Shown: positions 1 to 64,000 of the stretch, piece by piece
How positions within the stretch are numbered: position 1 is the first letter of the stretch
How the letters are laid out: each line of letters opens with the position of its first letter
Assembly: GCA_030612025.1 (NCBI GenBank)
Contig: JAUWOR010000001.1
Location: 96,001-160,000 of the forward strand
Source: Dehalococcoidia bacterium
GTDB lineage: Bacteria; Chloroflexota; Dehalococcoidia; GIF9; AB-539-J10
Direction of reading: 5' to 3'
DNA: 64,000 bases
Made by a program: the position numbers and the translations under genes
Notes under the pieces: model-generated
Databases searched by the model: none
What the model saw: only the letters and a program-made list of their open reading frames with translations
Told to the model about the DNA's origin: nothing

Positions 1-297
1 TTAAGTATGCTGTATGGCAGAGAAAGGGACAAGATAGAAGATCCTGAGGGTTACCGGTTTGTAGCATACAATGCCTGCAATAAGGTTCTGGAAAAATATC
101 TGCAAGAATGGGGCACTGCTGAGTGCCGGGAAATTCAAAAGATTAAGTTTGGGGGCAAATGGTTTAAGATTAATGACCCTGAGCAGTTTAAGGAATTCGT
201 CTCGCTCGGAGGCAATACCATTTTCGGTCCCGACGTAGTGGGCAAAGCAGTTAGGTGGTGCGCTGAAGTGATTCTGGAGAAGGAAAGCAAAAACTAG
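1..297 (+). CDS. C-GCAxxG-C-C family putative redox-active protein, 3' part (runs off the window start)
   Basis: Open frame from position 1; YGRER...F/YxxEWGTxxCREIQ pattern typical of the C-terminal half of this family. Confidence 0.65.
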   Translation, partial: LSMLYGRERDKIEDPEGYRFVAYNACNKVLEKYLQEWGTAECREIQKIKFGGKWFKINDPEQFKEFVSLGGNTIFGPDVVGKAVRWCAEVILEKESKN

Positions 298-450
298 GCA
301 AGTGCAAAATCAGCTCCGCTCGGTCGGAGGACTGTAACACAAAGGTGAGGAAAACGATTTTGAGTTTGCTACCAGTTCGGAGTTCGGGAACAGAAGGGTC
401 AGACAAATCTTTTGACTTCGACTAAAACTGACTACTCCAAGGAAGCATCA

Positions 451-1494
451 TTGGAATTACAATATAAGATCGAAGACTTACTTAAGCCCGAGGCTTATCC
501 TCGTAAGCCGCAAAAGATAGAACTAATACAAACACAGATGTCCTTTATTTTTCTCACTGGTGACTATGTATATAAGGTGAAGAAGCCAGTGAATCTAGGA
601 TATTTGGATTACACCACCCTAGAGAAACGCCGCTTCTTCTGTCACCAAGAGCTAGAGCTAAATAGACGCCTTTGTCCCGATGTTTACCTAGCAGTAGTGC
701 CAATAACTGAGAGCTGTCAGCTGTCAGCTGTTAGCTATCATTTTGAGGGAGAAGGCAAGGCAATAGAGTACGCCGTCAAAATGAGGCAAATGCCTCAAGA
801 GCGTATGATGGATGTGCTCTTGCCTCGAGGCAAAGTAACCAAGGAAATGATAGCCAAGGTGGCTGAAAAACTAGCCGGCTTTCACCAGAAGGCCAAAACA
901 AACCCAGAAATTGCTGCTTTCGGCAAATTAGACACTATCCGCCAAAACTGTGAGGAGAATTTCTCCCAAACTGAGAAATATATTGGCGTTTCTATTCCAG
1001 CGAGAAAGTATGCGCAGATTGAAAGTTACACCAATGATTTCATTAGCAGCAATAGCAACCTTTTCGATAAACGAGTAAGTAAAGGTAAAATAAGAGATTG
1101 CCATGGTGACCTTCATGCCGCCCATATCTGCTTCACTGACGACATTTGCATTTACGACTGCATTGAGTTCAACGATAGATTCAGGTATTCTGATGTGGCT
1201 TCCGAGGTCGCCTTTTTGGCTATGGATTTAGACCGCTACCAGCGGGCTGACCCTTCGGGCTTGAGCCCTCAAGGGCGAAGCCTTTCCCGACACTTTGTCA
1301 ATACCTATGTGGAGCTAAGTCAGGATAAGGAACTGCTGAGTTTGCTCAACTTTTACAAGTGTTACCGAGCCTATGTTAGGGGCAAAGTGGAAAGTTTCAA
1401 GCTAGACGACCCCCTTATCTCGGAGACCGAGAAAGCAAGGGCTTTAGCTACTGCAAAGAGCTATTTCGAGCTTGCAGAATCGTATATGCAGTGA
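451..1494 (+). CDS. Aminoglycoside-phosphotransferase-like protein (COG2187-type N-terminal half of the APH+AAA kinase fusion)
   Basis: YKVKKPV, ELELNRRL, RDCHGDLH, DCIEFNDRFR, FYKCYRAYVRGKV motifs; TTG at 451 follows AAGGAAG (ORF is open from 412). Confidence 0.85.
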   Translation: MELQYKIEDLLKPEAYPRKPQKIELIQTQMSFIFLTGDYVYKVKKPVNLGYLDYTTLEKRRFFCHQELELNRRLCPDVYLAVVPITESCQLSAVSYHFEGEGKAIEYAVKMRQMPQERMMDVLLPRGKVTKEMIAKVAEKLAGFHQKAKTNPEIAAFGKLDTIRQNCEENFSQTEKYIGVSIPARKYAQIESYTNDFISSNSNLFDKRVSKGKIRDCHGDLHAAHICFTDDICIYDCIEFNDRFRYSDVASEVAFLAMDLDRYQRADPSGLSPQGRSLSRHFVNTYVELSQDKELLSLLNFYKCYRAYVRGKVESFKLDDPLISETEKARALATAKSYFELAESYMQ

Positions 1495-1550
1495 TATATA
1501 CAGAATAGGTTAAAATAAATCAGATTAGGCAAACCCTAGAGTTTGTCCAT

Positions 1551-1814
1551 ATGGTCGCTATACGCCATGCTATTCTTGGGCAAGGTGCAGTGCAAATAAC
1601 CAATATGAAACGCACTGTTGTATTAACAAAGGACAGCGAATTGATCGGGTTTTTGTTCATCGATTCTCCCGACTATCTTGTCGTTGCCAATAATGTTGTT
1701 GAGGACTCATTGGTAGGTCCCATCAAGCAAAGTAAAGTCAGATTTATAGATGCTGAAGCTGATTTTGTAATCTTGCCACGTGAGAAGGTATGCGAACTGA
1801 GGTTTCTTGAATAG
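1551..1814 (+). CDS. Hypothetical protein
   Basis: 87-aa ORF overlapping the start of the next gene; no recognisable motif. Confidence 0.45.
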   Translation: MVAIRHAILGQGAVQITNMKRTVVLTKDSELIGFLFIDSPDYLVVANNVVEDSLVGPIKQSKVRFIDAEADFVILPREKVCELRFLE

Positions 1815-2235
1815 TATGAACGTTATCGACCCGAAGATCGAATATTTGGTCATTGTCCCGGGCAAAGCACGGTCTTTTCGGTCTCACTACGCGAAAGTAT
1901 ATCGAGAGAAAGTACGTAAGGCAGCTAGAGAGGTCGTCACAGAGATGTTCCATAGCGATGATATTGATCTTAAGGTTGATTACTTCTACAGAGGAAACCG
2001 AAATGTCGATATGGACAATATCACCAAGAATGTGATGGATGCGTTGACAGGTGTTGCTTATTTGGATGATAAGCTTGTCAAAACCCAGAATTCTAGCGCA
2101 CATAAGGTCGATGAGGTTGTATGTGTAACTAGAGAGGTATTTGACATATTCAGGCCCTTGGCTAATCATAAAGAATATTTGGTAATTCGTATCCGCTCAA
2201 AGGATGCCTACATAAAGATTAAGCACAGTACATAA
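1807..2235 (+). CDS. RusA-family Holliday-junction resolvase-like protein
   Basis: DMDNITKNVMDALTGVAYLDDKLV matches the RusA DxDNxxKxxxDAL...DD motif; alternative ATG at 1816. Confidence 0.8.
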   Translation: MNSMNVIDPKIEYLVIVPGKARSFRSHYAKVYREKVRKAAREVVTEMFHSDDIDLKVDYFYRGNRNVDMDNITKNVMDALTGVAYLDDKLVKTQNSSAHKVDEVVCVTREVFDIFRPLANHKEYLVIRIRSKDAYIKIKHST

Positions 2236-2289
2236 GACGGGCTTTGCAGCTCACTCCGCAAAGCCTGAAAACCTAAAAGGGGTGACAAA

Positions 2290-2892
2290 TTGAGAGAGCC
2301 GTTTAGGAAATTCATAGAAAGCGAGTTAAGGGCTGGCATTTTGCTTATCACCTGCGGTCTTCCTGGTACCTGGAAGACTGAGACAAGCCAGGAGATTTCC
2401 AAGATTAAAGGTTACCCCATCCTTCGCAGCGACCTGATTAGAAGAGAATTACTTAAAGATGAAGATATATTCGATGAGAAGGTCGCCTCCAATATGGGCA
2501 AACGAATGATGGTCTATGATGAGACGTTCCGGCGGGCAGATGAGACTCTTAAGAAGGGTGATAGTGTAATACTCGATGCTACCTTCATTACCCAATCACT
2601 AAGAAGGCGCGCTGCTGCAATAGCAGCCAAGCATAATAAGACGTTCGTCATCCTTCAAACCCACTGCCCGCAAGAGGTAGCTATCGCACGGATACTGAGG
2701 CGAACTAAAGGGGATTACGAATCAAACGCCCTCACTGAACAAGCTTACCTTAACAATAAAAAGAGGTTCGAAGAGGTAGATCTGGATGACTTGAAGCGGT
2801 TGAACCCTGAGCTTAAAATCATTCACTTGACAGTTGATACCCAGCATGACCCACCTGAAGATTGGTATGTTATTGGCATAGAAAAGGGATAA
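2290..2892 (+). CDS. AAA_33/COG0645 predicted P-loop kinase (partner of 451..1494)
   Basis: GLPGTWKT Walker-A variant, LRSDLIRREL, VILDATF. Confidence 0.8.
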   Translation: MREPFRKFIESELRAGILLITCGLPGTWKTETSQEISKIKGYPILRSDLIRRELLKDEDIFDEKVASNMGKRMMVYDETFRRADETLKKGDSVILDATFITQSLRRRAAAIAAKHNKTFVILQTHCPQEVAIARILRRTKGDYESNALTEQAYLNNKKRFEEVDLDDLKRLNPELKIIHLTVDTQHDPPEDWYVIGIEKG

Positions 2893-2920
2893 CGATTGGG
2901 GTATTCTGTGTCAGGGGACA

Positions 2921-3538
2921 GTGATGACAGTGCTAGCAACCAAGTTCCGGGACAAAAGTTGGTTTTCGCATGCAGCTTCTTATCTATCGTCACGTCTTCT
3001 GTCTGTGGAGGCAAGAATGCAAGCGACATTTCGATATGTCGAACTGCACAGCGAAAATTGGAATACCTTTTCATACGAGTTCGCCAGCATCTTGAGGGAT
3101 TCTGGTAGCGTTTTTAGCTCTGTGGCCGATGCATTGGTGAGAGGCGCTAGCGCTGCCCCTAGGCATGAGTACAACTTCGGTGATTATCGCGATTTCCTGC
3201 GAAGAGAGGTTCCAGATATTGGCCAGCGGACTGTATGTGTACGCCCATGTTTTCCTGCGGGGATTATAGTCCCATTTGAGGAGCTGCAAACGGCGACGGG
3301 CACTCTTGGATGGTGGGATGCGTATAACAAAGTAAAGCACCATGAATATCATGAGTTCCGCATGGGTAGTCTAGAGAACTGCGTCACGGCAGTATCCGGG
3401 CTTGTATTACTAGGGTTCTTAATGGGGATATTTATTTCCGACCCGCTGTTTGTTAATGTTGGGATTGTCTACCATCCGAACTCCATCGAGATGTCTGATG
3501 AGAGACGCCTGTTCCCCCGCGTGAGCAATACTCTCTGA
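2921..3538 (+). CDS. Hypothetical protein
   Basis: 205-aa ORF filling the gap between genes; WWDAYNKVKH motif. Confidence 0.65.
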   Translation: MMTVLATKFRDKSWFSHAASYLSSRLLSVEARMQATFRYVELHSENWNTFSYEFASILRDSGSVFSSVADALVRGASAAPRHEYNFGDYRDFLRREVPDIGQRTVCVRPCFPAGIIVPFEELQTATGTLGWWDAYNKVKHHEYHEFRMGSLENCVTAVSGLVLLGFLMGIFISDPLFVNVGIVYHPNSIEMSDERRLFPRVSNTL

Positions 3539-3559
3539 AATGAGAAATCCAGAATAGCA

Positions 3560-4456
3560 ATGAAAATAGATTTACACATCCATACCAAGACTTGCTCGGA
3601 TGGCAATCTCTCTATTGAAGAGGTTTTCCAGGAAGCAAAAAATAGGAATATCGATTTAATCTCCATAACTGACCACGATTCTATAGACTGCCAGGAAAGA
3701 GCTATCACTCTGGCAAGAGAGCATAACATATCCTACATCACAGGGGTGGAATTAAATGTGACCTTTCATTATCCTGAGAAGGACAAAGCTGTCTCCTTGG
3801 ATTTTCTGGGATACCAGTTTGATATCGGTAATCAAGAGCTAAAGAGCAAGCTTCAATTGATAAAAGAACATAGGGAAAGAAGGGCGCGTCAAATTTTGGA
3901 GAAACTGAATGCTGAGTTCGCTAAAGAAGGCATTGAAAGATTCACTGAGATAGACCTCAAGAATATACAGGATAGCGTTGATGGTGTATTTGGACGACCC
4001 CATATAGCGAACTACCTAATAGAAAAAGGGCTTGTGAAAGATAAGCAAGAGGCCTTCGATAAGTATCTGGTCAAGTGCGATGTAGCTAAGTATCCGCTTT
4101 CCCTGGCTGAAGCGTCGAGATTGATTAGAAACGCCGGCGGCATATTGGTACAGGCACACCCCAATGACCCGAACGGAACATCTTTGGTAAGCATAACGCC
4201 TGATTTGCATGAACAAACGAAGATTATAGAAGAATATATGCTAGAATACATCGATGGTGTCGAGTGCTGGCATTCAAGACATGACAAAAACACTACGGCA
4301 CACTATATCGAGTTTGCCAGGAGACATGGTTTGCTCATGACCGGGGGCAGCGATTGCCATCAAAAACCGCTCCTTATGGGCATGGTGGATATACCTGACT
4401 GGGTTGCTGAGCAGTTCAGTGGTAAGAAAATGGAGGTCTCTCCAGCCAATAGATAA
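3560..4456 (+). CDS. PHP-domain phosphoesterase (TrpH/YciV-like)
   Basis: DLHIHT..SDG, ITDHD, GRPHIA, AHP, TGGSDCH. Confidence 0.92.
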   Translation: MKIDLHIHTKTCSDGNLSIEEVFQEAKNRNIDLISITDHDSIDCQERAITLAREHNISYITGVELNVTFHYPEKDKAVSLDFLGYQFDIGNQELKSKLQLIKEHRERRARQILEKLNAEFAKEGIERFTEIDLKNIQDSVDGVFGRPHIANYLIEKGLVKDKQEAFDKYLVKCDVAKYPLSLAEASRLIRNAGGILVQAHPNDPNGTSLVSITPDLHEQTKIIEEYMLEYIDGVECWHSRHDKNTTAHYIEFARRHGLLMTGGSDCHQKPLLMGMVDIPDWVAEQFSGKKMEVSPANR

Positions 4457-4477
4457 AATGGATGAAATAATTTGGAG

Positions 4478-4590
4478 CAGATTGCTTTGCGGAGCCTGTC
4501 CTGAGCGTTATGAGATTCTTCGCGGAGTTTACCCTGAGCGAGATTAGATTCTTCGCTACGCTCAGAATGACAGGGAGCGAAGGGCTCGTA
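4478..4590. repeat. Compound REP-like palindromic element (GTCATTCTGAGCGTAGCGAAGAATCT family)
   Basis: Reverse complement closely matches 29436-29512 and 22168-22235. Confidence 0.8.
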
Positions 4591-4598
4591 GCTAATAG

Positions 4599-5858
<1,260 letters not shown>

Positions 5859-5958
5859 ATCTAAAAGGCAAAAGGCAAAAATACAGAGCAAAAATTAAAA
5901 AGTTTTGAAATTTGAGTGGTAACTTTGATTTTTTATTTTTAACTCTTGATTTTAATTG
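5859..5958. repeat. AT-rich imperfect inverted repeat built from ~7-nt units (AAAGGCA../TTTTGAT..)
   Basis: A-rich arm followed by a T-rich arm; same design as 27240-27415. Confidence 0.65.
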
Positions 5959-5960
5959 AG

Positions 5961-7172
5961 ATGCCAAATAGCTTTAATCAGCTAGCTTCATATTTAGCCA
6001 CTTCGGAATCGGTCACCGAGGGACACCCAGATAAGTTATGTGACCAGGTATCCGATGCCGTCCTCGATGCCATGCTGGAAAAAGACCCCTTTGCCCATGT
6101 TGCCTGCGAGGTTTCCGTCACCATGGGGATGGTGACGGTGATGGGTGAGATCACCTGCGATTGCTATGTAGAAATTCCTGATATTGCGCGCCAGGTACTC
6201 AAAGAAGCAGGCTATACACGACCTGAGTATGGCTTTGATTATCGAACTTGTGGCATCCTTGTCTCCCTCAAGGAACAGTCAAGCGATATCGCTGCCGGTG
6301 TTAGTCAATCCTTGGAGACAAGGATAGGAGAGATAACCGACGAAACTCTGGACAGAACTGGCGCCGGCGACCAGGGAATGATGGTCGGCTTTGCCTGCAA
6401 AGAAACGCCTGAACTCATGCCTTTGCCTATTACCCTAGCAAACAAGCTATGCCAACGCCTGGCTGAAGTAAGGAAAGACAAAACTATTCCTTACCTCCGC
6501 CCCGATGGCAAATCACAGGTCACTATTGAATACAGCCATGGCATACCAAAAAGAGTTGTTTGCCTCGTCCTTGGTGCTCAGCATGACCCTGGAGTGAAAC
6601 GTAGCACTATTGAACATGACCTTACAGAGCAGGTGATTAACAAAGTCATTCCCGCCAATCTAAGGGATAGCGAAACTAAAGTTTATATTAACAGTGCGGG
6701 ACAGTTTGTTATTGGGGGACCGGTAAGCGATACTGGCTTTACGGGGCGGAAAATCATAGCTGATACTTATGGCAGCGCCTGCCGACATGGCGGCGGTTGC
6801 TTTTCAGGCAAAGACCCCACTAAAGTAGACCGCTCTGCTGCCTATATGGCGAGATATGCTGCCAAAAATATAGTAGCTGCTGGACTTGCCGATTACATTG
6901 AGCTCCAAACTGCCTATACCATTGGTAAGGCTCGTCCTTTATCCTTGTCTATAGAGACATCTGGCACAGGGAAAGTTTCCGACGAAGCCATCCTGGAGCT
7001 CATCAATAAGCACTTCGACTTTCGCCCCGAAGCCATTATAAGGGCTCTAGATTTGCGCCGTCCTATTTATCGCCAAACCGCTGTTTATGGCCATTTCGGC
7101 AGAGAGGACCTTACCCTCCCGTGGGAGAAAACAGACAAAGCCAAGATATTAAGAAAAGAAGCAGGCTTGTAG
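5961..7172 (+). CDS. metK: S-adenosylmethionine synthetase
   Basis: [52 protein letters not shown]. Confidence 0.98.
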
Positions 7173-7390
7173 AATTCGTATCTTCACAACAAGAATTTGG
7201 TCGATTGAGGTTGTATACACCTGGGGCGATTGCCGCTAATGATACTTGGCTAATTAAACGGGCAGTGAACAGTTGGAATATGCTAAGCTAAGACTCCATT
7301 CATAAATATATTGATATTATGCAGATGCCTGTTCATGTCTGGCTTTGCATCATGGAAAGGCCGCTCAAGTGCGAGTTGCGGAGGTGTTGA

Positions 7391-8434
7391 ATAAACTACT
7401 GGCAGGTAGCAGCTGGAGATGGTGCTCGTGATTATTCATCTGTGTTCTTACAATTTGGCATTATGCTTATAGGAGCTGGTGACCCTGGCCCATACTTCAG
7501 CAACAAAGAGTACTACAAGGGGCATCGGAATTGGCGTGCTCAGGTAGTGCGTTTCGCAGAGAAGGTGACCAAAGGAGATATTGTGGTTCTAAAGAGACCA
7601 TATAAACGGGAGTGGCAAATTCGAGCTGTGGGAATTGTCACAGGTGACTATGAGTACCTTGAGCAATTCAATGATGTCGAGGGTTGGGACCTCCAACATT
7701 GTCGCAGAATGGAATGGGTATGCCCGCCAAAGGTCCAGGATCAGCCCGAAAAAAGGAAAATGGTACTTGTGAAAGGCCTATCAATGGGCACCTTCAAAGC
7801 GGTGAAAAAGAGGGAAGCGATAGAGGAAGCGGAAAGGGTGCTGAAGGAAGGCGAAAAAAAACAAATCACCGAGATTCCCCAGTCTGCCAGGAATATCTCT
7901 GACGAGGACTTGGTGGAGAGTTTGATTGGAAAGGGGCTACGACCAGCTGATGCTGAAACGGTAATCCAGACCATCTGGCGGGTTCGCCGTCTTGCGCGTT
8001 GGTATGCACACCACGGGCGTGATTTAAGTGAACATGAGATACGCACCTTCCTCATTGTACCGATTATGCTGGCGCTGGGGTGGTCAGAGCAGAGAATTAA
8101 GATTGAGTGGAAAAATACTGACATGTCTTTCTTCCATGGTGTCTATAAAAGAACCGAAAAGCCTTCCATGATTCTAGAGTCTAAGCGCGCGTGGGAAGGG
8201 TTACACTACGCTGAGAGGCAGCTAGAGAAATATGCCAAGTTGTTTCCGGAATGCTGCTACCTCGTTGCCTCAGATGGCATTCGTTACCAGCTATATGTGA
8301 AGCATGGTAGTGAGTGGAACTTAAAAGATGATTTCAAAGCTTATGCAAACCTGCTAAACCTCAAAGACCGTCATCCCTACTTGGAGCATATAGGCGGGGC
8401 ACCTGACCTTTTTGTGAGCCTCATGCCGAAATAG
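7391..8434 (+). CDS. Putative restriction endonuclease: PUA/EVE-like N-domain plus HsdR_N-like PD-(D/E)xK domain
   Basis: YWQVAAG...GDIVVLK...AVGIVTGDY...RMEW; SEHEIR..IVPIMLALGW...ILESKR...QLEKYA...ASDGIRY; frame is open from ATA at 7391 behind GGAGGTG. Confidence 0.6.
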   Translation: MNYWQVAAGDGARDYSSVFLQFGIMLIGAGDPGPYFSNKEYYKGHRNWRAQVVRFAEKVTKGDIVVLKRPYKREWQIRAVGIVTGDYEYLEQFNDVEGWDLQHCRRMEWVCPPKVQDQPEKRKMVLVKGLSMGTFKAVKKREAIEEAERVLKEGEKKQITEIPQSARNISDEDLVESLIGKGLRPADAETVIQTIWRVRRLARWYAHHGRDLSEHEIRTFLIVPIMLALGWSEQRIKIEWKNTDMSFFHGVYKRTEKPSMILESKRAWEGLHYAERQLEKYAKLFPECCYLVASDGIRYQLYVKHGSEWNLKDDFKAYANLLNLKDRHPYLEHIGGAPDLFVSLMPK

Positions 8435-8771
8435 GATATCGCTCAGGGAAAACAAACGTCCAAAATGTTTAGGAGCTGGGCAAAATTCCCCAGCATGATG
8501 CAGAAGCTAAAGGTACTTAACAGGAAATGGTTAAGCTAGCGAAAGATTTATTTGCCAAATCGATGAAGTTAGAGAATCGGCTGCACTTTCACTAGCTACA
8601 TAGAAGGTTAGTCTAGTTGATAAAAGTGTCCAAATGTTCCAGAATGTATGCCTCAAGCTTAACTGGGAAGTAGCCCATAGCAGTTTGCTGCAATTTCGAA
8701 AAAGATGCCCAAGATTTATATAGGCGCAGATTGTGAAACCAAGGGCGGGCAAACAATGAGGTCGTATAGAT

Positions 8772-8975
8772 ATGGGAGCTAAGAGGAAGAATCCTGAGAT
8801 TGTCCTGAAAGACGGGAAGCCAACAGCAGTTATCCTTGATATAGATGAGTATCAAGAAATGCTGGAGCGTTTGGAGGATGCAGAAGACCTGAAAGTGCTT
8901 GAAGAAATGAGGAGAAAGCCTCTCGAGTTCAAGCGATTGGAAAATTTTCTGAATGAATACACCCCAAGCGTATGA
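8772..8975 (+). CDS. Phd/YefM-like antitoxin
   Basis: KDGKPTAVILDIDEYQEMLERLED; overlaps the toxin start. Confidence 0.85.
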   Translation: MGAKRKNPEIVLKDGKPTAVILDIDEYQEMLERLEDAEDLKVLEEMRRKPLEFKRLENFLNEYTPSV

Positions 8976-9222
8976 GGTTTATTTAGAGCGGGCGGCAGAA
9001 CAAGACCTCAAACGGCTATCAGCGAAGAATTTCCAAAGGATTATCCCTCATATCAAGGCATTAGCTGAGAATCCTAGACCCGTGGGTTGCCGAAAAATCT
9101 CTGGTTCACAGAATGACTGGCGTGTTAGGGTTGGAGATTATCGGGTTATCTACGAGGTTGCGGATAGGGAAAAGGTCGTTAGAGTTATGCGTATAAGACA
9201 TCGTGGAAAGGCTTATCGCTAA
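8953..9222 (+). CDS. RelE/ParE-family toxin
   Basis: LAENPRP.G..KI.G....WRVRVGDYRVIY...V.RIRHR..AY. Confidence 0.92.
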   Translation: MNTPQAYEVYLERAAEQDLKRLSAKNFQRIIPHIKALAENPRPVGCRKISGSQNDWRVRVGDYRVIYEVADREKVVRVMRIRHRGKAYR

Positions 9223-9423
9223 AAGCTAAGACTAAATTTTGACCTAAACCTTAAGTAAGTGGAGAAAAATATTCGTTCCTGCCTCTCACTCAAATCAAGC
9301 ACATCCCAGTAGAACTTTGTTTAATTGTTGATGTAGCAATCGTCCAAAATGCTTAGGAGCGGAGTCCTCTCATAAGTTATCGCTGAAACTGTTGCAATCG
9401 TTATGAATTCAAAAAGTAAGTGC

Positions 9424-9795
9424 CTATGCCTCCAAATAAATCACATCCTCTAAGCCTTTAAAGTGAGGATCAGAGGTCACTACAGGGCAGGTTTCTTTCA
9501 TTGCTGTAGCATAGACGATGGCATCAGCCATAGGTAGAGTGTGCTTTAAGCTAGTTTCAGCCGCTAGCAGGGCAATTTCTTCGCTTAAAGGCACTACTTT
9601 GGTTTTCATTATTTGAGCAATCACCAGGAGAGCCTCTTCCTCTTTGCACTCCCGCCTTAGCTTTTTATAAACTTCATAAAGAATTATTGTGGGAGTGACA
9701 ACCTCCGCCAGGTTGGCGAGGTACTCTTCGTAGCGCTCTACTAATTGACCCTCTGCCAAATACTCTATCCAGCCAAAGGAGTCAACTAGAATCAT
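9424..9795 (-). CDS. VapC/PIN-domain toxin
   Basis: ILVDS, LYEV, MADAIVYATA, TSDPHF acidic PIN residues. Confidence 0.92.
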   Translation of the reverse strand: MILVDSFGWIEYLAEGQLVERYEEYLANLAEVVTPTIILYEVYKKLRRECKEEEALLVIAQIMKTKVVPLSEEIALLAAETSLKHTLPMADAIVYATAMKETCPVVTSDPHFKGLEDVIYLEA

Positions 9796-9998
9796 ACCCG
9801 CTCTCCCTCTTCCCGGAGACCCTCAGTGCGCATCCCTCTAAAAAGCCCCCTTAATTCCTTGAGAGGATAATCAGGAACCAAAGTAATGGTTCCGCCCCTC
9901 ACAATGATTTGAAGCCTCTGGCCACTCCTCAATTTAAGCCGCTTTCGGACTTCCTTTGGAATCACCACTTGATATTTTGGAGAAAGAATCACTTCCAT
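9792..9998 (-). CDS. AbrB/MazE/SpoVT-type antitoxin (VapB)
   Basis: SPKYQVVIPKEVRKRL.L..GQ; 4-nt overlap with the toxin. Confidence 0.92.
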   Translation of the reverse strand: MEVILSPKYQVVIPKEVRKRLKLRSGQRLQIIVRGGTITLVPDYPLKELRGLFRGMRTEGLREEGERV

Positions 9999-10068
9999 CT
10001 CACACCTCCTGTATCGATATAAATATTGTATAACAATTTTTCTTAGACATCAATTAATTCTTATCCAT

Positions 10069-10199
10069 AGGCTGTTTAATCTTGGTTTCTTGCTCAACCT
10101 TAGACAATTCACGGATGTTTCGCCCCAGATTTTTGTAGTTGCCTGATTCATCAGGCACACTCGCCCAATAAATTGGGCAACTACATTTCTAAACCGCCT
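10069..10199 (-). mobile_element. MITE copy (divergent) with internal GTAG-type REP hairpin
   Basis: Ends AGGCTGTTTAA ... TTTCTAAACCGCCT; internal GTAGTTGCCTGATTCATCAGGC..GCCCAATAAATTGGGCAACTAC. Confidence 0.7.
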
Positions 10200-10213
10200 T
10201 TCTTATCCGCAGG

Positions 10214-10242
10214 TTGCCCTTTTTACTACCAGGCTTTATAAT
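10214..10242 (+). promoter_or_regulatory. Sigma70-type promoter for pgm-pgi
   Basis: TTGCCC-17 nt-TATAAT, 21 nt upstream of the ATG. Confidence 0.6.
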
Positions 10243-10263
10243 CTAAAGCTAAAAGTTCTTATC

Positions 10264-11700
10264 ATGCCTAAAACTCCGATTAAGTTTGGCACTGATGGCT
10301 GGAGGGGGATTATTGCTGAGGATTTCACCTTCGATAATGTGCGTATTTGTGCTCAGGGGGTGGCAGATTATGTCAAGCAAAGTGGCCTCAGCGAAAGGGG
10401 GCTGGTTATTGGCTATGACACTCGCTTTGCCTCTGAAGATTTCGCCGCTGCCGCTGCTGAAGTAGTTGCTGGCAATAATATCAAGGTTCACCTGTGCTTA
10501 AAGCCCACCCCTACACCAGTGGTAAGCTACACCGTCCCTGCTCTCAAAGCCGCTGGCGCTATCATCATCACTGCCAGCCATAATCCTGGTTCATGGAACG
10601 GATTCAAGTATAAATCCCAAGAAGGTGCCAGTGCCCCAAATGAGATTACCTCCCAAATAGAAAAAAACATTTATCAGCTGACAGCTGACAGCTATCAGTC
10701 ATCAGCTAAAAGGCTTGCCCTGGACAAAGCTTTGAAGAAGGGGCTAATAGACTATATGGACCCAGATCCTCCTTACTTTAGGCATCTAGCCAAGCTTATA
10801 GACATAGAAGAGCTACGAAAGCAAAAACTAAAGGTAATTGTCGACCCTATGTATGGTGCCGGAAGTGGCTACTTCAAGACGCTCCTTCAAGATGGGAATA
10901 TAGAACTTACTGAAATCAATAGTGAGAGAAATCCTTCATTTCCCGAAATTCAGCCAGAGCCAATTGCTAAAAACCTGACTAAACTTTCTAGGTTAGTCAA
11001 GGAACAAAAAGCCAACTTTGGCTTAGCCACCGATGGAGATGCCGACCGCATTGGCATCATAGATGAGAAGGGAAATTTTCTAAACCAGCATCAGGTCTTT
11101 GCCCTGCTTTGCCTTTACCTTCTGGAAGTTCGTGGTGAGCGAGGTGCCATAGTTAAAACGCTCACTTCCACTGAGATGATCTCTAAGTTAGGAAAAATCT
11201 TTGATGTCCCTGTCTATGAAACACCGGTGGGCTTTAAATACGTCGCCCCGCTTATGATACAAAAAAAGGCCATTATCGGCGGTGAAGAGAGTGGCGGCTA
11301 TGGATTTCGTGGCCATATCCCAGAGAGAGATGGCATTCTCGCCGGACTTTACTTTCTTGACTTTATGGTAAAAATGGGTAAAACGCCGTCCCAGCTCTTG
11401 GATTACCTTTATAGCAAAGTTGGCCCTCACTACTATGAGCGCATTGATTCCCATCTCACTAAAGGTAAGCGTCAAGCAATCTTAGACCGACTCTCCTCTG
11501 GTTCCATAGACACCATAGCTGGAGATAAGGTAACTAAAGTAGATACCACTGATGGCTTTCGCTTCTTTCTTGCCGATGAGTCCTGGTTGCTTATTCGTCT
11601 TTCTGGCACAGAGCCACTAGTCCGCCTTTATGCCGAGGGCGAAAGCCTCGAGAAAGTGAGAAATCTACTGAATGAAGGTAAGAAGATAATAGGCATTTAG
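10264..11700 (+). CDS. Phosphoglucomutase/phosphomannomutase family
   Basis: FGTDGWRG, TASHNP, DGDADR, GEESGG, RLSGTEP. Confidence 0.95.
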   Translation: MPKTPIKFGTDGWRGIIAEDFTFDNVRICAQGVADYVKQSGLSERGLVIGYDTRFASEDFAAAAAEVVAGNNIKVHLCLKPTPTPVVSYTVPALKAAGAIIITASHNPGSWNGFKYKSQEGASAPNEITSQIEKNIYQLTADSYQSSAKRLALDKALKKGLIDYMDPDPPYFRHLAKLIDIEELRKQKLKVIVDPMYGAGSGYFKTLLQDGNIELTEINSERNPSFPEIQPEPIAKNLTKLSRLVKEQKANFGLATDGDADRIGIIDEKGNFLNQHQVFALLCLYLLEVRGERGAIVKTLTSTEMISKLGKIFDVPVYETPVGFKYVAPLMIQKKAIIGGEESGGYGFRGHIPERDGILAGLYFLDFMVKMGKTPSQLLDYLYSKVGPHYYERIDSHLTKGKRQAILDRLSSGSIDTIAGDKVTKVDTTDGFRFFLADESWLLIRLSGTEPLVRLYAEGESLEKVRNLLNEGKKIIGI

Positions 11701-11703
11701 AAT

Positions 11704-12828
11704 ATGCTAGACCTGGATAATTTGGAGATATACCGGCAATATGACCCAAGTGGCATGCTGGTTCACCTTCATGGTTTGCCTCAGCAATGTCGCCAAGCTT
11801 GGGAAAAAGCCAGCAAGTTTGCCTTGCCGACTGACTTCAAGGACATCAACAAGATAGTTATTTGTGGCATGGGCGGCTCAGCCATCGGGGGTGATTTACT
11901 ACGCAGCCTGACTTCAGAATTAAACAAACCACTGGTATTTGTCCATAGAGGCTATGATTTGCCCGCATTTGTGGACCCAAAAACTCTGGTTATTGCTTCA
12001 AGCTATTCCGGAAACACAGAGGAAACTCTCTCTGCTTTCAAACAAGCTTTAACCACAAAGTGTAAGAAGCTTGCCATCACCACCGGCGGTAAATTAAAAA
12101 ATTTGGCCCAAGAAAATGATGTCCCCGTCTTTACCATAGATTATGTGTCTCAACCTCGAGCTGCCTTAGGCTATAGCTTTATTCCTCTCTTAGCTTTGCT
12201 TGCCAAATTGGGCTTCCTGGAGGATAAATCGGCTGATCCCACCTCGTCATTGCGAGCGAAGCGAAGCAATCTCACTGCACGAGCCTTGCCAGCCTTGGTA
12301 GAAGGAATGGCTCAACTACTTGAGGGGCTTTTAGACCAGCTAGCAGAAAACATACCGACATCTCTTAATCCAGCCAAACAGCTAGCCAGGAAACTATTCG
12401 GCAAGCTAATAGCCATCTATAGCGCTGGTATACTTTCCCCGGTAGCCCAAAGGTGGAAGGGGCAATTCAATGAAAATAGCAAAGCTTGGGCTTTCTACGA
12501 AACTTTCTCCGAACTCAATCACAATGCTGTGGTCGGCTACGAATTCCCCAAAGAAATGAAAAAAGGGATATATATAGTTATGCTCTGTTGCCCCTCACTC
12601 CATTCCAGAATCCTGAGTCGCTACCAAATAACCAGCGAAATCCTGGAAAAGGCTGGAGTGGAGCATGAAATTATCGATAGCCAAGGTGAAAATGACTTAA
12701 CTCGGATAATGAGCCTGGTATTCCTTGGCGACTGGGTAAGCTATTATTTAGCCATGCTTAATCAGACTGACCCCACACCGGTGAAGATGATTGATTACCT
12801 AAAGAAGCGATTAAACAGTATTGAATAG
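11704..12828 (+). CDS. Bifunctional phosphoglucose/phosphomannose isomerase (SIS + PGI/PMI C-domain)
   Basis: GMGGSAIGG, SYSGNTEET, QPRAALG, QFNENSK, ELNHN. Confidence 0.93.
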   Translation: MLDLDNLEIYRQYDPSGMLVHLHGLPQQCRQAWEKASKFALPTDFKDINKIVICGMGGSAIGGDLLRSLTSELNKPLVFVHRGYDLPAFVDPKTLVIASSYSGNTEETLSAFKQALTTKCKKLAITTGGKLKNLAQENDVPVFTIDYVSQPRAALGYSFIPLLALLAKLGFLEDKSADPTSSLRAKRSNLTARALPALVEGMAQLLEGLLDQLAENIPTSLNPAKQLARKLFGKLIAIYSAGILSPVAQRWKGQFNENSKAWAFYETFSELNHNAVVGYEFPKEMKKGIYIVMLCCPSLHSRILSRYQITSEILEKAGVEHEIIDSQGENDLTRIMSLVFLGDWVSYYLAMLNQTDPTPVKMIDYLKKRLNSIE

Positions 12829-12975
12829 TGCTAAATAGCGGAGGCTTTCAAAAAAATCGAACTGATTTTGAGAACCGCGGCTGAAAATCTCTACGCTCCA
12901 GCCACCGCCCTCTGACCTGTCGTTTCTAACGATTTCAAGTTTTTCTTTGACGGCAAATTCCTTTTCTATACTCGC

Positions 12976-13015
12976 GCATAACGTTCTTGGGCTTTGCGAA
13001 GTGCCCGAGGGGCAT
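12976..13015 (-). repeat. Partial attC-like site (3' half)
   Basis: Minus strand ...CTTCGCAAAGCCCAAGAAC-GTTATGC (GTTRRRY-like R') just after the stop codon of 13021..13593. Confidence 0.5.
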
Positions 13016-13020
13016 ATGAA

Positions 13021-13593
13021 TCACTTTTTCCCAAATTTCGGTATTCCTATCCATTTTGGGGTCTTATTCATATATTCTCGATATGCATTCCCATACCTCT
13101 CAAGACACATGCGTTCTTCGGGAATTGCCAAAATGTTCAGCAGGATTATGGATAGCATTGCGCATAGCAGAAAAACCCAGGAAGCACAGGCTATGCCTAT
13201 GCCGATGGGTATCAAGAAGAAGCCAAAGTACATAGGGTTTCTTGAAATGTGAAATGCCCCTTTGGTGCCTGGTTTATCCACCGGAGTAGTAGCAAAACTT
13301 AGCATTGCCATGGTGACAAAAATCATACCCAGCAAATAAATAAAGAATCCGGCATAGAACCAGGCTGTGCCTAGTTTCAGCGGCAAGAAAATACTATAAA
13401 TCCCTGAAGCATAATAAATCACCATATAGATATAATTGAGTTTCTTCTCCTTTTCATTATATTGGGGCCAAATGAACAGCGTCGCTTTCTTATTAACAAT
13501 CAAGTACCTCAGACCGTAACTTATTAAGACCATGCCAAGTATAAAAATCCAGGCATTCCATAAGCCTATCTCAAAAACTGGTGTAAATGACAT
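13021..13593 (-). CDS. Isoprenylcysteine carboxylmethyltransferase/PEMT-family membrane methyltransferase
   Basis: TM helices; G.F.ISRNPMY.G; EERMCLERYG.AYREY...TPKWIG. Confidence 0.88.
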   Translation of the reverse strand: MSFTPVFEIGLWNAWIFILGMVLISYGLRYLIVNKKATLFIWPQYNEKEKKLNYIYMVIYYASGIYSIFLPLKLGTAWFYAGFFIYLLGMIFVTMAMLSFATTPVDKPGTKGAFHISRNPMYFGFFLIPIGIGIACASWVFLLCAMLSIILLNILAIPEERMCLERYGNAYREYMNKTPKWIGIPKFGKK

Positions 13594-13706
13594 GATCTTT
13601 CCCCTTTAGTTCACTCTCCCCACTTCAATTTTTATTCATTTTCTAATTCTTACTTCATAGAAGGTTACTCTTATTTTTTATATTTTTGTTCCGAAGAGAG
13701 CATTAC

Positions 13707-13740
13707 GTCTAACGTTCCCAGCACATACGCTATGTTGGGC
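13707..13740 (-). repeat. Internally deleted attC-like site
   Basis: Minus strand GCCCAAC-20 nt-GTTAGAC (RYYYAAC / GTTRRRY), between two co-oriented genes. Confidence 0.55.
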
Positions 13741-13754
13741 GAAGTCGCCCATTA

Positions 13755-14285
13755 CTATACCGCTTTCAAGAAACTATACGTTCTTTTGCCCTTTCTTGAC
13801 AGCCTAAACAAGCCTTTATTTGTTAGCCTGGATATTATTTCACTTTCTTTCATATGATGGTCACTGAAGGATAGGATTCCATTCGGTTTCAATATCCGAT
13901 GTAACTCTTCTAGTACTCCATTTGGGTCACTCAACGTGTGAAAGGTATCGTATAATAGAACTACATCTACGCTATTATCAGGCAATCCAGTTTTGCAATC
14001 GGAACAAATGGTTTCCACATTCGTCAGTTGCTTTTTTGAAGCGCTACTCTGAACCATCCGGATTGCAAGTGGATGGATATCCAAGGCGTAAATTTTCCCT
14101 GATTCCCCCACCAATTCTGCAGCAGTGGTTATATAACTCCCAGGACCACAGCCATAATCAAGGATATGAAACCCTGGTTTTATCCCCACCTCTTCCAAGA
14201 TATTCTTGCGGGGTAAGAAGAAATCTCGAAATTTGTAGGTGAAAGACATAACTTTAAAATGAAATTTGGGTTCTGGTTTATCCAT
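13755..14285 (-). CDS. Class I SAM-dependent methyltransferase
   Basis: ILDYGCGPG motif I, YALDIH, LHRILKPNG; ATG at 14285 preceded by AGGAGG. Confidence 0.9.
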   Translation of the reverse strand: MDKPEPKFHFKVMSFTYKFRDFFLPRKNILEEVGIKPGFHILDYGCGPGSYITTAAELVGESGKIYALDIHPLAIRMVQSSASKKQLTNVETICSDCKTGLPDNSVDVVLLYDTFHTLSDPNGVLEELHRILKPNGILSFSDHHMKESEIISRLTNKGLFRLSRKGKRTYSFLKAV

Positions 14286-14321
14286 GGTAGTTTCCTCCTG
14301 TTTTCCTTTTAAAAGGCGATT

Positions 14322-14408
14322 TCGTCTAACGTCTCGCGGGTATATGAAGTTGTCCGTAAGGGCAATTTGGGCGGAGCGAAGCATAGCCATATACCCGCTG
14401 TTAGACGA
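14322..14408 (-). repeat. Complete attC-like recombination site
   Basis: TCGTCTAAC...GTTAGACGA outer arms; perfect 11-bp inner arms GCGGGTATATG/CATATACCCGC with asymmetric spacers; 87 bp. Confidence 0.75.
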
Positions 14409-14462
14409 GTCTGTTAAGACCAAATTTCTTTCAGAAATTTGAGTGCGAGCAAGCCGCCACTT

Positions 14463-15272
14463 TTATTTCCTACCAACGTATATTCCATATCCGAAGTATT
14501 TGAACAAACCGAAAATACTCTTGGGGATTGCCAAAGTTTCTTTTATAAATTTCCTGCAAGCTGAACTTTTGATGAACAGGAACAAAAATCTGTACCAGGC
14601 TCTCAGGAAATCCAAAAACTCTAACTGGCTAACTTCGCTAATCCACTGGCCTAGAGCGTTGACTTTGTAGGTTCTTACTACCATATCCCTCAATCCAGAG
14701 CCTCCCAACAATTCTTGCCAACCATCAGAAGTCAGAATTTCTTTAACCCCGGAAATGCGAGATAGATATTCAACCAATTCTGTTGGAGGTGGTGCTTTTA
14801 TCCAAGTACACTCATTAAGCCCGACGTATCCTCCTGGCTTTGTTACCCGCACATACTCGCTTACCGCTCTCTGTTTGTCTTCTACAAATGCGTTTACGGA
14901 CTCGCAAATGACTGCGTCGAAAAGGGCGTCCTCGAAAGGGAGGTTTTGTGCGTCTGCTACCCTAAATTCAACTCTATCCTCTACACCTTCTCTTTTCACC
15001 CTTTCATTTGACCAATCGATCATCCTTTCATAAATGTCCACCCCGACCACTCTACAGCCATACCTTTTTGCAAGGTAGCAAAGAGTTACTCCAACGCTAC
15101 AACCGACAACCAGGACGTATTTGCCTTTGTTTATGTGGCATAACTCAATTAGCTCTTTTGTGGCCTTTAAACCCCCCATATGTTTTGTGATGCCCAAGTA
15201 AGCTTGAAATTCGAAGTAAGGGCTTTCCAGTTCTGAAACCTCTTCCGGTGATGATTGTTTTTTATTCTCCAT
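14463..15272 (-). CDS. Class I SAM-dependent methyltransferase (UbiE/Methyltransf_11-like)
   Basis: H.GGLKAT, VLVVGCSVG, VGVDI, ADAQNLPF.D..FDAV, RVTKPGG. Confidence 0.9.
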   Translation of the reverse strand: MENKKQSSPEEVSELESPYFEFQAYLGITKHMGGLKATKELIELCHINKGKYVLVVGCSVGVTLCYLAKRYGCRVVGVDIYERMIDWSNERVKREGVEDRVEFRVADAQNLPFEDALFDAVICESVNAFVEDKQRAVSEYVRVTKPGGYVGLNECTWIKAPPPTELVEYLSRISGVKEILTSDGWQELLGGSGLRDMVVRTYKVNALGQWISEVSQLEFLDFLRAWYRFLFLFIKSSACRKFIKETLAIPKSIFGLFKYFGYGIYVGRK

Positions 15273-15434
15273 TTTTCACTTGAAATGAATAAGTCTTTGC
15301 TATTTAAAAGGATTTCGTAGGTGGCGAGCATTTCGTCTAGCTCGCTTCTGCAAAGTATTTTTGCTAAAAGACGTTTTTCTTATATGTTATACCAAACTGC
15401 TTATCTATCTGAACGAGATCGGCCATTTTCCAAC

Positions 15435-15526
15435 TGGCGGAGGGAGTGGGATTTGAACCCACGACCCCGATTTCTCGGGGTAAGCGCTTAGCAGGCGCCC
15501 GCACTAGGCCACTATGCGATCCCTCC
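15435..15526 (-). tRNA. tRNA-Ser(GCT)
   Basis: Reverse complement GGAGGGA..TAGTGG..CTGCTAA..long variable arm..GGTTCAAATCC..CCCTCCGCCA; CCA encoded. Confidence 0.95.
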
Positions 15527-15760
15527 ATGGACTTGAGGGGACAATAGACAGAACTTTTAGCCCTGCATTCAATCTTACTTCCTAGTCTACTGCCGCCATA
15601 GCTGTTATTTTACCATGTAGAATGATTAAGCCACAACTTGGTCGACATTCATCTTTGCAAGGCAGCTAGAGCCCCTCTTGCACCCGCCAAATTCTAACCC
15701 TTATCAGGAGGCTTTCACAGTTAGGTGTTGAGCCGGATAAAGTCGTTGCTTCGCAATGCT

Positions 15761-15817
15761 TCCATCTTTCAAACTTCTTCATGTTATAAACGCTTTGAGT
15801 TTGTATAAAGTCCGCCC
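15761..15817 (-). pseudogene. 57-bp metF fragment (ADFIQTQSVY..KKFERW)
   Basis: 54/57 nt identical to 21460-21516. Confidence 0.8.
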
Positions 15818-15892
15818 AATTTCATAAAAATGGCAAGGAAGGCGCTAGCTTCCAAAAAGTCCCTGAATAAGAGCCTTCTTAAGTCTTGAAAT

Positions 15893-15920
15893 TTGCAAAT
15901 AGTAGCAAAAGCGTTAAAAT
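15893..15920 (+). promoter_or_regulatory. Candidate sigma70 promoter for the hydrogenase operon
   Basis: TTGCAA-16 nt-TAAAAT; same -35 hexamer as the kinase promoter at 22312. Confidence 0.45.
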
Positions 15921-15938
15921 CTCGGGTTGACTAGTGAG

Positions 15939-16069
15939 ATGATAAATAACCTGCTAGGATAGTTTGTTCTAGGCTGGAACATATGAGGAAGATGCTAGGA
16001 CATATTTTATCCATCGTTTTTCACGACTTAGAGGCTCCTCTAGCTGTGATTGAAAGAGTTCAAGGCTAA
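15939..16069 (+). pseudogene. Frameshifted histidine-kinase H-box fragment, paralogous to 22353..23495
   Basis: MINNL/ARIVCSRLEHMRKMLGHILSIVFHDLEAPLAVIE vs MNNLAKVVSSRLKHARETMGRILSVIFHDLKAPLAAVE. Confidence 0.8.
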
Positions 16070-16093
16070 AGCAATAGAATCGAAAGGAGTGTT

Positions 16094-16981
16094 ATGAAAG
16101 TTTCGAACGTGAAGGAGTACCCAGCAATATGGCTACAATGTGCTGCCTGCACTGGGTGCTCTGTTTCAGTTCTCAATGCTGTAAATCCCTCTATTAAAAA
16201 TCTACTAATTGATGAGGTGCTCCCCGGGAAGCACATAAATTTGAGATTCCACCCCACTGTGATGGCAGGATCGGGAGCACCAGTGGTCGAAGTTATGGAG
16301 GATACCTCAAAGCAGAAAAGGGGTGATTATATTCTCATCGTAGAGGGTGCTATTCCTACAGCCAAGAACGGCATCCACGGGGTAGTTGGGGAGAAGGCTG
16401 GAAAGCCTGTGACCATGCTGTCGCGGTTTGAGGAGTTAGCCAAAGATGCCCTAGTAGTTATAGCCTTGGGGACTTGTGCTGCCTTTGGGGGAATCCCGGC
16501 TGCTCATCCCAACCCTAGCCAATGCCTTAGCGTGGGAGATGTTCTTCAATCTCGAGACATCAATACCTTTTTGGTAAACATCCCAGGCTGCCCACCACAC
16601 CCCGATTGGTTTGTGGGCACAGTGGCAAGTATCTTGTTTTCAGGCTTACCAAAGCCAGAGGACTTGGACGAATATAGACGTCCCAAAGCCTTCTATGGTC
16701 AACTAATCCATGAAAACTGCCCGCGGCGAGCCTACTACGATGAGAACAAGTTTGCTAAGAAGTTTGGCGATCCCGGCTGCCTCTATGAACTGGGATGCAA
16801 GGGTTCAGTAACCTATTCCGATTGTCCTTTAAGGCTTTGGAACAATGGGGTGAACTGGTGTATAGCTAATGGTTCCCCTTGTATTGGTTGCACGGAGCCA
16901 GGCTTTCCTGATGAAGTGTCACCTCTTTACGAGAAGATAACAGCCACTCTGCCGGAAACACCAACAGGAGGTTCGAGTTAA
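16094..16981 (+). CDS. [NiFe] hydrogenase small subunit, group 1-type, no Tat signal
   Basis: WLQ..ACTGC, GTCAAFGG, PGCPPHP, HENCPRR, CLYELGCKG..TYSDC, WC..NGSPCIGCTEP. Confidence 0.93.
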   Translation: MKVSNVKEYPAIWLQCAACTGCSVSVLNAVNPSIKNLLIDEVLPGKHINLRFHPTVMAGSGAPVVEVMEDTSKQKRGDYILIVEGAIPTAKNGIHGVVGEKAGKPVTMLSRFEELAKDALVVIALGTCAAFGGIPAAHPNPSQCLSVGDVLQSRDINTFLVNIPGCPPHPDWFVGTVASILFSGLPKPEDLDEYRRPKAFYGQLIHENCPRRAYYDENKFAKKFGDPGCLYELGCKGSVTYSDCPLRLWNNGVNWCIANGSPCIGCTEPGFPDEVSPLYEKITATLPETPTGGSS

Positions 16982-18540
16982 TGGGTAAGATTATAATCGA
17001 CCCGGTAACACGCATTGAAGGGCATCTCAAAATCGAGGTGGTGGTTGAGAATAAAGAAGTAAAGGAAGCTAGGAGTTCAGGGACATTATTTCGCGGCTTA
17101 GAGCTAATCCTAAGGGGCAGAGATCCCCGTGATGCCCAACGGATAACTCAGCGTATTTGTGGGGTTTGCCCCACAAGCCACTCCACAGCAGCCGCTCTAA
17201 GCTTGGATAGTGCTTTCGGAATCGCTGATAAAATACCGGATAATGGTAGGATAATACGTAATCTAATTCTTGGCGCAGCTCATATCGCAGACCACATCCT
17301 CCACTTCTATCACCTGGTTGCCCTCGACTATGTGGATGTAACTGAAATAGCAAAATATGAAGGCAATACCCCGACCCTAAATTCAATAAAGAGCTTTATT
17401 AAGCGAGGTGAGCTTGGTCCCTTTATCCCTCGCTATGAAGGCGATTATCGCTTGCCCGATAAGGTTAATGAGCAAGCGGTAGCTCATTATGTTCAGGCAT
17501 TTGATATGCGCCGTAAAGGTCAAGAGATGCTTTCTCTCTTTGGCGGCAAGATGCCTCACAATGTTGGCATCGTCCCTGGAGGTGTTACTTCTACTCCTAC
17601 AGTAGATAAGATAATATCCTTCCTGTGGAGGCTTAAAGAGCTCCAAGAATTTATCGATAACGTCTATATCCCCGACGTAGCAGCAATAACCCAAGCTTAT
17701 CCCGATTACCTTGAGATTGGGCATGGTTGCGGGAGCTTGCTTTCCTATGGAGCCTATGAACTGGATGGGAAGGAGCCTAACCTCACAAAAAGGAAGAGAC
17801 TATTTAAGCCAGGAATAACTTCCACCGACCTTAGCTTTAATGGGCTGAAGCCAGATAAAATTGCCGAGGAAGTGAAGCATTCTTGGTATAGTGATTCCAT
17901 TAGTGGCAGGCATCCCTCTCAAGGCGACATTATACTCAATGAGGAGAAGGATGGGGCCTATTCCTGGATAAAATCCCCGCGTTATGAAGGCAAGGTTTAT
18001 GAGGCTGGTCCCTTAGCTCGACTCATGGTTACCTATGTTAGTGGCAAGCCTGAGGTTAAAAGCCTTGTTGACTCCACCTTGGCGAAGCTAAGTATAAGTA
18101 TAGATGCTATGTTCTCCGTTTTAGGGCGTCACCTTGCTCGAGCCCTGGAAACCAAGTTTATAGCTGATTCCATGGCTGATTGGCTCTTGGAGCTCAAGCC
18201 TAATGAGCCAGCTTATGTAAGCTACGAGCTTCCACAGGAGGCTACTGGAATGGGTTTGACTGAGGCAGCCAGGGGAGCATTGGGACATTGGATAGAGATA
18301 AGAGAGGGCAAAATTGCCAATTATCAAGTCGTTACTCCCACTAGCTGGAATGCCTCCCCTATAGATGATAGGGAACAACCTGGACCTATTGAGCAGGCTA
18401 TCACAGGAGCCAAGATAAAGGATGAAGCTAATCCCTTTGAAATCGTGCGCATTGTGCGCTCCTTTGACCCCTGCTTAGCCTGTGCCGTACATTTAATTAG
18501 TCCTAAGGGGCATGATCTAGGGGCATATCGCATCTGTTGA
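16981..18540 (+). CDS. [NiFe] hydrogenase large subunit, group 1a (HysA/HynA-like, Cys not Sec)
   Basis: DPVTRIEGH, L1 QRICGVCPTSH, L2 RSFDPCLACAVH plus a cleavable C-terminal tail. Confidence 0.95.
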   Translation: MGKIIIDPVTRIEGHLKIEVVVENKEVKEARSSGTLFRGLELILRGRDPRDAQRITQRICGVCPTSHSTAAALSLDSAFGIADKIPDNGRIIRNLILGAAHIADHILHFYHLVALDYVDVTEIAKYEGNTPTLNSIKSFIKRGELGPFIPRYEGDYRLPDKVNEQAVAHYVQAFDMRRKGQEMLSLFGGKMPHNVGIVPGGVTSTPTVDKIISFLWRLKELQEFIDNVYIPDVAAITQAYPDYLEIGHGCGSLLSYGAYELDGKEPNLTKRKRLFKPGITSTDLSFNGLKPDKIAEEVKHSWYSDSISGRHPSQGDIILNEEKDGAYSWIKSPRYEGKVYEAGPLARLMVTYVSGKPEVKSLVDSTLAKLSISIDAMFSVLGRHLARALETKFIADSMADWLLELKPNEPAYVSYELPQEATGMGLTEAARGALGHWIEIREGKIANYQVVTPTSWNASPIDDREQPGPIEQAITGAKIKDEANPFEIVRIVRSFDPCLACAVHLISPKGHDLGAYRIC

Positions 18541-18556
18541 TAAGGACAAAAGAGAA

Positions 18557-18991
18557 ATGGAAACCATCATTCTGGGAATAGGGAATGTCCTATTGAAGGA
18601 CGAGGGAGTGGGGTGCCATGTCGCCCACGCTTTGGAGAAAATTCCCCTTCCCAATACAAAGGTGATAGATGGCGGGACATCCCCAAATATATTGTTCCTC
18701 GAGGACGCCGCTAAATTGATTGTAGTGGATGCTGTTAAGGGGGGAGGGGTGCCAGGAGAAGTTTATCGCTTTCGTCTTGATGATATAGCTCTAGAGCAAA
18801 AGCCATTTCTATCCCTTCACGATATAGGCTTAATAGACAATTTGCTGTTAATGAGACTTTTACATAACATAGGCGAGACCATCATTATTGGGGTTGAGCC
18901 CAAAGAGATAGAGTGGAGTTTGGAATTATCGCCTGAGCTTCAAGCGAAGATACCTCGGATAGTGGAGACGATATTAGCAGAACTTAGTTAG
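18557..18991 (+). CDS. Hydrogenase maturation protease (HyaD/HybD family)
   Basis: LGIGNVLLKDEGVG, IDGGT, VVDAV, SLHD. Confidence 0.93.
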   Translation: METIILGIGNVLLKDEGVGCHVAHALEKIPLPNTKVIDGGTSPNILFLEDAAKLIVVDAVKGGGVPGEVYRFRLDDIALEQKPFLSLHDIGLIDNLLLMRLLHNIGETIIIGVEPKEIEWSLELSPELQAKIPRIVETILAELS

Positions 18992-19018
18992 CTGAAAGCT
19001 GTCAGCTGATAGCTATCA
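18991..19018. repeat. (C)AGCTG/A heptamer repeat tract
   Basis: gctgaaa-gctgtca-gctgata-gctatca. Confidence 0.6.
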
Positions 19019-19033
19019 GAAAGGAGAGGTGGA

Positions 19034-19684
19034 ATGTTGATTTCAGAGCAAAAACCACTCGAGGAAATTTTGAGTTACCTTGATGGTGAAAGGAATATTT
19101 TTCTCATCGGCTGCAAAGGATGTGCTGAAGGCTGTGAGAGCGGTGGGGAGAAGCAAGTGCTGGAAATGAAGCACACCTTAGAGGGGCAAGGCAAAGCAAT
19201 TAGTGGTTTCTCAATTATCGATATGGTGTGCAATGAGACATTGACCAGGATGAAGTTAAAAACTCACCAGGAGGAGATGAAGGCTGCGGATTCGATTTTG
19301 GTGCTTACCTGTGGTACTGGGGTGCAAACAGTGGCAGGAGCGACAGATAAAGTTGTACATCCTGGCTGTAATACCTTATCCTCTGGCGGTGCCCATGCTG
19401 AATGGAAGGAAGCAGAGCGCTGTCTTGAGTGTGGTGACTGCGTGTTGGAATTCACCGGTGGCATCTGTCCCATTGCCAGATGCTCCAAGCATTTGCTTAA
19501 CGGCCCTTGTGGCGGCTCGCAAGGAGGCAAGTGTGAGGTTGATCCGAGCATTCCCTGCGCTTGGCAATTGATTATTGAGAGGTTAACTAAATTAGGGCAA
19601 CTTGACAAGCTGGAGAAGATTGTGGCACCGAAAAACTGGAGTGTAAGCCTTATTGCCGGTCCACCAGTAAAAAGGGGGCTCTAA
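19034..19684 (+). CDS. metV: Methylene-THF reductase MetV subunit (MTHFR C-terminal-like zinc/FeS protein)
   Basis: GCKGCAEGC, CGTGVQ, CLECGDC..TGGICPIARCSK.LLNGPCGG..GKCE...CAW. Confidence 0.88.
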   Translation: MLISEQKPLEEILSYLDGERNIFLIGCKGCAEGCESGGEKQVLEMKHTLEGQGKAISGFSIIDMVCNETLTRMKLKTHQEEMKAADSILVLTCGTGVQTVAGATDKVVHPGCNTLSSGGAHAEWKEAERCLECGDCVLEFTGGICPIARCSKHLLNGPCGGSQGGKCEVDPSIPCAWQLIIERLTKLGQLDKLEKIVAPKNWSVSLIAGPPVKRGL

Positions 19685-19709
19685 AAATTCGAAGACTTTT
19701 CAGGATCAA

Positions 19710-19850
19710 AGGGTGTTCAAAAATGTAGTACGAGGCTTTAGCCTCGTGCACGACCCTAAAGGGTCGCACTACGAGAATCTTGGAGGTGAAGAGTATTAAA
19801 ACTGGATGAGACAAATCCAGTTTTGAATCTGAGGCAAAATTAAACAGCCT
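19710..19850 (+). mobile_element. 141-bp MITE with internal REP doublet
   Basis: AGGGTGTTCAAAAA ... AATTAAACAGCCT termini; colinear with 29551-29691. Confidence 0.8.
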
Positions 19851-19871
19851 CGGGTCAAGTAAGGAGGTAGG

Positions 19872-20789
19872 ATGAAGACCAAGAGCAATTTGGAGAGGGT
19901 GCTTGAAGCTGGGCATTTCGCTGTCACTGGCGAAATAGGACCACCGCCAAGCGCCGACTCTGAGGTGATAAAGAGAAAAGCAAGAATACTCAAAGGTCAT
20001 GTTGATGCCTTTAATGTCACTGATGGTCAAACAGCCGTGGTGCGCATGTCAAGTTGGGCAGCTTGCCTTATAGGAAAAGAAGAAGGCTTAGACCCTATTG
20101 TTCAAATGACTTGTCGGGATAGAAATCGCATTGCCCTTCAGATGGATATATTAGGCGCGGCAGCATTAGGTATAAATAATATCTTGTGCCTCACTGGCGA
20201 CCACCAGAAATTCGGCAATCATCCTATGGCTAAAGGCGTCTTTGACCTCGATTCCATCCAATTCCTCAAAGTGGTAAAGGATATGAGGGATGAAAAGAAG
20301 TTCCAGTGTGGTGACGAGATGGCGGTTGAGCCAAACCTCTTCACAGGGGCAGCTGCCAATCCCTTCGCCGATCCCTTCGAGTTTAGAGTAATTCGTCTTG
20401 CCAAGAAAGTAGCCGCAGGGGCGGATTTCATTCAAACTCAGATCGTCTACAATATGGATAAGTTTGCCGAGTGGATGAAGCGCGTGCGCGATAGGGGATT
20501 ACATGAGAAGGTAAAAATCCTTGCCGGGGTTGCTCCGATAAAATCAGTAGGCGCGGCAAGGTATATGAAGACCAAAGTTCCTGGGATGGATGTCCCTGAT
20601 AGCATTATTGAACGCCTCCGTGGTGTGCCCAAAGAGCGAGTCTCAAAGGAAGGGATTAAGCTCTGTGTTGATATTATCAATCAGGTGCGCCAGATCGAAG
20701 GTGTAGCTGGTATTCATCTCATGGCTATTGAGTGGGAGGAGACTGTGCCTGAGATAATAGAGGCAGCGGGCCTTCTACCCCGCCCTTAA
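19872..20789 (+). CDS. metF: Methylenetetrahydrofolate reductase MetF (copy 1)
   Basis: EIGPP, NVTD, TCRDRNR, LCLTGD, VFDLDS, GADFIQTQ, GIHLM. Confidence 0.93.
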   Translation: MKTKSNLERVLEAGHFAVTGEIGPPPSADSEVIKRKARILKGHVDAFNVTDGQTAVVRMSSWAACLIGKEEGLDPIVQMTCRDRNRIALQMDILGAAALGINNILCLTGDHQKFGNHPMAKGVFDLDSIQFLKVVKDMRDEKKFQCGDEMAVEPNLFTGAAANPFADPFEFRVIRLAKKVAAGADFIQTQIVYNMDKFAEWMKRVRDRGLHEKVKILAGVAPIKSVGAARYMKTKVPGMDVPDSIIERLRGVPKERVSKEGIKLCVDIINQVRQIEGVAGIHLMAIEWEETVPEIIEAAGLLPRP

Positions 20790-21118
20790 TCTGGGCATAA
20801 ATGAAAAGCCCCCATTTATCATTTCAAATATGCCAGAGCAAGCTCACGAGCTTGCCTGTGAACAGTTGGCAAGTATAGATATAGAAGAGATATACAGCAA
20901 AACTGGTGCCCAATATATCATTTCGAGGAGCGAAGCGCCGGATGCCAGGAGTTGCTAGCCACTTTCCGGTGTTTTCCCAAAAGGCTATAAGGTCCTTTTT
21001 AAACCACTTCGGTAGAGAGTCTGAGTTGCTAACAGATGCTGCCGCCAAACCGGAGGCCGTAAGGCAAACTAGGCTGATGTATCCGAGAGCATTAACGCCT
21101 TCCACCAAGTACCTGTAA

Positions 21119-22066
21119 TTATTGCCTCCCCAATTCTTCAAGGGAAGTGCGAGGATAAAGACCACTAGCCTCACAGATCTCTGGAACAACTTCTTCCCAT
21201 TCAATAGCCATGATATGGATACCTGCTACCCCTTCTATTTCCTTCAGACTGTTTATGGTTTCCACGGCAATTTTTATCCCGTCCTTCCGCACTTGCTCCC
21301 TAGTAGTAGCCTTGCGAAGGCGCTCAATGAGCTCATCGGGAACGTCCACCCCAGAAAGCTTTGTCTTCATATATCTCGCTATGGCTACAGATTTTAGTGG
21401 AGTAATACCGGCAAGGATTTTTACTTTCTTGTGCAGTTCCCTCTCCCGAACCATTTCCATCCATCTTTCAAACTTCTTAATGTGATAAACACTTTGAGTT
21501 TGTATAAAGTCCGCCCCGGCAGCAACTTTCTCCCCGAGGCGAATCACTTCGTGCTCCGTGGGCTCGGCAAAGGGGCTTGTTACTGCCCCAATGAAAAGTC
21601 TTGGTTCTCTTCCAGCTATTAACTCCCCATTCTCAAACTTTTTTTCATCCCGGAGTCCTTTGACCATCCTGATAACTTGGATAGAATCGAGGTCGAAAAC
21701 GGATTTTGCCTCAGGGCAATTTCCAAAAGAAACAGGATCACCGGAGAGACAAAGTATGTTATTCACACCAAACGTGGAGATGCCCAAAATGTCCATCTGG
21801 AGAGCAATTCGATTTCTGTCACGACAAGTCATTTGCACTATGGGATCAAGCCCTTCTTGTTTCCCTATAAGGCAGGCTGCCCAGCTTGCCATCGCTACCA
21901 CCGCTGACTCTCCATCCGGAACATTAAAAGCATCAACATAGCCTTTAACAAGATTAGCTTTTTCCCTTATCACCTCGGGTTCCGTATTCCGAGGGGGACC
22001 GATTTGAGCAGTCACGGCAAAATATCCTGCTTCGAGTACCCTTTCTAGGTTGCTTTTCGTCTTCAC
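21119..22066 (-). CDS. metF: Methylenetetrahydrofolate reductase MetF (copy 2, convergent paralog)
   Basis: Same N-terminus MKTKSNLERVLEAG as copy 1; TCRDRNR, GADFIQTQ; GTG start. Confidence 0.92.
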   Translation of the reverse strand: MKTKSNLERVLEAGYFAVTAQIGPPRNTEPEVIREKANLVKGYVDAFNVPDGESAVVAMASWAACLIGKQEGLDPIVQMTCRDRNRIALQMDILGISTFGVNNILCLSGDPVSFGNCPEAKSVFDLDSIQVIRMVKGLRDEKKFENGELIAGREPRLFIGAVTSPFAEPTEHEVIRLGEKVAAGADFIQTQSVYHIKKFERWMEMVRERELHKKVKILAGITPLKSVAIARYMKTKLSGVDVPDELIERLRKATTREQVRKDGIKIAVETINSLKEIEGVAGIHIMAIEWEEVVPEICEASGLYPRTSLEELGRQ

Positions 22067-22167
22067 TTTGAACCCTCCAAGAGGGATTTTATCATAGTTT
22101 GCTGAAATTGCTACACCTTGTCACCAGATTTTTGGAAACGACTACACCATCAAGGTCGTTTAGCAAC

Positions 22168-22285
22168 CGCTCCTGTCATTCTGAGCGTAGCTAAGAAACT
22201 CACGCCGCTCAGGACAGGCTCCGCGAGGAATCTAGACCATTCGCTAGCCCCTTCTCTGCGCTCAGGGCTTCGGCTCAGGTGACAA
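22168..22285. repeat. Compound REP-like element (GTCATTCTGAGCG family)
   Basis: Similar to 4478-4590 (reverse complement) and 29425-29545. Confidence 0.7.
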
Positions 22286-22311
22286 AATAAACGCTCTCAC
22301 ACCATCAATGC

Positions 22312-22340
22312 TTGCAAAAATCTTTAGAAGTACTTATAAT
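22312..22340 (+). promoter_or_regulatory. Sigma70-type promoter for the kinase-hdr-met operon
   Basis: TTGCAA-17 nt-TATAAT, 12 nt before ATG 22353. Confidence 0.65.
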
Positions 22341-22352
22341 GTAAAACCCGAA

Positions 22353-23495
22353 ATGAAAGCAGTAGTCGAATTGGGCTCAGTTAAGGAAATATTAAAGCAT
22401 TCAGACTTGTTCCGGGGGCTGAGCAACGACGAACTGGATAAGTTGCTACCGCTTTGCCGAGAAGAGGTTTATGAAGCCGGGATAGTTATTTTCCCTGAAG
22501 GCACCCCATGCCATACTATGTATATCGTGGAATCAGGCAAGGTGGCTCTGGAAATGAATCTTCACATTAGTCGGGCGGTAGAGGAAAGTGCCACAATTCA
22601 CGTGGTAACTCAAGGTGGCTGCTTGTGTTGTTCAGGGCTCATAGATCCTTATATTCTTACTGCAACGGGCCGGAGTCTTGAGACAACCAAGGTTATTGCT
22701 TTAGACACGGCGGAGCTTAAAGGTTTGTTCGAAAACAACCCTGAAGTGGGATGTAGGACAATGAATAATCTCGCTAAGGTAGTTTCTTCAAGGCTTAAAC
22801 ACGCTAGGGAGACGATGGGACGCATTCTGTCTGTTATTTTCCATGACCTAAAAGCTCCCCTGGCTGCGGTGGAAAGCTATAATCGGCTCTTGCTCGGTGA
22901 GTTTGCCGGAGAATTAAATGAAGAGCAAAAAAACATAGTGCAAAGGAGTAGTAAGAGACTCTCTGAGCTGCTAAATTTAGTGAGTAACATAATTGATTTT
23001 TCCCGAATTGGTTTCGGGGACTTGAGAATGGAGAGAATTTCTCTGGCAAAAGTGATAGAAGATTGCCTTGAAGCTATGCATCCCCTAGCTGAGGGAAAGG
23101 GGTTGCAACTGGTTGCTGAAGTACCCCGAGAGCTTCCGGCTATTCTTGGAGTTCAAGAGCGGCTTAAACAGGTAGTTAGGAATTTGTTATCCAATGCCAT
23201 TAAGTTTACCCCCTCTGGAGGGGTGGTAACGGTTAAAGCAAAGGATGACATAGATTATGTAGAAGTGGAGGTGGCGGATACCGGAATTGGTATTCCAGCC
23301 AAGGAATTACCCAGGATATTTGACGGTTTTTATCGCGGTCTCGACATAGCTGAAAGGGGAGCTGGCTTAGGGCTTTCTATAACCAAGAGCATAGTTGAGG
23401 CTCACCATGGTAGAATATGGGCTGTGAGTCCCTGTCCGGAAAGCGGTAAGGGGAGCAAGTTTACCTTCATTTTGCCCAAGGATTTGAAAAGGTGA
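22353..23495 (+). CDS. Soluble sensor histidine kinase with N-terminal cNMP-binding (Crp-like) domain
   Basis: LFRGLS..EL...IFPEG..MYIVESGKV; H-box FHDLKAPL; NLLSNAIKF, DTGIGI, GAGLGL. Confidence 0.92.
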   Translation: MKAVVELGSVKEILKHSDLFRGLSNDELDKLLPLCREEVYEAGIVIFPEGTPCHTMYIVESGKVALEMNLHISRAVEESATIHVVTQGGCLCCSGLIDPYILTATGRSLETTKVIALDTAELKGLFENNPEVGCRTMNNLAKVVSSRLKHARETMGRILSVIFHDLKAPLAAVESYNRLLLGEFAGELNEEQKNIVQRSSKRLSELLNLVSNIIDFSRIGFGDLRMERISLAKVIEDCLEAMHPLAEGKGLQLVAEVPRELPAILGVQERLKQVVRNLLSNAIKFTPSGGVVTVKAKDDIDYVEVEVADTGIGIPAKELPRIFDGFYRGLDIAERGAGLGLSITKSIVEAHHGRIWAVSPCPESGKGSKFTFILPKDLKR

Positions 23496-23547
23496 GGAGA
23501 AGATTAAATAAGTTGCCCAACTAAAACCAGTCAGCGGAGTAAGGTAG

Positions 23548-23973
23548 ATGGCTAAGATTCTGATAGTAGATGATGACCCTGATATTCGAATAGCAATTAG
23601 TAGTGTGTTAAAGTCACGTTCCTACGAGGTAATTGAAGCTCGTGATGGAGAGGAAGCTCTAACCAGGCTAAAAGAACAAAAACCAGACTTAATGCTCTTA
23701 GATCTCCTGCTGCCAAAGATGGATGGCTTTGCTGTTGTCAAGGAACTGCAGAACACCCAGTGGAGTGAGTATCACAATATGCCCATTTTAATTATAAGCT
23801 CGGTGAGAGAGGAGGCCAGCCAACGCCGCTATGAGTTGGAAACTGGTCATCGACTCGGTGCTGAAGACTATATAGAAAAACCCATCGAGCCATTTGCCTT
23901 ACTTAAGCGCATAAAGAAGCTCTTATCGAAGGGAGGGGAAGATGCAGAAGCAAACCAAAATCCTCGTGATTGA
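23548..23973 (+). CDS. Single-domain response regulator (receiver only)
   Basis: ILIVDDD, LLDLLLPKMDG, YIEKP. Confidence 0.92.
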   Translation: MAKILIVDDDPDIRIAISSVLKSRSYEVIEARDGEEALTRLKEQKPDLMLLDLLLPKMDGFAVVKELQNTQWSEYHNMPILIISSVREEASQRRYELETGHRLGAEDYIEKPIEPFALLKRIKKLLSKGGEDAEANQNPRD

Positions 23974-24349
23974 CGATGACCCTGATTTACAGACAGTAGT
24001 GAAGAGCGTGCTTGAAAGCAAGTCCTATCAGGTGGTTGCTGCGCTTGATGGAAATGAAGGTTTGCGGAAGGTAGTGGATGAAAGGCCTGATTTAATTATC
24101 TTAGACGTGATAATGCCAGGTAAAAGTGGGTTCGAGGTTTGCCGAGAAATCAAGACTGATCCCAAATATTACTTCTTCTCTCACATTCCCGTGCTGATGC
24201 TAACTGTCTATCCTGATGATAGAGAAAAGATGCATCTCTCTATGCGAGAGGGGATGACAATGGAGGCAGAAGACTACCTACACAAGCCCTTCGATCCCAA
24301 AGAACTACTGAATCGAGTGGAGGAATTACTAAAAAAAGAAGCTAAATAG
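23942..24349 (+). CDS. Single-domain response regulator (receiver only)
   Basis: ILVIDDD, ILDVIMP, YLHKPF. Confidence 0.92.
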   Translation: MQKQTKILVIDDDPDLQTVVKSVLESKSYQVVAALDGNEGLRKVVDERPDLIILDVIMPGKSGFEVCREIKTDPKYYFFSHIPVLMLTVYPDDREKMHLSMREGMTMEAEDYLHKPFDPKELLNRVEELLKKEAK

Positions 24350-25593
24350 TGAATAAGTCTACTGTAGTTATTGGCGGTGGCATAAGTGGAATAACTTCAG
24401 CATTAGAATTAGCCAATAGCGGCTTTAGAGTATACTTAATCGAGAGAGAAGCAGCAATTGGAGGGCAAGCTGCTTCTTTTTGTTGTAAAGCAACGGAGGT
24501 TTGCACTAAATGCTCTGTCTGCCTTGTCCCCCAAAGCTTAGCTAAGGTGGCAGTCCACCCTCGAATCTCGATCTTGACCGACTCGATGGTGGCAGGGTTA
24601 AGCGGCGAAATCGGAGATTTTAAGGTCGAGGTGCTTCAAAAGCCTCAATACATTACCCCAGAAAGATGTATCGCTTGCGGAATATGTGCTGAGGTTTGTC
24701 CTACCGAGCCGAAGGCAATCCTTCCACCTTCTCCAGAGGCAATCCCTTATTGTTATGTCATCGATGAAAGGCTATGTCTTCGCCTCAGAGGTGAGAAGTG
24801 CAACCTCTGTCAGGGAATATGTCCCACGGACGCTATAGCCTTTGACCTTAAACCTGAAAGGCAAGAACTGAGTGTCGGCGCAATTATCGTCGCCACCGGC
24901 TTCGAAGTCTTTAACGCCCGAGAAATTGGCTCCCTGGGTTATGGTAGATATCCTAATGTCTTGACTGGCCTCGACCTGGAGAGGATTTTTAATCGTGAGG
25001 GCTATCTTAAACTTCCCACAAATGGAAAGGAGCCAAAAAACATTGCCTTCGTCCAATGTGTCGGCTCCAGAGACGAAAGTCATGGCTATTGCTCCCAGGT
25101 ATGCTGTAAGTACGCCATGAGGTTCGCTCGGCTTATTAAGTATCAAAATCCTGATGCCCAGGTGACTATCTTCTATATTGATCTTCAGACTGCCGGGAAG
25201 GGTTTTGCCCAGTTTTATCAGGAGTGTCGGGAAAGTATTCGATTTATCCGAGGAGTACCAGTTGAAATTTTACAGACCCCCTCCAGCGAACTTGAAGTGA
25301 GGTTTGAGAATATTTCAGAAGGAAAGGTTGAACGAGAAACCTTTGACCTGGTAACCCTTTCGGTAGGCATCGCCCCTAGGAAAGATTCCTGGGATTTGGC
25401 CAGGATTTTGGGAATAAATTTAGCAGACTATGGCTTCTTCGATACTAAGGAGCCTTTTAATTCCGTAGAGACCAATGTCGAGGGGATTTTCCTCGCCGGA
25501 ACTTGTCAAGGTCCCAAAGATATCCCTGATTCGATCGCTCATGGAATAGCAGCGGCAGAGAGGGTGATGGAGGTTTTAGAAAAATGCCAGTAA
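24349..25593 (+). CDS. HdrA/QmoA-like FAD/FeS protein
   Basis: GGGISG, two ferredoxin motifs, QCVGSRD..YCSQVCC, GIFLAGTCQGPKDI. Confidence 0.9.
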   Translation: MNKSTVVIGGGISGITSALELANSGFRVYLIEREAAIGGQAASFCCKATEVCTKCSVCLVPQSLAKVAVHPRISILTDSMVAGLSGEIGDFKVEVLQKPQYITPERCIACGICAEVCPTEPKAILPPSPEAIPYCYVIDERLCLRLRGEKCNLCQGICPTDAIAFDLKPERQELSVGAIIVATGFEVFNAREIGSLGYGRYPNVLTGLDLERIFNREGYLKLPTNGKEPKNIAFVQCVGSRDESHGYCSQVCCKYAMRFARLIKYQNPDAQVTIFYIDLQTAGKGFAQFYQECRESIRFIRGVPVEILQTPSSELEVRFENISEGKVERETFDLVTLSVGIAPRKDSWDLARILGINLADYGFFDTKEPFNSVETNVEGIFLAGTCQGPKDIPDSIAHGIAAAERVMEVLEKCQ

Positions 25594-27227
25594 AGCTAGG
25601 CATTTTCCTCTGCGATTGTGGAGGAAGTCTAAAGAATATAAATTCCCCCAAAATTAGGGAAGATTTAGGGAAACTCGAAGACGTCGCCTTTGTAGACATA
25701 AGCCATAATCTATGCCTCGAAGAAGGAGAGAAGGCGATAGCTTCAAGAATCCTGAGGGAAAACGTAAATAGAGTAGTAATCGCTGCTTGCTCACCAGAGT
25801 TATGTGAGGATAAATTTATGAGGCTTCTAGAAGGACTTGGGCTTAACCCTGATCTTCTTTCCATAGCAAATATAAGGGAGCAATGTTCCTGGGCTCATGA
25901 AGGGGATGTTACCGAGAAGGCGTTGGAACTCATAAGAATGGCTATAAATAAAGCTCGGTTGCTTCAGGGTGTGGAAAGAGGGCAGGTTCCAGTAAACAAA
26001 GAGGTTCTCGTGGTAGGCGGAGGATTCTCTGGGATGAAATCATCTCTTGAACTTTCCCAGCTTGGCATTAGGACAACTATAGTGGAAAGAGCGTCAACTT
26101 TGGGAGGGAAGCTTAAGGGGCTAGAAGGGTTTTACGGACTCAAGACAAGCCCGAATGAGATGTTTGGCTCGATGACAAGGGTGATAGAGGAAGATGAAAA
26201 CATCGAAGTTTTTACTTCTGCTGAGGTAGCAAGGGTGCAAGGGGAAGTAGGGGATTTCGCCGTAAGGATAAGAAGCGGGGAAAAGGAATCCTCCCAAAGC
26301 TTTGGGGCTATCATCTTTGCTACCGGATATAGAACTGAAATCTTACCTCAAGATTTTGAGCTTAAGCCCGGTGGTAACATTATCTCGCAGCAAAGGCTTG
26401 TCGAGATGCTTCAAGCTCCAGAGAAGTTAGCACGAAGACCCGAAACTATAGGTTTTGCCCTTGATTTCTCCGATGAAAATTCTCGTCTTCCTACGCTCTC
26501 CGCTCTGAAGAATGCTTTGGCAGTCAAAGACAAGCTAGGGAGCGAAGTCTACGTGTTCTGTAAGAATCTGAAGGTGGATAGTGAAGGGGCGGAGAAGCTT
26601 TACCGAGAAGCGAGGGACCGGGGAGTAGTGTTTTTGAAATTTGAAGAAAAACCACGGATATATGGGGAGGATAGTCGAATAAAGGTCGAGGCAAGGGATG
26701 TTCTTCTAGGTGAGGAGGTAACGCTCCTCTGTGACCTCTTGGTGGCTGAGGAAAAAGCTTTGCCCCCTGAAGGAACCAAAGCCCTAAGTTCTATGCTAAA
26801 CATAGAAACCGACTCCCAGGGTTTTTATCAAGACGAAAATGTGCATCTTTATCCCGTGGCATCAGGCAGGAAAGGGGTGTTTTTTGTTGGGGGTTGTCGA
26901 GGGAGCTTAGATCTCGGCCGAGCTTCAACCGATATCGCATCTGCTGTTGGGAGCGTTCATGAGCTTTTATCATCAGGGGAGGCAATGGTGGAGGTGGAGA
27001 AAGTGAAGGCGGATAGTCAAAAGTGCCGAGCCTGCCTCACTTGCATCCGCGTTTGCCCCCATGAAGCAATTCGGCTAGTCCGAGTGGACAGCGAAAGGTG
27101 GGTGGCCAAAATCTATGACCTTGCCTGCGATGGATGCGGTATTTGTGCCGCTATTTGCCCAGCAACGGCGATAAAGTTTGAAGGTTATAGTGATGAGCAA
27201 ATCCTGGCCGAAGTCGAGGCAATATAA
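25584..27227 (+). CDS. HdrA/QmoB-like FAD/FeS protein (divergent)
   Basis: GIFLCDCG, AACSP, NIREQCSWAH, VVGGG, C-terminal 2x[4Fe-4S]; lacks CVGSR/YCSxxCC. Confidence 0.85.
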   Translation: MPVKLGIFLCDCGGSLKNINSPKIREDLGKLEDVAFVDISHNLCLEEGEKAIASRILRENVNRVVIAACSPELCEDKFMRLLEGLGLNPDLLSIANIREQCSWAHEGDVTEKALELIRMAINKARLLQGVERGQVPVNKEVLVVGGGFSGMKSSLELSQLGIRTTIVERASTLGGKLKGLEGFYGLKTSPNEMFGSMTRVIEEDENIEVFTSAEVARVQGEVGDFAVRIRSGEKESSQSFGAIIFATGYRTEILPQDFELKPGGNIISQQRLVEMLQAPEKLARRPETIGFALDFSDENSRLPTLSALKNALAVKDKLGSEVYVFCKNLKVDSEGAEKLYREARDRGVVFLKFEEKPRIYGEDSRIKVEARDVLLGEEVTLLCDLLVAEEKALPPEGTKALSSMLNIETDSQGFYQDENVHLYPVASGRKGVFFVGGCRGSLDLGRASTDIASAVGSVHELLSSGEAMVEVEKVKADSQKCRACLTCIRVCPHEAIRLVRVDSERWVAKIYDLACDGCGICAAICPATAIKFEGYSDEQILAEVEAI

Positions 27228-27239
27228 TATATGGAGAAG

Positions 27240-27415
27240 CACTAAATACTAATAGAAAATCAAAAGGCAAAAGTAAAAATGCAAACTGACAAAGCAAAAT
27301 TTAAAAATCAGTTTAATAAAGCCTTTTTGCTTTTTTGAATTGTAATTTTGATTTTTTATCTTTGATTTTTGATATTGTTAGAATTTGCTTAGAGATTAGA
27401 ATTTAGGATTTAACT
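27240..27415. repeat. AT-rich heptamer-unit imperfect inverted repeat
   Basis: AATCAAAAGGCAAAAGTAAAAATG.. then TTTTGATTTTTTATCTTTGATTTTTGAT..; resembles 5859-5958. Confidence 0.65.
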
Positions 27416-27422
27416 TAAAGGT

Positions 27423-27815
27423 ATGACCAGAGAAAATAAAAAAATTATCGCTTTTTGCTGCGCTGAGTCAGCATATCGGGCAGCCAATAGAGCCGGGAGG
27501 CTCAGGATTCGCTACCCAGATAATGTAAGAGTCATTCGGGTCCCTTGTGCTGGAAGGGTGAGCGTGCTTCACATTCTCAAAGCTTTTGAAAAGGGCGCCG
27601 CTGGAGTGCTGGTGATGGGCTGTCAGGAAGGCGCTTGTCGCCATCTAACGGGCAACATTAGGGCAAAGGAAAGGGTAAAGTATGCCAAAGACTTGCTCAA
27701 AGAAGTAGGAATAAATGGACAGCGAGTAAAAATGGTCAATTTCGGCCCTGACATGGCTCAAAAATTCGCCCGTGAGATCGAGGAGATGGTGGAAAAAATT
27801 CACCCTGTGAAATAA
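27423..27815 (+). CDS. mvhD: MvhD/FlpD-like [2Fe-2S] subunit
   Basis: IIAFCC, RVPCAGRV, GADG-like GVLVMGC..GACRH..GN. Confidence 0.88.
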   Translation: MTRENKKIIAFCCAESAYRAANRAGRLRIRYPDNVRVIRVPCAGRVSVLHILKAFEKGAAGVLVMGCQEGACRHLTGNIRAKERVKYAKDLLKEVGINGQRVKMVNFGPDMAQKFAREIEEMVEKIHPVK

Positions 27816-27840
27816 TATTTCACGGGGTAAAGGAGGAAAA

Positions 27841-28503
27841 ATGATAATCGCCGCAAGGAAGCCTTTGGAGGAAATTAGAAATATGCTTGCTGGGTATAAA
27901 AGGATTCTGGTGGTGGGGTGTGGAACCTGTGTCACCATATGTTGGGCCGGTGGAGAGAAAGAGGTGGGAATACTTTCTTCCCAGCTTAGGCTTGCCTCAA
28001 GCAAAGATGGAAATGAACTTTCTGTCATGGAAGCGGTAGTCGAAAGACAATGCGAAAAAGAGATGGTGATTGAAGAACTTGGAGATAAAGTGCCCGGAGT
28101 GGAAGCGATTCTCTCTATGGGCTGTGGGGTTGGAGTGCAAACGATAGCTGAGGTATTTGAGGAAAAGCCCATCTTCCCAGCGCTTAACACCACATTCATG
28201 GGAATGCCCGAGGCAGAAGGAGTTTGGACTGAGAAATGTGGGGCTTGCGGAGATTGTCTGCTTTATTGGACTGGAGGGATCTGTCCGGTTGTACGCTGCG
28301 CTAAAGGGCTCCTCAACGGGCCTTGTGGTGGCACAAGGAAGGGTGGGAAATGCGAAATAGACCCAGAAAAGGATTGTGCCTGGGTTCTTATCTACCGAAG
28401 ACTGGAAAAACAGGGAAGGCTCAATCTGATGAGGAAGTATTATGAGCCTAAGAACTACCGGGCAGTGAAAAGGCCCGGGAAGATTGAAGCCTTGGAGGCT
28501 TAA
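27841..28503 (+). CDS. metV: MetV subunit (copy 2)
   Basis: GCGTCVTIC, RQCE, CGVGVQ, CGACGDC..TGGICPVVRCAKGLLNGPCGG. Confidence 0.9.
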   Translation: MIIAARKPLEEIRNMLAGYKRILVVGCGTCVTICWAGGEKEVGILSSQLRLASSKDGNELSVMEAVVERQCEKEMVIEELGDKVPGVEAILSMGCGVGVQTIAEVFEEKPIFPALNTTFMGMPEAEGVWTEKCGACGDCLLYWTGGICPVVRCAKGLLNGPCGGTRKGGKCEIDPEKDCAWVLIYRRLEKQGRLNLMRKYYEPKNYRAVKRPGKIEALEA

Positions 28504-28521
28504 ATCATAGGGGGTGCAAAA

Positions 28522-29418
28522 ATGGCAAGACCTTTCAGAGAAATGCTTAAAACGAAGGATTTTATTGTAACCGCTGAGGCTGGGCCAGAAAAAGGGTCAA
28601 ATATCGCGAAGCTGGTTGAGCATATTGAGCTTCTCAAAGACAGGGTAGATGGTCTAAATGTGACTGATAATCAAAGCGCTGTGATGAGGTACCCTTCTCT
28701 TGGGACTTGCCTACTCATTAAGGAGCATGGCGGGGAGCCAATTCTCCAGATCACTTGCCGGGATCGGAATCGCCTGGCAATTCAAGCAGACCTTCTTTTT
28801 GCTTACTCCAGAGGAATAAATAATGTCCTTTGTCTCACCGGTGATGCTATCGACACGGGTGACCATAAAGAAGCAAAGCCCGTCTTCGACCTTGATTCAG
28901 TTCAGTTAATTCATCTTGTTCATACATTGAACTCTGGAAAAGATATGGTAGGAAACGAACTTGATGGAGGTGTTGATTTTTGTATCGGGGCATCTGCTAC
29001 TCCCTCGGCAGACCCTATCGAGCCTCAACTTCTGAAATTCCAAAAAAAACTGGATGCCGGGATGGACTTCATTCAAACTCAAGCTGTTTATGATATGGAT
29101 GAGCTCAAAAGATTCATGGAGAATTTCCATAAGATGGATCATATTGACGGGGTGAAGATTTTAGCTGGGGTAGTTCCTATCTGGGGAGCAAAGATGGCAA
29201 GATATATGAACGAAAATGTTCCCGGAATATATGTTCCTCAGTATTTAATCGACGAAATAGACCAAGCTCCTAAAGGAACAAAAGCAGCCAAAGGAATAGA
29301 AATGACTGGAAGGCTCATAAGGCAGATAAAGGAGGAGAAAATTTGTGACGGGGTTCATGTTATGGCTATTGGAAGAGAGGAAAGGGTTCCTGCGATTCTG
29401 GAAGCTGCGGGAATTTAA
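28522..29418 (+). CDS. metF: Methylenetetrahydrofolate reductase MetF (copy 3)
   Basis: NVTDNQSA, TCRDRNRLA, CLTGD, VFDLDS, FIQTQ, GVHVM. Confidence 0.93.
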   Translation: MARPFREMLKTKDFIVTAEAGPEKGSNIAKLVEHIELLKDRVDGLNVTDNQSAVMRYPSLGTCLLIKEHGGEPILQITCRDRNRLAIQADLLFAYSRGINNVLCLTGDAIDTGDHKEAKPVFDLDSVQLIHLVHTLNSGKDMVGNELDGGVDFCIGASATPSADPIEPQLLKFQKKLDAGMDFIQTQAVYDMDELKRFMENFHKMDHIDGVKILAGVVPIWGAKMARYMNENVPGIYVPQYLIDEIDQAPKGTKAAKGIEMTGRLIRQIKEEKICDGVHVMAIGREERVPAILEAAGI

Positions 29419-29424
29419 AATACC

Positions 29425-29545
29425 CTTCTGCCACCCTGAGCCCCTCGCTCATTGTCATTATGAGGGAGTGAAGTGACCGAAGAATCTCGCTCAGGGGTAA
29501 ACTCCGCGAAGGGTCGAGAGATTCTTCGCTGCGGTCAGAGCCTAC
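29425..29545. repeat. Compound REP-like element
   Basis: GAAGAATCTCGCTCAGGGGTAAACTCCGCGAAG is near-identical to the reverse complement of part of 4478-4590. Confidence 0.75.
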
Positions 29546-29550
29546 AAGGG

Positions 29551-29691
29551 AGGGTGTTTAAAAATGTAGTGCGACCCTTTAGGGTCGTGCACGAGGCTAA
29601 AGCCTCGCACTACGAAAATTTTGGGGTGAATGGGTATTAAAACTGAATGAGATAAATCTAGTTTTGAATTTGAGGCAAAATTAAACAGCCT
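29551..29691 (+). mobile_element. 141-bp MITE with internal REP doublet
   Basis: AGGGTGTTTAAAAA ... AATTAAACAGCCT termini; colinear with 19710-19850. Confidence 0.8.
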
Positions 29692-29717
29692 TAAACAAGG
29701 AGTAAGGAGGTGGGAAA

Positions 29718-30197
29718 TTGACTGTAGTCTTAAACGAGCAAGACACTAAATTCAAATATGATGTGGCTGAAGAGCCTGGCGGAGAGAATATCAAACTTTG
29801 CTTTGCCTGTGGGCTCTGCACCGCTAGTTGTCCTGTGGCAGACATTGACCCTGGATATAATCCTCGAAAGATAATCCGCATGGTTCTCCTGGGAATGAGA
29901 AAGGAAGTCCTTTCATCAAATTTGCCCTGGCTTTGCACCCAGTGCTACACCTGCCAAGCTCACTGCCCTCAGAACGTGAAATTCTCCGATGTAATGAAGG
30001 CATTAAGGAGCATGGCGGTGCGGGAAGGATATGTCCATCCTTCTTTCCTTGAGCAGATAAAAGAGATTGACTCCTTCTCGCAGAAGTCACGCCATCAAAT
30101 GGTGCTATCCGTTGTAGATAAGAAATCTGAGGAAATGAAGGTAGACCCGACTAAGCTTGCTGAGGAGGCACTGGAAAAGGAGAAGGCGAAAGTTTAG
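29718..30197 (+). CDS. hdrC: Heterodisulfide reductase subunit C-like ferredoxin
   Basis: CFACGLCTASCP...PRKIIRMVLLG...WLCTQCYTCQAHCP. Confidence 0.88.
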   Translation: MTVVLNEQDTKFKYDVAEEPGGENIKLCFACGLCTASCPVADIDPGYNPRKIIRMVLLGMRKEVLSSNLPWLCTQCYTCQAHCPQNVKFSDVMKALRSMAVREGYVHPSFLEQIKEIDSFSQKSRHQMVLSVVDKKSEEMKVDPTKLAEEALEKEKAKV

Positions 30198-30209
30198 GGA
30201 GGTAAAGCT

Positions 30210-30635
30210 ATGGAAGCTAAGGATAAGCCTATAGGAGCAGCACTGGTGGTTGGGGGGGGAATCGGAGGGATTCAAGCAGCACTCGATTTAGCCGAGTCCG
30301 GGTATAAGGTCTACTTGGTGGAAAAATCTCCCGCCATCGGCGGAGTTATGGCTCAGCTTGATAAGACCTTTCCTACTTTAGACTGTTCCATGTGTATCCT
30401 CTCCCCAAAACTTATCGAATGTGGAAGACACCCTAATATTGAACTCTTAACCTATTCGGACATCCTGGATGTTAAAGGAGAGCCGGGGAAATTTAAGGTA
30501 AAAGTCAGGAAGCGCGCAAGGTCTATCGATCTTGAGAAATGTACCGGCTGCGGTATTTGTTACAACAGTTGTCCTGTGAAATATAAGCCTCAACTTAAAG
30601 AAGGAGGATATCATGGTCACGGTGGAACTCGATAA
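30210..30635 (+). CDS. HdrA N-terminal segment (split gene)
   Basis: VVGGGIGG, EKSPAIGG.MAQLDKTFPTLDCSMCILSPK, CTGCGICYNSCP, then stops. Confidence 0.88.
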   Translation: MEAKDKPIGAALVVGGGIGGIQAALDLAESGYKVYLVEKSPAIGGVMAQLDKTFPTLDCSMCILSPKLIECGRHPNIELLTYSDILDVKGEPGKFKVKVRKRARSIDLEKCTGCGICYNSCPVKYKPQLKEGGYHGHGGTR

Positions 30636-31074
30636 AGTTGATGAAATCATAGATAGATATGTAGGTGAAGAAGGGATTTTGATTCAATTGTTGTTGGATA
30701 TACAGAGCGAATTAAATTGGATCCCTAAGGAAGCCTTGGAGCGAATAAGCGAGAGGCTCAAGGTGCCAGTAAGCCAGATATATCGTATAGCCAGCTTTTA
30801 TAAAGCCATGAGCCTGACCCCAAGAGGGAAGCATATAATAAATGTCTGCCTCGGCACTGCCTGCCACGTGCGAGGAGGTCCGAGGATTATGGATAGGGCA
30901 AAGCAGATTTTGGGCATAGACGCCGGAGAGACAACCCCGGATATGCAGTTCACTCTGGAAAGGGTTAATTGCCTCGGCTGTTGCGCCTTAGGGCCAGTGA
31001 TGGTAGTTGATAGAGATTACCATGGCAAGATAACACCAGCAAAGGTAAAAGAGATTATCGAGACCTGTGATTAG
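30613..31074 (+). CDS. NuoE/HydC-like [2Fe-2S] subunit
   Basis: VCLGTACHVRG, VNCLGCCALGP. Confidence 0.93.
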   Translation: MVTVELDKVDEIIDRYVGEEGILIQLLLDIQSELNWIPKEALERISERLKVPVSQIYRIASFYKAMSLTPRGKHIINVCLGTACHVRGGPRIMDRAKQILGIDAGETTPDMQFTLERVNCLGCCALGPVMVVDRDYHGKITPAKVKEIIETCD

Positions 31075-31081
31075 GGGGGCT

Positions 31082-33004
31082 ATGCCAAAATTAAATTCAC
31101 CTGCTGAACTGGAGAAGCTTAGGCAAGATATATTGTCTAAAAGGGATCCTAACAAGCGCTGCATTGCTATATGCGCTGGTACTGGCTGCCTTGCTCTTGG
31201 TTGCGGCAAAGTTATCACGGCCTTTAAAGAAGAAGTTAGAAAACAGGGTTTGGAAGGCAAGATAGACATTAGGGAGACAGGATGTCCTGGCTTTTGTGAA
31301 AACGGCACTGTAGTTACTATTTATCCTGAGGGGATTTTCTATATAAAAGTGATGCCGGAAGATGCCACTGAGATCATCTCGCAAACTATAATTGAGAAAA
31401 AGGTAATCGAACGTTTGCTTTATGTCGATCCCGCCACAAATGAAAAGGTGGCTCATGAGAAGGACGTCCCTTTCTACAAATATCAAACACGTATTTTGAT
31501 TGGTAATAACTCTAAGCTTGATCCTAAAAGCATGGATGATTATATTGCTCTTGGTGGCTATAGTTCCTTAGCCAAAGCACTTTCCCATATGACACCTGAG
31601 CAAGTCTTAGAGGAAGTAAAGAAATCGAACATTAGGGGCAGGGGAGGAGGAGGATTTCCCGCGGGAAGGAAGTGGGAGAGTGTACGTAATGCACCTGGAG
31701 AACCTAAGTATGTAATAGTCAACTGCGATGAGGGAGACCCCGGGGCTTTTATGAATAGAGCATTAATGGAAGGAAATCCTCATAGTGTGCTTGAAGGCTT
31801 AACTATCGGAGCTTATGCTATAGGTTCCCACGAGGGCTTCATTTATGTTCGTGCTGAGTATCCTTTGGCGGTGGAAAATGTTGGTATTGCTATCAGGCAA
31901 GCTGAGAAATACGGCCTTCTAGGCGAGAATATCCTTGGCTCAGGGTTTAACTTCGAAGTAAAGGTGCATCGAGGTGCGGGAGCCTTTGTCTCCGGTGAAT
32001 CAAGCGCCCTAATGACGGCCATAGAGGGGAGAGTAGGGGAGCCCAGGCCCAAGTACGTTCATACCTCCGAGAAGGGCATTTGGGACAGTCCCAGTTGTCT
32101 CAATAATGTGGAGACTTGGGCTAATGTACCTCTCATCATCAATAATGGAGCTGATTGGTTTGATTCCATTGGGAGTGAGAGGAATACAGGGACTAAGATA
32201 TTCTCTTTAGTGGGTAAGGTTAATAACACGGGGTTAGTGGAAGTGCCTCTAGGTACCTCCCTACAGCACATTATCTATAAAATCGGTGGTGGTATCCCAG
32301 GAGGCAAGAAGTTTAAGGCAGTTCAAACCGGCGGCCCGTCCGGAGGTTGTATCCCTGAAAAATTCCTCGATGCCCCTGTGGATTATGACGAACTCGCCAA
32401 GCTGGGCGCAATAATGGGTTCTGGTGGCATGATTGTCATGGATGAAGATACTTGCATGGTTGACACCGCGAGATATTTCCTCGATTTCCTCGCCGATGAA
32501 TCGTGTGGAAAATGCACCCCATGCCGTGAGGGTATTAGACAAATGTTAGGGATTTTGACTGACATCTGTGAAGGAAGAGGTAAGGAAGGGGATATCGAGC
32601 TCCTAGAAGAGTTAGCTGAAGTAGTTAAGGATACCTCACTCTGTGCCTTGGGGGGCACTGCACCTAATCCGATTTTAACCACCCTTCACTATTTTAGGGA
32701 TGAGTATAAAGCACACATTGAACAAAAGAAATGCCCCGCTTTTGTTTGCAAGGAATTGCTCTCATATTATATTGACCCAGCTAAATGCCAGGCTTGCCTG
32801 ATCTGTCTGAGAAACTGCCCTACAGGTGCCATTGATGGAGGCAAAGGGAAAATTCATGTGATTGACCAGAGCAAGTGCACTAAATGCGGCACCTGTTTTG
32901 ACATCTGTCCCGATCGCTTTAATGCCGTAGCCAGGATCTCTGGTGAGCCTGTCCCCCCACCACCTTCAGAAGAAGAAAGGGTTATTGTTAGGGTTGAAAA
33001 ATAG
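31082..33004 (+). CDS. NuoF/HydB-like FMN/NAD(P)H-binding subunit with extra FeS domains
   Basis: N-terminal [2Fe-2S] (CAGTGC..GCPGFC), RGRGGGGFP, DEGDPGAFM, GGPSGG, ESCGKCTPCREG, C-terminal 2x[4Fe-4S]. Confidence 0.93.
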   Translation: MPKLNSPAELEKLRQDILSKRDPNKRCIAICAGTGCLALGCGKVITAFKEEVRKQGLEGKIDIRETGCPGFCENGTVVTIYPEGIFYIKVMPEDATEIISQTIIEKKVIERLLYVDPATNEKVAHEKDVPFYKYQTRILIGNNSKLDPKSMDDYIALGGYSSLAKALSHMTPEQVLEEVKKSNIRGRGGGGFPAGRKWESVRNAPGEPKYVIVNCDEGDPGAFMNRALMEGNPHSVLEGLTIGAYAIGSHEGFIYVRAEYPLAVENVGIAIRQAEKYGLLGENILGSGFNFEVKVHRGAGAFVSGESSALMTAIEGRVGEPRPKYVHTSEKGIWDSPSCLNNVETWANVPLIINNGADWFDSIGSERNTGTKIFSLVGKVNNTGLVEVPLGTSLQHIIYKIGGGIPGGKKFKAVQTGGPSGGCIPEKFLDAPVDYDELAKLGAIMGSGGMIVMDEDTCMVDTARYFLDFLADESCGKCTPCREGIRQMLGILTDICEGRGKEGDIELLEELAEVVKDTSLCALGGTAPNPILTTLHYFRDEYKAHIEQKKCPAFVCKELLSYYIDPAKCQACLICLRNCPTGAIDGGKGKIHVIDQSKCTKCGTCFDICPDRFNAVARISGEPVPPPPSEEERVIVRVEK

Positions 33005-33013
33005 GAGACTGCC

Positions 33014-36000
33014 ATGGAAGGAAAAGAAATCACTTTAGAGATTGATAGCAGGGAAGTAAAAGCCAGGGAAGGGATGACGATTTTGGAGGCGGCGAAAAGT
33101 GCAGGCATTAACATACCTACACTTTGCTATCATCCTGCCTTAACCCCTTTCGGTGCTTGCCGCATTTGCAGTGTAGAGATTGTGCAAAGAGGAAGGTCGA
33201 GGATAGTTACCTCTTGCGTCTACCCTGTTGAGGAAGGGCTGGTGGTTAAGACCAAAAGTGATAGGGTAATAAGGGATCGCAAGATGCTCATTGAGCTTAT
33301 GCTCGCTCACGCCCCTAAGGCTAAGGTGATACAGGAGCTAGCCCATGAGTATGGTGTTGAGAGGACAAGATTTAAGATAGAAGATGAAGAAAACCTTTGT
33401 ATCCTTTGCGGTTTATGCGCTCGAATCTGTGAGGAGAGGATGGGGAAAAGTGCGATTAACTTTGTTGGAAGGGGAGTTAACAGAAAAGTAGATACTCCCT
33501 TCCATATTCAGACAGAAGATTGCATGGCCTGCGGAGCCTGTGCCTTTGTCTGCCCTACAGGGGCCATTAAACTTGAGGATATTACTAGGTATAAACTTTT
33601 GCCAATCCCTTCAGAGTTTGATCAAGGTTTAAGCTCGCGATCCCCAATTTATATCCCCTATCCTCAAGGAGTTCCTAATGTTCCGGTGATAGACCGAGAT
33701 AAATGTGTTCATTTCCTTACCGGGGAGTGTGGAATTTGCCAAGAAGTCTGCCAGGCAGGGGCAATTGATTACAAGCAGGAAGATGAGATTGTTGAAATAG
33801 ATGTGGGGGCAATAATTTTAGCCCCGGGATTTGATGAATTTGACCCAAGCCCTCTTTTCAATTACGGATACAGGAGATATCCCAATGTAGTAACCAGTAT
33901 AGAATTCGAGAGGATGCTTTCAGCTTCAGGACCATTTCAAGGTGAGCTGCGCAGGCCCTTTGATAGAAAGCCGCCTCAAAGGATAGCCTGGATTCAATGC
34001 ATTGGTTCGAGGGATGAAAGCTTGGGTTGCGGATATTGCTCTTCCGTGTGCTGCACCTATGCCATAAAGGAAGCTATTGTGGCCAAAGAGCACGTCCCCT
34101 CTGAGTTAGAGGAAACTATCTTCTTCATGGATATAAGAACACACGGGAAGGACTTTGATAAATTTTATGAGCGCGGGAAGGAAGAAGGAATAGACTTCGT
34201 AAGGGCGAAGGTCTATGGAGTTGAAGAAGTAGATGGCACAGGGAATTTGAGCCTCAAGTATGTCGGTGAAGATGATAGGCCAAGCACGGATGAGTTTGAT
34301 TTAGTTGTCCTATCTGTAGGGCTTAGGCCCTCTCAGGAAGCTATTGAACTTGGCAAGAGGCTCGGCATCCAGCTTAATAAATATGGATTTTGCCACACAA
34401 GTGCATTTTCCCCCGTGGAAACCTCCAAGCCAGGGGTATTTGTCTGCGGTGCTTTTCAAGGCCCGAAGGACATCCCGGAAACAGTGATGCAGGCAAGTGG
34501 GGCAGCGGGAAGCGCTTCTACCTTGCTTGCTCCTGCCCGAAATACCCTTACCATAAGGAAAGAATACCCGCCGGAAAAGGATGTCACCGGGGAGGAGCCC
34601 AGGATTGGGGTGTTTATCTGCCACTGTGGTATCAACATCGGTGGATATGTGGATGTTCCTGAGGTTACTGAATATGTTAAAACTCTGCCCAATGTAGCCT
34701 ATGCTGAAAATAACCTCTACACCTGCTCTCAAGATACCCAAGAGAAAATCAAGGCAATGATCGAGGAACATAATCTGAATCGAGTGGTGGTGGCATCCTG
34801 CACTCCCAGAACCCACGAGCCCCTGTTCCGAGAAACCCTCAAAGAGGCAGGATTAAACCAATACCTCTTTGAGATGTCCAATATCCGCGACCAGTGCTCC
34901 TGGGTCCATATGCATGAGCCGGAGAAAGCGACTGAGAAGGCGAAGGATTTGGTAAGGATGGCGGTGGCAAAGGCAAGGCTGATAGAGCCACTAAAACCTT
35001 TGTCTACCCCAGTTAACCACTCCGCTTTGGTCATTGGGGGAGGTGTGGCAGGGATGATAAGCGCTTTAACCTTAGCGGATCAAGCTTTCGAAGTCCATCT
35101 TATCGAGAGAGAAAGCGAACTCGGCGGGGTGGTGAAAAGAATACATTATACCCTTGATAGTGAGGATGCTCAGATTTTTCTCGCCGATTTAATTAGAAGG
35201 GTTAAGGAACATCCTAAGATTAGGGTCTATTACAATACTTGGATTGTAGATGCCTACGGATATGTGGGGAACTTCACCACCGAGATAATGAGATATCGCG
35301 GCAGGGTTATAGAGAAGATAGACCACGGCGTGACCATAATTGCCACTGGGGCTCAGGAATATAAACCGAAGGAATACCTTTACGGAAGAGACCCACGGGT
35401 GCTCACTCAGCTTGAGCTTGAGGAGGAGATAGCGAGAGGGAATCCAGATATAGTAGGCTGTGACAACCTGGTAATGATCCAGTGCGTAGGCTCCCGAAAT
35501 GGGGAGCGCCCATATTGTAGCCGGGTATGCTGCAACCAGGCAATTAAGAATGCCCTAAAGCTTAAAGAGACAAAGCCCGAAATGAATATCTATATCCTCT
35601 ATCGGGATATGAGGACATATGGATTCTATGAGGAATATTATCAGGAGGCAAGACAAAAGGGGGTTATCTTCCTGAGGTATGATCCAGAAGATAAACCTCG
35701 GCTAAGTCAAGAAAGGAAGAATGGACGCTTTTTGATACGAGTTGAAGGGAAGGACCCGGTGCTCGGGGAGGAAGTAGCTATTGATGCCGATATTATTGCT
35801 CTAGGCGTGGCGATGGTTCCCCCGGAAGAGGCAAGAGAGCTTGCCATGCTTTACAAAGTGCCTTTAAACGAGGATGGCTTCTTCCTGGAAGCACATGTAA
35901 AACTTCGCCCGGTGGACTTCGCCACAGACGGAGTCTTTCTCTGTGGGCTTGCTCATGCTCCCAAGTCAATCAAAGAGAGCATTGCTCAGGCTAAAGCAGC

Positions 36001-36283
36001 CGCTTCTCGAGCAACCACTATACTAGCCAAAGAGACTATTACGGCTGAGGGCATTGTTTGCTCTGTAAATGAGGATATCTGCAGCGGTTGTGGCATCTGT
36101 GAAGTTCTTTGCCCTTACGGGGCTATCGTGGTAAATAAGGAAAGAAAGGTAGCCGAGGTCAATGAGGCTCTGTGCAAAGGATGCGGCACCTGCTGCGCTG
36201 CCTGCCCTTCAGGAGCTGCCCAACAGAGGGGCTTCACGAGAGACCAAATTGCATCTATGGTTGAAACTGCTTTGGTCGTTTAA
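33014..36283 (+). CDS. NuoG/HydA-N-like FeS domain fused to the remainder of a double HdrA
   Basis: IPTLC..GACRIC..TSC [2Fe-2S] and 2x[4Fe-4S]; then SEFDQGL..PIYIPYPQ, QCIGSRD..YCSSVCC, RIGVFICHCG, GGGVAG, QCVGSR..YCSRVCC, C-terminal ferredoxin. Confidence 0.9.
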   Translation: MEGKEITLEIDSREVKAREGMTILEAAKSAGINIPTLCYHPALTPFGACRICSVEIVQRGRSRIVTSCVYPVEEGLVVKTKSDRVIRDRKMLIELMLAHAPKAKVIQELAHEYGVERTRFKIEDEENLCILCGLCARICEERMGKSAINFVGRGVNRKVDTPFHIQTEDCMACGACAFVCPTGAIKLEDITRYKLLPIPSEFDQGLSSRSPIYIPYPQGVPNVPVIDRDKCVHFLTGECGICQEVCQAGAIDYKQEDEIVEIDVGAIILAPGFDEFDPSPLFNYGYRRYPNVVTSIEFERMLSASGPFQGELRRPFDRKPPQRIAWIQCIGSRDESLGCGYCSSVCCTYAIKEAIVAKEHVPSELEETIFFMDIRTHGKDFDKFYERGKEEGIDFVRAKVYGVEEVDGTGNLSLKYVGEDDRPSTDEFDLVVLSVGLRPSQEAIELGKRLGIQLNKYGFCHTSAFSPVETSKPGVFVCGAFQGPKDIPETVMQASGAAGSASTLLAPARNTLTIRKEYPPEKDVTGEEPRIGVFICHCGINIGGYVDVPEVTEYVKTLPNVAYAENNLYTCSQDTQEKIKAMIEEHNLNRVVVASCTPRTHEPLFRETLKEAGLNQYLFEMSNIRDQCSWVHMHEPEKATEKAKDLVRMAVAKARLIEPLKPLSTPVNHSALVIGGGVAGMISALTLADQAFEVHLIERESELGGVVKRIHYTLDSEDAQIFLADLIRRVKEHPKIRVYYNTWIVDAYGYVGNFTTEIMRYRGRVIEKIDHGVTIIATGAQEYKPKEYLYGRDPRVLTQLELEEEIARGNPDIVGCDNLVMIQCVGSRNGERPYCSRVCCNQAIKNALKLKETKPEMNIYILYRDMRTYGFYEEYYQEARQKGVIFLRYDPEDKPRLSQERKNGRFLIRVEGKDPVLGEEVAIDADIIALGVAMVPPEEARELAMLYKVPLNEDGFFLEAHVKLRPVDFATDGVFLCGLAHAPKSIKESIAQAKAAASRATTILAKETITAEGIVCSVNEDICSGCGICEVLCPYGAIVVNKERKVAEVNEALCKGCGTCCAACPSGAAQQRGFTRDQIASMVETALVV

Positions 36284-36285
36284 AA

Positions 36286-36705
36286 ATGAACAAGGAAGAA
36301 TTTGAACCAAAGATATTAGCTTTTTGCTGTAACTGGTGTGCTTATGCCGGTGCTGACCTCGCTGGTGTATCACGAATGCAGTATCCACCGAATATAAGGA
36401 TCATTAGGGTTATGTGTTCTGGTAGGGTGGAACCTGAGTTCGTTCTTAAAGCTTTTACCCTTGGTGCCGATGGGGTGCTAGTCCTTGGCTGCCACCCTGG
36501 AGATTGCCATTACTTATCTGGTAACTATAAAACAATGAGGAGAGTGCCGTTAACAAAGAGGCTTTTAGAACAGTTTGGGGTAGAACAGGAGAGATTGAAG
36601 TTGGAGTGGGTTTCGGCAGCTGAGGGAGCAAGATTTGCGCAAGTAGTAACTGATTTTACCAGCAAGGTAAAGGAATTGGGACCAAATCCACTAAAAGGAA
36701 GTTAA
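36286..36705 (+). CDS. mvhD: MvhD [2Fe-2S] subunit
   Basis: AFCCNWCAYAGADLAG, RVMCSGRV, GADGV..GCHPGDCHY..GN. Confidence 0.95.
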   Translation: MNKEEFEPKILAFCCNWCAYAGADLAGVSRMQYPPNIRIIRVMCSGRVEPEFVLKAFTLGADGVLVLGCHPGDCHYLSGNYKTMRRVPLTKRLLEQFGVEQERLKLEWVSAAEGARFAQVVTDFTSKVKELGPNPLKGS

Positions 36706-37166
36706 AAGGCTGACTCAAAATATCTCCTAACAAATTTTCCTGTAATCGTTCAGCCACCCTATGTCTCCCTGAGCCTTTCTCAAAGCGAACTGATAACTCT
36801 GCTCTCAGGACTGGAAAATCCTATCCTTAGCCAACTAATCTAGAAGAGAGTTAAGATAATCTTATTACCTTTATGGTGGAGCTGGGGTTACAATAGGTAG
36901 AACTTTTGAATTAGCCTTCACTCTAACCATGTAGCCACAGGACTCTTACGGCACATAATTGTAGCAACAGGGCGCCTAGCTTGCAACTAACAAACAGTGA
37001 ACATTCTGGACTTTTGTGTAACTGGATAACAAAATAAGCTATTGTTATCCACGTCTTGAAAAATTCTCTGTACCCTCCATGCATGTAAATCAATCTGTTA
37101 AAAAGGCAGAGGCAAGCGCTTACATCCTTGCATGGCTTAGTTTCCTTTGTCTTATTCCTGAATTTC

Positions 37167-37415
37167 TTATATAAATATATATACGTAATCCGCACGACCA
37201 CCGCCGCCAGTTCCACCTTTCATTCCTTTTGCTATGAAATAAGTTTCAACATTTCTTGCTATCGTTTCTGTATCAGCGTCCCATTGGTACCAAACTGATG
37301 GATTATCATGTTGCATTCTGCGGCGCGCAGGGTCATCTGTTACACCTATCGTCCATGCAGAATAATTCCCGACTATTTTTTCAATTGCCGATTTTATATA
37401 TGACTCAGAAGACAT
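37167..37415 (-). CDS. Small hypothetical protein, weakly GIY-YIG-like
   Basis: WTIGVTDDPARRRMQH...ARNVETYF...YVYIF; SD GGAGGT lies in the end of the upstream gene. Confidence 0.7.
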   Translation of the reverse strand: MSSESYIKSAIEKIVGNYSAWTIGVTDDPARRRMQHDNPSVWYQWDADTETIARNVETYFIAKGMKGGTGGGGRADYVYIFI

Positions 37416-37420
37416 CTGTA

Positions 37421-37612
37421 TTACCTCCCTTTTTTACTTTTTCTACTTCGCCTAGAGGGATCGTACCAATACCACTTATATCCAGGTACTTCAGGCGGTT
37501 TTGGTGGTCTAGGAAGTTTCGGCAATTCAGGCAATTTTGGTAACGAAGGTAGCTTCGGAAGCTGCGGTTTAGCTACTGGCCAGTTCGGATCTTTTCTCAT
37601 TTTCCAAGCCAT
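37421..37612 (-). CDS. 63-aa Pro/Lys-rich peptide
   Basis: AGGAGGTG upstream of ATG 37612; (LPx)n repeats. Confidence 0.65.
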   Translation of the reverse strand: MAWKMRKDPNWPVAKPQLPKLPSLPKLPELPKLPRPPKPPEVPGYKWYWYDPSRRSRKSKKGR

Positions 37613-37792
37613 AACATCACCTCCTAACAACAATATAGCACGATATATGTCAAATGGATAGCTAAACCCACATATCACAAAACGTCAGGATGTGCAATCA
37701 GCGAACACAAAGTTTGAACCTGGTTGATGGTCAGTGATCAGTCTCCCGCAGAGAAGGTTTTTGGAAGTTTGTTATAATGTAGCAGGAGGTGA

Positions 37793-38398
37793 ATGATAGG
37801 TCACAGGATAGCTTTCCATTGGTATGCAGGTCAACAGTTGGCTTCACTACTTCCATATCGTAAAAAGGGACTGATATTTGGTCAGCGGGTCTCCGAGTGG
37901 ACTGCAGTGGTACCTATGGCACAAGCAGCGTTTTTTCTTGGTTGTTCTCTGGCTTTAGTCAACAAGTCAGCTGCTGAAGAGATTCTGACAGATGCTGCCG
38001 CTTTGGACGCGATGCAGAATCGAGATCAGCCTTGGAGAATTGCGTTCAGTGAGACGATACAATACTTGGAGAGAGGTCGAAAGCAGAGCCAGTCTGTAGA
38101 CACGATGACGTTTGAGAACTTTTATCCCGAACTCACTTCTGATAAATTCAAGGACGGTCTCTTAACTCCAGAGCAATGTGCTGGTAGAGTCGGTCAATGG
38201 GTCATACCAGGGCTGATTTGCGGAGTCCTATTTCCTGAAACGGCCTCATCTATGTTAGAGATATGGGTAACTCGAGAGCGGAAATGGAAGGATCTAGGAG
38301 TCGGGGGCCTGCGAGTCGACGAGACCCCATTGTTGACCAGTGTTGAAGAGGCATGTAAACACGCGCAGTCACTTTATGAAGTGTGGCAACGTCAGTAA
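37793..38398 (+). CDS. Hypothetical protein
   Basis: AGGAGGTGA RBS and TATAAT upstream; 201 aa. Confidence 0.7.
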   Translation: MIGHRIAFHWYAGQQLASLLPYRKKGLIFGQRVSEWTAVVPMAQAAFFLGCSLALVNKSAAEEILTDAAALDAMQNRDQPWRIAFSETIQYLERGRKQSQSVDTMTFENFYPELTSDKFKDGLLTPEQCAGRVGQWVIPGLICGVLFPETASSMLEIWVTRERKWKDLGVGGLRVDETPLLTSVEEACKHAQSLYEVWQRQ

Positions 38399-38958
38399 GA
38401 AAGTCCGTCGATGAGAGGGCAAAAGCCACTAGAATACTAAGAAGACCGTCTGTTGGAATTTAACCAAGCTAATAGCACTGCTGCCAAACAATCCACATCA
38501 GGATGTCGAGGTGAACAATCAGCCATTTCGTGGAATTGGCATCCAGTGCTTGCCTGGGTTTCGCGGTCTATTGACCGAAGCTTCTCGAACTACGCCTGCG
38601 CCAGTTTAGCTCTCAACTTGAGTGTTCGGCTTTGCCCAGACCAGTTGAAAGATTGGCTTCCCATTGAGACGACAGGGAAAAGACTCTCCGTCTACCACCT
38701 CGGGCTTGACCCATCTTATTAACGCCCCACCTATAATGACGACGTCAACGGCCGCCGCTAGGGTCGCTCGAGGCCTATCCCAAGGTACACAGTCACCCCA
38801 ACCGAGCTTCACCAATTCGGACTCCATGCCGGTGACGCGAATACAGTGCCAGGGGAATGCAAATCAACCACTCCCAGCCCATTGCAGTCCAGGCACAAGA
38901 CGCTGGCCAGACACTATACGCGCGGGTTCACAAGGGAATAGGTGGAATGGGCTGCAAC

Positions 38959-39132
38959 TTAGTGCTTGGTCTTATCAGGCGTCCCGTAGGTTTGACCCTT
39001 CTTGGGACTGGGAGGGAATGGCTCCCCTTTCACTACCGTCCTCTCTTCGCCGGTCTTGCCTCCACGGGGTCCCTGTATTGGGTACTGCCCGGATTCCTCA
39101 GCTATTTCACCTGGCTTATGTTTTTCTCCCAT
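38959..39132 (-). CDS. YjzC-family small protein (57 aa; below the ORF-track cutoff)
   Basis: MGEKHKPGEIAEESGQYPIQGPRGGKTGEERTVVKGEPFPPSPKKGQTYGTPDKTKH; AAGGAGG RBS. Confidence 0.75.
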   Translation of the reverse strand: MGEKHKPGEIAEESGQYPIQGPRGGKTGEERTVVKGEPFPPSPKKGQTYGTPDKTKH

Positions 39133-40048
39133 TTCTGTTTCCTCCCTTCCTTGCGTCGATCATGACCCAATACGCTGCGTTCTGGAATGATTGTAGCACA
39201 ACCTGTGGTGCCTCTCAAAGGTCTCAGCTTGGATAGAGACCACCAAGAAGATTCCTTCACTCGAGGTGCCCACTCGTATTTCACGCTCTACAGAGCTGGT
39301 ACCGCTTAGCGCGTCCCGCGCCTCCGTCCAAACAACAAAACATCGAATTGTTGCATTCAATACATATTCTGTGGAAATAGTTGGTTAGCCTCATATTGCT
39401 AGTTCTAGAATGTCTTTGGACAGGGAGATTGCGTATATGTGCTCCTCGATCCTCGCGTCGACGTGTCCTCTGTCCCTGTGTCCCTCCGCAGCGCGATAAA
39501 CACAAAGGTACGATTTTCTTCGATAATCATAGGTGATTTCCCTTTAGTCTTATCACTAGGCTTAACCAAATAGCCTACAACGCGATGCCTCAAGTAAGCA
39601 TCCCCATTGTAACTTCTGCTTCGTGTACCTTCTATAGGCAAGACAACTAAAGACAATTGGAGGTAGTGAACTAACTAGCTACGGACCTAACCCGAAAGAG
39701 AGCCATCCCTTCCACCTTTCGCTTTTGTGTATTTTCTATCTACACCTCTGCATCGCACTTTGCTAATCGCGCTTGTTCTACGTTGCACTTCTGGGATAAT
39801 GTCGTATTGAACAACACCAACTGGAGAGCGGTATTTTCTATGGCGCTATTCAAGAGAGGAGGACTACCCTAAGTTAACAATACGTCATTTAGTGCAGTAA
39901 CCTAGGTTCTGGTTTTCCGATTCCATTTATTGTAGTAGAGTCTACTTCTTAGACAGCAAAACAATGCTCACCCAACAAGAAACATTGGGCTGCAGTGTGA
40001 ATTGTATCACGCGGGTTCAGCGTGATAATATGTTGGCAAGCTAGATGA

Positions 40049-40666
40049 ATGGACACAGCTCAACAAATAATCGGTTATGCCAGCCGGCTATTTGATGTCG
40101 TTGGTTGCAGTCGTAGGCTATCCAGCATTGATAGACTACTGATTCTTGGCCTCGAGTCAACGCCGGAATGTAACCTTGACGAATTCGGCCATCTGGGAGG
40201 TCTTCCTCAGATGTATGGTTTTAAGAAGCACGTTAGCCCCAGGCTGGAGTCAATGCTGAATTTCATTCGTGGTAAGGGGTTTTGCGCCGAAGCGGTTGGA
40301 CGATACGGCTATCCTCGCGATGGAATGCTCAACCTAAAGGAAGAAGCAATACGAGCTGGCTTGGGTAAGCGGGGCAAGAACACTCTGGTATTGCATCCTA
40401 AATATGGCCCTAGGCTTCGTTTTGCGGCAATCAGAACAGATGCACCACTAGAGCCGACTGTGGACTCGGTTCTGACGGAGGAAGGCAGCCCATTTTGTAG
40501 CGGCTGCTCGATATGTATTGATGCCTGCCTGGTCAAAGCCATTGAACCGTATCGTATGCCAGATACGTCACTTTGTCTCTCAAACATTTCTATGATGGCC
40601 GAGGAGCATGGTCGGCTCATCCTATGCGACAAATGCCTTAGCATGTGCCCGGCAGGCAAAAAGTGA
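40049..40666 (+). CDS. QueG/reductive-dehalogenase-superfamily small 2x[4Fe-4S] protein
   Basis: AIRAGLG..GKNTLVLHPKYGPRLRFAAIRTDAPL; CSGCSICIDAC; CDKCLSMCP. Confidence 0.75.
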   Translation: MDTAQQIIGYASRLFDVVGCSRRLSSIDRLLILGLESTPECNLDEFGHLGGLPQMYGFKKHVSPRLESMLNFIRGKGFCAEAVGRYGYPRDGMLNLKEEAIRAGLGKRGKNTLVLHPKYGPRLRFAAIRTDAPLEPTVDSVLTEEGSPFCSGCSICIDACLVKAIEPYRMPDTSLCLSNISMMAEEHGRLILCDKCLSMCPAGKK

Positions 40667-40841
40667 TAATCCCTCATATAAGCCAACTATCAAGTATTCG
40701 TATGCGGGATAATCTGACTTCTCAGCGTTAAACATTAAGCCCATTTGTGATGCATCAAATGTCCTTTGTTAAAACACCCCTACAATGTGAGTAGGAGATT
40801 AGCCAGTTAATTATTTTTCTACCTCTTCTAGTTCCTCTTGC

Positions 40842-41580
40842 TTATCCTGAGTCAGAATCACCAGCTACTGTTTCTACTCCTATCCCCTTCTTCAAATCCC
40901 TCTCCACTAGCTTCTTCAGCTTGTGCCCATCATAATCCTTAGCCTTTCCCGGGATAATGCTAGTCACTAGCTCAGACCCAGCATTAAGACTCACCTGATC
41001 TTTACATCCATAGTAGTACTGCGTCTCCTTGTGCCTTTTGCCATCCTTACCTGCTACTAGCCTGTTACCCTTTGCTCCCCAGCATGCATCAGCATCCCTG
41101 GGAGGTTTCCCTTCCTGTTTCCTTCTCTCACCTTTAATCAGATTAACGTTGGCTATAGGTGTGGACACTATCCACTACCTGGAGCTTGCCAAATCTAATC
41201 CCTTTCTCTTGGGCTATGATGATTATTTCATTTAACACTAGCTATCAGCCTTCAGCTATCAGTTATCAGCTAATCTGCTGACCGCTGACTGCTCCTCTAT
41301 TAAGCCAACAAAGAATTTTACCGGCATGTTTTCGTTGACCACTTCCTCTGTTTGCCTTTCTGAAATGCTAAATAAAAAGGAGATGAGAAGCATTTTGAGA
41401 ATGCTGTGGGATTATAAGGAGCCTGACCTACCTTGCCTTTCCCTTTATAGTATTTAAGGAGCTTCTTAGTGAAGCGTTGCCAATCTATAACTTCCTTTAA
41501 CTTGACCAAAAAGTGACCTCTGGGAACTACTTGTTCATAGAGAAAATTACCAAAGAAGGAATCTGTAGTGGTTTCTTTGC
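40842..41580 (-). mobile_element. Fragmented IS5/IS1182-type transposase remnant
   Basis: DSFFGNFLYEQVVPRGHFLVKLKEVIDW..GQAPYNP (DUF772-like); RDADA.WG.K..YYGCK.QVS..VAGD; frameshifts and deletions. Confidence 0.8.
41240..41293. repeat. AGCTATC heptamer tract with inverted GCTGA arm, inside the IS remnant
   Basis: agctatc-agccttc-agctatc-agttatc-agctaat..gctga-ccgctga. Confidence 0.65.
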
Positions 41581-42076
41581 AAGGTGGATTCCCTATCTTG
41601 TATAATAAATGTAATAGTTTCAGTCTAGGTTATTGCACACTTAAATCGCTTCATATTTACGTCAGTGTCGGATGACCGAAACTCTAACTATCTAAAAGAA
41701 AAGAGGGCGTCCGACGGGCTTTCAGGACGAGTGAATTAAATGTGTTATCGTTGGAACTACATTTACCTTCATCGCTTCCGAACAGGTGACCTTCACCAGT
41801 ATACGCTTTGCTAACAGCGTAAAAACGCTGCCTCGATCGCTGAAGACCAGAGACAATAAAGTCGCATTTTGCATATTGCAATAACTATCGATAGCGAAGT
41901 GGAATACGCCACTGTCCTATGGAACTTCTCGTAAATACTACGAATTGTCCCATTTGAATTTGCCAAAGTCAGAACTGGCTATTGTGGCGATAACCCTGAA
42001 GCGATGACGCTGATGCAGAACATCGGTGGTTATAGAATAGAAATAAGACTGAATAGATGAGAGGATTTTACTATAT

Positions 42077-43909
42077 ATGAATTATCGCAGTGACATAAGA
42101 AATATAGCTATTATCGCCCACGTTGACCATGGTAAGACTACTCTGGTAGACGCCATGCTTAAGCAAAGCAGGGTGTTTCGGGATAACCAGAACGTGGGCG
42201 AGTTAATAATGGACCAGGGCGTCCTGGAGCGAGAAAAAGGCATTACTATCATGGCTAAAAATACAGCCGTAGTTTACCGGGGAGTCAAAATCAATATCAT
42301 CGATACTCCAGGCCATGTCGATTTCAGCGGAGAGGTGGAGCGCGTCATAAGTATGGCTGACGGTTGCCTGCTTCTAGTGGACTCTATAGAAGGTCCCATG
42401 CCCCAGACTAAGTTTGTGCTTCGCAAAGCTCTGGAAAGGGGTCTAAAACCCATTGTGGTTATTAACAAAATCGATAGGCAAAATTCGCGGATAGCAGAGG
42501 TGCTTCGGCTTATCCAGGACCTATTCTTAGAATTAGCTACCAGTGCTGACCAGCTTGATTTCCCAGTGATATATGCCAGTGCGAGGGAAGGTATGGCCGT
42601 AACCGAGCTAAGTATGAAAAGCAAAGACATCACCCCTCTCTTCGAATGCATCTTAGAAAAAGTACCACCACCGCAAATTGAAAGCGGGCCATTTCAAATG
42701 CTGGTTTCTAACCTGGACTATGAAAGCCACAAAGGTAAAATAGCTATTGGTAGAATCTGGAGAGGCAAAGTTGCCACCCACGACCCAGTAGTTAATATGA
42801 GTGCTGATGGGAGCATAACTCGTTATGAGATTAGTGAAGTATTTACGTATCTCGGTCTCAAGCACTTGGAGGTAGCAGAAGCCGAGGCGGGTGACATAGT
42901 AGCTGTAACCGGACTCGAAAAGGTCAGCATTGGAGATACCATTGCCAACCCGGAGCGGCCTGAAGCTCTACCGCGCATAGAAGTCGGCGAGCCTACAGTA
43001 GAGATGACCTTTGGAGTAAACACCTCACCGTTCGCCGGCCGTGAGGGGCGCTTTAGCGCCACGCGCCAGCTACGGGAGCGACTCTATAAAGAATTGGAGA
43101 CTAATCTTAGTCTCAGAGTCCAAGATACAGATAGCCCAGACATTTTCCTAGTAAGAGGGAGAGGAGAACTACACTTGGCTATTCTCATTGAAACCATGCG
43201 TCGGGAGGGCTACGAATTTGAAGTCTCCAAGCCAGAAGCTATTACCAAAGTAATTGACGGCGAGCTTATGGAACCCATGGAGGTTCTTACCCTTGATACC
43301 AAAGATGAATATATTGGAGTTTTAACCGAGATGCTGAGCAAGCGGCAAGCTCAGCTTACGGATATGCGCAACGATGGCCATGATAATGTACATTTAGAAT
43401 TCCGTGTACCTACAAAAGGACTCATTGGTTTCCGTAATTCATTTATTCCTGCTACCAGGGGTGAAGGAGTCATGAATACCACTTTTCTTGACTATCAACC
43501 CTGGCGTGGAGATATTGTTTCAACTCGTAATGGAGCACTGGTAGCATCGGAACAAGGTATAGCTGTTACCTATGGTCTAAATAACGCCCAGGGGCGGGGC
43601 TTAACCTTCGTTGAACCCGGTACACCAACCTATGAAGGTATGATAGTGGGGCTGAATTCACGGCCACAGGACATAGCCATCAACGTATGCAAAGAAAAGA
43701 AGAAGACTAATGTACGCTCGTCAACGTCAGACATCGCCGTAAGGCTGACTCCTCCCGTGAAACTAAGCTTGGAGCAAGCCATTGACTTTATCAATAAGGA
43801 TGAACTGGTTGAGGTGACTCCTGAGAATATCAGATTGAGGAAGAAGTTACTCACCCAGGCACAACGGCTGAGGAGTATCTCTCTTTCCCGTCGGAGCACA
43901 AAAGCATAG
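42077..43909 (+). CDS. typA: Translational GTPase TypA/BipA
   Basis: RNIAIIAHVDHGKTT, DTPGH, NKID, GRGELHL..LIETMRREG, ELVEVTP..IRLRK. Confidence 0.97.
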   Translation: MNYRSDIRNIAIIAHVDHGKTTLVDAMLKQSRVFRDNQNVGELIMDQGVLEREKGITIMAKNTAVVYRGVKINIIDTPGHVDFSGEVERVISMADGCLLLVDSIEGPMPQTKFVLRKALERGLKPIVVINKIDRQNSRIAEVLRLIQDLFLELATSADQLDFPVIYASAREGMAVTELSMKSKDITPLFECILEKVPPPQIESGPFQMLVSNLDYESHKGKIAIGRIWRGKVATHDPVVNMSADGSITRYEISEVFTYLGLKHLEVAEAEAGDIVAVTGLEKVSIGDTIANPERPEALPRIEVGEPTVEMTFGVNTSPFAGREGRFSATRQLRERLYKELETNLSLRVQDTDSPDIFLVRGRGELHLAILIETMRREGYEFEVSKPEAITKVIDGELMEPMEVLTLDTKDEYIGVLTEMLSKRQAQLTDMRNDGHDNVHLEFRVPTKGLIGFRNSFIPATRGEGVMNTTFLDYQPWRGDIVSTRNGALVASEQGIAVTYGLNNAQGRGLTFVEPGTPTYEGMIVGLNSRPQDIAINVCKEKKKTNVRSSTSDIAVRLTPPVKLSLEQAIDFINKDELVEVTPENIRLRKKLLTQAQRLRSISLSRRSTKA

Positions 43910-44115
43910 ACTATGGCCTACCATTAACGTACTTCAACGCTCGAATTGATACCCTAGTTCCCACGATATCCAATACGTCATCCCTGAAAACGCTGACTTT
44001 GTCAAGAGTTAATAAGTTAGGGTTCTACTAAGTTGTGATTGAGCTTGACAAAGAAGACGTTAACTGCTCAAAGTATATCTATTGCCAGTTTGTGCTAATA
44101 TCCAATGAAAGAAGA

Positions 44116-44852
44116 ATGGCAGATATTATCGAGGGTAGAAATCCTGTAATTGAGGCACTGAAGACTGGCCGTCCCATAAATAAAGTATTGCTCGCCCGCA
44201 ATATTAGGCTTCATTCGGCAGTTGCCGAAATATTGAACCTTTCCAAATCTAGAAGGATCCCCGTTGAATACGTGGAAAGACGGTATATTGACAAGTTAAG
44301 CGCAACTTCCTCTCACCAAGGGGTTATTGCTTATGCCTCAATCAAGGAATATGCCGCCTTGGAAGATTTACTCACCATCTCTAGCGAAAAAACGAATCGC
44401 CCTTTTATTGTATCCTGGATGGTATTGAAGACCCGCAGAATCTAGGAGCAATTATAAGAACTGCCGAAGCGAGCGGTACTCATGGTGTGATTATCCGCTC
44501 AAGAAGAGTTGTGGGACTCACCGCAACGGTGGCTAAGGCATCGGCTGGCGCTGTGGAGTATGTGCCGGTGGCACGGGTATCCAACATCTCCCAAGCCATG
44601 GTGGCATTGAAAAGAAGCGGTGTCTGGGTTGTTGGCATAGACCAGACTGGCGAAATCCTATACACCCAGGTGGATTTCAAATTGTCGACAGCGATTGTAA
44701 TAGGTAGCGAGGGCAAGGGACTGTCAGATTTGGTCAAGCAAAGGTGCGATTCTCTGGCGTCTATGCCGATGCTAGGGAGAATTACCTCACTTAATGTCTC
44801 TGTCGCAGCAGCGTTAGTGATGTACGAAGCTTTCAAACAAAGAAGCTGCTAG
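44116..44852 (+). pseudogene. rlmB: 23S rRNA Gm2251 methyltransferase RlmB with a frameshift at an A6 run (44387-44392)
   Basis: IEGRNPVIEAL..HQGVIA in one frame; ILDGIEDPQNLGAIIRTA..GSEGKG..SLNVSVA in another. Confidence 0.88.
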
Positions 44853-45644
44853 TTTTTTATTCCTCCGTCCACACCTATTAGCATTGGCAGACAACAAAAA
44901 GCCAGACCGTTCAATTGAAAGTCCACTTATAAAAAGCACACCAAATCCGGTACCGTCCCAAATCTATTGATGTGTTTGAAGGAGTGAACATGGAAGAATC
45001 AATAGCAGAAGGATTAGTTGTATCAGAAGGTTTCTTTTACCTTGTACTTTTACTTCTTAGCTGAGGAGTTGCGTGGTCTGTATGTTTATTGAAACATATA
45101 GATAATAGACTTAAACAACTAAGCAGTAAGCTAGACATCGAAATACAACAAGATGTTAAAAAAGCTACGTAAATATTGAGCGTAGAACATTATAAATGCT
45201 ATCAGACAATTGCGTTATAGATAACAATATGGCCTTTATCTTGTCCATTAGAGGAGGGTAGTATATCCTAATAACAATTAATACAATCAATATACCAAGC
45301 CCAATGATAAGTGCAATTATCCACTTAAACATTGTAAGATAATTCTATAGTGTAGTATTTGCTGAATCAAGAGCAATGGAACGGAACCTAACTTTCACAC
45401 TTATTGACGTAGAACCTTATCGTCTGAAGTACGTTTTTCAAGGCAGTACGCATTTATCCTGACTCATACTATCGTCTGGATAAGTGCGACACGTTTGACG
45501 GAAAGATGATGTAGCCCTTAGATTTAAGATGTGGGATTGATAAGCCAAAAGAGCAGAGAAAGACGGCTTTAAAGAGGCCGCAGGTAACCCATCCCAAAAC
45601 AGTTCTCAGCTTCTATCTTCCCAGTGTGCTCCTGTTTTGTTCAT

Positions 45645-45718
<74 letters not shown>

Positions 45719-45977
45719 AAGAACAGTCAGTTATTATACCAGATTATTGTGCAGCGAGGTAACTTTCAATATAGGGCAGATTATGCTGGAAAGGGCAAGC
45801 CTGCTATGAGGAAATCTGGCTATATCTGGCAGTCCTCATTTGATTTGATTATAGTATAATAGGGCTTTAATCTTAATCAGCAATAACCGCTTCTCAGGAC
45901 AACTTATTCCCTGTGATGTTGGTAGGAATTCTATTTAACAAGAAGGAACTATAATCGGATAGTTAGGAGATGCCTAG

Positions 45978-46658
45978 ATGTTAAACATAACTTTCCCGGT
46001 AGCTTTTGCTGCGGGAATACTTTCCTTTCTATCACCTTGTGTGCTGCCACTGGTTCCAGTGTACCTGGCCAACATAGCCGGTATGTCGGTTCTCAGTTCT
46101 GACCCTCCAGGTCGGAGGCATATTATGCTTCATACCATTAGCTTTGTAGGTGGTTTTTCCTTAGTTTTCACTGCCATGGGAGCCTCATTGGGCTTATTGG
46201 GAGCCATGGCACCTTTTGGACTATTGCGTAATATAGCTGGCGTGTTATTAATCTTACTCGGAGTATTTTTATTAGCTGCTACTAAGTTGCCCTGGCTCAA
46301 TTATGAAAAACGCCTTAATCTCACCCAAGCCAAGGGCTCAGGGTATTTGAGGTCTCTGTCAATAGGAGCAATATTCTCCCTTGGCTGGACTCCCTGTGTC
46401 GGACCAGTATTAGGAGGCATACTAGCTCTAGCCTGGGGCTCACAAACAGTATGGCACGGAATTTACCTTTTGCTTGCTTATTGCTTAGGCTTCGGATTGC
46501 CTTTCATTGGTGTAAGTCTAACCTTAGGGGCAGCCTCACGCTACCTCCGTTGGCTTAACCGCCATGCCTTCATTACCGCTGCAGTAAGTGCAGCTTTATT
46601 AATCACCGTGGGAATTTTAATGTTGACCGGTCACTTAGCCTACATCAGCAGTCTATGA
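45978..46658 (+). CDS. ccdA: Cytochrome c biogenesis protein CcdA (DsbD TM domain)
   Basis: SFLSPCVLPLVP.YL, GWTPCVGP. Confidence 0.93.
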   Translation: MLNITFPVAFAAGILSFLSPCVLPLVPVYLANIAGMSVLSSDPPGRRHIMLHTISFVGGFSLVFTAMGASLGLLGAMAPFGLLRNIAGVLLILLGVFLLAATKLPWLNYEKRLNLTQAKGSGYLRSLSIGAIFSLGWTPCVGPVLGGILALAWGSQTVWHGIYLLLAYCLGFGLPFIGVSLTLGAASRYLRWLNRHAFITAAVSAALLITVGILMLTGHLAYISSL

Positions 46659-46674
46659 ACAGAGGTTGAATAAT

Positions 46675-47214
46675 ATGACTAGGAAGCGATTGAAAAGTTG
46701 CTTATTGAGGGCAAGCTTATTCTTTATTGTATTTGCCTTGACCTGTGGTGCTCTAAGTTGCAGCTCGCCTACCCCACCAGACCTGATAGAAGTGGACATC
46801 GTGGCACCAGACTTTACACTACCCACTATGACAGGCACGGAAATAACCTTATCAGAGTTACAGGGAACGCCAGTAGTGCTCAACTTCTGGGCTATCAGTT
46901 GTCCTGCCTGCAGAGCGGGATTGCCCTATTTTGATGTAGTAGCTAAAGAGTATGCTGACAAGGTAACAATCGTGGCTGTTAATATAGGGGAGAGCGTTTC
47001 ACAGGTGAAAGGATTTTTCGGCGACAGTAAAGTAAGCTTCACCGTTGCTCTAGATAAGAATGCTCAGATGACCTCAAGTTATGCTACAGGGTATATCCCC
47101 ACCACTTTTTTCATAGATAGCCAGGGCATCATTCGGTATATAAAAGTGGGGGCATTTGCTGACGAGAAGCAACTACAGGCTAGCATAGATAAACTATTAA
47201 ACAAAGGAGGATAA
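46675..47214 (+). CDS. TlpA/ResA-family thiol:disulfide oxidoreductase, probable lipoprotein
   Basis: Hydrophobic leader with LSC; APDFTL, LNFWAISCPACR, IPTTFFID. Confidence 0.9.
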   Translation: MTRKRLKSCLLRASLFFIVFALTCGALSCSSPTPPDLIEVDIVAPDFTLPTMTGTEITLSELQGTPVVLNFWAISCPACRAGLPYFDVVAKEYADKVTIVAVNIGESVSQVKGFFGDSKVSFTVALDKNAQMTSSYATGYIPTTFFIDSQGIIRYIKVGAFADEKQLQASIDKLLNKGG

Positions 47215-47217
47215 TCC

Positions 47218-47256
47218 ATGACCGCTAAAGTCGTAACCGATAGCACTTTTGACTAG
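47218..47256 (+). pseudogene. Thioredoxin N-terminal stub (12 codons)
   Basis: AAAGGAGG RBS, then MTAKVVTDSTFD*; the stop overlaps the fabF stop in CTAG. Confidence 0.55.
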
Positions 47257-48494
47257 CCGCTGAATTTTCTGAAGACTAGGGCAGCGTTAGCCCCACCAAA
47301 GCCGAAGGAATTGGAAAGAACAATGTTCACTTCGGCTTTTCTAGCTACATTAGGGACACAGTCTAAGTCGCATTCAGGGTCTGGGGTATCATAATTTATA
47401 GTAGGAGGGATTATGCCATCCCTGATAGTCAGGACGGTGAAAATAGCTTCCACGGCGCCGGCTCCGGCCAATAAATGACCAATCATAGATTTATTGGAGC
47501 TTACAGCCACTTTCCCAGCATGCTTCCCTAAAGCAATCTTTATAGCCTTAGTCTCAGATGTATCATTGAGGGGAGTAGATGTGCCATGAGCATTGATATA
47601 ATCGATATCACCAGCCGAGATAGCAGCCTCACTCAAAGCTAACTTGATACACTTTGCTTGATTTTCTGGATCGGGCTCCGTTATGTGAAAGCCATCAATG
47701 TTAGAACCAAAGCCTACAAGCTCAGCATAAATCTTAGCTCCTTTTTTCATAGCTGAGCCAAGCTCCTCCAGGATAACAATCCCAGCACCTTCTCCAAGCA
47801 CAAAGCCATCGCGGTTTTTATCAAAGGGACGCGATGCTTTTTCTGGCTCATCATTCCGGCGAGATATGGCTCCCATCCTACCCAGTCCAGCGACACCTAC
47901 AGGAAGAATATAGGCATCGCTCCCTCCAGCAATCACGGCATCTGCCTCGCCATATTGAATAAGTCTGAAAGCATCACCGATAGCATGACTGCCACTGGCG
48001 CAGGCGGTAACTACACACTGGCTCGGTCCCTTAGCACCAGAAACGATGGAGATCTCCCCTACTGCCATGTTGGGTATGAAGCCGGGGATAAAGAAGGGAG
48101 AAACCTTATCTGGCCCCTCCTCTCGAAGAGTAAAAAGATTCTTTTCATAAGTACTCATGCCACCAACACATGTGCCCACCACTATCCCCACTCTATCAGC
48201 ATTGCTATCGTTGATAATCAATCCAGAGTCATCCAGCGCCATGCGAGTAGCCACCAGGGCATAGTGAATAAAGGGGTCAGTTCTTCTTATCCTCTTCCTA
48301 TCCAGAAAGTCCTCGGGATGGAAATCTTTTATCTCAGCAGCAATTTGCGTCCTAAAACCGGTGGGGTCAAACTTAGTAATTCTTGCTATCCCTGATTTGC
48401 CCTGGCATAAAGCCTGCCATGACTGCTCAGCACCGGTTGCCAGAGGAGTAACGGCGCCAATGCCGGTAACAACTACTCTCCTCTTATGGTTCAT
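47253..48494 (-). CDS. fabF: Beta-ketoacyl-ACP synthase II
   Basis: RRVVVTGIG, TACASG, NAHGTST, KSMIGH, SNSFGFGG. Confidence 0.95.
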   Translation of the reverse strand: MNHKRRVVVTGIGAVTPLATGAEQSWQALCQGKSGIARITKFDPTGFRTQIAAEIKDFHPEDFLDRKRIRRTDPFIHYALVATRMALDDSGLIINDSNADRVGIVVGTCVGGMSTYEKNLFTLREEGPDKVSPFFIPGFIPNMAVGEISIVSGAKGPSQCVVTACASGSHAIGDAFRLIQYGEADAVIAGGSDAYILPVGVAGLGRMGAISRRNDEPEKASRPFDKNRDGFVLGEGAGIVILEELGSAMKKGAKIYAELVGFGSNIDGFHITEPDPENQAKCIKLALSEAAISAGDIDYINAHGTSTPLNDTSETKAIKIALGKHAGKVAVSSNKSMIGHLLAGAGAVEAIFTVLTIRDGIIPPTINYDTPDPECDLDCVPNVARKAEVNIVLSNSFGFGGANAALVFRKFSG

Positions 48495-48496
48495 TG

Positions 48497-48736
48497 TTAA
48501 CTTTTTAACTCGATGTAATTAAGTGCATCCTGGACGGTTTGTATTTTCTCCGCATCCTCGTCTGGGATTTCAATCCCGAAGGTATCTTCTGCTGCGGTAA
48601 TAAACTCTATCAGATCTAAGCTATCAGCACCAAGATCATCAATAAATGAGGCTTCGGGAACTACTTTTGTTTCCTCAACTTCCAATAGCTCTACTATTAA
48701 CTTTTTTAACCTTTCAAGGATATTTCCATCACTCAT
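48497..48736 (-). CDS. acpP: Acyl carrier protein
   Basis: DDLGADSLD phosphopantetheine motif. Confidence 0.95.
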
Positions 48737-48758
48737 TTTTTACCTCACTTCTGGGCTG

Positions 48759-48895
48759 AGGCTGTTTAATTTTGCCTCATCCGGATTCTCGTAGTGCGAC
48801 CCTTTAGGGTCGTGCACGAGGCTAAAGTAGTTGCCTGATTTATCAGGCTCTTATTGCCCAATAAATTGGGCAACTACTACATTTTTAAACACCCT
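48759..48895 (-). mobile_element. MITE copy with a second REP nested in the first
   Basis: Same termini as 19710/29551; GTAGTTGCC...GGCAACTAC hairpin replaces part of the REP doublet. Confidence 0.8.
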
Positions 48896-50388
48896 CAGGC
48901 TGTCCTCCCTTCTTTGAGTCGCCTCCGGTCTATTTTACCCGAGCCAGTCTTGGGTATGCTTTCTACAAGTTCAATTTTATGGGGCAACTTATAATTAGCT
49001 AAGCTTTGACGGCAAAATTCGCGTATTCCCTTCTTACTAATAGTCTGTCCTTCCTTGGGCACTACAAACAGTGTCGGGATTTGCCCTTTAAGCTCATCCA
49101 TAACACCGACATATGCTGCTTCGGCAACACTGGGATGCTTTAAAAGCACATCCTCAACCTCTGTGGGGGGGATTTTGACTCCAGCCGAGGTTACTATAAT
49201 AAATGATTTCTTCTCGATATAGTCTATATAGCCATCTTCATCTATGCGGACTAAGTCGCCAGTATGAAACCAGCCGCCCTTAAGAACTTGAGCCGTGAGC
49301 TCAGGCACTTTATAATATTTCTTCATTACCTGAGGACTCCGACAAACAATTTCTCCTATTTCACCCTGGGGAACTTCCTTGCCAGCGGCATCTATTATCT
49401 TGATATCCTCAATTGGCTTACCTGCTGTCCCTAGCTTACGGTTGTGAATATCACCAAGGGTAGTAGCAATAGCCTCAGTAGTCCCGTATATCTCACAAAG
49501 GGTCAAGCCAAACTTCTCCTCCAAAGCCTTCATAAGATGAGCCGAGGCTTTTGCCCCGGCAGTACACGCCACCCGTAAGGAACTGAGGTCATAACTCTTA
49601 AGGGTCTCATCATCTAACATGGCTAGGGCATTATACATAGCTGGGACGCCCACCAGTATAGTTGCCTTCTCCTGCTCTACAACCTCTAAAAAATTCTTGG
49701 GAGTGAAACGAGGAAGAATTACTATAGTGGACCCTTTCATAGACGAAATAAGCCCAACAACTAACAAACCTAGGGCGTAAAAGAAGGGAATCATACCTAC
49801 GGTGATATCTTCTCTCTCTTGCCCCAAACCAGGAGCCACAGTGGTAGCAGCTACCATGAGCGAACTATGAGTATGCACTACACCCTTTTGCTTCCCTAAA
49901 ACACCAGAGGTGTATATGATGGCAGTCTCATCGTCATCTTTCATATCAACAACTGGTGATGTAGAAGAGCTATCAGCTATCATCTTGGTATAAGAGTCGC
50001 TATCAACTTCGATAATGTGTTTCAGTAAAGGGATGTTGGGGAGGATCGAAAATAGCATCTCAGAAAAACTTTTTTCTGTTAGCAAGATCGTAGAATCGGA
50101 GTCACGGAGTAAGAAATCATATTCAGGCGCCTTAAGCATAGCATTAAGGATTACAGTCTTGCCTCCAGCTTTGACAACTCCAAAGTAGTTAATAAGCCAC
50201 TCTGGATTATAGGACATTAAAATAGCTACATGGTCGCCTTTCTTCATCCCTAGCCCCATAAGGGCGTTGGCTATCCTATTAGAGCGTTCGTCTAATTCTT
50301 GATAACTAACTCTTTCAGGGCCAAGGACAATAGCAGTCTTCTGCGGCACCTCCCTGGCAGTTCTCTCCAGCATCTGTTTGATATTCAT
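48895..50388 (-). CDS. ANL-superfamily acyl-adenylate ligase (acyl-CoA/acyl-ACP synthetase-like)
   Basis: IIYTSGVLGKQKG, YGTTE, WFHTGDL, PKTGSGKI. Confidence 0.88.
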   Translation of the reverse strand: MNIKQMLERTAREVPQKTAIVLGPERVSYQELDERSNRIANALMGLGMKKGDHVAILMSYNPEWLINYFGVVKAGGKTVILNAMLKAPEYDFLLRDSDSTILLTEKSFSEMLFSILPNIPLLKHIIEVDSDSYTKMIADSSSTSPVVDMKDDDETAIIYTSGVLGKQKGVVHTHSSLMVAATTVAPGLGQEREDITVGMIPFFYALGLLVVGLISSMKGSTIVILPRFTPKNFLEVVEQEKATILVGVPAMYNALAMLDDETLKSYDLSSLRVACTAGAKASAHLMKALEEKFGLTLCEIYGTTEAIATTLGDIHNRKLGTAGKPIEDIKIIDAAGKEVPQGEIGEIVCRSPQVMKKYYKVPELTAQVLKGGWFHTGDLVRIDEDGYIDYIEKKSFIIVTSAGVKIPPTEVEDVLLKHPSVAEAAYVGVMDELKGQIPTLFVVPKEGQTISKKGIREFCRQSLANYKLPHKIELVESIPKTGSGKIDRRRLKEGRTA

Positions 50389-50866
50389 TTTTCACCTCCA
50401 AAACTTCTCTTTCAATTATATAAAACTACTAGTTCTGGAGGCAATACAATTTGGGGGCTAAGGCTTTTCCATTTTGGTTGATTTGGCATATATAGCATCA
50501 TCCAAGTACGGAGAATATGAAAAGGCCACAGTGGCCAAGAGAGTTAATTGTCGCGGTACAGAGTCAGCTTTGTCTACCTAGCAGTTATCATGGATGCTTT
50601 CTCCCTTAAAGCGACGGTTCCGTGTTATCTTCACCAGTATTGACATAGAACTCACACTGAATACATATATGATATACTGGCTCTTGTGAAGAGTAGCCTA
50701 CGCTATTTGTGGAGACATTCATGATTTAAAGAGGCTTCACTCGACACTAGACTACTGCTCACTAAATGAGTTTGAAGATAAATCGCTATAAAACAAAACA
50801 AGGGCCATCTTGCCGGATCGGTCAAACCCTTTTTGCCCAAACACTGGTGTGTAGTCCGACAGCTTG

Positions 50867-51817
50867 CTACCCTTGTGCTCGAGCTTCTACAAGATTCTGA
50901 CCATGCTTTGGAAAGCTATCTCCCTCAACTATAGATAGCCAGCCACTGAAAGACGAGCCAATTCCAGCTTTTTCTGCCGGAGTCCAATAGTTCAAATCTT
51001 TATGGGGCTTGAAGAAGTTATAATGAACTAAGCAGCCGTTTAGCAATAACCTAGAGTTCTTTTCCTTCTTCACCTTTTGTACTAGCTTATTACCACGCAT
51101 TAGAGGTTTGTTAACCTTCTTTGTCATAGCTTTGCTGGGTTTAATTATAAATCCTATATGTTGACAGCCTTCCATACCCTCTTTAAGCATCAATTCAATG
51201 TTGTTTAGATACATTTCCAGTGTGTTCGTGATAACTCTTCGTGGAAATTTGCCAGCTTTTTCAGTTGCCTGCCACGTAAGCGCCTGGAAATTTTGCATGG
51301 TGCGTGACTGCGACATGCAGGAAGCTAACAAAAATCTAGTCCTGGAGTCTATTATATGCCAAATCCACCACTTTTCACCTCTTATCTTTAGAGACGTTTC
51401 AGCGGCGATCCAAACATCCCCCACCTTTGGTTTGTAGGCTTTGGTTTTTTCAATAGCCACTTTAGTAAAACGAATTATCCACCTGTAGATGGTAGAGGTA
51501 GAAGGATAGTTCCTATATTGTTGTTCTATATGCCGACGAATAGCACAGATAGACCTTCTTTCGTAAAACATATTCAGAGCTGAGGCTACCTGAAATGAAG
51601 GTGTCTTCATATGAGGCAAGGCATCATTGTCAGCAAACTTTCTTCCACAGTCCTTACAAAAGTATCTTTGCAGACCTTGGTATTGCCCGTATTTCACTAT
51701 GTTTTTCGAGTCACAGAGCTTGCACTTCAGATCTGTTCCGCTGTCTAAACTGCGTCTAAAAAAGCCAGTTATAGCACTATTTATTGTCATTCCTATTTCG
51801 CTACTTCTCTTAGCCAT
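50867..51817 (-). mobile_element. IS6/IS240-like transposase homolog with IS1-like Zn ribbon; catalytic triad degenerate
   Basis: CKLCDS..IVKYG...QRYFCKDC; PSTSTIYRWI; WHIIDSRTRFLLAS; HYNFFKPH..TPAEKAGI. Confidence 0.75.
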
Positions 51818-51830
51818 TAGTGCCTCTTAT

Positions 51831-52166
51831 CTAACAACCCTTCACCGACACCCTTATTCCCACTCTATCAGCATTGCTATCGTTGATAATTAGTCCGGAA
51901 TCATCCAGCGCTATACGAGTAGCCACCAGAGCATAGTGAATAAAGGGGTCGGTTCTCCTTATCCTCTTTTTATCCAAGAAATCTTCAGGATGGAAATCTT
52001 TTATCTCAGCAGCGATTTGCGTCTTAAAACCGGTAGGGTCAAACTTGGTGATTCTCGCTACCCCTGATTTGCCCCGGCATAAAGCCTGCCATGACTGCTC
52101 AGTACCAGTTGCCAGGGGAGTAACGGCACCAACGCCGGTAACGGCTACTCTCCTCTTATGGTTCAT
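51831..52166 (-). pseudogene. fabF: Truncated fabF duplicate (first ~103 codons)
   Basis: Colinear with 48183-48494; diverges after ADRVGI. Confidence 0.88.
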
Positions 52167-52168
52167 TG

Positions 52169-52408
52169 TTAACTTTTTAACTCGATGTAGTTAACTGCGT
52201 CCTGGACAGTTTGTATTTTCTCCGCATCCTCGTCTGGGATTTCAATCCCGAAGGTATCTTCCGCTGCGGTAATAAACTCTATCAAATCTAAGCTATCAGC
52301 ACCAAGATCATCAATAAATGAGGCTTCGGGAACTACTTTTGTTTCCTCAACTTCCAATAGCTCTACGATTAACTTTTTTAACCTTTCAAGGATATTTCCA
52401 TCACTCAC
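52169..52408 (-). CDS. acpP: Acyl carrier protein (second copy, GTG start)
   Basis: Identical to 48497..48736 except one L/V change near the C-terminus. Confidence 0.92.
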
Positions 52409-52430
52409 TTTTTACCTCATTTCTGGGCTG

Positions 52431-52567
52431 AGACTGTTTAATTTTGCCTCATCCGGATTCTCGTAGTGCGACCCTTTAGGGTCGTGCTCGAGGCTAAAGT
52501 AGTTGCCTGATTTATCAGGCTCTTATTGCCCAATAAATTGGGCAACTACTACATTTTTAAACACCCT
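52431..52567 (-). mobile_element. MITE copy (within the duplicated segment)
   Basis: Near-identical to 48759-48895. Confidence 0.8.
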
Positions 52568-52707
52568 CTCCTAATGCTACTTCCTCCTACCACCTCCGTC
52601 AATATATCATGTCACGATGTATACCCTGTCCAAAACTGCTAGTGCATAAATGACGAAAAGGTGAACCATCCTCGTAAGTATCCGAACATTTAACTGAGCC
52701 GCTAAAA

Positions 52708-53586
52708 TTAAATCTCAAATCGCATGCCGGTGCGCAAAGGCGAGAATCTTTCTTTAAAGGTAAGGTAAAGCTCAACTTGCGCTTTGAACCCTGTGCAATG
52801 ACCGGCGCCTATCCGTGCCACACTCAACTTAGAAAGCTCCTCAACCGTTCTCTTTATTCGAGCCTCAGGTGCCTCCACAAGATGGAAACCGCCGATAATA
52901 GCCCCTATTTTCTCACAGCCGGTTAACTCTATGGCCTGGTTCACAATATTAACGATCCCAGCATGGCTGCAACCTGTGACAATTACCAAACCTTTCTCTT
53001 TAACATTTGCTACCACAGAAATATCGTCGAGCATCTGGTCATCTTTGACCCTCCCATTTTCTATCGTCTTCACCCCTATCCCTACTTCCTCAAACTCAGT
53101 TTGCCTCTTTACTTCGCCGGTCGTCATAATCCCGGGCATTATCACAAGAGGGTCTCTAGTGAGAAGAAGTCTCCCCCCAGCTTTTTCTATGTTCTCCTTC
53201 GAATCATCTGGCATAATGCCTACATACTTAAAATAGGTATCAATAACAAAATTTGGACGGAAGATATCTGGATGAGCAATTACCCGGATATCCCTTTTAC
53301 CTATTTCTCTGAGCATATTCACTACTCCTTTGGTGTGGTCATAGTGGCAATGAGTTAGAGCGATCACATCAATAGCCGATGGGGAAATATTCATGATTCT
53401 CATATTGCTAAGAAGGGCTTGTGAGTTTTGACCAACATCAACGAGGATTCTCCTAATATTCGAGTCCTTTGTTCCTTCAAGAAGAAAAGAGACCCCGTGT
53501 TGTCCTAAATATGGGCTTTCATAAAGGACAGAATCCTCTGCCAAGACTGTAATTTTAAGACTGTCTAGCTCGCTGGTTTCTGCCAT
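52708..53586 (-). CDS. MBL-fold metallohydrolase (COG1237/MJ0301-like)
   Basis: HGVSFL, LVDVG, THCHYDHTKG, TGCSHAG, GGFHL, GHCTG. Confidence 0.88.
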   Translation of the reverse strand: MAETSELDSLKITVLAEDSVLYESPYLGQHGVSFLLEGTKDSNIRRILVDVGQNSQALLSNMRIMNISPSAIDVIALTHCHYDHTKGVVNMLREIGKRDIRVIAHPDIFRPNFVIDTYFKYVGIMPDDSKENIEKAGGRLLLTRDPLVIMPGIMTTGEVKRQTEFEEVGIGVKTIENGRVKDDQMLDDISVVANVKEKGLVIVTGCSHAGIVNIVNQAIELTGCEKIGAIIGGFHLVEAPEARIKRTVEELSKLSVARIGAGHCTGFKAQVELYLTFKERFSPLRTGMRFEI

Positions 53587-53667
53587 CTTCAAAATTCTCT
53601 TAGACAAAATTAGGGCACCACCCTATAAGACAGCAGCGCCCTAATCTATCTTCAGCCCACTACTTAC

Positions 53668-54834
53668 TTATTTACTAACTACCTTTATTCTAGCATTCTT
53701 ATAACCAGTTTCAGTTGCAGGATCCTTAACCACTTCCCAAATTTCAAAGGTGCCCGAAGTGCGGTCACCCACCTCGTCAAAAGCAATAGGGCCAGTGACA
53801 CCCTCAAATTCCAGCCCGGTCAAGGCAGCCCTTATAGCCTCGCCATCATAGACACCGGCTTTTTCTATTGCCTTGACTGCTGTCCGCACGGCATCATAAG
53901 TAGTATCGCAGTAAATCTCAGGAGCCTCGCCAAACTTATCAGTGTATTTAGCAACAAACTGTTCATAAGCTGATCCTGAGCCAACAGTTCTAGTCCCAGC
54001 AACAATGGCTTTCTCCATGAACTCAGCACTCTTCGGTTCTTTAAAGAGACCTGAACCGTAGTTACCATCACAGCCAAGCCAGGCGATGTTATCCAAACCC
54101 ATCTCTAAGGCCTGCTTGAAGACTATAATGCCATCATCACAATAGCTAACAATAAGGACTGCATCAGGGTTGCTGCCCTTAATTTGCTGTAGCTCAGTGC
54201 GATAATCCTTTTTAGCCTCAGCATAGTGTATTGATACCACATGCTCCCCTTGCCATCCTGCCTCTTGAAGCCCTTCAATAAGCGCTTCTTCTACACCTTT
54301 GCCGTATAGGTTATCCAGTACTATAGAAGCTAGCCTGGTATAGCCTTCCTCCATAGCGATGCTGGCTAGCACCCGGCCTTGGGCATCATCAAGAAGACAT
54401 GCGCGGAAGAACCACTCAGTACCCTCCATTTCAGAAAGCTCAAATGCTGTAGCTGACATTGTTATCAGAGGAACCTTGTGCTCTTTCGCATATGGGATGG
54501 CAAGCTTAGAAGAACCTGAGATCATAGGGCCAACGATTACTTGTACCCCGTCTATCTCTATCAGCTTCTTAACTCTTTCCAAACCTGCCGCTGGGTCTGT
54601 CTTGCCATCCTCTTCCACCAATTCCACCTGTTTTCCCAACACCCCACCAGCAGCATTGATTTCCTCAACTGCTAGCTTGGCACCATTCAGCATCCTAGCC
54701 CCCATGGCAGCCAAGTCCCCACTGAGGTCCATTACACAGCCTACCTTGATTGTTTCAGCCTCCTTCGGCGCGCAGGCCACCGCTGGAATAAGCAAACTCA
54801 GGGCAGCTACCACTAATAATAGTTTTTTAATCAT
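53668..54834 (-). CDS. Liv-type ABC substrate-binding lipoprotein
   Basis: Lipobox VAC; LAVEEINAAGGVLG; FEGVTGPIAFD..GDR. Confidence 0.92.
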   Translation of the reverse strand: MIKKLLLVVAALSLLIPAVACAPKEAETIKVGCVMDLSGDLAAMGARMLNGAKLAVEEINAAGGVLGKQVELVEEDGKTDPAAGLERVKKLIEIDGVQVIVGPMISGSSKLAIPYAKEHKVPLITMSATAFELSEMEGTEWFFRACLLDDAQGRVLASIAMEEGYTRLASIVLDNLYGKGVEEALIEGLQEAGWQGEHVVSIHYAEAKKDYRTELQQIKGSNPDAVLIVSYCDDGIIVFKQALEMGLDNIAWLGCDGNYGSGLFKEPKSAEFMEKAIVAGTRTVGSGSAYEQFVAKYTDKFGEAPEIYCDTTYDAVRTAVKAIEKAGVYDGEAIRAALTGLEFEGVTGPIAFDEVGDRTSGTFEIWEVVKDPATETGYKNARIKVVSK

Positions 54835-54863
54835 GTTTCACTCCTTTCATGGAAATTTAATTG

Positions 54864-55619
54864 TTAATTGTGCACGGAAGATAAATCCGTGTCAATACCC
54901 TTAGGCTCTAAACCTAAAAATCGATGCTTAGAGGATTCTTCAGTAAATAGGGAAGCAGCTTCTCCTTCCATAGCACAAGTGCCATTAACTAAAACATAAC
55001 CCCGGCTAGAAACACTCAAAGCCTTTTTGACATTTTGCTCCACTATTACTATAGCTACGCCAGCTTCTTTTATCCTCTCCATCTTAGATAAAATGGCTGA
55101 AGTCGGCTTAGGAGATAGGGAAGCTAATGGCTCATCAAGCAGCAGGACTTTTGGTTCTGCCATCATAGCTCTAGCTATAGCTAACATTTGCCTTTCCCCA
55201 CCACTTAAGCTTCCCGCCAAGGCATTTTTTCTCACCTCAAGCTCGGGGAACATCTCATATATCTCCGCCATCCCAGCTTTAATAGAAGCTTTACCCTTCC
55301 TATGATAGGCTCCCATATCTAAATTCTCTCTTATGGTGAGATTGGGGAAAATATTGTTTATTTGAGGCACATAGCCTATGCCCATACTTACCACCCGATC
55401 AGAAGCTATTCCAGTAATATCCTTGCCTTGATAAAAAACACTACCTCGAAATAGCTTGACAAAGCCAAGACAGCTTTTGATCAAGGTTGATTTGCCACTG
55501 CCATTAGGTCCCACGATAGCCACAATCTCACCCTCAGCTATCCTGACGGAGACATCATGGACAATAATGACGTCGCCATAGCCAGCATCAATGTTTTCAG
55601 CCGCGAAGATAGGTTCCAC
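54864..55619 (-). CDS. livF: ABC ATPase, LivF-like
   Basis: GPNGSGKST, LSGGERQMLA, LLDEP. Confidence 0.9.
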   Translation of the reverse strand: MEPIFAAENIDAGYGDVIIVHDVSVRIAEGEIVAIVGPNGSGKSTLIKSCLGFVKLFRGSVFYQGKDITGIASDRVVSMGIGYVPQINNIFPNLTIRENLDMGAYHRKGKASIKAGMAEIYEMFPELEVRKNALAGSLSGGERQMLAIARAMMAEPKVLLLDEPLASLSPKPTSAILSKMERIKEAGVAIVIVEQNVKKALSVSSRGYVLVNGTCAMEGEAASLFTEESSKHRFLGLEPKGIDTDLSSVHN

Positions 55620-56396
55620 TTATTCTTCCCCCAGATATGCCTGATAAAAAGCAGGGTCATCAATTATGGCTTGAGGTTGTCCCGTAGCCACCATCTTTCC
55701 TTTATCCATAACATAAACCCAGGAGGCAAACTCAAACAATATCTCCAGCCTATGCTCCACAATGAAAAAAGTCGTGCCATTATAAGAGAAATCTTTTAAT
55801 TTCTGAAATATGCTCCTGCCCAACACAGGATTTATTCCCGCGGCTGGTTCGTCAAGAAGCAAAAGCGTCGGCTTAGCCATAAGCCCCCTGGCAACTTCCA
55901 GAAGCTTTCTCTGTCCTCCAGAAAGCTCACCAGCAGGGGAAAAAGCCCATTGAGCCAGCTCCGCAAGCTCCAGGATATCTAGAGCTTCTTGGATTAGTCC
56001 TTTTTCCTGCTCCTGCCACTTCCTCCTCAGGAAAAGGCTATTTAATAATCTATCGCCCTGGTGTCCACGTGCTGCCACCAGCATATTGTCTAATACGCTC
56101 ATTTGAAGAAAGAGGCGCGGCAATTGAAAGGCATTAACCAGCCCCAAAGCATAAATTTGGTGAGGAGCTAAGTTGCTGATGCAGTTACTATTGAAATAAA
56201 TATTTCCCTGATCAGGTCTGTAGAGACCGAGGATGGTATTAAACAAGGTAGTCTTGCCACTGCCATTAGGTCCCACCAAGCCACAAATGCCACCCTGTTT
56301 GACATCCAGGCTTACACCATTGACGGCATAAACGCCACCAAAATGCTTGCTAACTTCTTCTATCTTTAATAATGTTTCTTCCATATAAATCGCCAT
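55620..56396 (-). CDS. livG: ABC ATPase, LivG-like
   Basis: GPNGSGKTT, LSGGQRK, LLDEPAAG, VEH, AYLG. Confidence 0.9.
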   Translation of the reverse strand: MAIYMEETLLKIEEVSKHFGGVYAVNGVSLDVKQGGICGLVGPNGSGKTTLFNTILGLYRPDQGNIYFNSNCISNLAPHQIYALGLVNAFQLPRLFLQMSVLDNMLVAARGHQGDRLLNSLFLRRKWQEQEKGLIQEALDILELAELAQWAFSPAGELSGGQRKLLEVARGLMAKPTLLLLDEPAAGINPVLGRSIFQKLKDFSYNGTTFFIVEHRLEILFEFASWVYVMDKGKMVATGQPQAIIDDPAFYQAYLGEE

Positions 56397-56529
56397 GACC
56401 TTGCCAATTTTCGTCTGTCGGGATGCATGCTATCAAGATGGATGAGATTATATCGCTAAAACTTCTTTATATCTAGCCCCTTTTTACAGGGGCCATATAA
56501 AGACAAAGAGACGAATACCAAAGTGCTTG

Positions 56530-57474
56530 CTAACTTCCCTTATTTTTAGTAGCGCTTCTTTCATAGCGAGCTAACTCTATTGCCTTTGTCTTAATCCGGC
56601 TTTCCTTTAACAAACCCTGTGGTCGGTAAAGCAAAACAAAGATAATTAAAGCACCAAATAAAATATATTGCAAGCTACTGGGGTCAATGGGCAAAACTAA
56701 ATAATCCTTAGCCATATTCGCCCCTCGATCGAATAGCTCCACCAGCCCAGCACCTAACAATACTCCCCAGTTATTAGCTGGTCCTCCCAAAAGAACCATT
56801 ATCCACACGGTAAAGGTAACCATAGGCATAAACATGCCAGGGAGGACGCACTGAAGATATTGAGCATAAAGCCCACCAGCTACTCCGGCTATAGCCGAAC
56901 CTAACATAAGTGCTTGAGCTTTGTATTTAGCCCTATCCTTTCCCAATGCTTCAGCAGCTACCTCATCCTCCCTTATGGCTCGCATTGCCCTACCATAAGG
57001 GGAGTTGGCCAAAAGTTGAACCACGAGGAAACAGATAAACAAACAAAAATAGACCAGGCCTATATTCACTAGAGCGTCAACACGATGAGAGGCGCCCATC
57101 AGAGAAATAGCTGGTGAAACTGTTACCCCCCAATCACCCCCAGCAATCCAATCTTCAGATTTAACAATCAATCTCAAGATTTCACCAAAAGCTAAGACTA
57201 CTATAGCTAAGTAATCCGCTCTCAACCTCAGAGCAGGCAAAGAAATAAGCAAGCCAAAAATAGCTGAGATTAAGGCGCCAGCGATAAGGCAAAGATAAAA
57301 GGGAAGACCAGTTTGAGACAGGAGGGCATAGGTGTAAGCACCAATGAGAAAGAAAGCCACCTTACCAAAATTGGCAAGCCCGGCAAAGCCAAACTCCAGG
57401 TTCAGGCTCAGAGCTACTATGCCAAAGATGCCAATATAGACAATAAGGTCGAGAACATAAAGTAGGGGATCCAA
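56530..57474 (-). CDS. livM: ABC permease, LivM-like
   Basis: LNLEFGFAGLANFG, LRLRADYLAIV, AIREDEVAA. Confidence 0.88.
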   Translation of the reverse strand: MDPLLYVLDLIVYIGIFGIVALSLNLEFGFAGLANFGKVAFFLIGAYTYALLSQTGLPFYLCLIAGALISAIFGLLISLPALRLRADYLAIVVLAFGEILRLIVKSEDWIAGGDWGVTVSPAISLMGASHRVDALVNIGLVYFCLFICFLVVQLLANSPYGRAMRAIREDEVAAEALGKDRAKYKAQALMLGSAIAGVAGGLYAQYLQCVLPGMFMPMVTFTVWIMVLLGGPANNWGVLLGAGLVELFDRGANMAKDYLVLPIDPSSLQYILFGALIIFVLLYRPQGLLKESRIKTKAIELARYERSATKNKGS

Positions 57475-57475
57475 A

Positions 57476-58363
57476 TCAAGCTCTCCTAAACAACATAGCT
57501 AATCCCTGCGGCCTCACAATTAGAGTTATTATCAAAATCAAGAAAGCTATACCTATACGATATGCCGTAGAAAGCCCCAGAGCTATCAACCCTACCACCC
57601 CAATATTTTCAGCTAGTCCAATGATGAAGGCTGCGGCTATGGCACCATAAAAGTTGCCAATGCCGCCAAGTATAGCAACGGCGAACATAGGTAATATGAT
57701 ATCCCATCCCGTCATAGGCCAGATCTGGGTATCGGCAGCGCGAAATATGCCAGCAATGGCTGCCAGTCCGGCACCAATAAACCAGGTTAGCCAGATCACC
57801 CGGTCAACACTGATTCCCGAGGCCAAGGCAAGCTCTGGATTGCTAGAAGTCGCCCTTATTGCCTTGCCTATCTTGGTTTTCACCAAAATAAAGTGCATGA
57901 TAACTGCTAGAGCTAGGGCAGTAAAAATAAGCCATAGCCATAGACCAGTAACCCTTAGTGGACCTACAGCATAAGAAGACCAGGTAGTGGTAAAATACAA
58001 AGGTCTCCAAGTCCAAATGCCGCCAATGGAATGCCTCAGGATAAAGCCCAAGGCAATGGAAGCCACCATAAGGTGGATGATGGTAGCTCCCTTTTTGGCT
58101 AAAGGCTGGAAGATGCCACGGTAACATAAAAAACCCACTATCCCAGTGACCAAGAAGGCAACAATAAGAGCTGCTGGCAAACCTAACCCTAATTGCTCCG
58201 CCACAAAGTAGCCGATAAAAGCACCTAAGGTAATAAGCTCCGCATGGGCAAAATTGGGGAAATTAGACAGACCATAGGTTAAGGTAAGCCCTACCGCCCC
58301 AATGAGATAAAGGCTTCCCGTAATCACGGAATTAAATAGCACTTGTGCCCAGTTGACTGTCAT
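57476..58363 (-). CDS. livH: ABC permease, LivH-like
   Basis: GLTLTYG..NFAHAE, GKAIRA, ILGGIG, RPQGL. Confidence 0.88.
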   Translation of the reverse strand: MTVNWAQVLFNSVITGSLYLIGAVGLTLTYGLSNFPNFAHAELITLGAFIGYFVAEQLGLGLPAALIVAFLVTGIVGFLCYRGIFQPLAKKGATIIHLMVASIALGFILRHSIGGIWTWRPLYFTTTWSSYAVGPLRVTGLWLWLIFTALALAVIMHFILVKTKIGKAIRATSSNPELALASGISVDRVIWLTWFIGAGLAAIAGIFRAADTQIWPMTGWDIILPMFAVAILGGIGNFYGAIAAAFIIGLAENIGVVGLIALGLSTAYRIGIAFLILIITLIVRPQGLAMLFRRA

Positions 58364-58633
58364 AGCTAGGGTAATAAATAAGATTTTAGCTCAGTTAAGT
58401 TGCTAATAGCCTCCTGATGGTCATCCCCAGCCCTATGGAGCCAGAAAGTGCCCTCAGGAGCCAAGTTTCCAGCCGTGGTCAACACGCTCCAAATATAACA
58501 AAGTTACCACCAGCTTGAGTAGACAAGAGCAACACCCTGCTAGGTTACTTCCACAAAATTTGACCAAGAGCCTAGTTTTTCAAAGAATATTTAGCAGTTT
58601 TCTCCACGATACATTAGCACACTTTTGGGCAAA

Positions 58634-59674
58634 TTAAATTAGGATTTTCCCGTTCTCTATAACTGCCTTGCCATCAAATTTCAGTGTTGGTTTTGGAATC
58701 ACAAAGTCTTGATGGAGATCTGCTGTTACCTTCCCACCCATGTGCGAGCTGTCCCCTACCGCGATATGAACTGTTTCCCTTATTTTTTCTGCTTCAAGTA
58801 CATTGTCAGGACGCCTTGCGTTGGGATTCGTGCCAATGCCCAGCTCGGCGCAATTTCTGCGGGAGAGATAAGGTTCCTCATTTTTCCCACAGGCTAGCAT
58901 CTCTCTGAACTCATTACCCACCTTACCCCCACTGATAACTTTTGTCACCTGCCCATCTTGGAAAACAAAGGTCATATCTTTTTCCAGATTTGCGTACCAG
59001 CCTTTTTCCACCACCAAATTTCCATTCGTCGTCCCTTCCAGGGGCACAGAAAAAACCTCGCCAGAGGGCAGATTTCCAAAGGCACCTTTTTCGGTAAATA
59101 TACCATCATCTATCAGCCCTTTTCTTCCTTCCAAGCTGAATCTTAGGTCTGTGCCGCCTGGGGATGTTACCGTGACCTCTCTTGCTTGGTCAACCAGTTT
59201 TGCTATCCTCTGGCATTCCTCGTGTACCTTGGTGAAGTCTGTCGCCATCGGCCCTCCGGGATAGAACATCTCGGGAAGAAACATAGGCATGCTCGCAATG
59301 CGCGTGCCCGATTTGGTAGCGTTCTCTCGTGCTTCTGTATGGGAAAGTGAGTAACTCGTTATAGCAATGGCTACATCAGCTTCCTTCAATTTTTCTTCTA
59401 CTTCTTTTCCAGGCTCTGCGCCATGCCTTCCCACAGAGGGATAGGCGTAAAATTGCACCTTGCAACTTGGGAACTTCTCACCTGCTATCTCGCTCACCAT
59501 CCTGGCGAGGAGGGACCTTTCCACCACTTCAGCAAGTTCTTTGCTTTCCTTCTTTACCCACTCCTCGGTGGTTGGCACATCTGTAATTACAAGTAGCCTC
59601 TCACCACTTTTGACGCCCATATTCACTTTGAACATGTTTATCACACCTGGTGCAACTTTTTCCCTCTCTACCAT
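58634..59674 (-). CDS. M29/AmpS-like (thermophilic leucyl) aminopeptidase-family metallohydrolase
   Basis: GNLPSGEVF..P, AELGIGTN, LEAEKI..TVHIAVGD, HQD. Confidence 0.85.
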   Translation of the reverse strand: MVEREKVAPGVINMFKVNMGVKSGERLLVITDVPTTEEWVKKESKELAEVVERSLLARMVSEIAGEKFPSCKVQFYAYPSVGRHGAEPGKEVEEKLKEADVAIAITSYSLSHTEARENATKSGTRIASMPMFLPEMFYPGGPMATDFTKVHEECQRIAKLVDQAREVTVTSPGGTDLRFSLEGRKGLIDDGIFTEKGAFGNLPSGEVFSVPLEGTTNGNLVVEKGWYANLEKDMTFVFQDGQVTKVISGGKVGNEFREMLACGKNEEPYLSRRNCAELGIGTNPNARRPDNVLEAEKIRETVHIAVGDSSHMGGKVTADLHQDFVIPKPTLKFDGKAVIENGKILI

Positions 59675-59678
59675 GTTA

Positions 59679-59996
59679 TCAGCCTCCTGTGCTTTTCAAT
59701 TTATCAACAAAATCCAGGATTAAACTATCGAGAAACTTGATGAACTCGTCTTTATCGCCCATTACAGAATACTTGTTATCGTTTATTTTCTTTCTTATCT
59801 CCACCAAGAATTCATCCGCTATATCTGCCTCTTCAAGAATCTCAATTAATCTGCTCGCCCCGTCGATCAATCTGAATGGGCCATATAGCTTTGGTTCCTC
59901 AACACAGTTTCTTGCCGAGGTTACCAGAAAGGCGAGCAGATTAAAAAAATCACCTTTTAGTTGACCCTTATCTATTGTGCCAGTGGACGACTTCAC
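59679..59996 (-). CDS. DUF6092-like small helical protein
   Basis: LLAFLVTSARNC.EEP..YGPFRLIDGASRL. Confidence 0.7.
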   Translation of the reverse strand: MKSSTGTIDKGQLKGDFFNLLAFLVTSARNCVEEPKLYGPFRLIDGASRLIEILEEADIADEFLVEIRKKINDNKYSVMGDKDEFIKFLDSLILDFVDKLKSTGG

Positions 59997-60483
59997 TAAC
60001 TCCCCTTCTTCTTGGCGGTTTTGGTATCTTTTCAGGATAGCCCAATGTGATCAGCAGTTCTGGATTTATGTGCTCTGGCAGGTCAAATAACCTCTTTATG
60101 GCACTTATGCCAAAAGACCTTACGGTGCAAGAACCGATTCCAAGGTCATGGCTAGCCAGCATGATGTTCTGGCTAGCCATGGAGATGTCCATTAGAGATA
60201 ATGTGTCTCTGCCAAGTTCACCGCAAAGCTCATATGCTCTTTTCAAGTCCCTGCAGACGATTACTATCGCTGCCGGATTCCCAAATATCCCCGGCGAGAA
60301 AGTCTTTATCTTTTTGATGTCATCGTCATTCTCTACCACAATAAATTCCCACGCCTGGGCATTACCTCCAGAGGGAGACCAGATGGCAGCCTCCACTATC
60401 TTCTCAAGCTGTTCCTTGGGAATTTTTCTATCCTGGTAGCTTCTTACGCTTCTTCTCCCCTTTATGGCGTCAAAGGTTTTCAT
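59968..60483 (-). CDS. Nitroreductase-family flavoprotein
   Basis: AIKGRRSVRSY, WSPSGGNAQ.W.F, MASQNIMLA..LGIGSC, LGYP. Confidence 0.92.
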   Translation of the reverse strand: MKTFDAIKGRRSVRSYQDRKIPKEQLEKIVEAAIWSPSGGNAQAWEFIVVENDDDIKKIKTFSPGIFGNPAAIVIVCRDLKRAYELCGELGRDTLSLMDISMASQNIMLASHDLGIGSCTVRSFGISAIKRLFDLPEHINPELLITLGYPEKIPKPPRRRGVSEVVHWHNR

Positions 60484-60517
60484 TAAATTCCCCCATGTGC
60501 CCAAGAAAAGGGTGAGT

Positions 60518-60919
60518 TTACACAATCAGTCGTGCTTTGGCCTCTCTTACTGCCTTGTAGAGGTTGAAAATGCTCCACAAAAGTGTAACTAGACAAACCG
60601 CGAACGCTACGTATGGAACTGCCGTCCCTACACCTTCAGTGAAGAAAGGAGCCAAAAACATAGCACATCCAGTAAGCCCCAATGAGAGCACAATCCAGTT
60701 ATGCTGTACGCATTTATTGCCAAGCTCCCATAAATCTTCTTCCTTGCTAATGCGCGGGAATATCAATGCCATACCTACCAACTGGATTATACCTATCGCC
60801 AGATAGACAATCCCGGTAAAGACGTTTTGAGACCATGCCACGGCTGCCAATACCAAAAGCACAATGGGAAAAATCAGGATTATGCCACTGGAAATTTTTA
60901 CATATCTTTTGAATTCCAT
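60518..60919 (-). CDS. Small 4-TM membrane protein
   Basis: Four hydrophobic segments; in operon. Confidence 0.75.
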   Translation of the reverse strand: MEFKRYVKISSGIILIFPIVLLVLAAVAWSQNVFTGIVYLAIGIIQLVGMALIFPRISKEEDLWELGNKCVQHNWIVLSLGLTGCAMFLAPFFTEGVGTAVPYVAFAVCLVTLLWSIFNLYKAVREAKARLIV

Positions 60920-60925
60920 TCTATA

Positions 60926-62293
60926 TCACGCTCCTGTCTTGTCTATTGTGTGTTCTCCCAGATCCATCTTTGCGCCAGCTTTGTCGCATGCGATGGCAAT
61001 TACAATGTAAAGCACCACTCCAAGTATCAAGCAAGTAAGGCACATTATTCCCCAACTTTCAGGTATAACCCATTTACCTAGCACCGTTGCCAGAATAGCT
61101 GAAAACCATCCAATCCAGTTTACCTTACCAAATTTCATGCCTGGCTGGAACTGATATCTCTCTCTAAGAGGCACTCCTTTGTACCAGCGGTACAACCAAA
61201 AGTCAGCGATCAAAACTCCACCCGCCGCAGGCAGGAATGTTCCGAGGAGCGTCAAAAATGCCATGAAGGGGTCCATAGCCGCCCCCCAAACACGTGCGAT
61301 CACTGCCGCTAGCGCTACGCCTATTGCCCCGGCAATGAGGACGATGTACTTCCTTTGAATGGGTAACCATAGATTTATAGCTAGGGAGGTGCTATATATA
61401 TTGTTGTCATTGGTTGACCATTGCCCTAGAATCGCCATCAGGAATGCACCGATACCGGCTCCGGCAGCAAGCAACGCCCCGGCAATATTCGCCTCACCTG
61501 TTACCAAGGTTATCGCGGCTGCCCCTGAAAGCATGTAAACCTGCAAAATCATAAGTTGAATTGTCCATGCTGCAGCACCATGCCAAATCTTTTTCGCGAA
61601 CCGACAGATATCGGCTGTAATGATAGCTCCCACAACATACATACCGACAACTTCGGTCACACCTACACCAAAGGGAACTGGGCTTACTGGTGCGATACTG
61701 GCAAGTCCGGCGAAGCCGCCCCCCTGTTGCACGCCTATCATGACTCCGAAGCCTGCGAGCAACATAAAGAAAGGGACCGCTAAATAACTGAAAAATGCCA
61801 GACCTCTAAAACCGATGTAGGCTGTAATTAGCATTAATATGCCGCCCCATATTGAGGCCCAAAACACAGTAGCCCACGGTGCCTCGGGGAAAATGGTGCT
61901 CATGATAACGCCAAACAGCCACGTCTGTACAGTGAACCAACCAAGGGCAGGTATACCAGAAACAATTGTCCCCCACACTTGTGAACCTACATTTCCAAAT
62001 GCGGGTCTCAAGTTTACATATGTAGAGCATCTAGAGATTCCACCAATTGGAGCCGTAAGCCCTCCTATAACTGCCAATATCGCCGAACCCACAACCGCAA
62101 CCCATATCGCATCCTTGAGATAAAACTGCAGACCGAGTACTGACCCTCCCCATAGCGCGGCGATACAACACAACACACCTGTATAGGTATAAAACATGGT
62201 AAGAAGAGACCTAGTCTCTTTCTTTGGTACAGGCACCAGTGCGTAATCGCCATACTTATCTTCCCAGGGCCAAACTTCTTTATTCTTTCTCAT
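60926..62293 (-). CDS. NCS1/cytosine permease-family transporter
   Basis: YALVPVP, FG..GS, GWFTVQ, ADICRF, QWSTNDNN.YS, GGVLIADF. Confidence 0.9.
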   Translation of the reverse strand: MRKNKEVWPWEDKYGDYALVPVPKKETRSLLTMFYTYTGVLCCIAALWGGSVLGLQFYLKDAIWVAVVGSAILAVIGGLTAPIGGISRCSTYVNLRPAFGNVGSQVWGTIVSGIPALGWFTVQTWLFGVIMSTIFPEAPWATVFWASIWGGILMLITAYIGFRGLAFFSYLAVPFFMLLAGFGVMIGVQQGGGFAGLASIAPVSPVPFGVGVTEVVGMYVVGAIITADICRFAKKIWHGAAAWTIQLMILQVYMLSGAAAITLVTGEANIAGALLAAGAGIGAFLMAILGQWSTNDNNIYSTSLAINLWLPIQRKYIVLIAGAIGVALAAVIARVWGAAMDPFMAFLTLLGTFLPAAGGVLIADFWLYRWYKGVPLRERYQFQPGMKFGKVNWIGWFSAILATVLGKWVIPESWGIMCLTCLILGVVLYIVIAIACDKAGAKMDLGEHTIDKTGA

Positions 62294-62402
62294 GTTAACA
62301 CCTCTTCAATTAGTTCTCGTTTTTCCCTTCCTTCCCTGACAGTCCCTTCACCATCTTAGTAGCTACCTATTATGTTTTTTATATCTACATCTTAATCTAT
62401 CA

Positions 62403-63134
62403 TCACAACCTCCCCAATATATTCCTTTCTTTATCCGGCGGAGGCATATATGTTTTTTTGCTCTGCTTCAAACCGAGGGCTATTAGCATCTCGAGATATT
62501 TTACCGCGACTGCCACGGGATATATTACCGGGACTCCATAACCTTTCTTCTTCAGGGCGTCCGATAAATCATCTGCTACCCCAAGCATCCCTGTGCACCC
62601 TAAGACGATAGCATGCGCACCATCCTCCGCTATTGCCTTTATTGACTCGTCAACTAAAGCGCTTGTCAGCTTTTTGACATCCGTTAGATCAAGAACTGGT
62701 ATGTTAATAAATCTTACAGATGCCAGCTTGCTGCCCAATCCAACTTCCATAACCCTATTTTCGAAAACTGTCAATGCGTTCTCCAATACGGTTACAATAG
62801 AGAATCTGTGTGCCAAATCCGCAGCACAAAGCATGGATATACTGCCAGGACCTACCACCGGGATATCAAGTTTTTCTCTCAGTGCATCCAGAGCAGGATC
62901 ACACATACAGTCTGTAATTACCCCATCGAAACCATCGGACTGGGCCTTCTCTGCCACCTTTATGATTCCGGGAGCAACCAGCATCTCATCATAGCTCGAT
63001 TCTATCGATGCCGTCCCATATTCGATAGCTTCAACATCAATTTCTGTGCCTTTAGAGGCAAACTTTTCTACCTCTTCTCGAGTGGGTGCTACAAATTCTT
63101 TTGTCGTTACCGGCACTATTACCTTAATTTTCAT
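62403..63134 (-). CDS. Asp/Glu/hydantoin racemase family
   Basis: GTASIES.YDE, DCMCDPAL.ALRE, VLGCTGM two-Cys motif. Confidence 0.9.
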   Translation of the reverse strand: MKIKVIVPVTTKEFVAPTREEVEKFASKGTEIDVEAIEYGTASIESSYDEMLVAPGIIKVAEKAQSDGFDGVITDCMCDPALDALREKLDIPVVGPGSISMLCAADLAHRFSIVTVLENALTVFENRVMEVGLGSKLASVRFINIPVLDLTDVKKLTSALVDESIKAIAEDGAHAIVLGCTGMLGVADDLSDALKKKGYGVPVIYPVAVAVKYLEMLIALGLKQSKKTYMPPPDKERNILGRL

Positions 63135-63243
63135 GCTGATTCATCCCTTGCTTGCTCTCCTGTTATCTTTTCACCTCAAATTCGTACTTCAACTCTATAG
63201 TAGGAAATAAGATATAAGAGGAAACTTCATGCAGTTTTCCTCA

Positions 63244-63999
63244 TTACCCTACCGGAACATACCCACCTTTATATCCGATACTTTCAAGGACATGCTTAAA
63301 TACTTGGAATCCTTCAGGCGGCCTCCACTTCTCGTGGGCTTTTTTCCCTATTACTGCTACATCCATTCCTTCCGCTACGTCCGCATTTGTAAGAGGTTCT
63401 CCATCTGTTCTCAACCAACAGATAGAGTCAGGCACTGTTACCAGTGGCTTGTCCTTTCTCCATGCCATCATATTCTCGTTTTTGTAGTCCACAATGATGT
63501 CTTCTACAAAGACCCTACCATAATCAAAGCCTGCCTTAACCTCTTCCGTCTTCTTGGCAATCTTCCCCCTGGCAAGTACAATACCATCTATAGCTTCTGT
63601 TGCTGCCTCGACCACATCTCTTCCAGATGCTTTTGCTTCTCTTATACCTTTTCCCACTTTCTCTGCTAGCGACAGTGCACCTGGTATCACCACCTCTTTA
63701 AGTTGTTTTCCTGTCATTAGATGACAGGCTAACCCAGCAGTCATACCAAATACTGTGGTTACCGCCCTGCCCAGCTCTTCACCCATGTAGGCATCAGTTA
63801 CGTATAGAATGGCAGAATTCCCTTTTGAATCTGCCAGCGAAATTGGAGAAACAGGAATGCCGTGAATATAAAACATGGTCATTTCCAGTTCTGGTACCGC
63901 TCTTCCAGCACCATCACCGTCTACGACCGGCAAACCTTTAACAGCCCCCGCATGTAATGGAGTCACAGAATTAAAACCGCCCGTTTCTACAGGAACCAC
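63244..63999 (-). CDS. DUF917 family protein (5' end outside the window)
   Basis: P.ETGGFN, PVVDGDGAGRAVPEL, GFDYG, YKNEN, VPDSIC. Confidence 0.88.
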   Translation of the reverse strand: MVPVETGGFNSVTPLHAGAVKGLPVVDGDGAGRAVPELEMTMFYIHGIPVSPISLADSKGNSAILYVTDAYMGEELGRAVTTVFGMTAGLACHLMTGKQLKEVVIPGALSLAEKVGKGIREAKASGRDVVEAATEAIDGIVLARGKIAKKTEEVKAGFDYGRVFVEDIIVDYKNENMMAWRKDKPLVTVPDSICWLRTDGEPLTNADVAEGMDVAVIGKKAHEKWRPPEGFQVFKHVLESIGYKGGYVPVG

Positions 64000-64000
64000 G

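Follow-up and report, generated by a model that had tools for sequence, protein, structure and literature searches.

The extra domain of the integron integrase IntI is regarded as indispensable for the recombination of folded attCs, and in classical attCs the extrahelical bases, together with the symmetric unpaired central spacers, set the choice of strand. According to the available portions of the source papers, the formal rule for a CALIN, a cassette array without an integrase, asks for at least two scoring attC sites clustered within about 4 kb (PMC4889954, PMC9024848), and very small genomes were devoid of complete integrons in the 2016 survey (PMC4889954). Archaeal integrons, as far as the excerpted paper describes them, carry attI immediately downstream of the integrase gene, have IntIs that match the IntI-specific profile, and mostly take the form of CALINs, while IntI1 is able to recombine archaeal attCs that vary in form (Ghaly et al. 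2022, PMC9668308). The rAID-1 elements of Bacteroidales are defined, in the accessible part of their description, by an XerD-like recombinase at the 5′ end, sharing over 44% identity with BF9343_RS08045, and by at least two co-directional genes downstream of it (Ross et al. 2019, 10.1101/471110). Layouts similar to the one analyzed here are already published for both Bacteroidales rAID-1 and archaeal integrons. Our literature search found no paper on attC arrays in Dehalococcoidia, at tRNA genes, or with an integrase lacking the IntI domain.

Here we analyze a stretch of 64,000 nucleotides (the window) from a Dehalococcoidia bacterium whose genome (G000) comprises 1.4 Mb and is 95.6% complete. 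We consider it very probable that positions 12976 to 15356 of the window are the relic of an integron-type, site-specific gene-capture array that is now orphaned and decaying.

Cassettes and sites at the locus

The original prediction described integrase-less methyltransferase cassettes beside a tRNA-Ser gene, in the neighborhood of ahcY and metK and delimited by four sites. We found the tRNA, the two neighboring genes and three methyltransferase-like ORFs, and all four sites were confirmed at the positions predicted, the two farthest from the tRNA being degenerate (Table 1). MT3 matched Pfam Methyltransf_11 (2e-25), and its best NCBIfam match was to the DVU_1556 family (93 bits, under the cut-off of 155). 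MT2 matched Methyltransf_31 (1.6e-23, scored on a longer 222-aa reading); its more likely start is the ATG at 14285 (176 aa) and not the TTG at 14423, which was placed inside the attC. The protein of cassette 3 matched PF04191 (35.1 bits; cut-off 25) and, under the cut-off, the NCBIfam isoprenylcysteine methyltransferase model (41.6 bits). The suggested bias toward methyltransferases holds for this locus, and a second methyltransferase-rich array exists in G004, but it is local only, as the other arrays of G000 carry MNT/HepT, Type ISP-like methylase, HAD, glyoxalase and MarR genes. This cargo (toxin-antitoxin, restriction-modification, glyoxalase) is typical of cassettes.

Table 1. Features of the locus and its surroundings, in window coordinates.
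Feature	Position	Strand	Remarks
ahcY	4602-5858		
metK	5946-7172		
Bifunctional PGI/SIS-type isomerase gene	11704-12828	plus	Core flank bounding the variable locus; Pfam bact-PGI_C, 1.6e-51
Decayed attC of cassette 3	12976-13015	minus	GCCCAAG and AAC next to GTTATGC kept; junction to the shared PGI-side flank
Cassette 3	12982-13712	minus	ORF 13021-13593, 190-aa membrane methyltransferase, PEMT/ICMT type
Putative truncated attC of cassette 2	13707-13750 (originally predicted as 13707-13740)	minus	Loop motif CTTCGCCCAA, short 3′ arm, GAAC next to GTTAGAC; without R″ and L″
Cassette 2	13713-14329	minus	ORF 13755-14285, 176-aa class I SAM methyltransferase MT2
Intact attC-type site of cassette 1	14322-14408	minus	87 bp; from fold, strict scan and model R1
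Cassette 1	14330-15340	minus	ORF 14463-15272, 269-aa class I SAM methyltransferase MT3
Degenerate attI-like array start	15326-15356	minus	ACTTTGCAGAAGCGAG then CTAGACGAAATGCTC; crossover between 15341 and 15340
tRNA-Ser(GCT)	15435-15526	minus	ARAGORN and Rfam; directly upstream of the array and co-oriented

The 87-bp site at the end of cassette 1 is an imperfect palindrome with the R box, spacer, L box and loop of 20-100 nt that characterize an attC fold. Read along the coding strand, it consists of R″ (TCGTCTAAC), the spacer A, L″ (GCGGGTATATG), a 41-nt loop, L′ (CATATACCCGC), the spacer GAGAC and R′ (GTTAGACGA), so that the R box measures 9 bp and the L box 11 bp, the latter without a bulged base. 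Its core sites, GTCTAAC (14324-14330) and GTTAGAC (14400-14406), agree with the R″ consensus RYYYAAC and the R′ consensus GTTRRRY, respectively. The spacers are asymmetric, with 1 nt on the R″-L″ side versus 5 nt on the L′-R′ side; this geometry and the bulge-free L box differ from those of the classical attCs outlined above. When folded as DNA, the plus strand of the site reached −22 kcal/mol (z = −5.25), and none of 200 shuffles was as good. A strict scan for attC-type sites across the whole 1.4-Mb genome returned 14322-14408 as its sole match. With an L box of at least 8, each of six controls (the reversed genome and five shuffled ones) gave 0 matches, but with an L box of at least 6 the reversed genome gave 1 and the shuffled genomes 0, 3, 1, 0 and 0, so the site is exceptional only through its long L box. 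The strict scan serves as a chance control only, since it missed seven other sites of the same family in G000 that were found with a covariance model (R1, described below). Rfam matched only two tRNAs over the whole window and nothing at the 87-bp site, where a T-run terminator pattern is also absent, and a promoter and terminator scan gave no signal above shuffles.

The other three sites are less well preserved. The attI-like site at which the array begins is located 93 bp past tRNA-Ser(GCT), on its downstream side, and aligns with a motif of G018 (TTCGTATAGAACCGAG then TTAGACGAAAT) and with counterparts in G042, G009 and G003. In the window its core reads GCTAGAC (15335-15341, minus strand), and at the same place G003 has the canonical GTTAGAC, which is also kept in metagenome contigs from three other runs (15340 G>A); the homology of the MT3 cassette with G009 stops exactly at this core. 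The site of cassette 2, which appears from its sequence to be a truncated attC, scored 16.4 bits with R1 (E about 0.1) and folded with z values of −1.8 and −2.3. For the site of cassette 3, where the array ends with a crossover between 12982 and 12981, R1 gave no match at E ≤ 10 and the fold z values were −0.4 and −0.6. In homologs of the PEMT gene with 48-52% identity (G002:C112, G008 and G024), the stop codon is immediately followed by a more complete left arm of an attC.

All three cassettes open with TTAGACG(A/T)AAT, and their starts are complementary to the R″ of the own cassette. Of the complementary pairs that had been put forward for circular cassettes, the second more likely involves the conserved loop motif of the family than an R″ box: TTCGCCCAAC matches that motif better. 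The assignment to CALINs was right in part. No recombinase or integrase was found at the locus or in the window region, and over the whole of the 95.6%-complete genome the best match to the integron integrase model TIGR02249 reached 54 bits versus a curated cut-off of 265, which agrees with the predicted lack of intI. The case is less clear for the rule of at least two attCs: with R1, a model built from the intact site itself, one site scored 113 bits (minus strand, versus 16.8 on the plus strand), the second only what is given above, and the third nothing.

Gene content of the locus in congeners and metagenomes

In two congeners, G002 and G004, the flank is joined to the same attC, and the PEMT gene and MT2 are missing. 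The missing stretch corresponds to 12982-14329 of the window, that is, to exactly two cassettes, and its breakpoints fall at the core sites G↓TT (the arrow marks the crossover). Whole cassettes are thus present or absent with G↓TT junctions. Just past the distal crossover, however, the two versions of the locus disagree in a few bases (CGCGAGT in G000 and G003 versus AAAA in G002 and G004), so the indel is not a clean single excision product. The PGI flank is kept in G002, G003, G004 and G018, and in G018 the same locus between PGI and tRNA-Ser(GCT) holds a cassette with an MFS transporter gene. MT3 was present in the matches of all four congeners and also in G009, in a different array context, while homologs of MT2 in G001 and G035 lie in non-cassette contexts. 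The joint of the G002/G004 type was not found in metagenome contigs. Two other joints, both linking the PGI flank with the tRNA flank, were found there, one from 12964 to 15351 (X3, with a side of 58) and one from 12800 to 15433 with 30 letters between (X10); their sides are short and may belong to other organisms.

Among the findings that would count against it, the original prediction had named synteny of the genes as core genes in relatives; at the orthologous locus two of the three are absent from G002 and G004. G003 keeps all three genes in the same order, with 95% identity, which, together with the presence of only one strong site at the locus, is what a chance palindrome between ordinary core genes would look like. 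We regard this explanation as negligible, given the absence of matches in the strict-scan controls at an L box of at least 8, the genes missing from congeners, and a covarying family of about 100 sites.

The site family, the attI-like motif and the recombinase of relatives

This family was collected with R1, a covariance model built from the 87-bp site and its relatives, which found about 100 sites in 45 of the 119 genomes of the same taxonomic family, including 8 places in G000. The sites form small arrays in which they are co-oriented with the ORFs, roughly one per gene, with AAC/GTT cores. Tandem sets are spaced by 0.4-1.7 kb (for example G004:C1, G087:C1, G009:C1 and G199:C144), and G000:C15 has two sites 0.4 kb apart. 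Across 50 distinct sites, 85.2% of the cells pair, a share that drops to 41.3% or less once the partners are slid. Double changes occur in 15 of 20 pairs, hardly any variation is seen in the TAAC and GTTA columns, and the loop carries the conserved motif GCCCAAAT. At seven loci of recombinase relatives from other families R1 had no match, which shows the model to be lineage-specific. The absence of PEMT and MT2 at G↓TT in congeners and this covarying, arrayed family uphold the view of integrase-less cassettes with decaying attCs. Palindromic, intergenic and dispersed sites of this kind could also be REP- or MITE-like elements or terminators, since a hairpin could end transcription, with differences in gene content arising through homologous recombination or deletion between them. 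Against such elements speak the co-oriented sites, roughly one per gene, with AAC/GTT cores, the cassette starts complementary to their own R″, the breakpoints at G↓TT, the arrays that start at an attI-like site behind a tyrosine recombinase, and the lack of a terminator T-run at the 87-bp site; we find this reading highly improbable.

The attI-like motif had 39 matches in 28 of the 119 genomes, versus 7 for a reversed-pattern control. Arrays begin at this conserved site, which in several genera lies just downstream of tRNA-Ser genes. At 10 of the 30 motif loci examined, an R1 site of the same orientation follows downstream at a distance of up to 1.5 kb, and a co-oriented tRNA-Ser is located just upstream at 4 of the 30, no other tRNA type being adjacent; the order of tRNA and then cassette recurs in G018, G171, G009, G042 and G095 and at G000:C8. 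Rfam matched no family in 20 of the 30 motif loci, and the idea that some upstream flanks are SRP RNA found no support. Because it lies right at the 3′ end of tRNA-Ser and differs in content from genus to genus, the locus could be taken for a small tRNA-targeted islet inserted by an island integrase that was later lost. Nevertheless, no 11-mer is common to tRNA-Ser and positions 9001-15434, so that the far boundary has no direct repeat of the tRNA 3′ end of at least that length, and no integrase lies beside the tRNA. What varies is single genes, each flanked by attC-type sites, and 26 of the 30 motif loci have no tRNA, all of which makes an islet very unlikely.

In G018:C55 a recombinase gene is followed by an attI-like site, an ORF and an attC matched by R1, all co-oriented. 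The attI-like site also lies directly after the recombinase in G236 (90% identical) and G418 (69%), where no attC was detected within 1.5 kb of it. The enzyme is an Xer-like recombinase of the NCBIfam NF040815 type, seen in G018, G236, G418 and G004. In G018 it is matched by TIGR02249 in two pieces, under the cut-off, and lacks any insertion when compared with XerC/D, while the copy in G004:C1 is decayed (it has an internal deletion and lacks its start codon) and so cannot show activity. A close homolog of the G018-type enzyme is present in only 3 of the 119 genomes. The link to this recombinase comes from one intact unit (G018:C55), one decayed unit (G004:C1) and the attI-like sites in G236 and G418. 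A complete integron, with an IntI bearing the specific extra domain next to attI and cassettes, was not found here, and G000 has none. Among 80 loci of recombinase relatives across phyla, attC-like palindromes numbered 31 in 155.6 kb downstream versus 5 in 237.4 kb upstream, and 20 of 45 loci had one downstream versus 4 of 61 upstream; the asymmetry of 1-nt and 5-nt spacers recurs in 24 of 30 sites behind such relatives. Archaeal and Spirochaetota entries are among the proteins closest to the G018 recombinase, and many of its Bacteroidota relatives head palindrome arrays. Whether an Xer-like recombinase of the NF040815 type, without the IntI-specific insertion, is the cognate enzyme we judge to be about evenly balanced.

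An ordinary CALIN would instead have had its cassettes moved by a classical IntI with the extra domain, later lost or left unassembled, the Xer-like enzyme being a bystander mobile element with a similar core. A classical IntI does occur in the same family (347 bits in G184; a pseudogene in G010) and in 9 of the 401 genomes sampled from the class, the attCs of G184 share the R″-A-L″ layout, and diverse archaeal attCs are recombined by IntI1, at least in the excerpted account (PMC9668308). Against this, none of 14 canonical IntI loci had an R1-type site or the attI-like motif (within 1.5 kb on either side, flanks so short that the point is weak), the attI regions of G184 and G010 are unlike the motif, and R1 had no match in any of the 16 genomes of genus g16, which includes G184. 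We think this origin rather unlikely. A classical IntI is probably not the enzyme that served these cassettes; in relatives the attI-like motif follows an Xer-like recombinase without the IntI insertion.

For the gene-capture array that we favor, each of the three cassettes would once have ended in a folded attC-type site (R″ ending in AAC, L″, loop, L′, and R′ beginning with GTT), and a tyrosine recombinase supplied in trans may have exchanged strands at G↓TT, inserting and excising whole cassettes. G000 no longer encodes such an enzyme, the 5′ arms of the attCs of cassettes 2 and 3 are gone, and the core on the attI side has mutated to GCT. As only the first attC is intact and the attI-side core is mutated, cassettes 2 and 3 appear fixed and cassette 1 mobile only with an imported recombinase. 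The cassettes are probably transcribed by putative read-through from the tRNA-Ser promoter. Going further, we tentatively suggest that the locus might be one orphan docking site of a widespread system that is integron-like but distinct from classical integrons, in which an Xer-like integrase of the NF040815 type without the IntI domain would be co-oriented before attI and attC polarity would be given by the 1-nt and 5-nt spacers in place of bulged bases. In Dehalococcoidia, copies of attI by itself would be seeded at several conserved sites of the chromosome, notably behind tRNA-Ser, where cassettes could be inserted in trans and expressed from the promoter of the tRNA, and the nearly identical attI of methane-cycling archaea from similar sediments would suggest a cross-domain route.

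The locus shows a streamlined 1.4-Mb sediment bacterium keeping captured genes, its cassettes turning into ordinary chromosomal genes as the sites decay. If an enzyme without the insertion indeed recombines folded attCs, the textbook requirement for the extra domain needs revision, and many CALINs in phyla without IntI would be complete systems. Moreover, an orphan attI linked to tRNA-Ser and a nearly identical archaeal attI bear on cassette expression and on gene flow between domains.

Comparison with known systems

With rAID-1 the comparison is one of layout only. Both have co-directional downstream genes, and the repetitive intergenic sequences of rAID-1 are likened to integrons in the available text, but its cargo serves interbacterial immunity and the locus described here has no recombinase at all (10.1101/471110). 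The classical integron of G184:C218 resembles our locus in its attCs at the 3′ ends of co-oriented ORFs, the R″-A-L″ spacing and a GTTATGT core. It differs in its IntI, which contains the insertion and is oriented divergently to the cassettes, in its attCs, which measure 136 bp and are unmatched by R1, and in its attI.

As far as the consulted parts of the surveys describe CALINs and sedentary chromosomal cassettes (PMC4889954, PMC9024848), these share with the locus co-oriented single-gene units, a folded palindromic end site, AAC/GTT cores, the G↓TT crossover, an integrase that is not nearby, and sites that are alike within a lineage; the toxin-antitoxin pairs and the glyoxalase found elsewhere in G000 are also CALIN-like cargo. 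Unlike CALINs, the locus keeps one intact site, with 1-nt and 5-nt spacers, a bulge-free L box and a conserved loop motif; its array opens with an orphan attI-like site that follows a tRNA gene, the recombinase associated in relatives has no IntI domain, and the genome measures only 1.4 Mb. Archaeal integrons, in the excerpted paper, likewise have attI directly after the integrase gene and a predominance of CALINs (PMC9668308). The G018-type enzyme, under the TIGR02249 cut-off and without the insertion, is set apart from archaeal IntIs as that text describes them. In contigs of Methanosarcinales and Methanoperedenaceae (L146 and L166), the attI-like sites that follow recombinase genes carry nearly the motif of Dehalococcoidia.

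A decaying cassette array and its relatives

The methyltransferase locus is a real cassette array, orphaned and decaying, in a source genome (G000) of 1.40 Mb (19 contigs, G+C about 45%), whose contig C4 supplies the window (C4:96001-160000). The site at 14322-14408 has an R box of 9 bp, an L box of 11 bp and a loop of 41 nt, and its fold (z = -5.25) was equalled by none of 200 shuffles. It was the single match when the whole genome was scanned for strict RYYYAAC...GTTRRRY palindromes, and a scan requiring an L box of at least 8 found none in the reversed genome or in five shuffled genomes. The three gene units start alike on the coding strand (G/CTAGACGAAATGCTC, G/TTAGACGAAATCGCC and G/TTAGACGTAATGCTC), and the array ends in AAC G/TTATGC. 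As G003 and contigs from three other runs have GTTAGAC at the start of the first unit, the GCTAGAC of the window is read as a point mutation. The sites behind MT2 and behind the PEMT-like gene showed no significant folding; compared with the family consensus, both appear to keep the loop motif and the GAAC/GTTA end, with the 5′ arm missing.

Features of the array and its surroundings (window positions)
Feature	Position	Strand	Remarks
ahcY	4602-5858		profile search
metK	5946-7172		profile search
PGI-type isomerase gene	11704-12828	+	flank of array
PEMT/ICMT-like ORF	13021-13593	-	190 aa; PF04191, 35 bits (cut-off 25)
MT2 ORF	13755-14285	-	176 aa from ATG behind GGAGG; Methyltransf_31
MT3 ORF	14463-15272	-	269 aa; Methyltransf_11, 2e-25
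tRNA-Ser(GCT)	15435-15526	-	other flank of array

The original prediction had placed ahcY and metK close to the array, and profile searches confirmed both. Two MTHFR paralogues (19872-20789, plus strand; 21119-22066, minus strand) adjoin an MTHFR C-terminal-domain protein in a methyl-metabolism neighbourhood (19034-22066), with a NiFe hydrogenase operon (16094-18991) upstream and ahcY-metK not far away. Also in the window are two pairs of toxin and antitoxin genes, one of an antitoxin and ParE (8770-9222), the other of an AbrB-type protein and PIN (9424-9998); neither showed an attC-type site. The first pair is bracketed by a repeat some 22 bp long, CGTCCAAAATG(T/C)TTAGGAGC (near 8457-8480 and 9342-9365).

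A DNA search across 41 genomes matched 16, G000 itself included. G003 carries the entire 2.6 kb (95% identity). The PGI-side flank of G004 and G002 runs straight into the intact attC, and the MT2 and PEMT cassettes (12982-14329) are absent; because the bases past the distal core are AAAA in these genomes versus CGCGAGT, their form is no clean one-step product. In G009, a member of another genus, the match to the MT3 unit breaks off precisely at the upstream core, and MT3 lies in another array. G018 has an MFS transporter gene and then a weak 19-bit site at the same PGI/tRNA-Ser(GCT) locus. Cold-seep and marine sediments yielded the stretch in 20 runs from 9 studies, and contigs from three studies span the junction of PEMT and MT2, differing by about 2%.

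A wider family of sites and its cargo

R1, a covariance model built from the site at 14322-14408 and its relatives (seven sites; 87.8% of cells paired, double changes in 6 pairs), matched 45 of the family's 119 genomes at E <= 0.01, with some 100 places in total, and many genomes carry small tandem sets of co-oriented sites. Eight places are in G000, one each on C4 and C7 and two each on C8, C14 and C15. At the window locus, the site behind MT2 scores 16.4 bits and that behind the PEMT-like gene gives no score. Among 54 aligned matches (50 distinct), 85.2% of cells were paired versus at most 41.3% with slid partners, and compensatory changes occurred in 15 of 20 pairs (189 cells), counts that are biased toward structure because the alignment was fitted to R1. 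On the coding strand the consensus runs from tCgtaTAAC and A through a covarying arm of 11 nt, a loop containing cttcgcccAAAT and ACTT, and the second arm to caaAAC and GTTAt.cGaaAtt.

The functional bias of the original prediction holds for all three genes here but not for the other G000 arrays, whose cargo includes MNT/HepT, a 1071-aa Type ISP-like methylase, HAD, glyoxalase, MarR and unknowns, so that the methyltransferase-only content is local. Two more SAM methyltransferases are found among three cassette ORFs on G004:C1. One G000 locus (L070, C14:39494-45319) presents, in order, a perfect attI-like motif, an MNT/HepT pair and an attC, followed by the 1071-aa methylase, a 183-aa ORF, a HAD hydrolase and a second attC.

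Array starts, tRNA-Ser and a probable partner enzyme

One motif recurs in four genomes in the interval that separates the tRNA from the first cassette: TTCGTATAGAACCGAG/TTAGACGAAAT in G018, TTCGTATAGAAACGAG/TTAAGTGAAAT in G042, TTCCTATATACCGAAG/TTAGGCGAAAC in G009 and ACTTTGTAGAAGCGAG/TTAGACGAAAT in G003. Window 15326-15356 is a degenerate copy of this attI-like motif. A search with a pattern for it yielded 39 matches, spread over 28 of 119 genomes, and the reversed control yielded 7. Of 30 motif loci, whose flanks sort into orthologous positions, 10 are followed within 1.5 kb by a co-oriented R1 site, and a co-oriented tRNA-Ser ends just upstream at four (anticodons GGA, TGA, GGA and GCT); no other type of tRNA adjoins the motif at these loci. 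At many of the loci the motif is preceded, some 8 nt upstream, by a second direct copy, ATTAGRCGAA. G000 has 47 tRNA genes; of the five tRNA-Ser genes among them, two (GCT on C4, GGA on C8) have a cassette with an attC behind them. At the distal end of the locus no repeated tRNA fragment was found, which argues against a classical tRNA island. On C8 (L072, 47928-50146) tRNA-Ser(GGA) is duplicated (48798-48886 and 49283-49371), the copies being separated by a 396-bp insert with a small ORF; tRNA-Ser(CGA) lies upstream and a 238-aa ORF with an attC downstream.

The lack of intI, noted for the window in the original prediction, extends to the whole genome: the best match to the IntI profile TIGR02249 in G000 reaches 54 bits (cut-off 265), and the best NF040815 match stays below its cut-off (195.5 versus 220 bits). 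Classical IntI is present, though rare, in the wider group, exceeding the cut-off in one of 201 genomes of the order and 9 of 401 of the class. The former, G184, belongs to the same family and has intI divergent from two cassettes with 136-bp attCs; G010 carries an IntI pseudogene. Within 1.5 kb on either side of 14 IntI loci we found neither an R1 site (0/14; a lone 12.5-bit match, E = 0.99) nor an attI-like motif with up to 2 mismatches (0/14), and the attI regions of G184 and G010 are unlike the motif.

At about even odds, the partner enzyme of the window array is a Xer-like recombinase without the IntI domain. On G018:C55 a recombinase of 380 aa (P0002), the sequence AAACGAAGTAGG TTCGTTTATCCATAG/TTATATGAAATTCC, a 160-aa ORF and an R1 attC follow one another in the same orientation. 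Relatives in G236 (90% identical, one TAG) and G418 (69%, two TGA) have an attI-like site directly behind the gene, with no attC detected within 1.5 kb, and on G004:C1 a decayed copy precedes three R1 sites. Alignment of P0002 with the G184 IntI (30% identity) leaves gaps of 26 and 10 residues where the IntI-specific insertion lies; together with five array-heading relatives, P0002 scores 220.5-249 bits with NF040815 (cut-off 220) and 216-251 bits, in two stretches, with TIGR02249 (cut-off 265). A close homologue occurs in only 3 of the 119 family genomes. The G236 and G018 genes (C4:51875-52792 and C55:5943-7082) come from genomes of two different families of the class, and their 90% identity suggests recent horizontal transfer.

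The recombinase family is large (7331 of 8000 scored proteins at E <= 1e-40) and includes bacteria and archaea. Around 80 loci from many phyla, attC-like palindromes numbered 31 in 155.6 kb downstream and 5 in 237.4 kb upstream, with at least one in 20 of 45 downstream and 4 of 61 upstream regions; in 24 of 30 sites the 5′ spacer is the shorter one, an arrangement shared with the window. In Ignavibacteriota (L164, four sites of 130-132 bp) and Desulfitobacterium (L153) the gene is followed by textbook arrays, and the attI-like motif of archaeal loci L146 and L166 is almost that of Dehalococcoidia. In 26 of the 80 loci (L128-L207) the contig ends less than 400 nt past the gene, as would be expected were assemblies to break at repeats (attC arrays) in this position. 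Remote relatives (40-46%) precede IS91-like transposase genes, so the family also serves another kind of mobile element; at L111, L112 and L113 (G548, G216 and G483) a gene for an IS91-like zinc-finger transposase follows in place of cassettes.

Comparison with known systems

As proposed in the original prediction, the locus works like a CALIN, an integron cassette array without its integrase. However, set against the two-site rule for CALINs, it offers beyond 14322-14408 only one score of 16.4 bits and one site with none; its spacer layout differs from that of integron cassette arrays, and its probable partner enzyme lacks the specific domain that three papers call the hallmark of IntI (PMC4889954, PMC9024848, PMC9668308). 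Related layouts are described in two published accounts: archaeal integrons, in which attI directly follows intI (PMC9668308), and Bacteroidales rAID-1 clusters, with a XerD-like recombinase at the 5′ end (10.1101/471110), the likeness to the arrays studied here being one of layout.

Follow-up and report, generated by a model that had tools for sequence, protein, structure and literature searches.

A leaderless group 1 [NiFe] hydrogenase in one operon with metV and metF in a Dehalococcoidia bacterium: a candidate H2:methylene-tetrahydrofolate oxidoreductase

Results

In a 64,000-nt stretch of Dehalococcoidia DNA (the window), five plus-strand genes at 16094-20789 were assigned by ORF map and Pfam to a [NiFe] hydrogenase small subunit (HydS), a large subunit (HydL), a maturation protease, MetV and MetF. 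We consider it probable, at roughly 0.6 on the sequence evidence, that these five genes together specify a soluble, cytoplasmic H2:methylene-tetrahydrofolate (methylene-THF) oxidoreductase, possibly a fifth type of methylene-THF reductase (MTHFR). The operon suggests that H2 may feed the folate-reductase step of the acetyl-CoA pathway directly. No account of hydrogenase-MetVF coupling was found in the literature searched. Two observations are new: one and the same MetV subtype invariably adjoins the hydrogenase, whereas the kind of MetF differs between loci, and the genome has two more MetVF modules, each preceded by electron-input genes of another kind.

Organization of the operon

Upstream of the operon lie divergent methyltransferase genes and a tRNA-Ser gene (15435-15526, minus strand). 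The 567-nt region from tRNA-Ser to the HydS start (15527-16093, plus strand) probably contains the operon promoter; weak sigma-70-like hexamers at 15892-15920 mark a putative site. The HydS start codon, ATG, is preceded by an AAGGAG ribosome-binding site. The operon comprises the genes for HydS (16094-16981, 295 aa; PF01058 and PF14720), HydL (16981-18540, 519 aa; PF00374 and NF033181), a hydrogenase maturation endopeptidase (18557-18991; PF01750 and TIGR00072), MetV1, a hydrogenase-linked MetV subtype (19034-19684, 216 aa; PF12225), and MetF1, the methylene-THF reductase catalytic subunit (19872-20789, 305 aa; PF02219, 158 bits).

The order small subunit, large subunit, protease, metV, metF on one strand, as given in a preliminary description of this DNA, was borne out by the Pfam-annotated ORFs. 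The tight spacing claimed there holds as far as metV, with a 1-nt overlap between the HydS and HydL genes (TAATG) and gaps of 16 nt (HydL-protease) and 42 nt (protease-metV), but not between metV and metF, which are 187 nt apart. This wider gap results from insertion of a 143-nt dispersed palindromic repeat of MITE/REP-like character (19709-19851, no strand assigned), which gave 23 BLAST HSPs of at least 100 nt genome-wide, self included. The repeat is missing from the same-genus locus L051, where the metV-metF gap is about 40 nt and the flanks are identical. Read depth reached 235 in the bin 19608-19771 (run X3), well over the remaining bins. The repeat hairpin is not followed by a T-run on the plus strand, and the MetF1 ribosome-binding site (AAGGAGG) is preserved immediately 3' of it. 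A consensus scan detected neither promoter-like sites in the 42-nt and 187-nt gaps nor plus-strand terminator-like sites within the operon; the promoter-like sites that it did detect (12 observed versus 9.7 ± 3.6 expected from shuffles) were not above chance. A promoter of metV's own would detach it from the hydrogenase genes; the scan, which as a consensus search is weak evidence, gave no above-chance signal separating them.

The operon is followed by a lone convergent MetF paralogue, MetF2 (21119-22066, minus strand; PF02219), which is 67.6% identical to MetF1 and is retained in the same-genus loci L051 and L052. Next come a histidine kinase with a cNMP-binding domain and two single-domain response regulators (22308-24349, plus strand; Pfam), which may have a regulatory role. 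Their homologues occur downstream of hydrogenase-metVF in 15 of the 80 best related loci, both Nitrospirota-labelled ones included.

The small subunit has neither leader nor anchor

The first cluster motif of HydS, CTGC, occupies residues 19-22, and position 16094 is the earliest possible start codon after the upstream stop. Residue 5 aligns to residue 4 of the mature, signal-cleaved chain of Desulfomicrobium baculatum (1CC1_S). HydS thus starts where mature periplasmic enzymes start and therefore has no Tat leader, in agreement with the earlier claim of a missing twin-arginine signal and a first motif within about 20 aa. The absence of a transmembrane tail was likewise confirmed, as HydS ends about 15 non-hydrophobic residues past the last conserved block. 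So was that of a cytochrome b or other anchor gene near the operon: the ORF map of 10-27 kb contains neither a cytochrome b anchor nor a cytochrome c partner gene.

Export through a partner carrying a Tat signal also found no support. No protein of the operon has an RR leader, and TatC was not found in the source genome (95.6% complete), nor in 14 of 19 relatives with the hydrogenase module, 8 of them being at least 94% complete. None of the 80 best loci showed a HydS leader, with at most 99 nt of open frame preceding the match; by comparison, leaders of 20 aa or more occurred in 97 of the 107 cluster representatives whose coverage was long. A cytoplasmic location of the hydrogenase is supported by these predictions.

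In the tree, 26 operon-linked HydS sequences and one leaderless representative formed a clade (SH-aLRT 99), and the other representatives were mostly RR-led; by this phylogeny the leaderless clade arose once. The window's clade also carries a 6-residue insertion, VLPGKH (residues 42-47), that is gapped in about 90 of the 97 leader-bearing representatives. Twelve cluster ligands, 11 Cys and His206 (C19, C22, C128, C166, H206, C209, C229, C235, C244, C256, C263 and C266), show no or almost no variation across the aligned relatives; we take them to be distributed among proximal, medial and distal clusters.

Group 1 affinity of the hydrogenase

HydL matched PF00374 with 516 bits over profile positions 1-508 and NCBIfam NF033181 with 714.6 bits (cut-off 600). 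The nearest solved structures were group 1a [NiFeSe] enzymes (E = 1.6e-83 for HydS and 1.3e-133 for HydL), and the tree agreed with a group 1 placement. The group 1 label proposed earlier is therefore supported by similarity to solved structures, NCBIfam and phylogeny. With the group 1a enzymes of D. baculatum (1CC1) and Desulfovibrio vulgaris Hildenborough (2WPN/5JSU) the window enzyme shares the Cys/His pattern for three clusters, the Ni-Fe ligand motifs (here RICGVCPTSH and DPCLACAVH), a C-terminal extension (here 15 aa) and a dedicated protease. It differs from them in having no Tat leader, in carrying Cys in place of Sec in HydL, in having MetV and MetF, not cytochromes, as its encoded partners, and in a host genome with no detectable TatC.

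Assignment to the group 3c Mvh-type was rejected, since MvhG and MvhA gave E-values of only 1.1e-4 and 5.3e-30, versus 1e-83 and 1e-133 for group 1. A genuine Mvh-type hydrogenase, accompanied by an HdrA and an MvhD of its own, is encoded elsewhere (C5:70004-76892), and the genome also has a membrane-bound group 4 hydrogenase. HypF is encoded elsewhere in the genome too. The apparent translational coupling of HydS and HydL, together with a complete array of maturation features (protease, C-terminal extension and HypF), argues for the H2:methylene-THF oxidoreductase reading.

MetV1 and the other MetVF modules

The PF02219 domain of MetF, the adjoining PF12225 MetV and the conserved Cys motifs identify the pair as MetVF. 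The invariant Cys residues of MetV1 are 27, 30, 66, 130, 133, 136, 145, 150, 159, 167 and 175. Neither RnfC2 nor HdrCBA-MvhD adjoins this metVF, whose neighbours are the hydrogenase genes. The HdrA and MvhD genes of the window belong to a separate metVF pair, a second MTHFR module with two HdrA-like proteins, MvhD, MetV2 and MetF3 (24349-29418, plus strand; Pfam); identities are 41.7% between MetV2 and MetV1 and 43.1% between MetF3 and MetF1. A third module (C5:37512-41210) has as its input a 708-aa protein with Fer4_20, Pyr_redox_2 and MvhD domains. The genome thus combines three metVF pairs with three redox-input sets (HydSL, two HdrA-like proteins with MvhD, and the 708-aa protein), and MetV1 is about 42% identical to each of the other two MetV.

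The hydrogenase-MetV linkage is conserved

To count linkage, we took the 80 top-ranking loci of a species-level genome collection and scored those of sufficient length. All 61 such loci had MetV after the hydrogenase, and 52 of 53 also had MetF following; the maturation protease was present in 56 of 61. Among loci of the same order, the gene arrangement was kept in all 15 with enough contig, three others being too short, and synteny persisted down to 63% HydS identity. The linkage, on which the initial proposal depended, is accordingly conserved.

The first gene past the hydrogenase and protease was of the MetV1 type in 64 of 64 loci with any MetV/MetF match. The MetF type varied among the 56 long-enough loci: 26 had V1-F1, 16 had V1 with an F3/4-type MetF, nine had a second tandem MetV and five showed other orders. 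Since MetV1 is constant while MetF varies, MetV1 looks like the hydrogenase-specific partner.

By label, 75 of the 80 loci are from Dehalococcoidia, and the leaderless type was found in one genome only (that of locus L096) in a 301-genome sample of its phylum; independent cross-phylum support was therefore not obtained. Acetyl-CoA synthase (CdhC) was found in 19 of 19 module-carrying relatives and the module in none of eight genomes with no CdhC match, counts that are not independent because the genomes are kin.

Discussion

Proposed function and energetics

In the proposed enzyme, the Ni-Fe site of HydL would split H2 and HydS would dock physically on MetV, so that the hydrogenase would serve as the electron-input module, the part taken by RnfC2 in type III MTHFR and by HdrCBA-MvhD in type IV. 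We infer a group 1 hydrogenase wired directly to MetVF, with H2-dependent activity; electrons would flow in the H2-uptake direction, presumably with no energy coupling. From the E0' values of H2 (-414 mV) and methylene-THF (-200 mV) (PMC9586279) we calculated about -41 kJ/mol, and reduction of methylene-THF by H2 is therefore downhill. For an energy-limited organism it is odd to forgo, through a direct link, the roughly 41 kJ/mol available under standard conditions, although less so at in-situ H2 pressures. Soluble group 1 hydrogenases, moreover, normally pass electrons to a diffusible carrier and not to a fixed subunit, which counts against a direct link.

A precedent for such wiring is the hydrogen-dependent CO2 reductase (HDCR) of Acetobacterium woodii and Thermoanaerobacter kivui, in which a hydrogenase is connected through Fe-S subunits to a Wood-Ljungdahl reductase with no soluble carrier. 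HDCR combines an [FeFe] hydrogenase with formate dehydrogenase, whereas the window operon combines a [NiFe] hydrogenase with MetVF. Type II MetVF (Clostridium ljungdahlii, T. kivui and others; PMC8760232) shares with the window's predicted proteins the MetF and MetV pair, Fe-S clusters in MetV, flavin in MetF and the lack of an NAD(P)H-binding site; here, however, metVF stands behind hydrogenase genes and MetV1 is a distinct subtype. The modular logic, in which genes adjoining metVF supply the electron input, is common to type III (RnfC2-MetVF, A. woodii) and type IV (HdrCBA-MvhD-MetVF, Moorella thermoacetica) (PMC8760232). The window operon differs from both in that its input module is a [NiFe] hydrogenase, its putative donor is H2 and not NADH, and it encodes no bifurcating flavoprotein. 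Sporomusa ovata membranes (Kremp, Roth and Muller 2022, PMC9430772) likewise unite H2 as donor, methylene-THF as acceptor, a group 1-type [NiFe] hydrogenase and MetVF, a combination that the predicted enzyme would share. The same study describes the S. ovata hydrogenase as Tat-exported and cytochrome b-anchored, with electrons passing via quinone and HdrCBA-MvhD and energy being conserved, whereas the window operon is predicted to be all cytoplasmic and encodes no anchor.

Alternative explanations

The strongest competitor, which we regard as unlikely but worth serious attention, dispenses with a fixed complex: the cytoplasmic hydrogenase would reduce a soluble carrier (ferredoxin, flavodoxin or rubredoxin) that serves a type II MetVF, and the operon would reflect co-regulation only. 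The closest solved relatives are indeed soluble enzymes with a diffusible cytochrome partner. Type II MetVF accept reduced ferredoxin in vitro, the only in vitro donor found for MetVF according to PMC8760232, which also argues that ferredoxin is not the in vivo donor and could not be the physiological one on H2 + CO2. Furthermore, the operon has no ferredoxin gene, and co-regulation alone hardly explains why MetV1 strictly adjoins the hydrogenase (64/64) while MetF varies.

A more elaborate scheme, in our judgement rather improbable, assumes two alternating, kinase-switched H2-driven routes to methylene-THF reduction. At plentiful H2, the Mvh-type hydrogenase, HdrA and MvhD would feed MetV2-MetF3 by bifurcation and yield reduced ferredoxin; once H2 falls too low for bifurcation, a stable, non-bifurcating HydSL-MetV1-MetF complex would sustain the pathway. 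Switching would fall to the cNMP-domain histidine kinase and the pair of response regulators whose genes lie between the two modules.

Reversal of the module, with methyl-THF oxidation driving H2 evolution during acetate or methyl-group oxidation at very low H2, appears to us still less probable. A Nernst calculation gave E(H+/H2) of about -266 mV at 1 Pa H2 and -200 mV near 0.006 Pa, so the H2 and methylene-THF couples lie close at sediment H2 levels. Relatives of the [NiFeSe] type are good H2 producers (PMC13582414), and the membrane-bound group 4 hydrogenase of the genome would also fit. Against this, running in reverse would cost about 41 kJ/mol under standard conditions and would still be endergonic at 1 Pa, and HydL has Cys in place of Sec.

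HydSL is very unlikely to stand in for MvhAG as the H2-input arm of a bifurcating complex with the HdrA and MvhD whose genes lie 3.5 kb downstream: the module with two HdrA-like proteins, MvhD, MetV2 and MetF3 does lie in the same window, but HdrA-like genes occur near the hydrogenase only in L051, L091 and L117 of 80 loci (MvhD alone in few others), and the separate Mvh-type hydrogenase has its own HdrA and MvhD. We give hardly any credence to an H2 sensor signalling through the nearby histidine kinase like group 2b regulatory hydrogenases, whose large subunit is not known to have a C-terminal extension or a protease; the leaderless HydS and the kinase and regulators 1.5 kb downstream, with homologues in 15 of 80 loci, would suit it, but the 15-aa extension, the protease gene, the group 1 best matches (group 2a Huc-type small subunit, E = 2.2e-41 versus 1.6e-83) and a universal neighbour that is MetV and not a kinase speak against this class.

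Significance

Which donor serves MetVF-type MTHFR physiologically is a recognized open question in acetogen bioenergetics, and for type II MetVF PMC8760232 treats it as still unsettled. If the direct H2:methylene-THF reading is true, the hydrogenase as input module would be a concrete, testable donor for many uncultured subsurface Dehalococcoidia; heterologous expression should be feasible, since the four proteins are predicted to be small and soluble. Were the two-route scheme true, HydSL-MetVF would be a fifth MTHFR type and point to the physiological MetVF donor. A cytoplasmic lineage would also join a hydrogenase group usually treated as periplasmic, and metagenome matches to group 1 would need re-reading, because here they may signal carbon fixation instead of respiration.

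Gene Organization of the Hydrogenase–metVF Operon

Five co-directional genes occupy positions 16094–20789 of the window on the forward strand, and their order was as stated in the preliminary description: small subunit, large subunit, protease, metV, metF. They encode HydS (295 aa, 16094–16981; PF01058 and PF14720), HydL (519 aa, 16981–18540; PF00374 at 516 bits and NCBIfam NF033181 at 714.6 bits, cut-off 600), a maturation endopeptidase (18557–18991; PF01750), MetV1 (216 aa, 19034–19684; PF12225) and MetF1 (305 aa, 19872–20789; PF02219). HydL carries the motifs RICGVCPTSH and DPCLACAVH, has Cys in place of Sec and ends in a C-terminal extension of 15 residues. Upstream of the operon lie an opposite-strand tRNA-Ser gene and divergent methyltransferase genes. 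No gene for a cytochrome b or other anchor was found around the operon, in agreement with the earlier account.

The genes had also been described as tightly spaced. This holds for the one-base overlap of the HydS stop and HydL start (TAATG) and for the next gaps of 16 and 42 nt, but not for the 187-nt gap between metV and metF. A consensus scan revealed no promoter-like site in the gap before metV or in that before metF, thus giving no sign of a separate metV promoter, and no forward-strand terminator-like site within the operon. An Rfam search of the operon and its gaps returned no match besides tRNA. A search for transcript data turned up no RNA source; four sequencing runs, two of them probably DNA, consisted of short contigs, none of which usefully spanned the gene junctions.

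The metV–metF gap contains a 143-nt palindromic dispersed repeat of MITE/REP-like type (19709–19851), which produced 79 BLAST HSPs in the 1.4-Mb genome, 23 of them of at least 100 nt, its own copy counted. Another full copy was located at 29551–29691, just past metF3, and partial copies at 48784–48827 and 52456–52499. At a related locus from the same genus (L051), the flanks are identical, the repeat is absent and the metV–metF gap is ~40 nt. The metF ribosome-binding site, AAGGAGG, is intact immediately 3′ of the insertion. Depth in one sequencing run (X3) was 235 in the bin 19608–19771, far above other bins, and many loose ends were observed there. Outside the window, positions 187000–195200 of contig C4 of the source genome showed dense ~25-nt matches to the hairpin arms of the repeat, tens of bases apart, possibly an array or clustered REP-like units.

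Classification and Phylogeny of the Hydrogenase

For both subunits, the best solved structures were periplasmic group 1a [NiFeSe] enzymes, with far lower scores for Mvh-, Frh- and Huc-type chains. On the grounds of sequence affinity, the protease and the C-terminal extension, both a sensor hydrogenase and an Mvh-type enzyme were rejected. The predicted membership of group 1 is based on solved structures, NCBIfam profiles and the tree.

HydS relatives were searched among 1.84 billion cluster representatives, and a tree was built from 107 long-coverage representatives and 26 operon-linked HydS sequences. Leaders of at least 20 aa, most with an RR motif, were present on 97 of the 107 representatives. 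The operon-linked HydS and one leaderless representative (P0126) formed a single clade (SH-aLRT 99), whose sister was a leader-bearing protein with weak support (86). Because the tree was rooted at its midpoint only, we infer rather than observe one loss of the signal peptide inside group 1, as the simplest reading. The clade is marked by a six-residue insertion, VLPGKH (HydS residues 42–47, window about 16217–16234), in which P44 and H47 are invariant; about 90 of the 97 sequences with a leader have a gap at these positions. The insertion is possibly a new surface feature.

Absence of a Tat Leader and Predicted Location

HydS was found to lack a twin-arginine leader, as the preliminary description had claimed. 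The first cluster motif, CTGC, lies at residues 19–22, and position 16094 is the earliest possible start downstream of the preceding stop. In the alignment with the small subunit of Desulfomicrobium baculatum (1CC1_S, E 1.6e-83), residue 5 pairs with residue 4 of that chain in its mature form, after signal cleavage. The match to the NCBIfam NiFeSe small-subunit profile begins only at profile position 37. In the best 80 of 255 related loci, the open frame upstream of the HydS match was at most 99 nt without exception (80/80).

Export on a partner carrying a Tat signal, which had been named as a refutation of the original claim, was also considered. None of the five operon proteins bears an RR leader. 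TatC (PF00902) was not found in the source genome (95.6% complete, 19 contigs) by a search that detected it in 11 of 14 control genomes, and a TatC match was likewise missing in 14 of 19 hydrogenase-carrying relatives, eight of these 14 being at least 94% complete. Together, these findings make such hitch-hiking very unlikely and point to a cytoplasmic HydSL.

Conservation of the Linkage

Of 41 genomes from the same taxonomic order, 18 contained a full-length HydS match at E ≤ 1e-129 and one further genome a contig-end fragment. All 15 loci that reached far enough showed HydS–HydL–protease–MetV followed by MetF; the other three of the 18 were truncated. When species were scanned, each represented by a single genome, 255 loci with a relative were found, of which the best 80 were kept. 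Of these, 61 extended 3.7 kb or more past the HydS start, and in every one MetV followed the hydrogenase (61/61). In the 53 that extended 6.2 kb or more, MetF lay within 3–6 kb in all but L121 (52/53). The gene neighbourhood is thus conserved within Dehalococcoidia.

The adjacent protease gene was absent in five of the 61 loci. In two of them (L096 and L101) HydL stops four residues past CxxCxxH, and in a third (L105) exactly there; the remaining protease-less loci retain the ~15-residue tail. Loss of the protease together with its substrate tail suggests that these three variants are working genes rather than decaying ones.

Evidence from other phyla is thin: three of the best 80 of the 255 loci are labelled Nitrospirota and one archaeal. 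The leaderless type occurred in one of 301 sampled genomes of Nitrospirota, the phylum of L096 (G041 only), and its occurrence under this label could reflect horizontal transfer or misbinning. A 5.9-kb contig labelled Woesearchaeota (L055) encodes a HydS 95% identical to that of the window, with the same upstream methyltransferase gene adjoining; misbinning of a Dehalococcoidia contig is the probable explanation.

MetV1 as the Constant Partner

Three paralogues of MetV and four of MetF are encoded in the source genome. MetV1 shares about 42% identity with MetV2 and MetV3. For MetF1, identity is 67.6% with MetF2, the lone convergent paralogue at 21119–22066 on the reverse strand, and about 43% with MetF3 and MetF4. 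The first gene past the hydrogenase and protease was closest to MetV1 in all 64 loci with any MetV/MetF match. Gene order was tallied over the 56 loci that extend 5.6 kb or more past the HydS start. MetV1 was followed by a MetF1-type gene in 26 loci, by a MetF3/4-type gene in 16, by a second MetV and a MetF1-type gene in seven, by MetF3/4-type and MetF1-type genes in three, by a second MetV and a MetF3/4-type gene in two, and by a MetF3/4-type gene and a second MetV in one; one locus had MetV1 only. A second, divergent MetV (37–46% identical to MetV1) stood in tandem between MetV1 and MetF in 9/56 loci; loci with a tandem second MetV are L052, L053, L057, L060, L063, L064, L071, L077, L078, L083 and L117. 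Since MetV1 is constant and the MetF type varies, the conserved core, as judged from gene content, is HydSL plus MetV1, with the catalytic MetF exchangeable.

The AlphaFold2 model of MetV1 (mean pLDDT 77.9) was confident for the N-terminal alpha/beta domain (residues 1–116) and poor for the Cys-rich half. Foldseek against the PDB gave generic Rossmann-like matches only (E ≥ 0.004), and a sequence search found no solved MetV structure. The HydS–MetV complex prediction had a median score of 0.22 versus a mark of 0.32, obtained without controls, and counts neither way.

Predicted Electron-Input Modules and Genome Setting

Two further MetVF sets are present in the source genome. Window positions 24349–29418 (forward strand) encode two HdrA-like proteins, MvhD, MetV2 and MetF3. 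[quoted passage not shown] Three metVF sets with three input gene sets fit the modular scheme in which the input module is RnfC2 in type III and HdrCBA-MvhD in type IV MTHFRs, as outlined in PMC8760232. By the same logic, the hydrogenase would be the electron-input module of MetV1–MetF1.

Contig C5 also carries a Wood–Ljungdahl cluster (1–12744; FTHFS, AcsE-like, CdhD, CODH and ACS genes), an Mvh-type hydrogenase with HdrA and MvhD (70004–76892) and a membrane-bound group 4 hydrogenase (89360–94836). A fourth, small [NiFe] hydrogenase adjoins hypF on contig C15, and Rnf was not found in the source genome. CdhC was present in 19 of 19 relatives carrying the module, and the module in none of eight relatives without a CdhC match; these genomes are kin and not independent.

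Between the two metVF sets of the window, positions 22308–24349 encode a histidine kinase with a cNMP-binding domain and two single-domain response regulators. Homologues of such genes lie downstream of hydrogenase–metVF in 15 of the best 80 of 255 loci, sometimes between two metF copies. A further redox block (29718–36705) encodes a Fer4 protein, a short HdrA-like fragment, NuoE-like and NuoF-like proteins, a 1089-aa fusion (Fer2_4, Fer4 and HdrA-like Pyr_redox_2 domains) and a second MvhD. It may specify an NADH-linked HdrA-type complex.

Precedents and Energetics

In the full-text literature, outside supplements and most subscription journals, no account was found of a hydrogenase–metVF operon or a soluble MTHFR that depends on H2; an earlier mention is possible, for example in the supplementary gene-neighbourhood figures of PMC9586279 and PMC3971608. 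Biochemically, the closest parallel comes from Sporomusa ovata, whose membranes reduce methylene-THF with H2, but there a Tat-exported, cytochrome b-linked hydrogenase feeds quinone and then MetVF-HdrCBA-MvhD (PMC9430772). For marine Chloroflexi, Sewell et al. (2017, PMC5736913) described two metVF sets, with a two-component system flanking metF, and found those genomes to lack a hydrogenase. Hug et al. (PMC3971608) noted Dehalococcoidia group I hydrogenases without a canonical partner, and the corresponding portion of their text makes no mention of linkage to metVF.

The association of a Tat-less hydrogenase with metV–metF was confirmed, with correction of the spacing alone. Gene content and its conservation support a cytoplasmic hydrogenase coupled to MetVF as a candidate, that is, a predicted H2-dependent methylene-THF reductase. 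The constancy of MetV1 as hydrogenase partner, as seen in gene neighbourhoods, is a new observation.

PMC9586279 quotes E0′ values of −414 mV for H2 and −200 mV for the methylene-THF couple; from these, reduction of methylene-THF by H2 was calculated to yield about −41 kJ/mol under standard conditions. Lowering H2 to 1 Pa brings the calculated potential of its couple to about −266 mV, and −200 mV is reached near 0.006 Pa. As the couples are close at sediment H2 levels, the module could possibly run in reverse there. For the predicted H2-dependent reductase, the same closeness means that a direct, non-bifurcating link would waste little energy, and such a link between H2 and MetVF could work where bifurcation fails.

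Follow-up and report, generated by a model that had tools for sequence, protein, structure and literature searches.

A split HdrA with a Bfu-type NAD/ferredoxin module at its inserted ferredoxin domain in a Dehalococcoidia bacterium, and its possible role in two-stage electron bifurcation

Background

The genome of a Dehalococcoidia bacterium contains an hdrA gene that appears to be broken into two parts by genes resembling nuoE, nuoF and nuoG, in the neighborhood of genes for a methylene-THF reductase. This arrangement raises the question of whether the separated parts still make up one HdrA and, if so, how electrons would pass between it, the inserted module and the reductase. An earlier note on this DNA proposed that two bifurcating modules, one HydBC-type and one HdrA-type, are combined here in a single complex. 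We analyzed a stretch of 64,000 nucleotides (GCA_030612025.1 JAUWOR010000001.1:96001-160000), referred to as the window, and positions are counted from its first letter. A full-text literature search returned in the text available no description of a Bfu cassette inside hdrA; one structurally described enzyme joining two kinds of electron bifurcation was found in it, class II benzoyl-CoA reductase (BCRII; bioRxiv 10.64898/2026.04.10.717634).

Results and discussion

The locus consists of five ORFs, all on the plus strand and located where the earlier note had placed them, which encode 141, 153, 645, 1089 and 139 amino acids. The first, hdrA-N (30210..30635), is the front piece of HdrA module 1 and encodes the FAD-binding GxGxxG, the C59/C62 pair and the opening half (C111-C121) of the 2[4Fe-4S] ferredoxin domain inserted in HdrA. 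Its end overlaps by 23 nt the start of bfuC (30613..31074; 153 aa, NuoE/HydC-like, [2Fe-2S]), which is followed by bfuB (31067..33004; 645 aa, a HydB-type NuoF with an FMN/NAD site). The 1089-aa fusion ORF (33014-36283) begins with a BfuA domain (residues 1-192, 33014..33589) that comprises one [2Fe-2S] and a 2[4Fe-4S] domain, continues with the rest of HdrA module 1 (residues 196-515, 33599..34558), i.e., the second half of the inserted ferredoxin domain and a TrxR-like domain, and ends with a second HdrA module (residues 521-1089, 34574..36283) made of an N-terminal cluster domain, a TrxR-like domain without a CxxC pair or inserted ferredoxin, and a C-terminal 2[4Fe-4S] domain. The fifth ORF is mvhD2 (36286..36705; 139 aa). 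A scan for promoters and terminators gave counts near chance (24 vs 20.9 and 25 vs 17.0).

The two pieces of HdrA complement each other. The 141-aa product has one CxxCxxCxxxC motif (residue 111) and its residues 10-125 match 5odc_A 145-260 (E 1.6e-47), which makes it HdrA up to the first ferredoxin motif, while the 1089-aa product matches BfuA of 9mqx_A over residues 9-189 (E 1.6e-45) and next 5odc_A 243-510, its HdrA body picking up from about residue 258, where the front piece (HdrA residues ~145-260) ends. The continuity that the earlier note had read from the sequence is confirmed by the profile NCBIfam NF040770, on which the pieces occupy abutting positions 141-261 and 257-562, and the extra HdrA module at the end of the ORF by matches to 5odc_A 2-241 and 466-647. 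Directly behind its A4 cluster motif, BfuA passes into the remaining half of the ferredoxin domain; with three CxxCxxCxxxC motifs in the N-terminal part of the fusion (residues 129, 170 and 231) and one in the 141-aa ORF, one motif is left unpaired. This BfuA-to-HdrA junction is not a product of chance, since it is present in 120 of 120 homologues of fusion residues 1-300 among the matches listed; five of the 120 listed are single-chain forms. Without the front piece, module 1 would have no FAD-binding motif, no CxxC pair and only half of its ferredoxin domain, and once both pieces are combined the two TrxR-like domains of a type II tandem HdrA are present. The residues of the bifurcating FAD of tandem HdrA are found in module 1, namely E299 and K352 (equivalent to E356 and K409 of 5odc_A) and C59/C62, and the CxxC pair is absent from module 2; the K409 equivalent is kept in 118 of the 120 homologues listed. 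A structure prediction made earlier from 8 sequences (pLDDT 58) was set aside. In the model of one single-chain relative (pLDDT 82.6, pTM 0.75, HdrA structures being likely in the predictor's training set), the HdrA core is intact: 425 residues superpose on 5odc_A 142-569 at an rmsd of 3.2 A (Z 36), and the insert can be aligned with BfuA 9mqx_A. We predict that the two pieces fold together as one tandem (type II) HdrA, with an inserted ferredoxin domain to which both chains contribute.

The 141-aa ORF could be read differently, as the leftover, now decaying, of a module 1 that an insertion had destroyed. Its tail is variable and not conserved, and a search within 8 kb at 38 related loci missed hdrA-N at four of them. 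However, comparison with loci L001, L002 and L005 gave dN/dS of 0, 0.038 and 0.077, hence purifying selection on the front piece, and the cluster motif at its end is intact in 34 of 34 copies. The four exceptions comprise two loci cut by contig ends and two genomes where the piece lies 22-25 kb upstream; at the other 34 of 38 loci hdrA-N stands upstream of the cassette, and at 13 of the 38 it is fused to bfuC. An in-frame TGA occurs at C62 in nine of the 38. The earlier note had named a decaying front piece not conserved with the cassette as fatal to its proposal; low dN/dS (0-0.08), co-occurrence and natural single-chain forms were found, and we regard the pseudogene reading, contradicted by the selection and co-occurrence data, as highly improbable.

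The inserted genes encode a module of the HydBC/Bfu type. The bfuB product scores 808 bits against 7t2r_B and at most 357 bits against non-bifurcating NuoF-type chains, and the HydB-like features noticed earlier (GAFM, GAGAFV, GGPSG, extra N- and C-terminal cluster ligands) were all recovered. BfuB has an FMN site and ligands for B1-B5 as in HydABC-type enzymes, including an N-terminal [2Fe-2S] (C36, C41, C73, C77), the B1 [4Fe-4S], the Zn/B2 site (C463, H550, C556, C561) and two C-terminal [4Fe-4S]. At two of the N-terminal-cluster ligand positions 10 of 37 related BfuBs have Gly, possibly through an alignment shift, and at five loci BfuB is longer, with a GltD extension. BfuC contains its [2Fe-2S] domain (PF01257, 174 bits), and BfuA contains [2Fe-2S] and [4Fe-4S] domains without the His-ligated cluster motif or the catalytic C-terminal domain. 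A Complex I N-module (NuoEFG) was rejected: TIGR01959 scored 459 bits, below the cut-off of 558.65, the NuoG match covers only residues 9-100, and extra clusters are present. Sites of both bifurcating kinds, HydBC-type and HdrA-type, are present by sequence, and the grafting of an NAD/ferredoxin module into the inserted ferredoxin domain of HdrA is supported.

In relatives, the same metVF-hdrC-hdrA operon carries a GltD/NfnB insert at eight loci and no insert at one, so the insert is, judging from these gene arrangements, an exchangeable module. The GltD/NfnB domain is absent from the ferredoxin insertion of the window's HdrA, where BfuC-BfuB-BfuA is found instead. The window's HdrA body falls within a starred clade of the tree, with 7 GltD and 4 Bfu rows, and a single origin of the Bfu-bearing HdrA bodies was rejected by an AU test (p 4.6e-44) that was run after the tree had been inspected.

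In solved HdrA complexes and in BamE, the inserted ferredoxin domain is the low-potential exit, and the earlier description of the graft as an input module would accordingly apply only to the reverse direction. The same note had linked the split HdrA through the adjacent MvhD to MetVF. A direct link of this kind fits five of the 38 related loci, where the fusion is directly followed by a MetV-type mvhD and metVF, and does not fit this locus, where mvhD2 groups with MvhDs adjoining Mvh hydrogenase, formate dehydrogenase or Flx-like genes, across a 99% SH-aLRT split from the MetV side. The MetV-type MvhD of the window is mvhD1 (27423..27815, plus strand). It lies behind another tandem HdrA, a degenerate one encoded by two plus-strand ORFs of 414 and 547 aa (24349..27227); the 414-aa ORF has an intact inserted ferredoxin and Arg at the K409 position, and the 547-aa ORF is without the TrxR-domain cluster motif. 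Because the MvhD adjoining the cassette is not the MetV-associated type, MetVF is probably connected to the split HdrA by an indirect route. The original wiring, in which Bfu merges electrons of NADH and reduced ferredoxin and passes them via the inserted ferredoxin domain, HdrA and the adjacent MvhD to MetVF, can draw on BCRII, where the Bfu module serves as input, and on the Moorella HdrA with a GltD insert, which oxidizes NADH. Against it stand the non-MetV position of mvhD2 and the energy that would be lost in passing electrons from ferredoxin (-500 mV) to an acceptor at -200 mV unless a further arm were driven, and we consider it fairly unlikely.

The genes next to mvhD2 bear on a plainer alternative, in which Bfu would merely replace GltD as NADH dehydrogenase, HdrA would relay to MetVF without bifurcation and MvhD2 would be idle. 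No donor gene follows mvhD2 in the window or in L001, L002, L094, L095, L098 and L099; behind adaptors of its type lie mvhG-mvhA in L092 and L097, and Fdh genes in L005. The missing partner gene, the interchange of GltD and Bfu inserts and the literature examined, which in the text available does not report bifurcation by Hdr-type methylene-THF reductase, would all suit such a relay. It is nevertheless unlikely in view of the complete set of ferredoxin-arm ligands in BfuB, the equivalents of E356, K409 and CxxC kept in module 1, and the purifying selection on mvhD2 (dN/dS 0.06-0.11).

Upstream of the cassette on the plus strand lie metV (27841-28503), metF (28522-29418), the pair being identified by PF12225 and PF02219 matches, and hdrC (29718..30197), of a 156-159-aa subtype occurring without hdrB. 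No hdrB was found in the operon, and CCG domains in the 95.6% complete genome are confined to two HdrC-CCG fusions and one 511-aa frame. HdrC is a candidate for the bridge between the two HdrA units, the two grounds being gene order and the lack of hdrB. It is also conceivable that the operon encodes two separate enzymes, one being Bfu-HdrA-MvhD2 with another high-potential partner (e.g., HdrD-like, encoded elsewhere), and the other MetVF with only the 414/547-aa HdrA. Most related loci have the cassette without metVF, the genome has two HdrD-like genes, and a 299-nt gap filled with repeats separates metF from hdrC. This reading is nonetheless improbable: the gene order from the 414-aa hdrA ORF to mvhD2 is kept in L002, L005 and L094-L099, metF and hdrC lie as little as 18 nt apart in L005, and MetVF would be left without an electron source in the operon, since no NAD(P)H domain is present in the 414/547-aa HdrA.

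The reading that we prefer, to which we give about an even chance, is that two bifurcations in series link H2/formate, methylene-THF, NAD and ferredoxin, with Bfu fixed to the ferredoxin domain of the two-chain HdrA. Electrons from H2 or formate would enter via the mvhD2 product from a partner encoded elsewhere and be split at the FAD of HdrA module 1. The high-potential electrons would pass through HdrC, the degenerate second HdrA and MvhD1 to MetVF and methylene-THF, and those of low potential (about -390 mV) would cross the split ferredoxin domain to BfuA and be divided once more in the Bfu module between NAD+ and ferredoxin; the GltD/NfnB domain at the same port in relatives would deliver low-potential electrons to NAD(P). 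The net, reversible reaction would be 4 H2 + 2 methylene-THF + NAD+ + Fd(ox) = 2 methyl-THF + NADH + Fd(red, 2 e-). Potentials from the literature give a calculated mean acceptor potential of -295 mV, which would place its equilibrium at about 10 Pa H2, compared with about 100-700 Pa if HdrA acted by itself. Even with purified BCRII, coupled confurcation/bifurcation could not be measured. Somewhat short of even is the chance we give to a broader proposal, that of a widespread "Hdr-Bfu" class of enzymes that bifurcate in two stages, the second of them being attached to HdrA at its low-potential arm, each of the two ferredoxin clusters being held by two chains, and the port accepting a plug-in (none, GltD/NfnB or Bfu) that sets the gearing. 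In two large groups of anaerobes, about 2-4% of the genomes sampled have the architecture.

With a module fused to a known HdrA port, and with relatives that swap in GltD/NfnB in the same operon, the locus offers a natural comparison for asking which electron carriers serve the Hdr-type methylene-THF reductase. Operation in series is likely, and would allow this uncultured Dehalococcoidia-like bacterium to link the reduction of folate with that of ferredoxin at very low levels of hydrogen or formate. If the broader proposal is true, the long-missing second partner of these reductases would be identified, and Wood-Ljungdahl organisms could reduce ferredoxin or oxidize methyl-THF at about 10 Pa H2; it predicts a mode of operation for subsurface Wood-Ljungdahl bacteria at very low H2 or formate.

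Comparison with known systems

With MvhAGD-HdrABC of methanogens (PDB 5ODC, 8RVU) the window has in common the HdrA fold, the bifurcating-FAD residues and the MvhD port, and it differs in the fused Bfu module in place of the soluble ferredoxin docking site, the lack of HdrB and the split of HdrA. In HdrL / type III HdrA (ANME HdrA9-11; Moorella 1487-aa HdrA; PMC12054007, PMC9012536, PMC9430772), a pyridine-nucleotide module, GltD- or NfnB-like, sits in the same ferredoxin domain. The GltD insert of that type, however, leaves HdrA in a single chain and is placed immediately ahead of the second cluster motif, some 30 residues beyond the position of the Bfu insert. The latter comes after the first motif, breaks the gene in two and brings with it an FMN site and a ferredoxin arm.

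The Hdr-type (type IV) methylene-THF reductase HdrCBA-MvhD-MetVF of Moorella thermoacetica and Sporomusa ovata (PMC9430772) and of marine Chloroflexi (PMC5736913) has metVF, mvhD, hdrC and tandem hdrA clustered as they are here; the window differs in having no hdrB, two tandem HdrA units, two MvhD types and Bfu instead of GltD. Bfu types 1 and 2 with short BfuA, e.g., WorABCSL (PDB 9MQX; PMC9304861, PMC12318220), share the BfuBC core with all cofactor ligands and a BfuA with A1, A2 and A4 only, A4 being the entry of the third substrate, whose side is joined after A4 as in our fusion. Here the C-terminal partner of BfuA is HdrA, a function outside the classes listed in the text available.

There is a likeness in composition to BCRII of Geobacter metallireducens, Bam[(BC)2DEFGHI]2 (PMC9304861; bioRxiv 10.64898/2026.04.10.717634), whose BamE-I genes the earlier note had named as a related set and which combines a HydBC-type module, tandem HdrA in series and an MvhD-type adaptor. 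In its tandem HdrA, BamE, one FAD bifurcates and the other does not, and a Cys59-Cys62 pair is present. The likeness of the modules holds; that of the wiring does not, as BamGHI enters at the C-terminal ferredoxin/BamF port. No BamB, BamC or BamD gene is found among the operon's ORFs. In BCRII, BamI is a separate subunit at that port, and low-potential electrons leave for BamBC through the inserted ferredoxin domain, which is intact, whereas here this domain carries a fused BfuA, HdrA is divided between two chains and the MvhD port is free. As read from its genes, the split HdrA with Bfu is a second, differently wired design besides BCRII.

Results

On the plus strand, the gene run comprises hdrA' (414 aa) and hdrA'' (547 aa; 24349-27227), mvhD1 (27423-27815), metV, metF, hdrC, hdrA-N (141 aa; 30210-30635), a nuoE-like gene (bfuC, 30613-31074), a nuoF-like gene (bfuB, 31067-33004), a 1089-aa fusion (33014-36283) and mvhD2 (36286-36705), with the cassette from hdrA-N to mvhD2 as its second half. 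The host genome is 1.4 Mb in size and 95.6% complete, and the closest relatives of the fusion are 97% identical and come from Dehalococcoidia. An earlier note had described an hdrA gene split by a NuoE-NuoF-NuoG' cassette and a 1089-aa ORF that resumes HdrA after a NuoG/HydA-type domain and then adds a second HdrA module, and both descriptions hold. Residues 10-125 of the 141-aa front piece match positions 145-260 of the reference HdrA 5odc_A; residues 9-189 of the fusion match the reference BfuA 9mqx_A, after which HdrA resumes near 5odc_A position 258, with the second module at the end. Coverage of the NF040770 profile is divided accordingly (141-261 in the front piece, 257-562 in the fusion).

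The fusion contains a single GxGxxG motif, at residue 673 in module 2, and a motif scan found no CxxC pair in it. The module 1 GxGxxG (residues 13-20) and C59/C62 are located in the front piece, and E299 and K352 of module 1 (E356 and K409 of 5odc_A) in the fusion. The chain break sits between both cluster motifs of the inserted ferredoxin domain. Since each cluster of a 2[4Fe-4S] domain is bound by three cysteines of one motif and one of the other, both clusters would span two chains.

The possibility that the front piece is a decaying pseudogene not conserved with the cassette can be set aside. Its dN/dS values over 125 codons (0, 0.038 and 0.077 relative to loci L001, L002 and L005) are comparable to those of neighbouring genes. 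We gathered 38 fusion loci (11 of 17 from one set, then 10, then 17, including the near-copies L001/L002, L003/L008, L061/L063 and L064/L065). In 34 of them a front piece is found no more than 8 kb upstream of the fusion, with an intact cluster motif at its end in 34/34 and with bfuC and bfuB between it and the fusion in 33/34; it is a separate ORF in 21 and joined to BfuC in 13. The other four are L055 and L060, with less than 2.6 kb of upstream sequence, and L061 and L063, where the front piece is a 134-aa ORF located 22-25 kb upstream (in genome G445 alongside hdrC, hdrB and bfuC). We regard the front piece as functional. In nine front pieces (L054, L059, L066-L068, L070, L071, L073 and L074) the second cysteine of the CxxC pair, C62, is replaced by an in-frame TGA, likely encoding selenocysteine; many MvhD genes of these loci also contain in-frame TGA. 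At L051:5510-8250, the front piece of a split type I (single-module) hdrA directly precedes the BfuA fusion, with no bfuC or bfuB between them; a 72% identical bfuB is found on a separate contig.

We modelled the single-chain relative P0054, which is 56-65% identical to the pieces in the window, rather than the window's two chains, and similar structures were likely in the predictor's training data. An initial model built on 8 sequences was of low quality; the one from 105 sequences (pLDDT 82.6, pTM 0.75) superposes on 5odc_A 142-569 over 425 aligned residues (rmsd 3.2 A, Z 36). The two parts are thus predicted to rebuild the TrxR and ferredoxin domains, leaving the insert as a looped-out segment. 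This segment aligns with 9mqx_A (Z 19.5, 215 residues, rmsd 3.9 A); in residues 149-412 of model mce09a7a129f8 the alignment continues beyond the BfuA core and reaches the ferredoxin half of HdrA. The front piece and the fusion very probably assemble.

The insert itself is assigned to the Bfu (HydABC-type bifurcating) family by homology. As the earlier note had observed, the NuoF-like protein is HydB-like: its scores range from 638 to 808 bits across nine HydB/BfuB chains, and no non-bifurcating chain exceeds 357. It has complete ligand positions for B1-B5, the set that defines the family in the available text of PMC9304861. The BfuA domain has clusters A1, A2 and A4 only; for Bfu enzymes of this kind, the portion of PMC12318220 available describes entry of third-substrate electrons via A4. 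Two observations count against the Bfu reading: 10/37 related BfuBs have Gly at two N-terminal cluster positions, possibly through an alignment shift, and in L055, L056, L057, L069 and L070 BfuB carries an additional GltD-like domain, which may be a third flavin site; complete copies of this longer BfuB have about 1060-1080 aa. Additional genes occur within the cassette in L010 (5253-6680, a [FeFe]-hydrogenase-like 475-aa protein), L015, L069 and L072. When L002:7600-9991 is compared with window 30613-33004, divergence is much stronger in bfuC and the first half of bfuB, where dS is 0.44-0.50 and local identity drops to 64%, than in the genes on either side, where dS is 0.04-0.20. This pattern points to recent recombination inside the cassette. 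The host genome has two more Bfu-type sets (G000:C5:666-11331 and C5:78987-85160); one flanks a cluster that we take to be CODH/ACS, and one includes an 890-aa formate dehydrogenase together with a BfuB of 1026 aa.

Residues 1-300 of the fusion matched 1413 protein clusters at E<=1e-60, and the BfuA-to-HdrA junction is present in 120/120 of the matches listed. Of these, 97 are tandem (type II), 17 have a single module, 1 is partial and 5 are single-chain forms, which unite front piece, BfuA and remaining module sequence in one polypeptide. Full-length matches occur in 9/400 genomes of the window's class and 16/400 of the phylum of G401 (Desulfobacterales); by record title or name, other carriers among the matches listed are Ignavibacteriota, Thermotogae, WOR-3 and Poribacteria.

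A search for hdrC in 400 genomes of the class gave 13 places in 12 genomes. Eight have this operon with a GltD-like domain inserted in the hdrA that follows hdrC (L091-L095 and L097-L099; three end at contig ends), one has it without an insert (L096), and four are arranged otherwise. In a tree of 43 HdrA bodies with inserts removed, the window's body falls in a starred clade of 7 GltD and 4 Bfu rows, with 8 changes among three states. In a second tree, of 120 BfuA domains with duplicates omitted and type II proteins thinned to every third one, 7 changes separate type I from type II hosts, and single-chain forms are nested among the others. Both trees are quick ones with long-branch warnings. 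We take the Bfu or GltD insert to be an exchangeable module. A single clade of all Bfu-bearing HdrA bodies was rejected in the HdrA tree. A second host Hdr cluster (G000:C5:64190-76426) comprises an HdrD-like gene, type I hdrA, mvhD, a second HdrD-like gene, a 909-aa HdrA with GltD-like insert, a 559-aa second module and mvhD-mvhG-mvhA. A cluster in L058 that lacks metVF has two tandem hdrA genes with an hdrC of the HdrB-less subtype placed between them (3704-4174, 59% identical).

The genes following the fusion and mvhD in the 38 loci are mvhG (9), metV (5), a presumed Flx-like set with family matches (4), fdhA (4), FdhB-like (1) and HdrD-like (1); 6 have no recognised partner there, and 8 have no mvhD within 4.5 kb. 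In an MvhD tree of 46 rows, 10/10 metV-adjacent MvhDs, MvhD1 among them, fall on one side of a 99% split, and MvhD2 falls on the other, nearest to the MvhD before the Fdh genes in L005. MetVF therefore probably docks on MvhD1 and the degenerate HdrA (hdrA'-hdrA''), with MvhD2 probably a free donor port; the link from the cassette to MetVF through the adjoining MvhD, as proposed earlier, is less likely here. The operon has hdrC but lacks hdrB, and the host genome, at its 95.6% completeness, yielded no stand-alone copy of hdrB; HdrC may bridge both HdrA units. Candidate donors in the host genome are Mvh hydrogenase, a single formate dehydrogenase accompanied by Bfu-type partners of its own, and Flx-like genes; RnfD was not found there, and Complex1_49kDa has one match. 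In all, the host genome carries three copies of metV and four of metF, three of the latter within the window; their sites include window 19034-22066 and, elsewhere, G000:C5:39635-41210. The metF-hdrC gap (29419-29717) holds palindromic repeats, presumably REP-like, with many genome-wide copies (three intergenic queries gave 184 BLAST rows, almost all of them due to this gap). Upstream of the operon (22308-24349) are genes for two response regulators and for a histidine kinase whose N-terminal domain is presumably of the cNMP type.

Discussion

Beyond the observed anatomy, conservation, motifs, insert exchange and MvhD types, we propose two bifurcations in series as the most likely mechanism, a scheme that as a whole we consider an even bet and for which we infer electron paths, partners and direction alike. 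Donor electrons would pass through MvhD2 to the FAD of module 1; the high arm would run through HdrC, the second HdrA and MvhD1 to MetVF, and the low arm through the split ferredoxin and BfuA to NAD+ and ferredoxin. The reverse direction is conceivable, in acetate oxidation. With potentials of -200 mV for methylene-THF (available text of PMC9430772) and -280 and -500 mV for NAD and ferredoxin (that of PMC9304861), the mean acceptor potential of the serial scheme would be -295 mV, or about 10 Pa H2. HdrA by itself comes out at about 100-700 Pa, and Bfu by itself at about 10,000 Pa. For the GltD form, taking NADP at -380 mV, the same arithmetic gives -290 mV, close to the Bfu form, which fits insert exchange.

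Neither the two building blocks nor the idea of coupling them in series is new. A full-text literature search, with supplements and one HdrA review (Appel et al. 2021) outside its scope, returned no description of a Bfu cassette within hdrA, nor is the layout described in the available portions of PMC9304861, PMC12054007, PMC5736913, PMC9430772, PMC11237513, PMC9012536, PMC6129605, PMC5109826, PMC6305446, PMC7325909, PMC12318220 and the preprint on class II benzoyl-CoA reductase (BCRII; bioRxiv 10.64898/2026.04.10.717634). The present locus contributes two things: the metVF context, and a swap of inserts within an orthologous operon.

The earlier note had proposed an NAD(P)H/ferredoxin input module grafted into the ferredoxin insertion of HdrA. 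The graft stands; the input role would apply only in the reverse direction, as in methanogen HdrA electrons enter via the C-terminal ferredoxin and MvhD, and the inserted ferredoxin domain is the low-potential exit (PMC9012536, available part). In BCRII, electrons from BamGHI arrive at the C-terminal ferredoxin/BamF port, and the path through the inserted domain continues to BamBC (BCRII preprint, available part), so that the Bfu cassette here is on the opposite HdrA port. It shares its location with the GltD/NfnB insert of HdrL/type III HdrA, which lies in the same inserted ferredoxin domain (PMC12054007, available part); the GltD and Bfu insertion points are about 30 residues apart, as seen in the host genome's own GltD-type gene.
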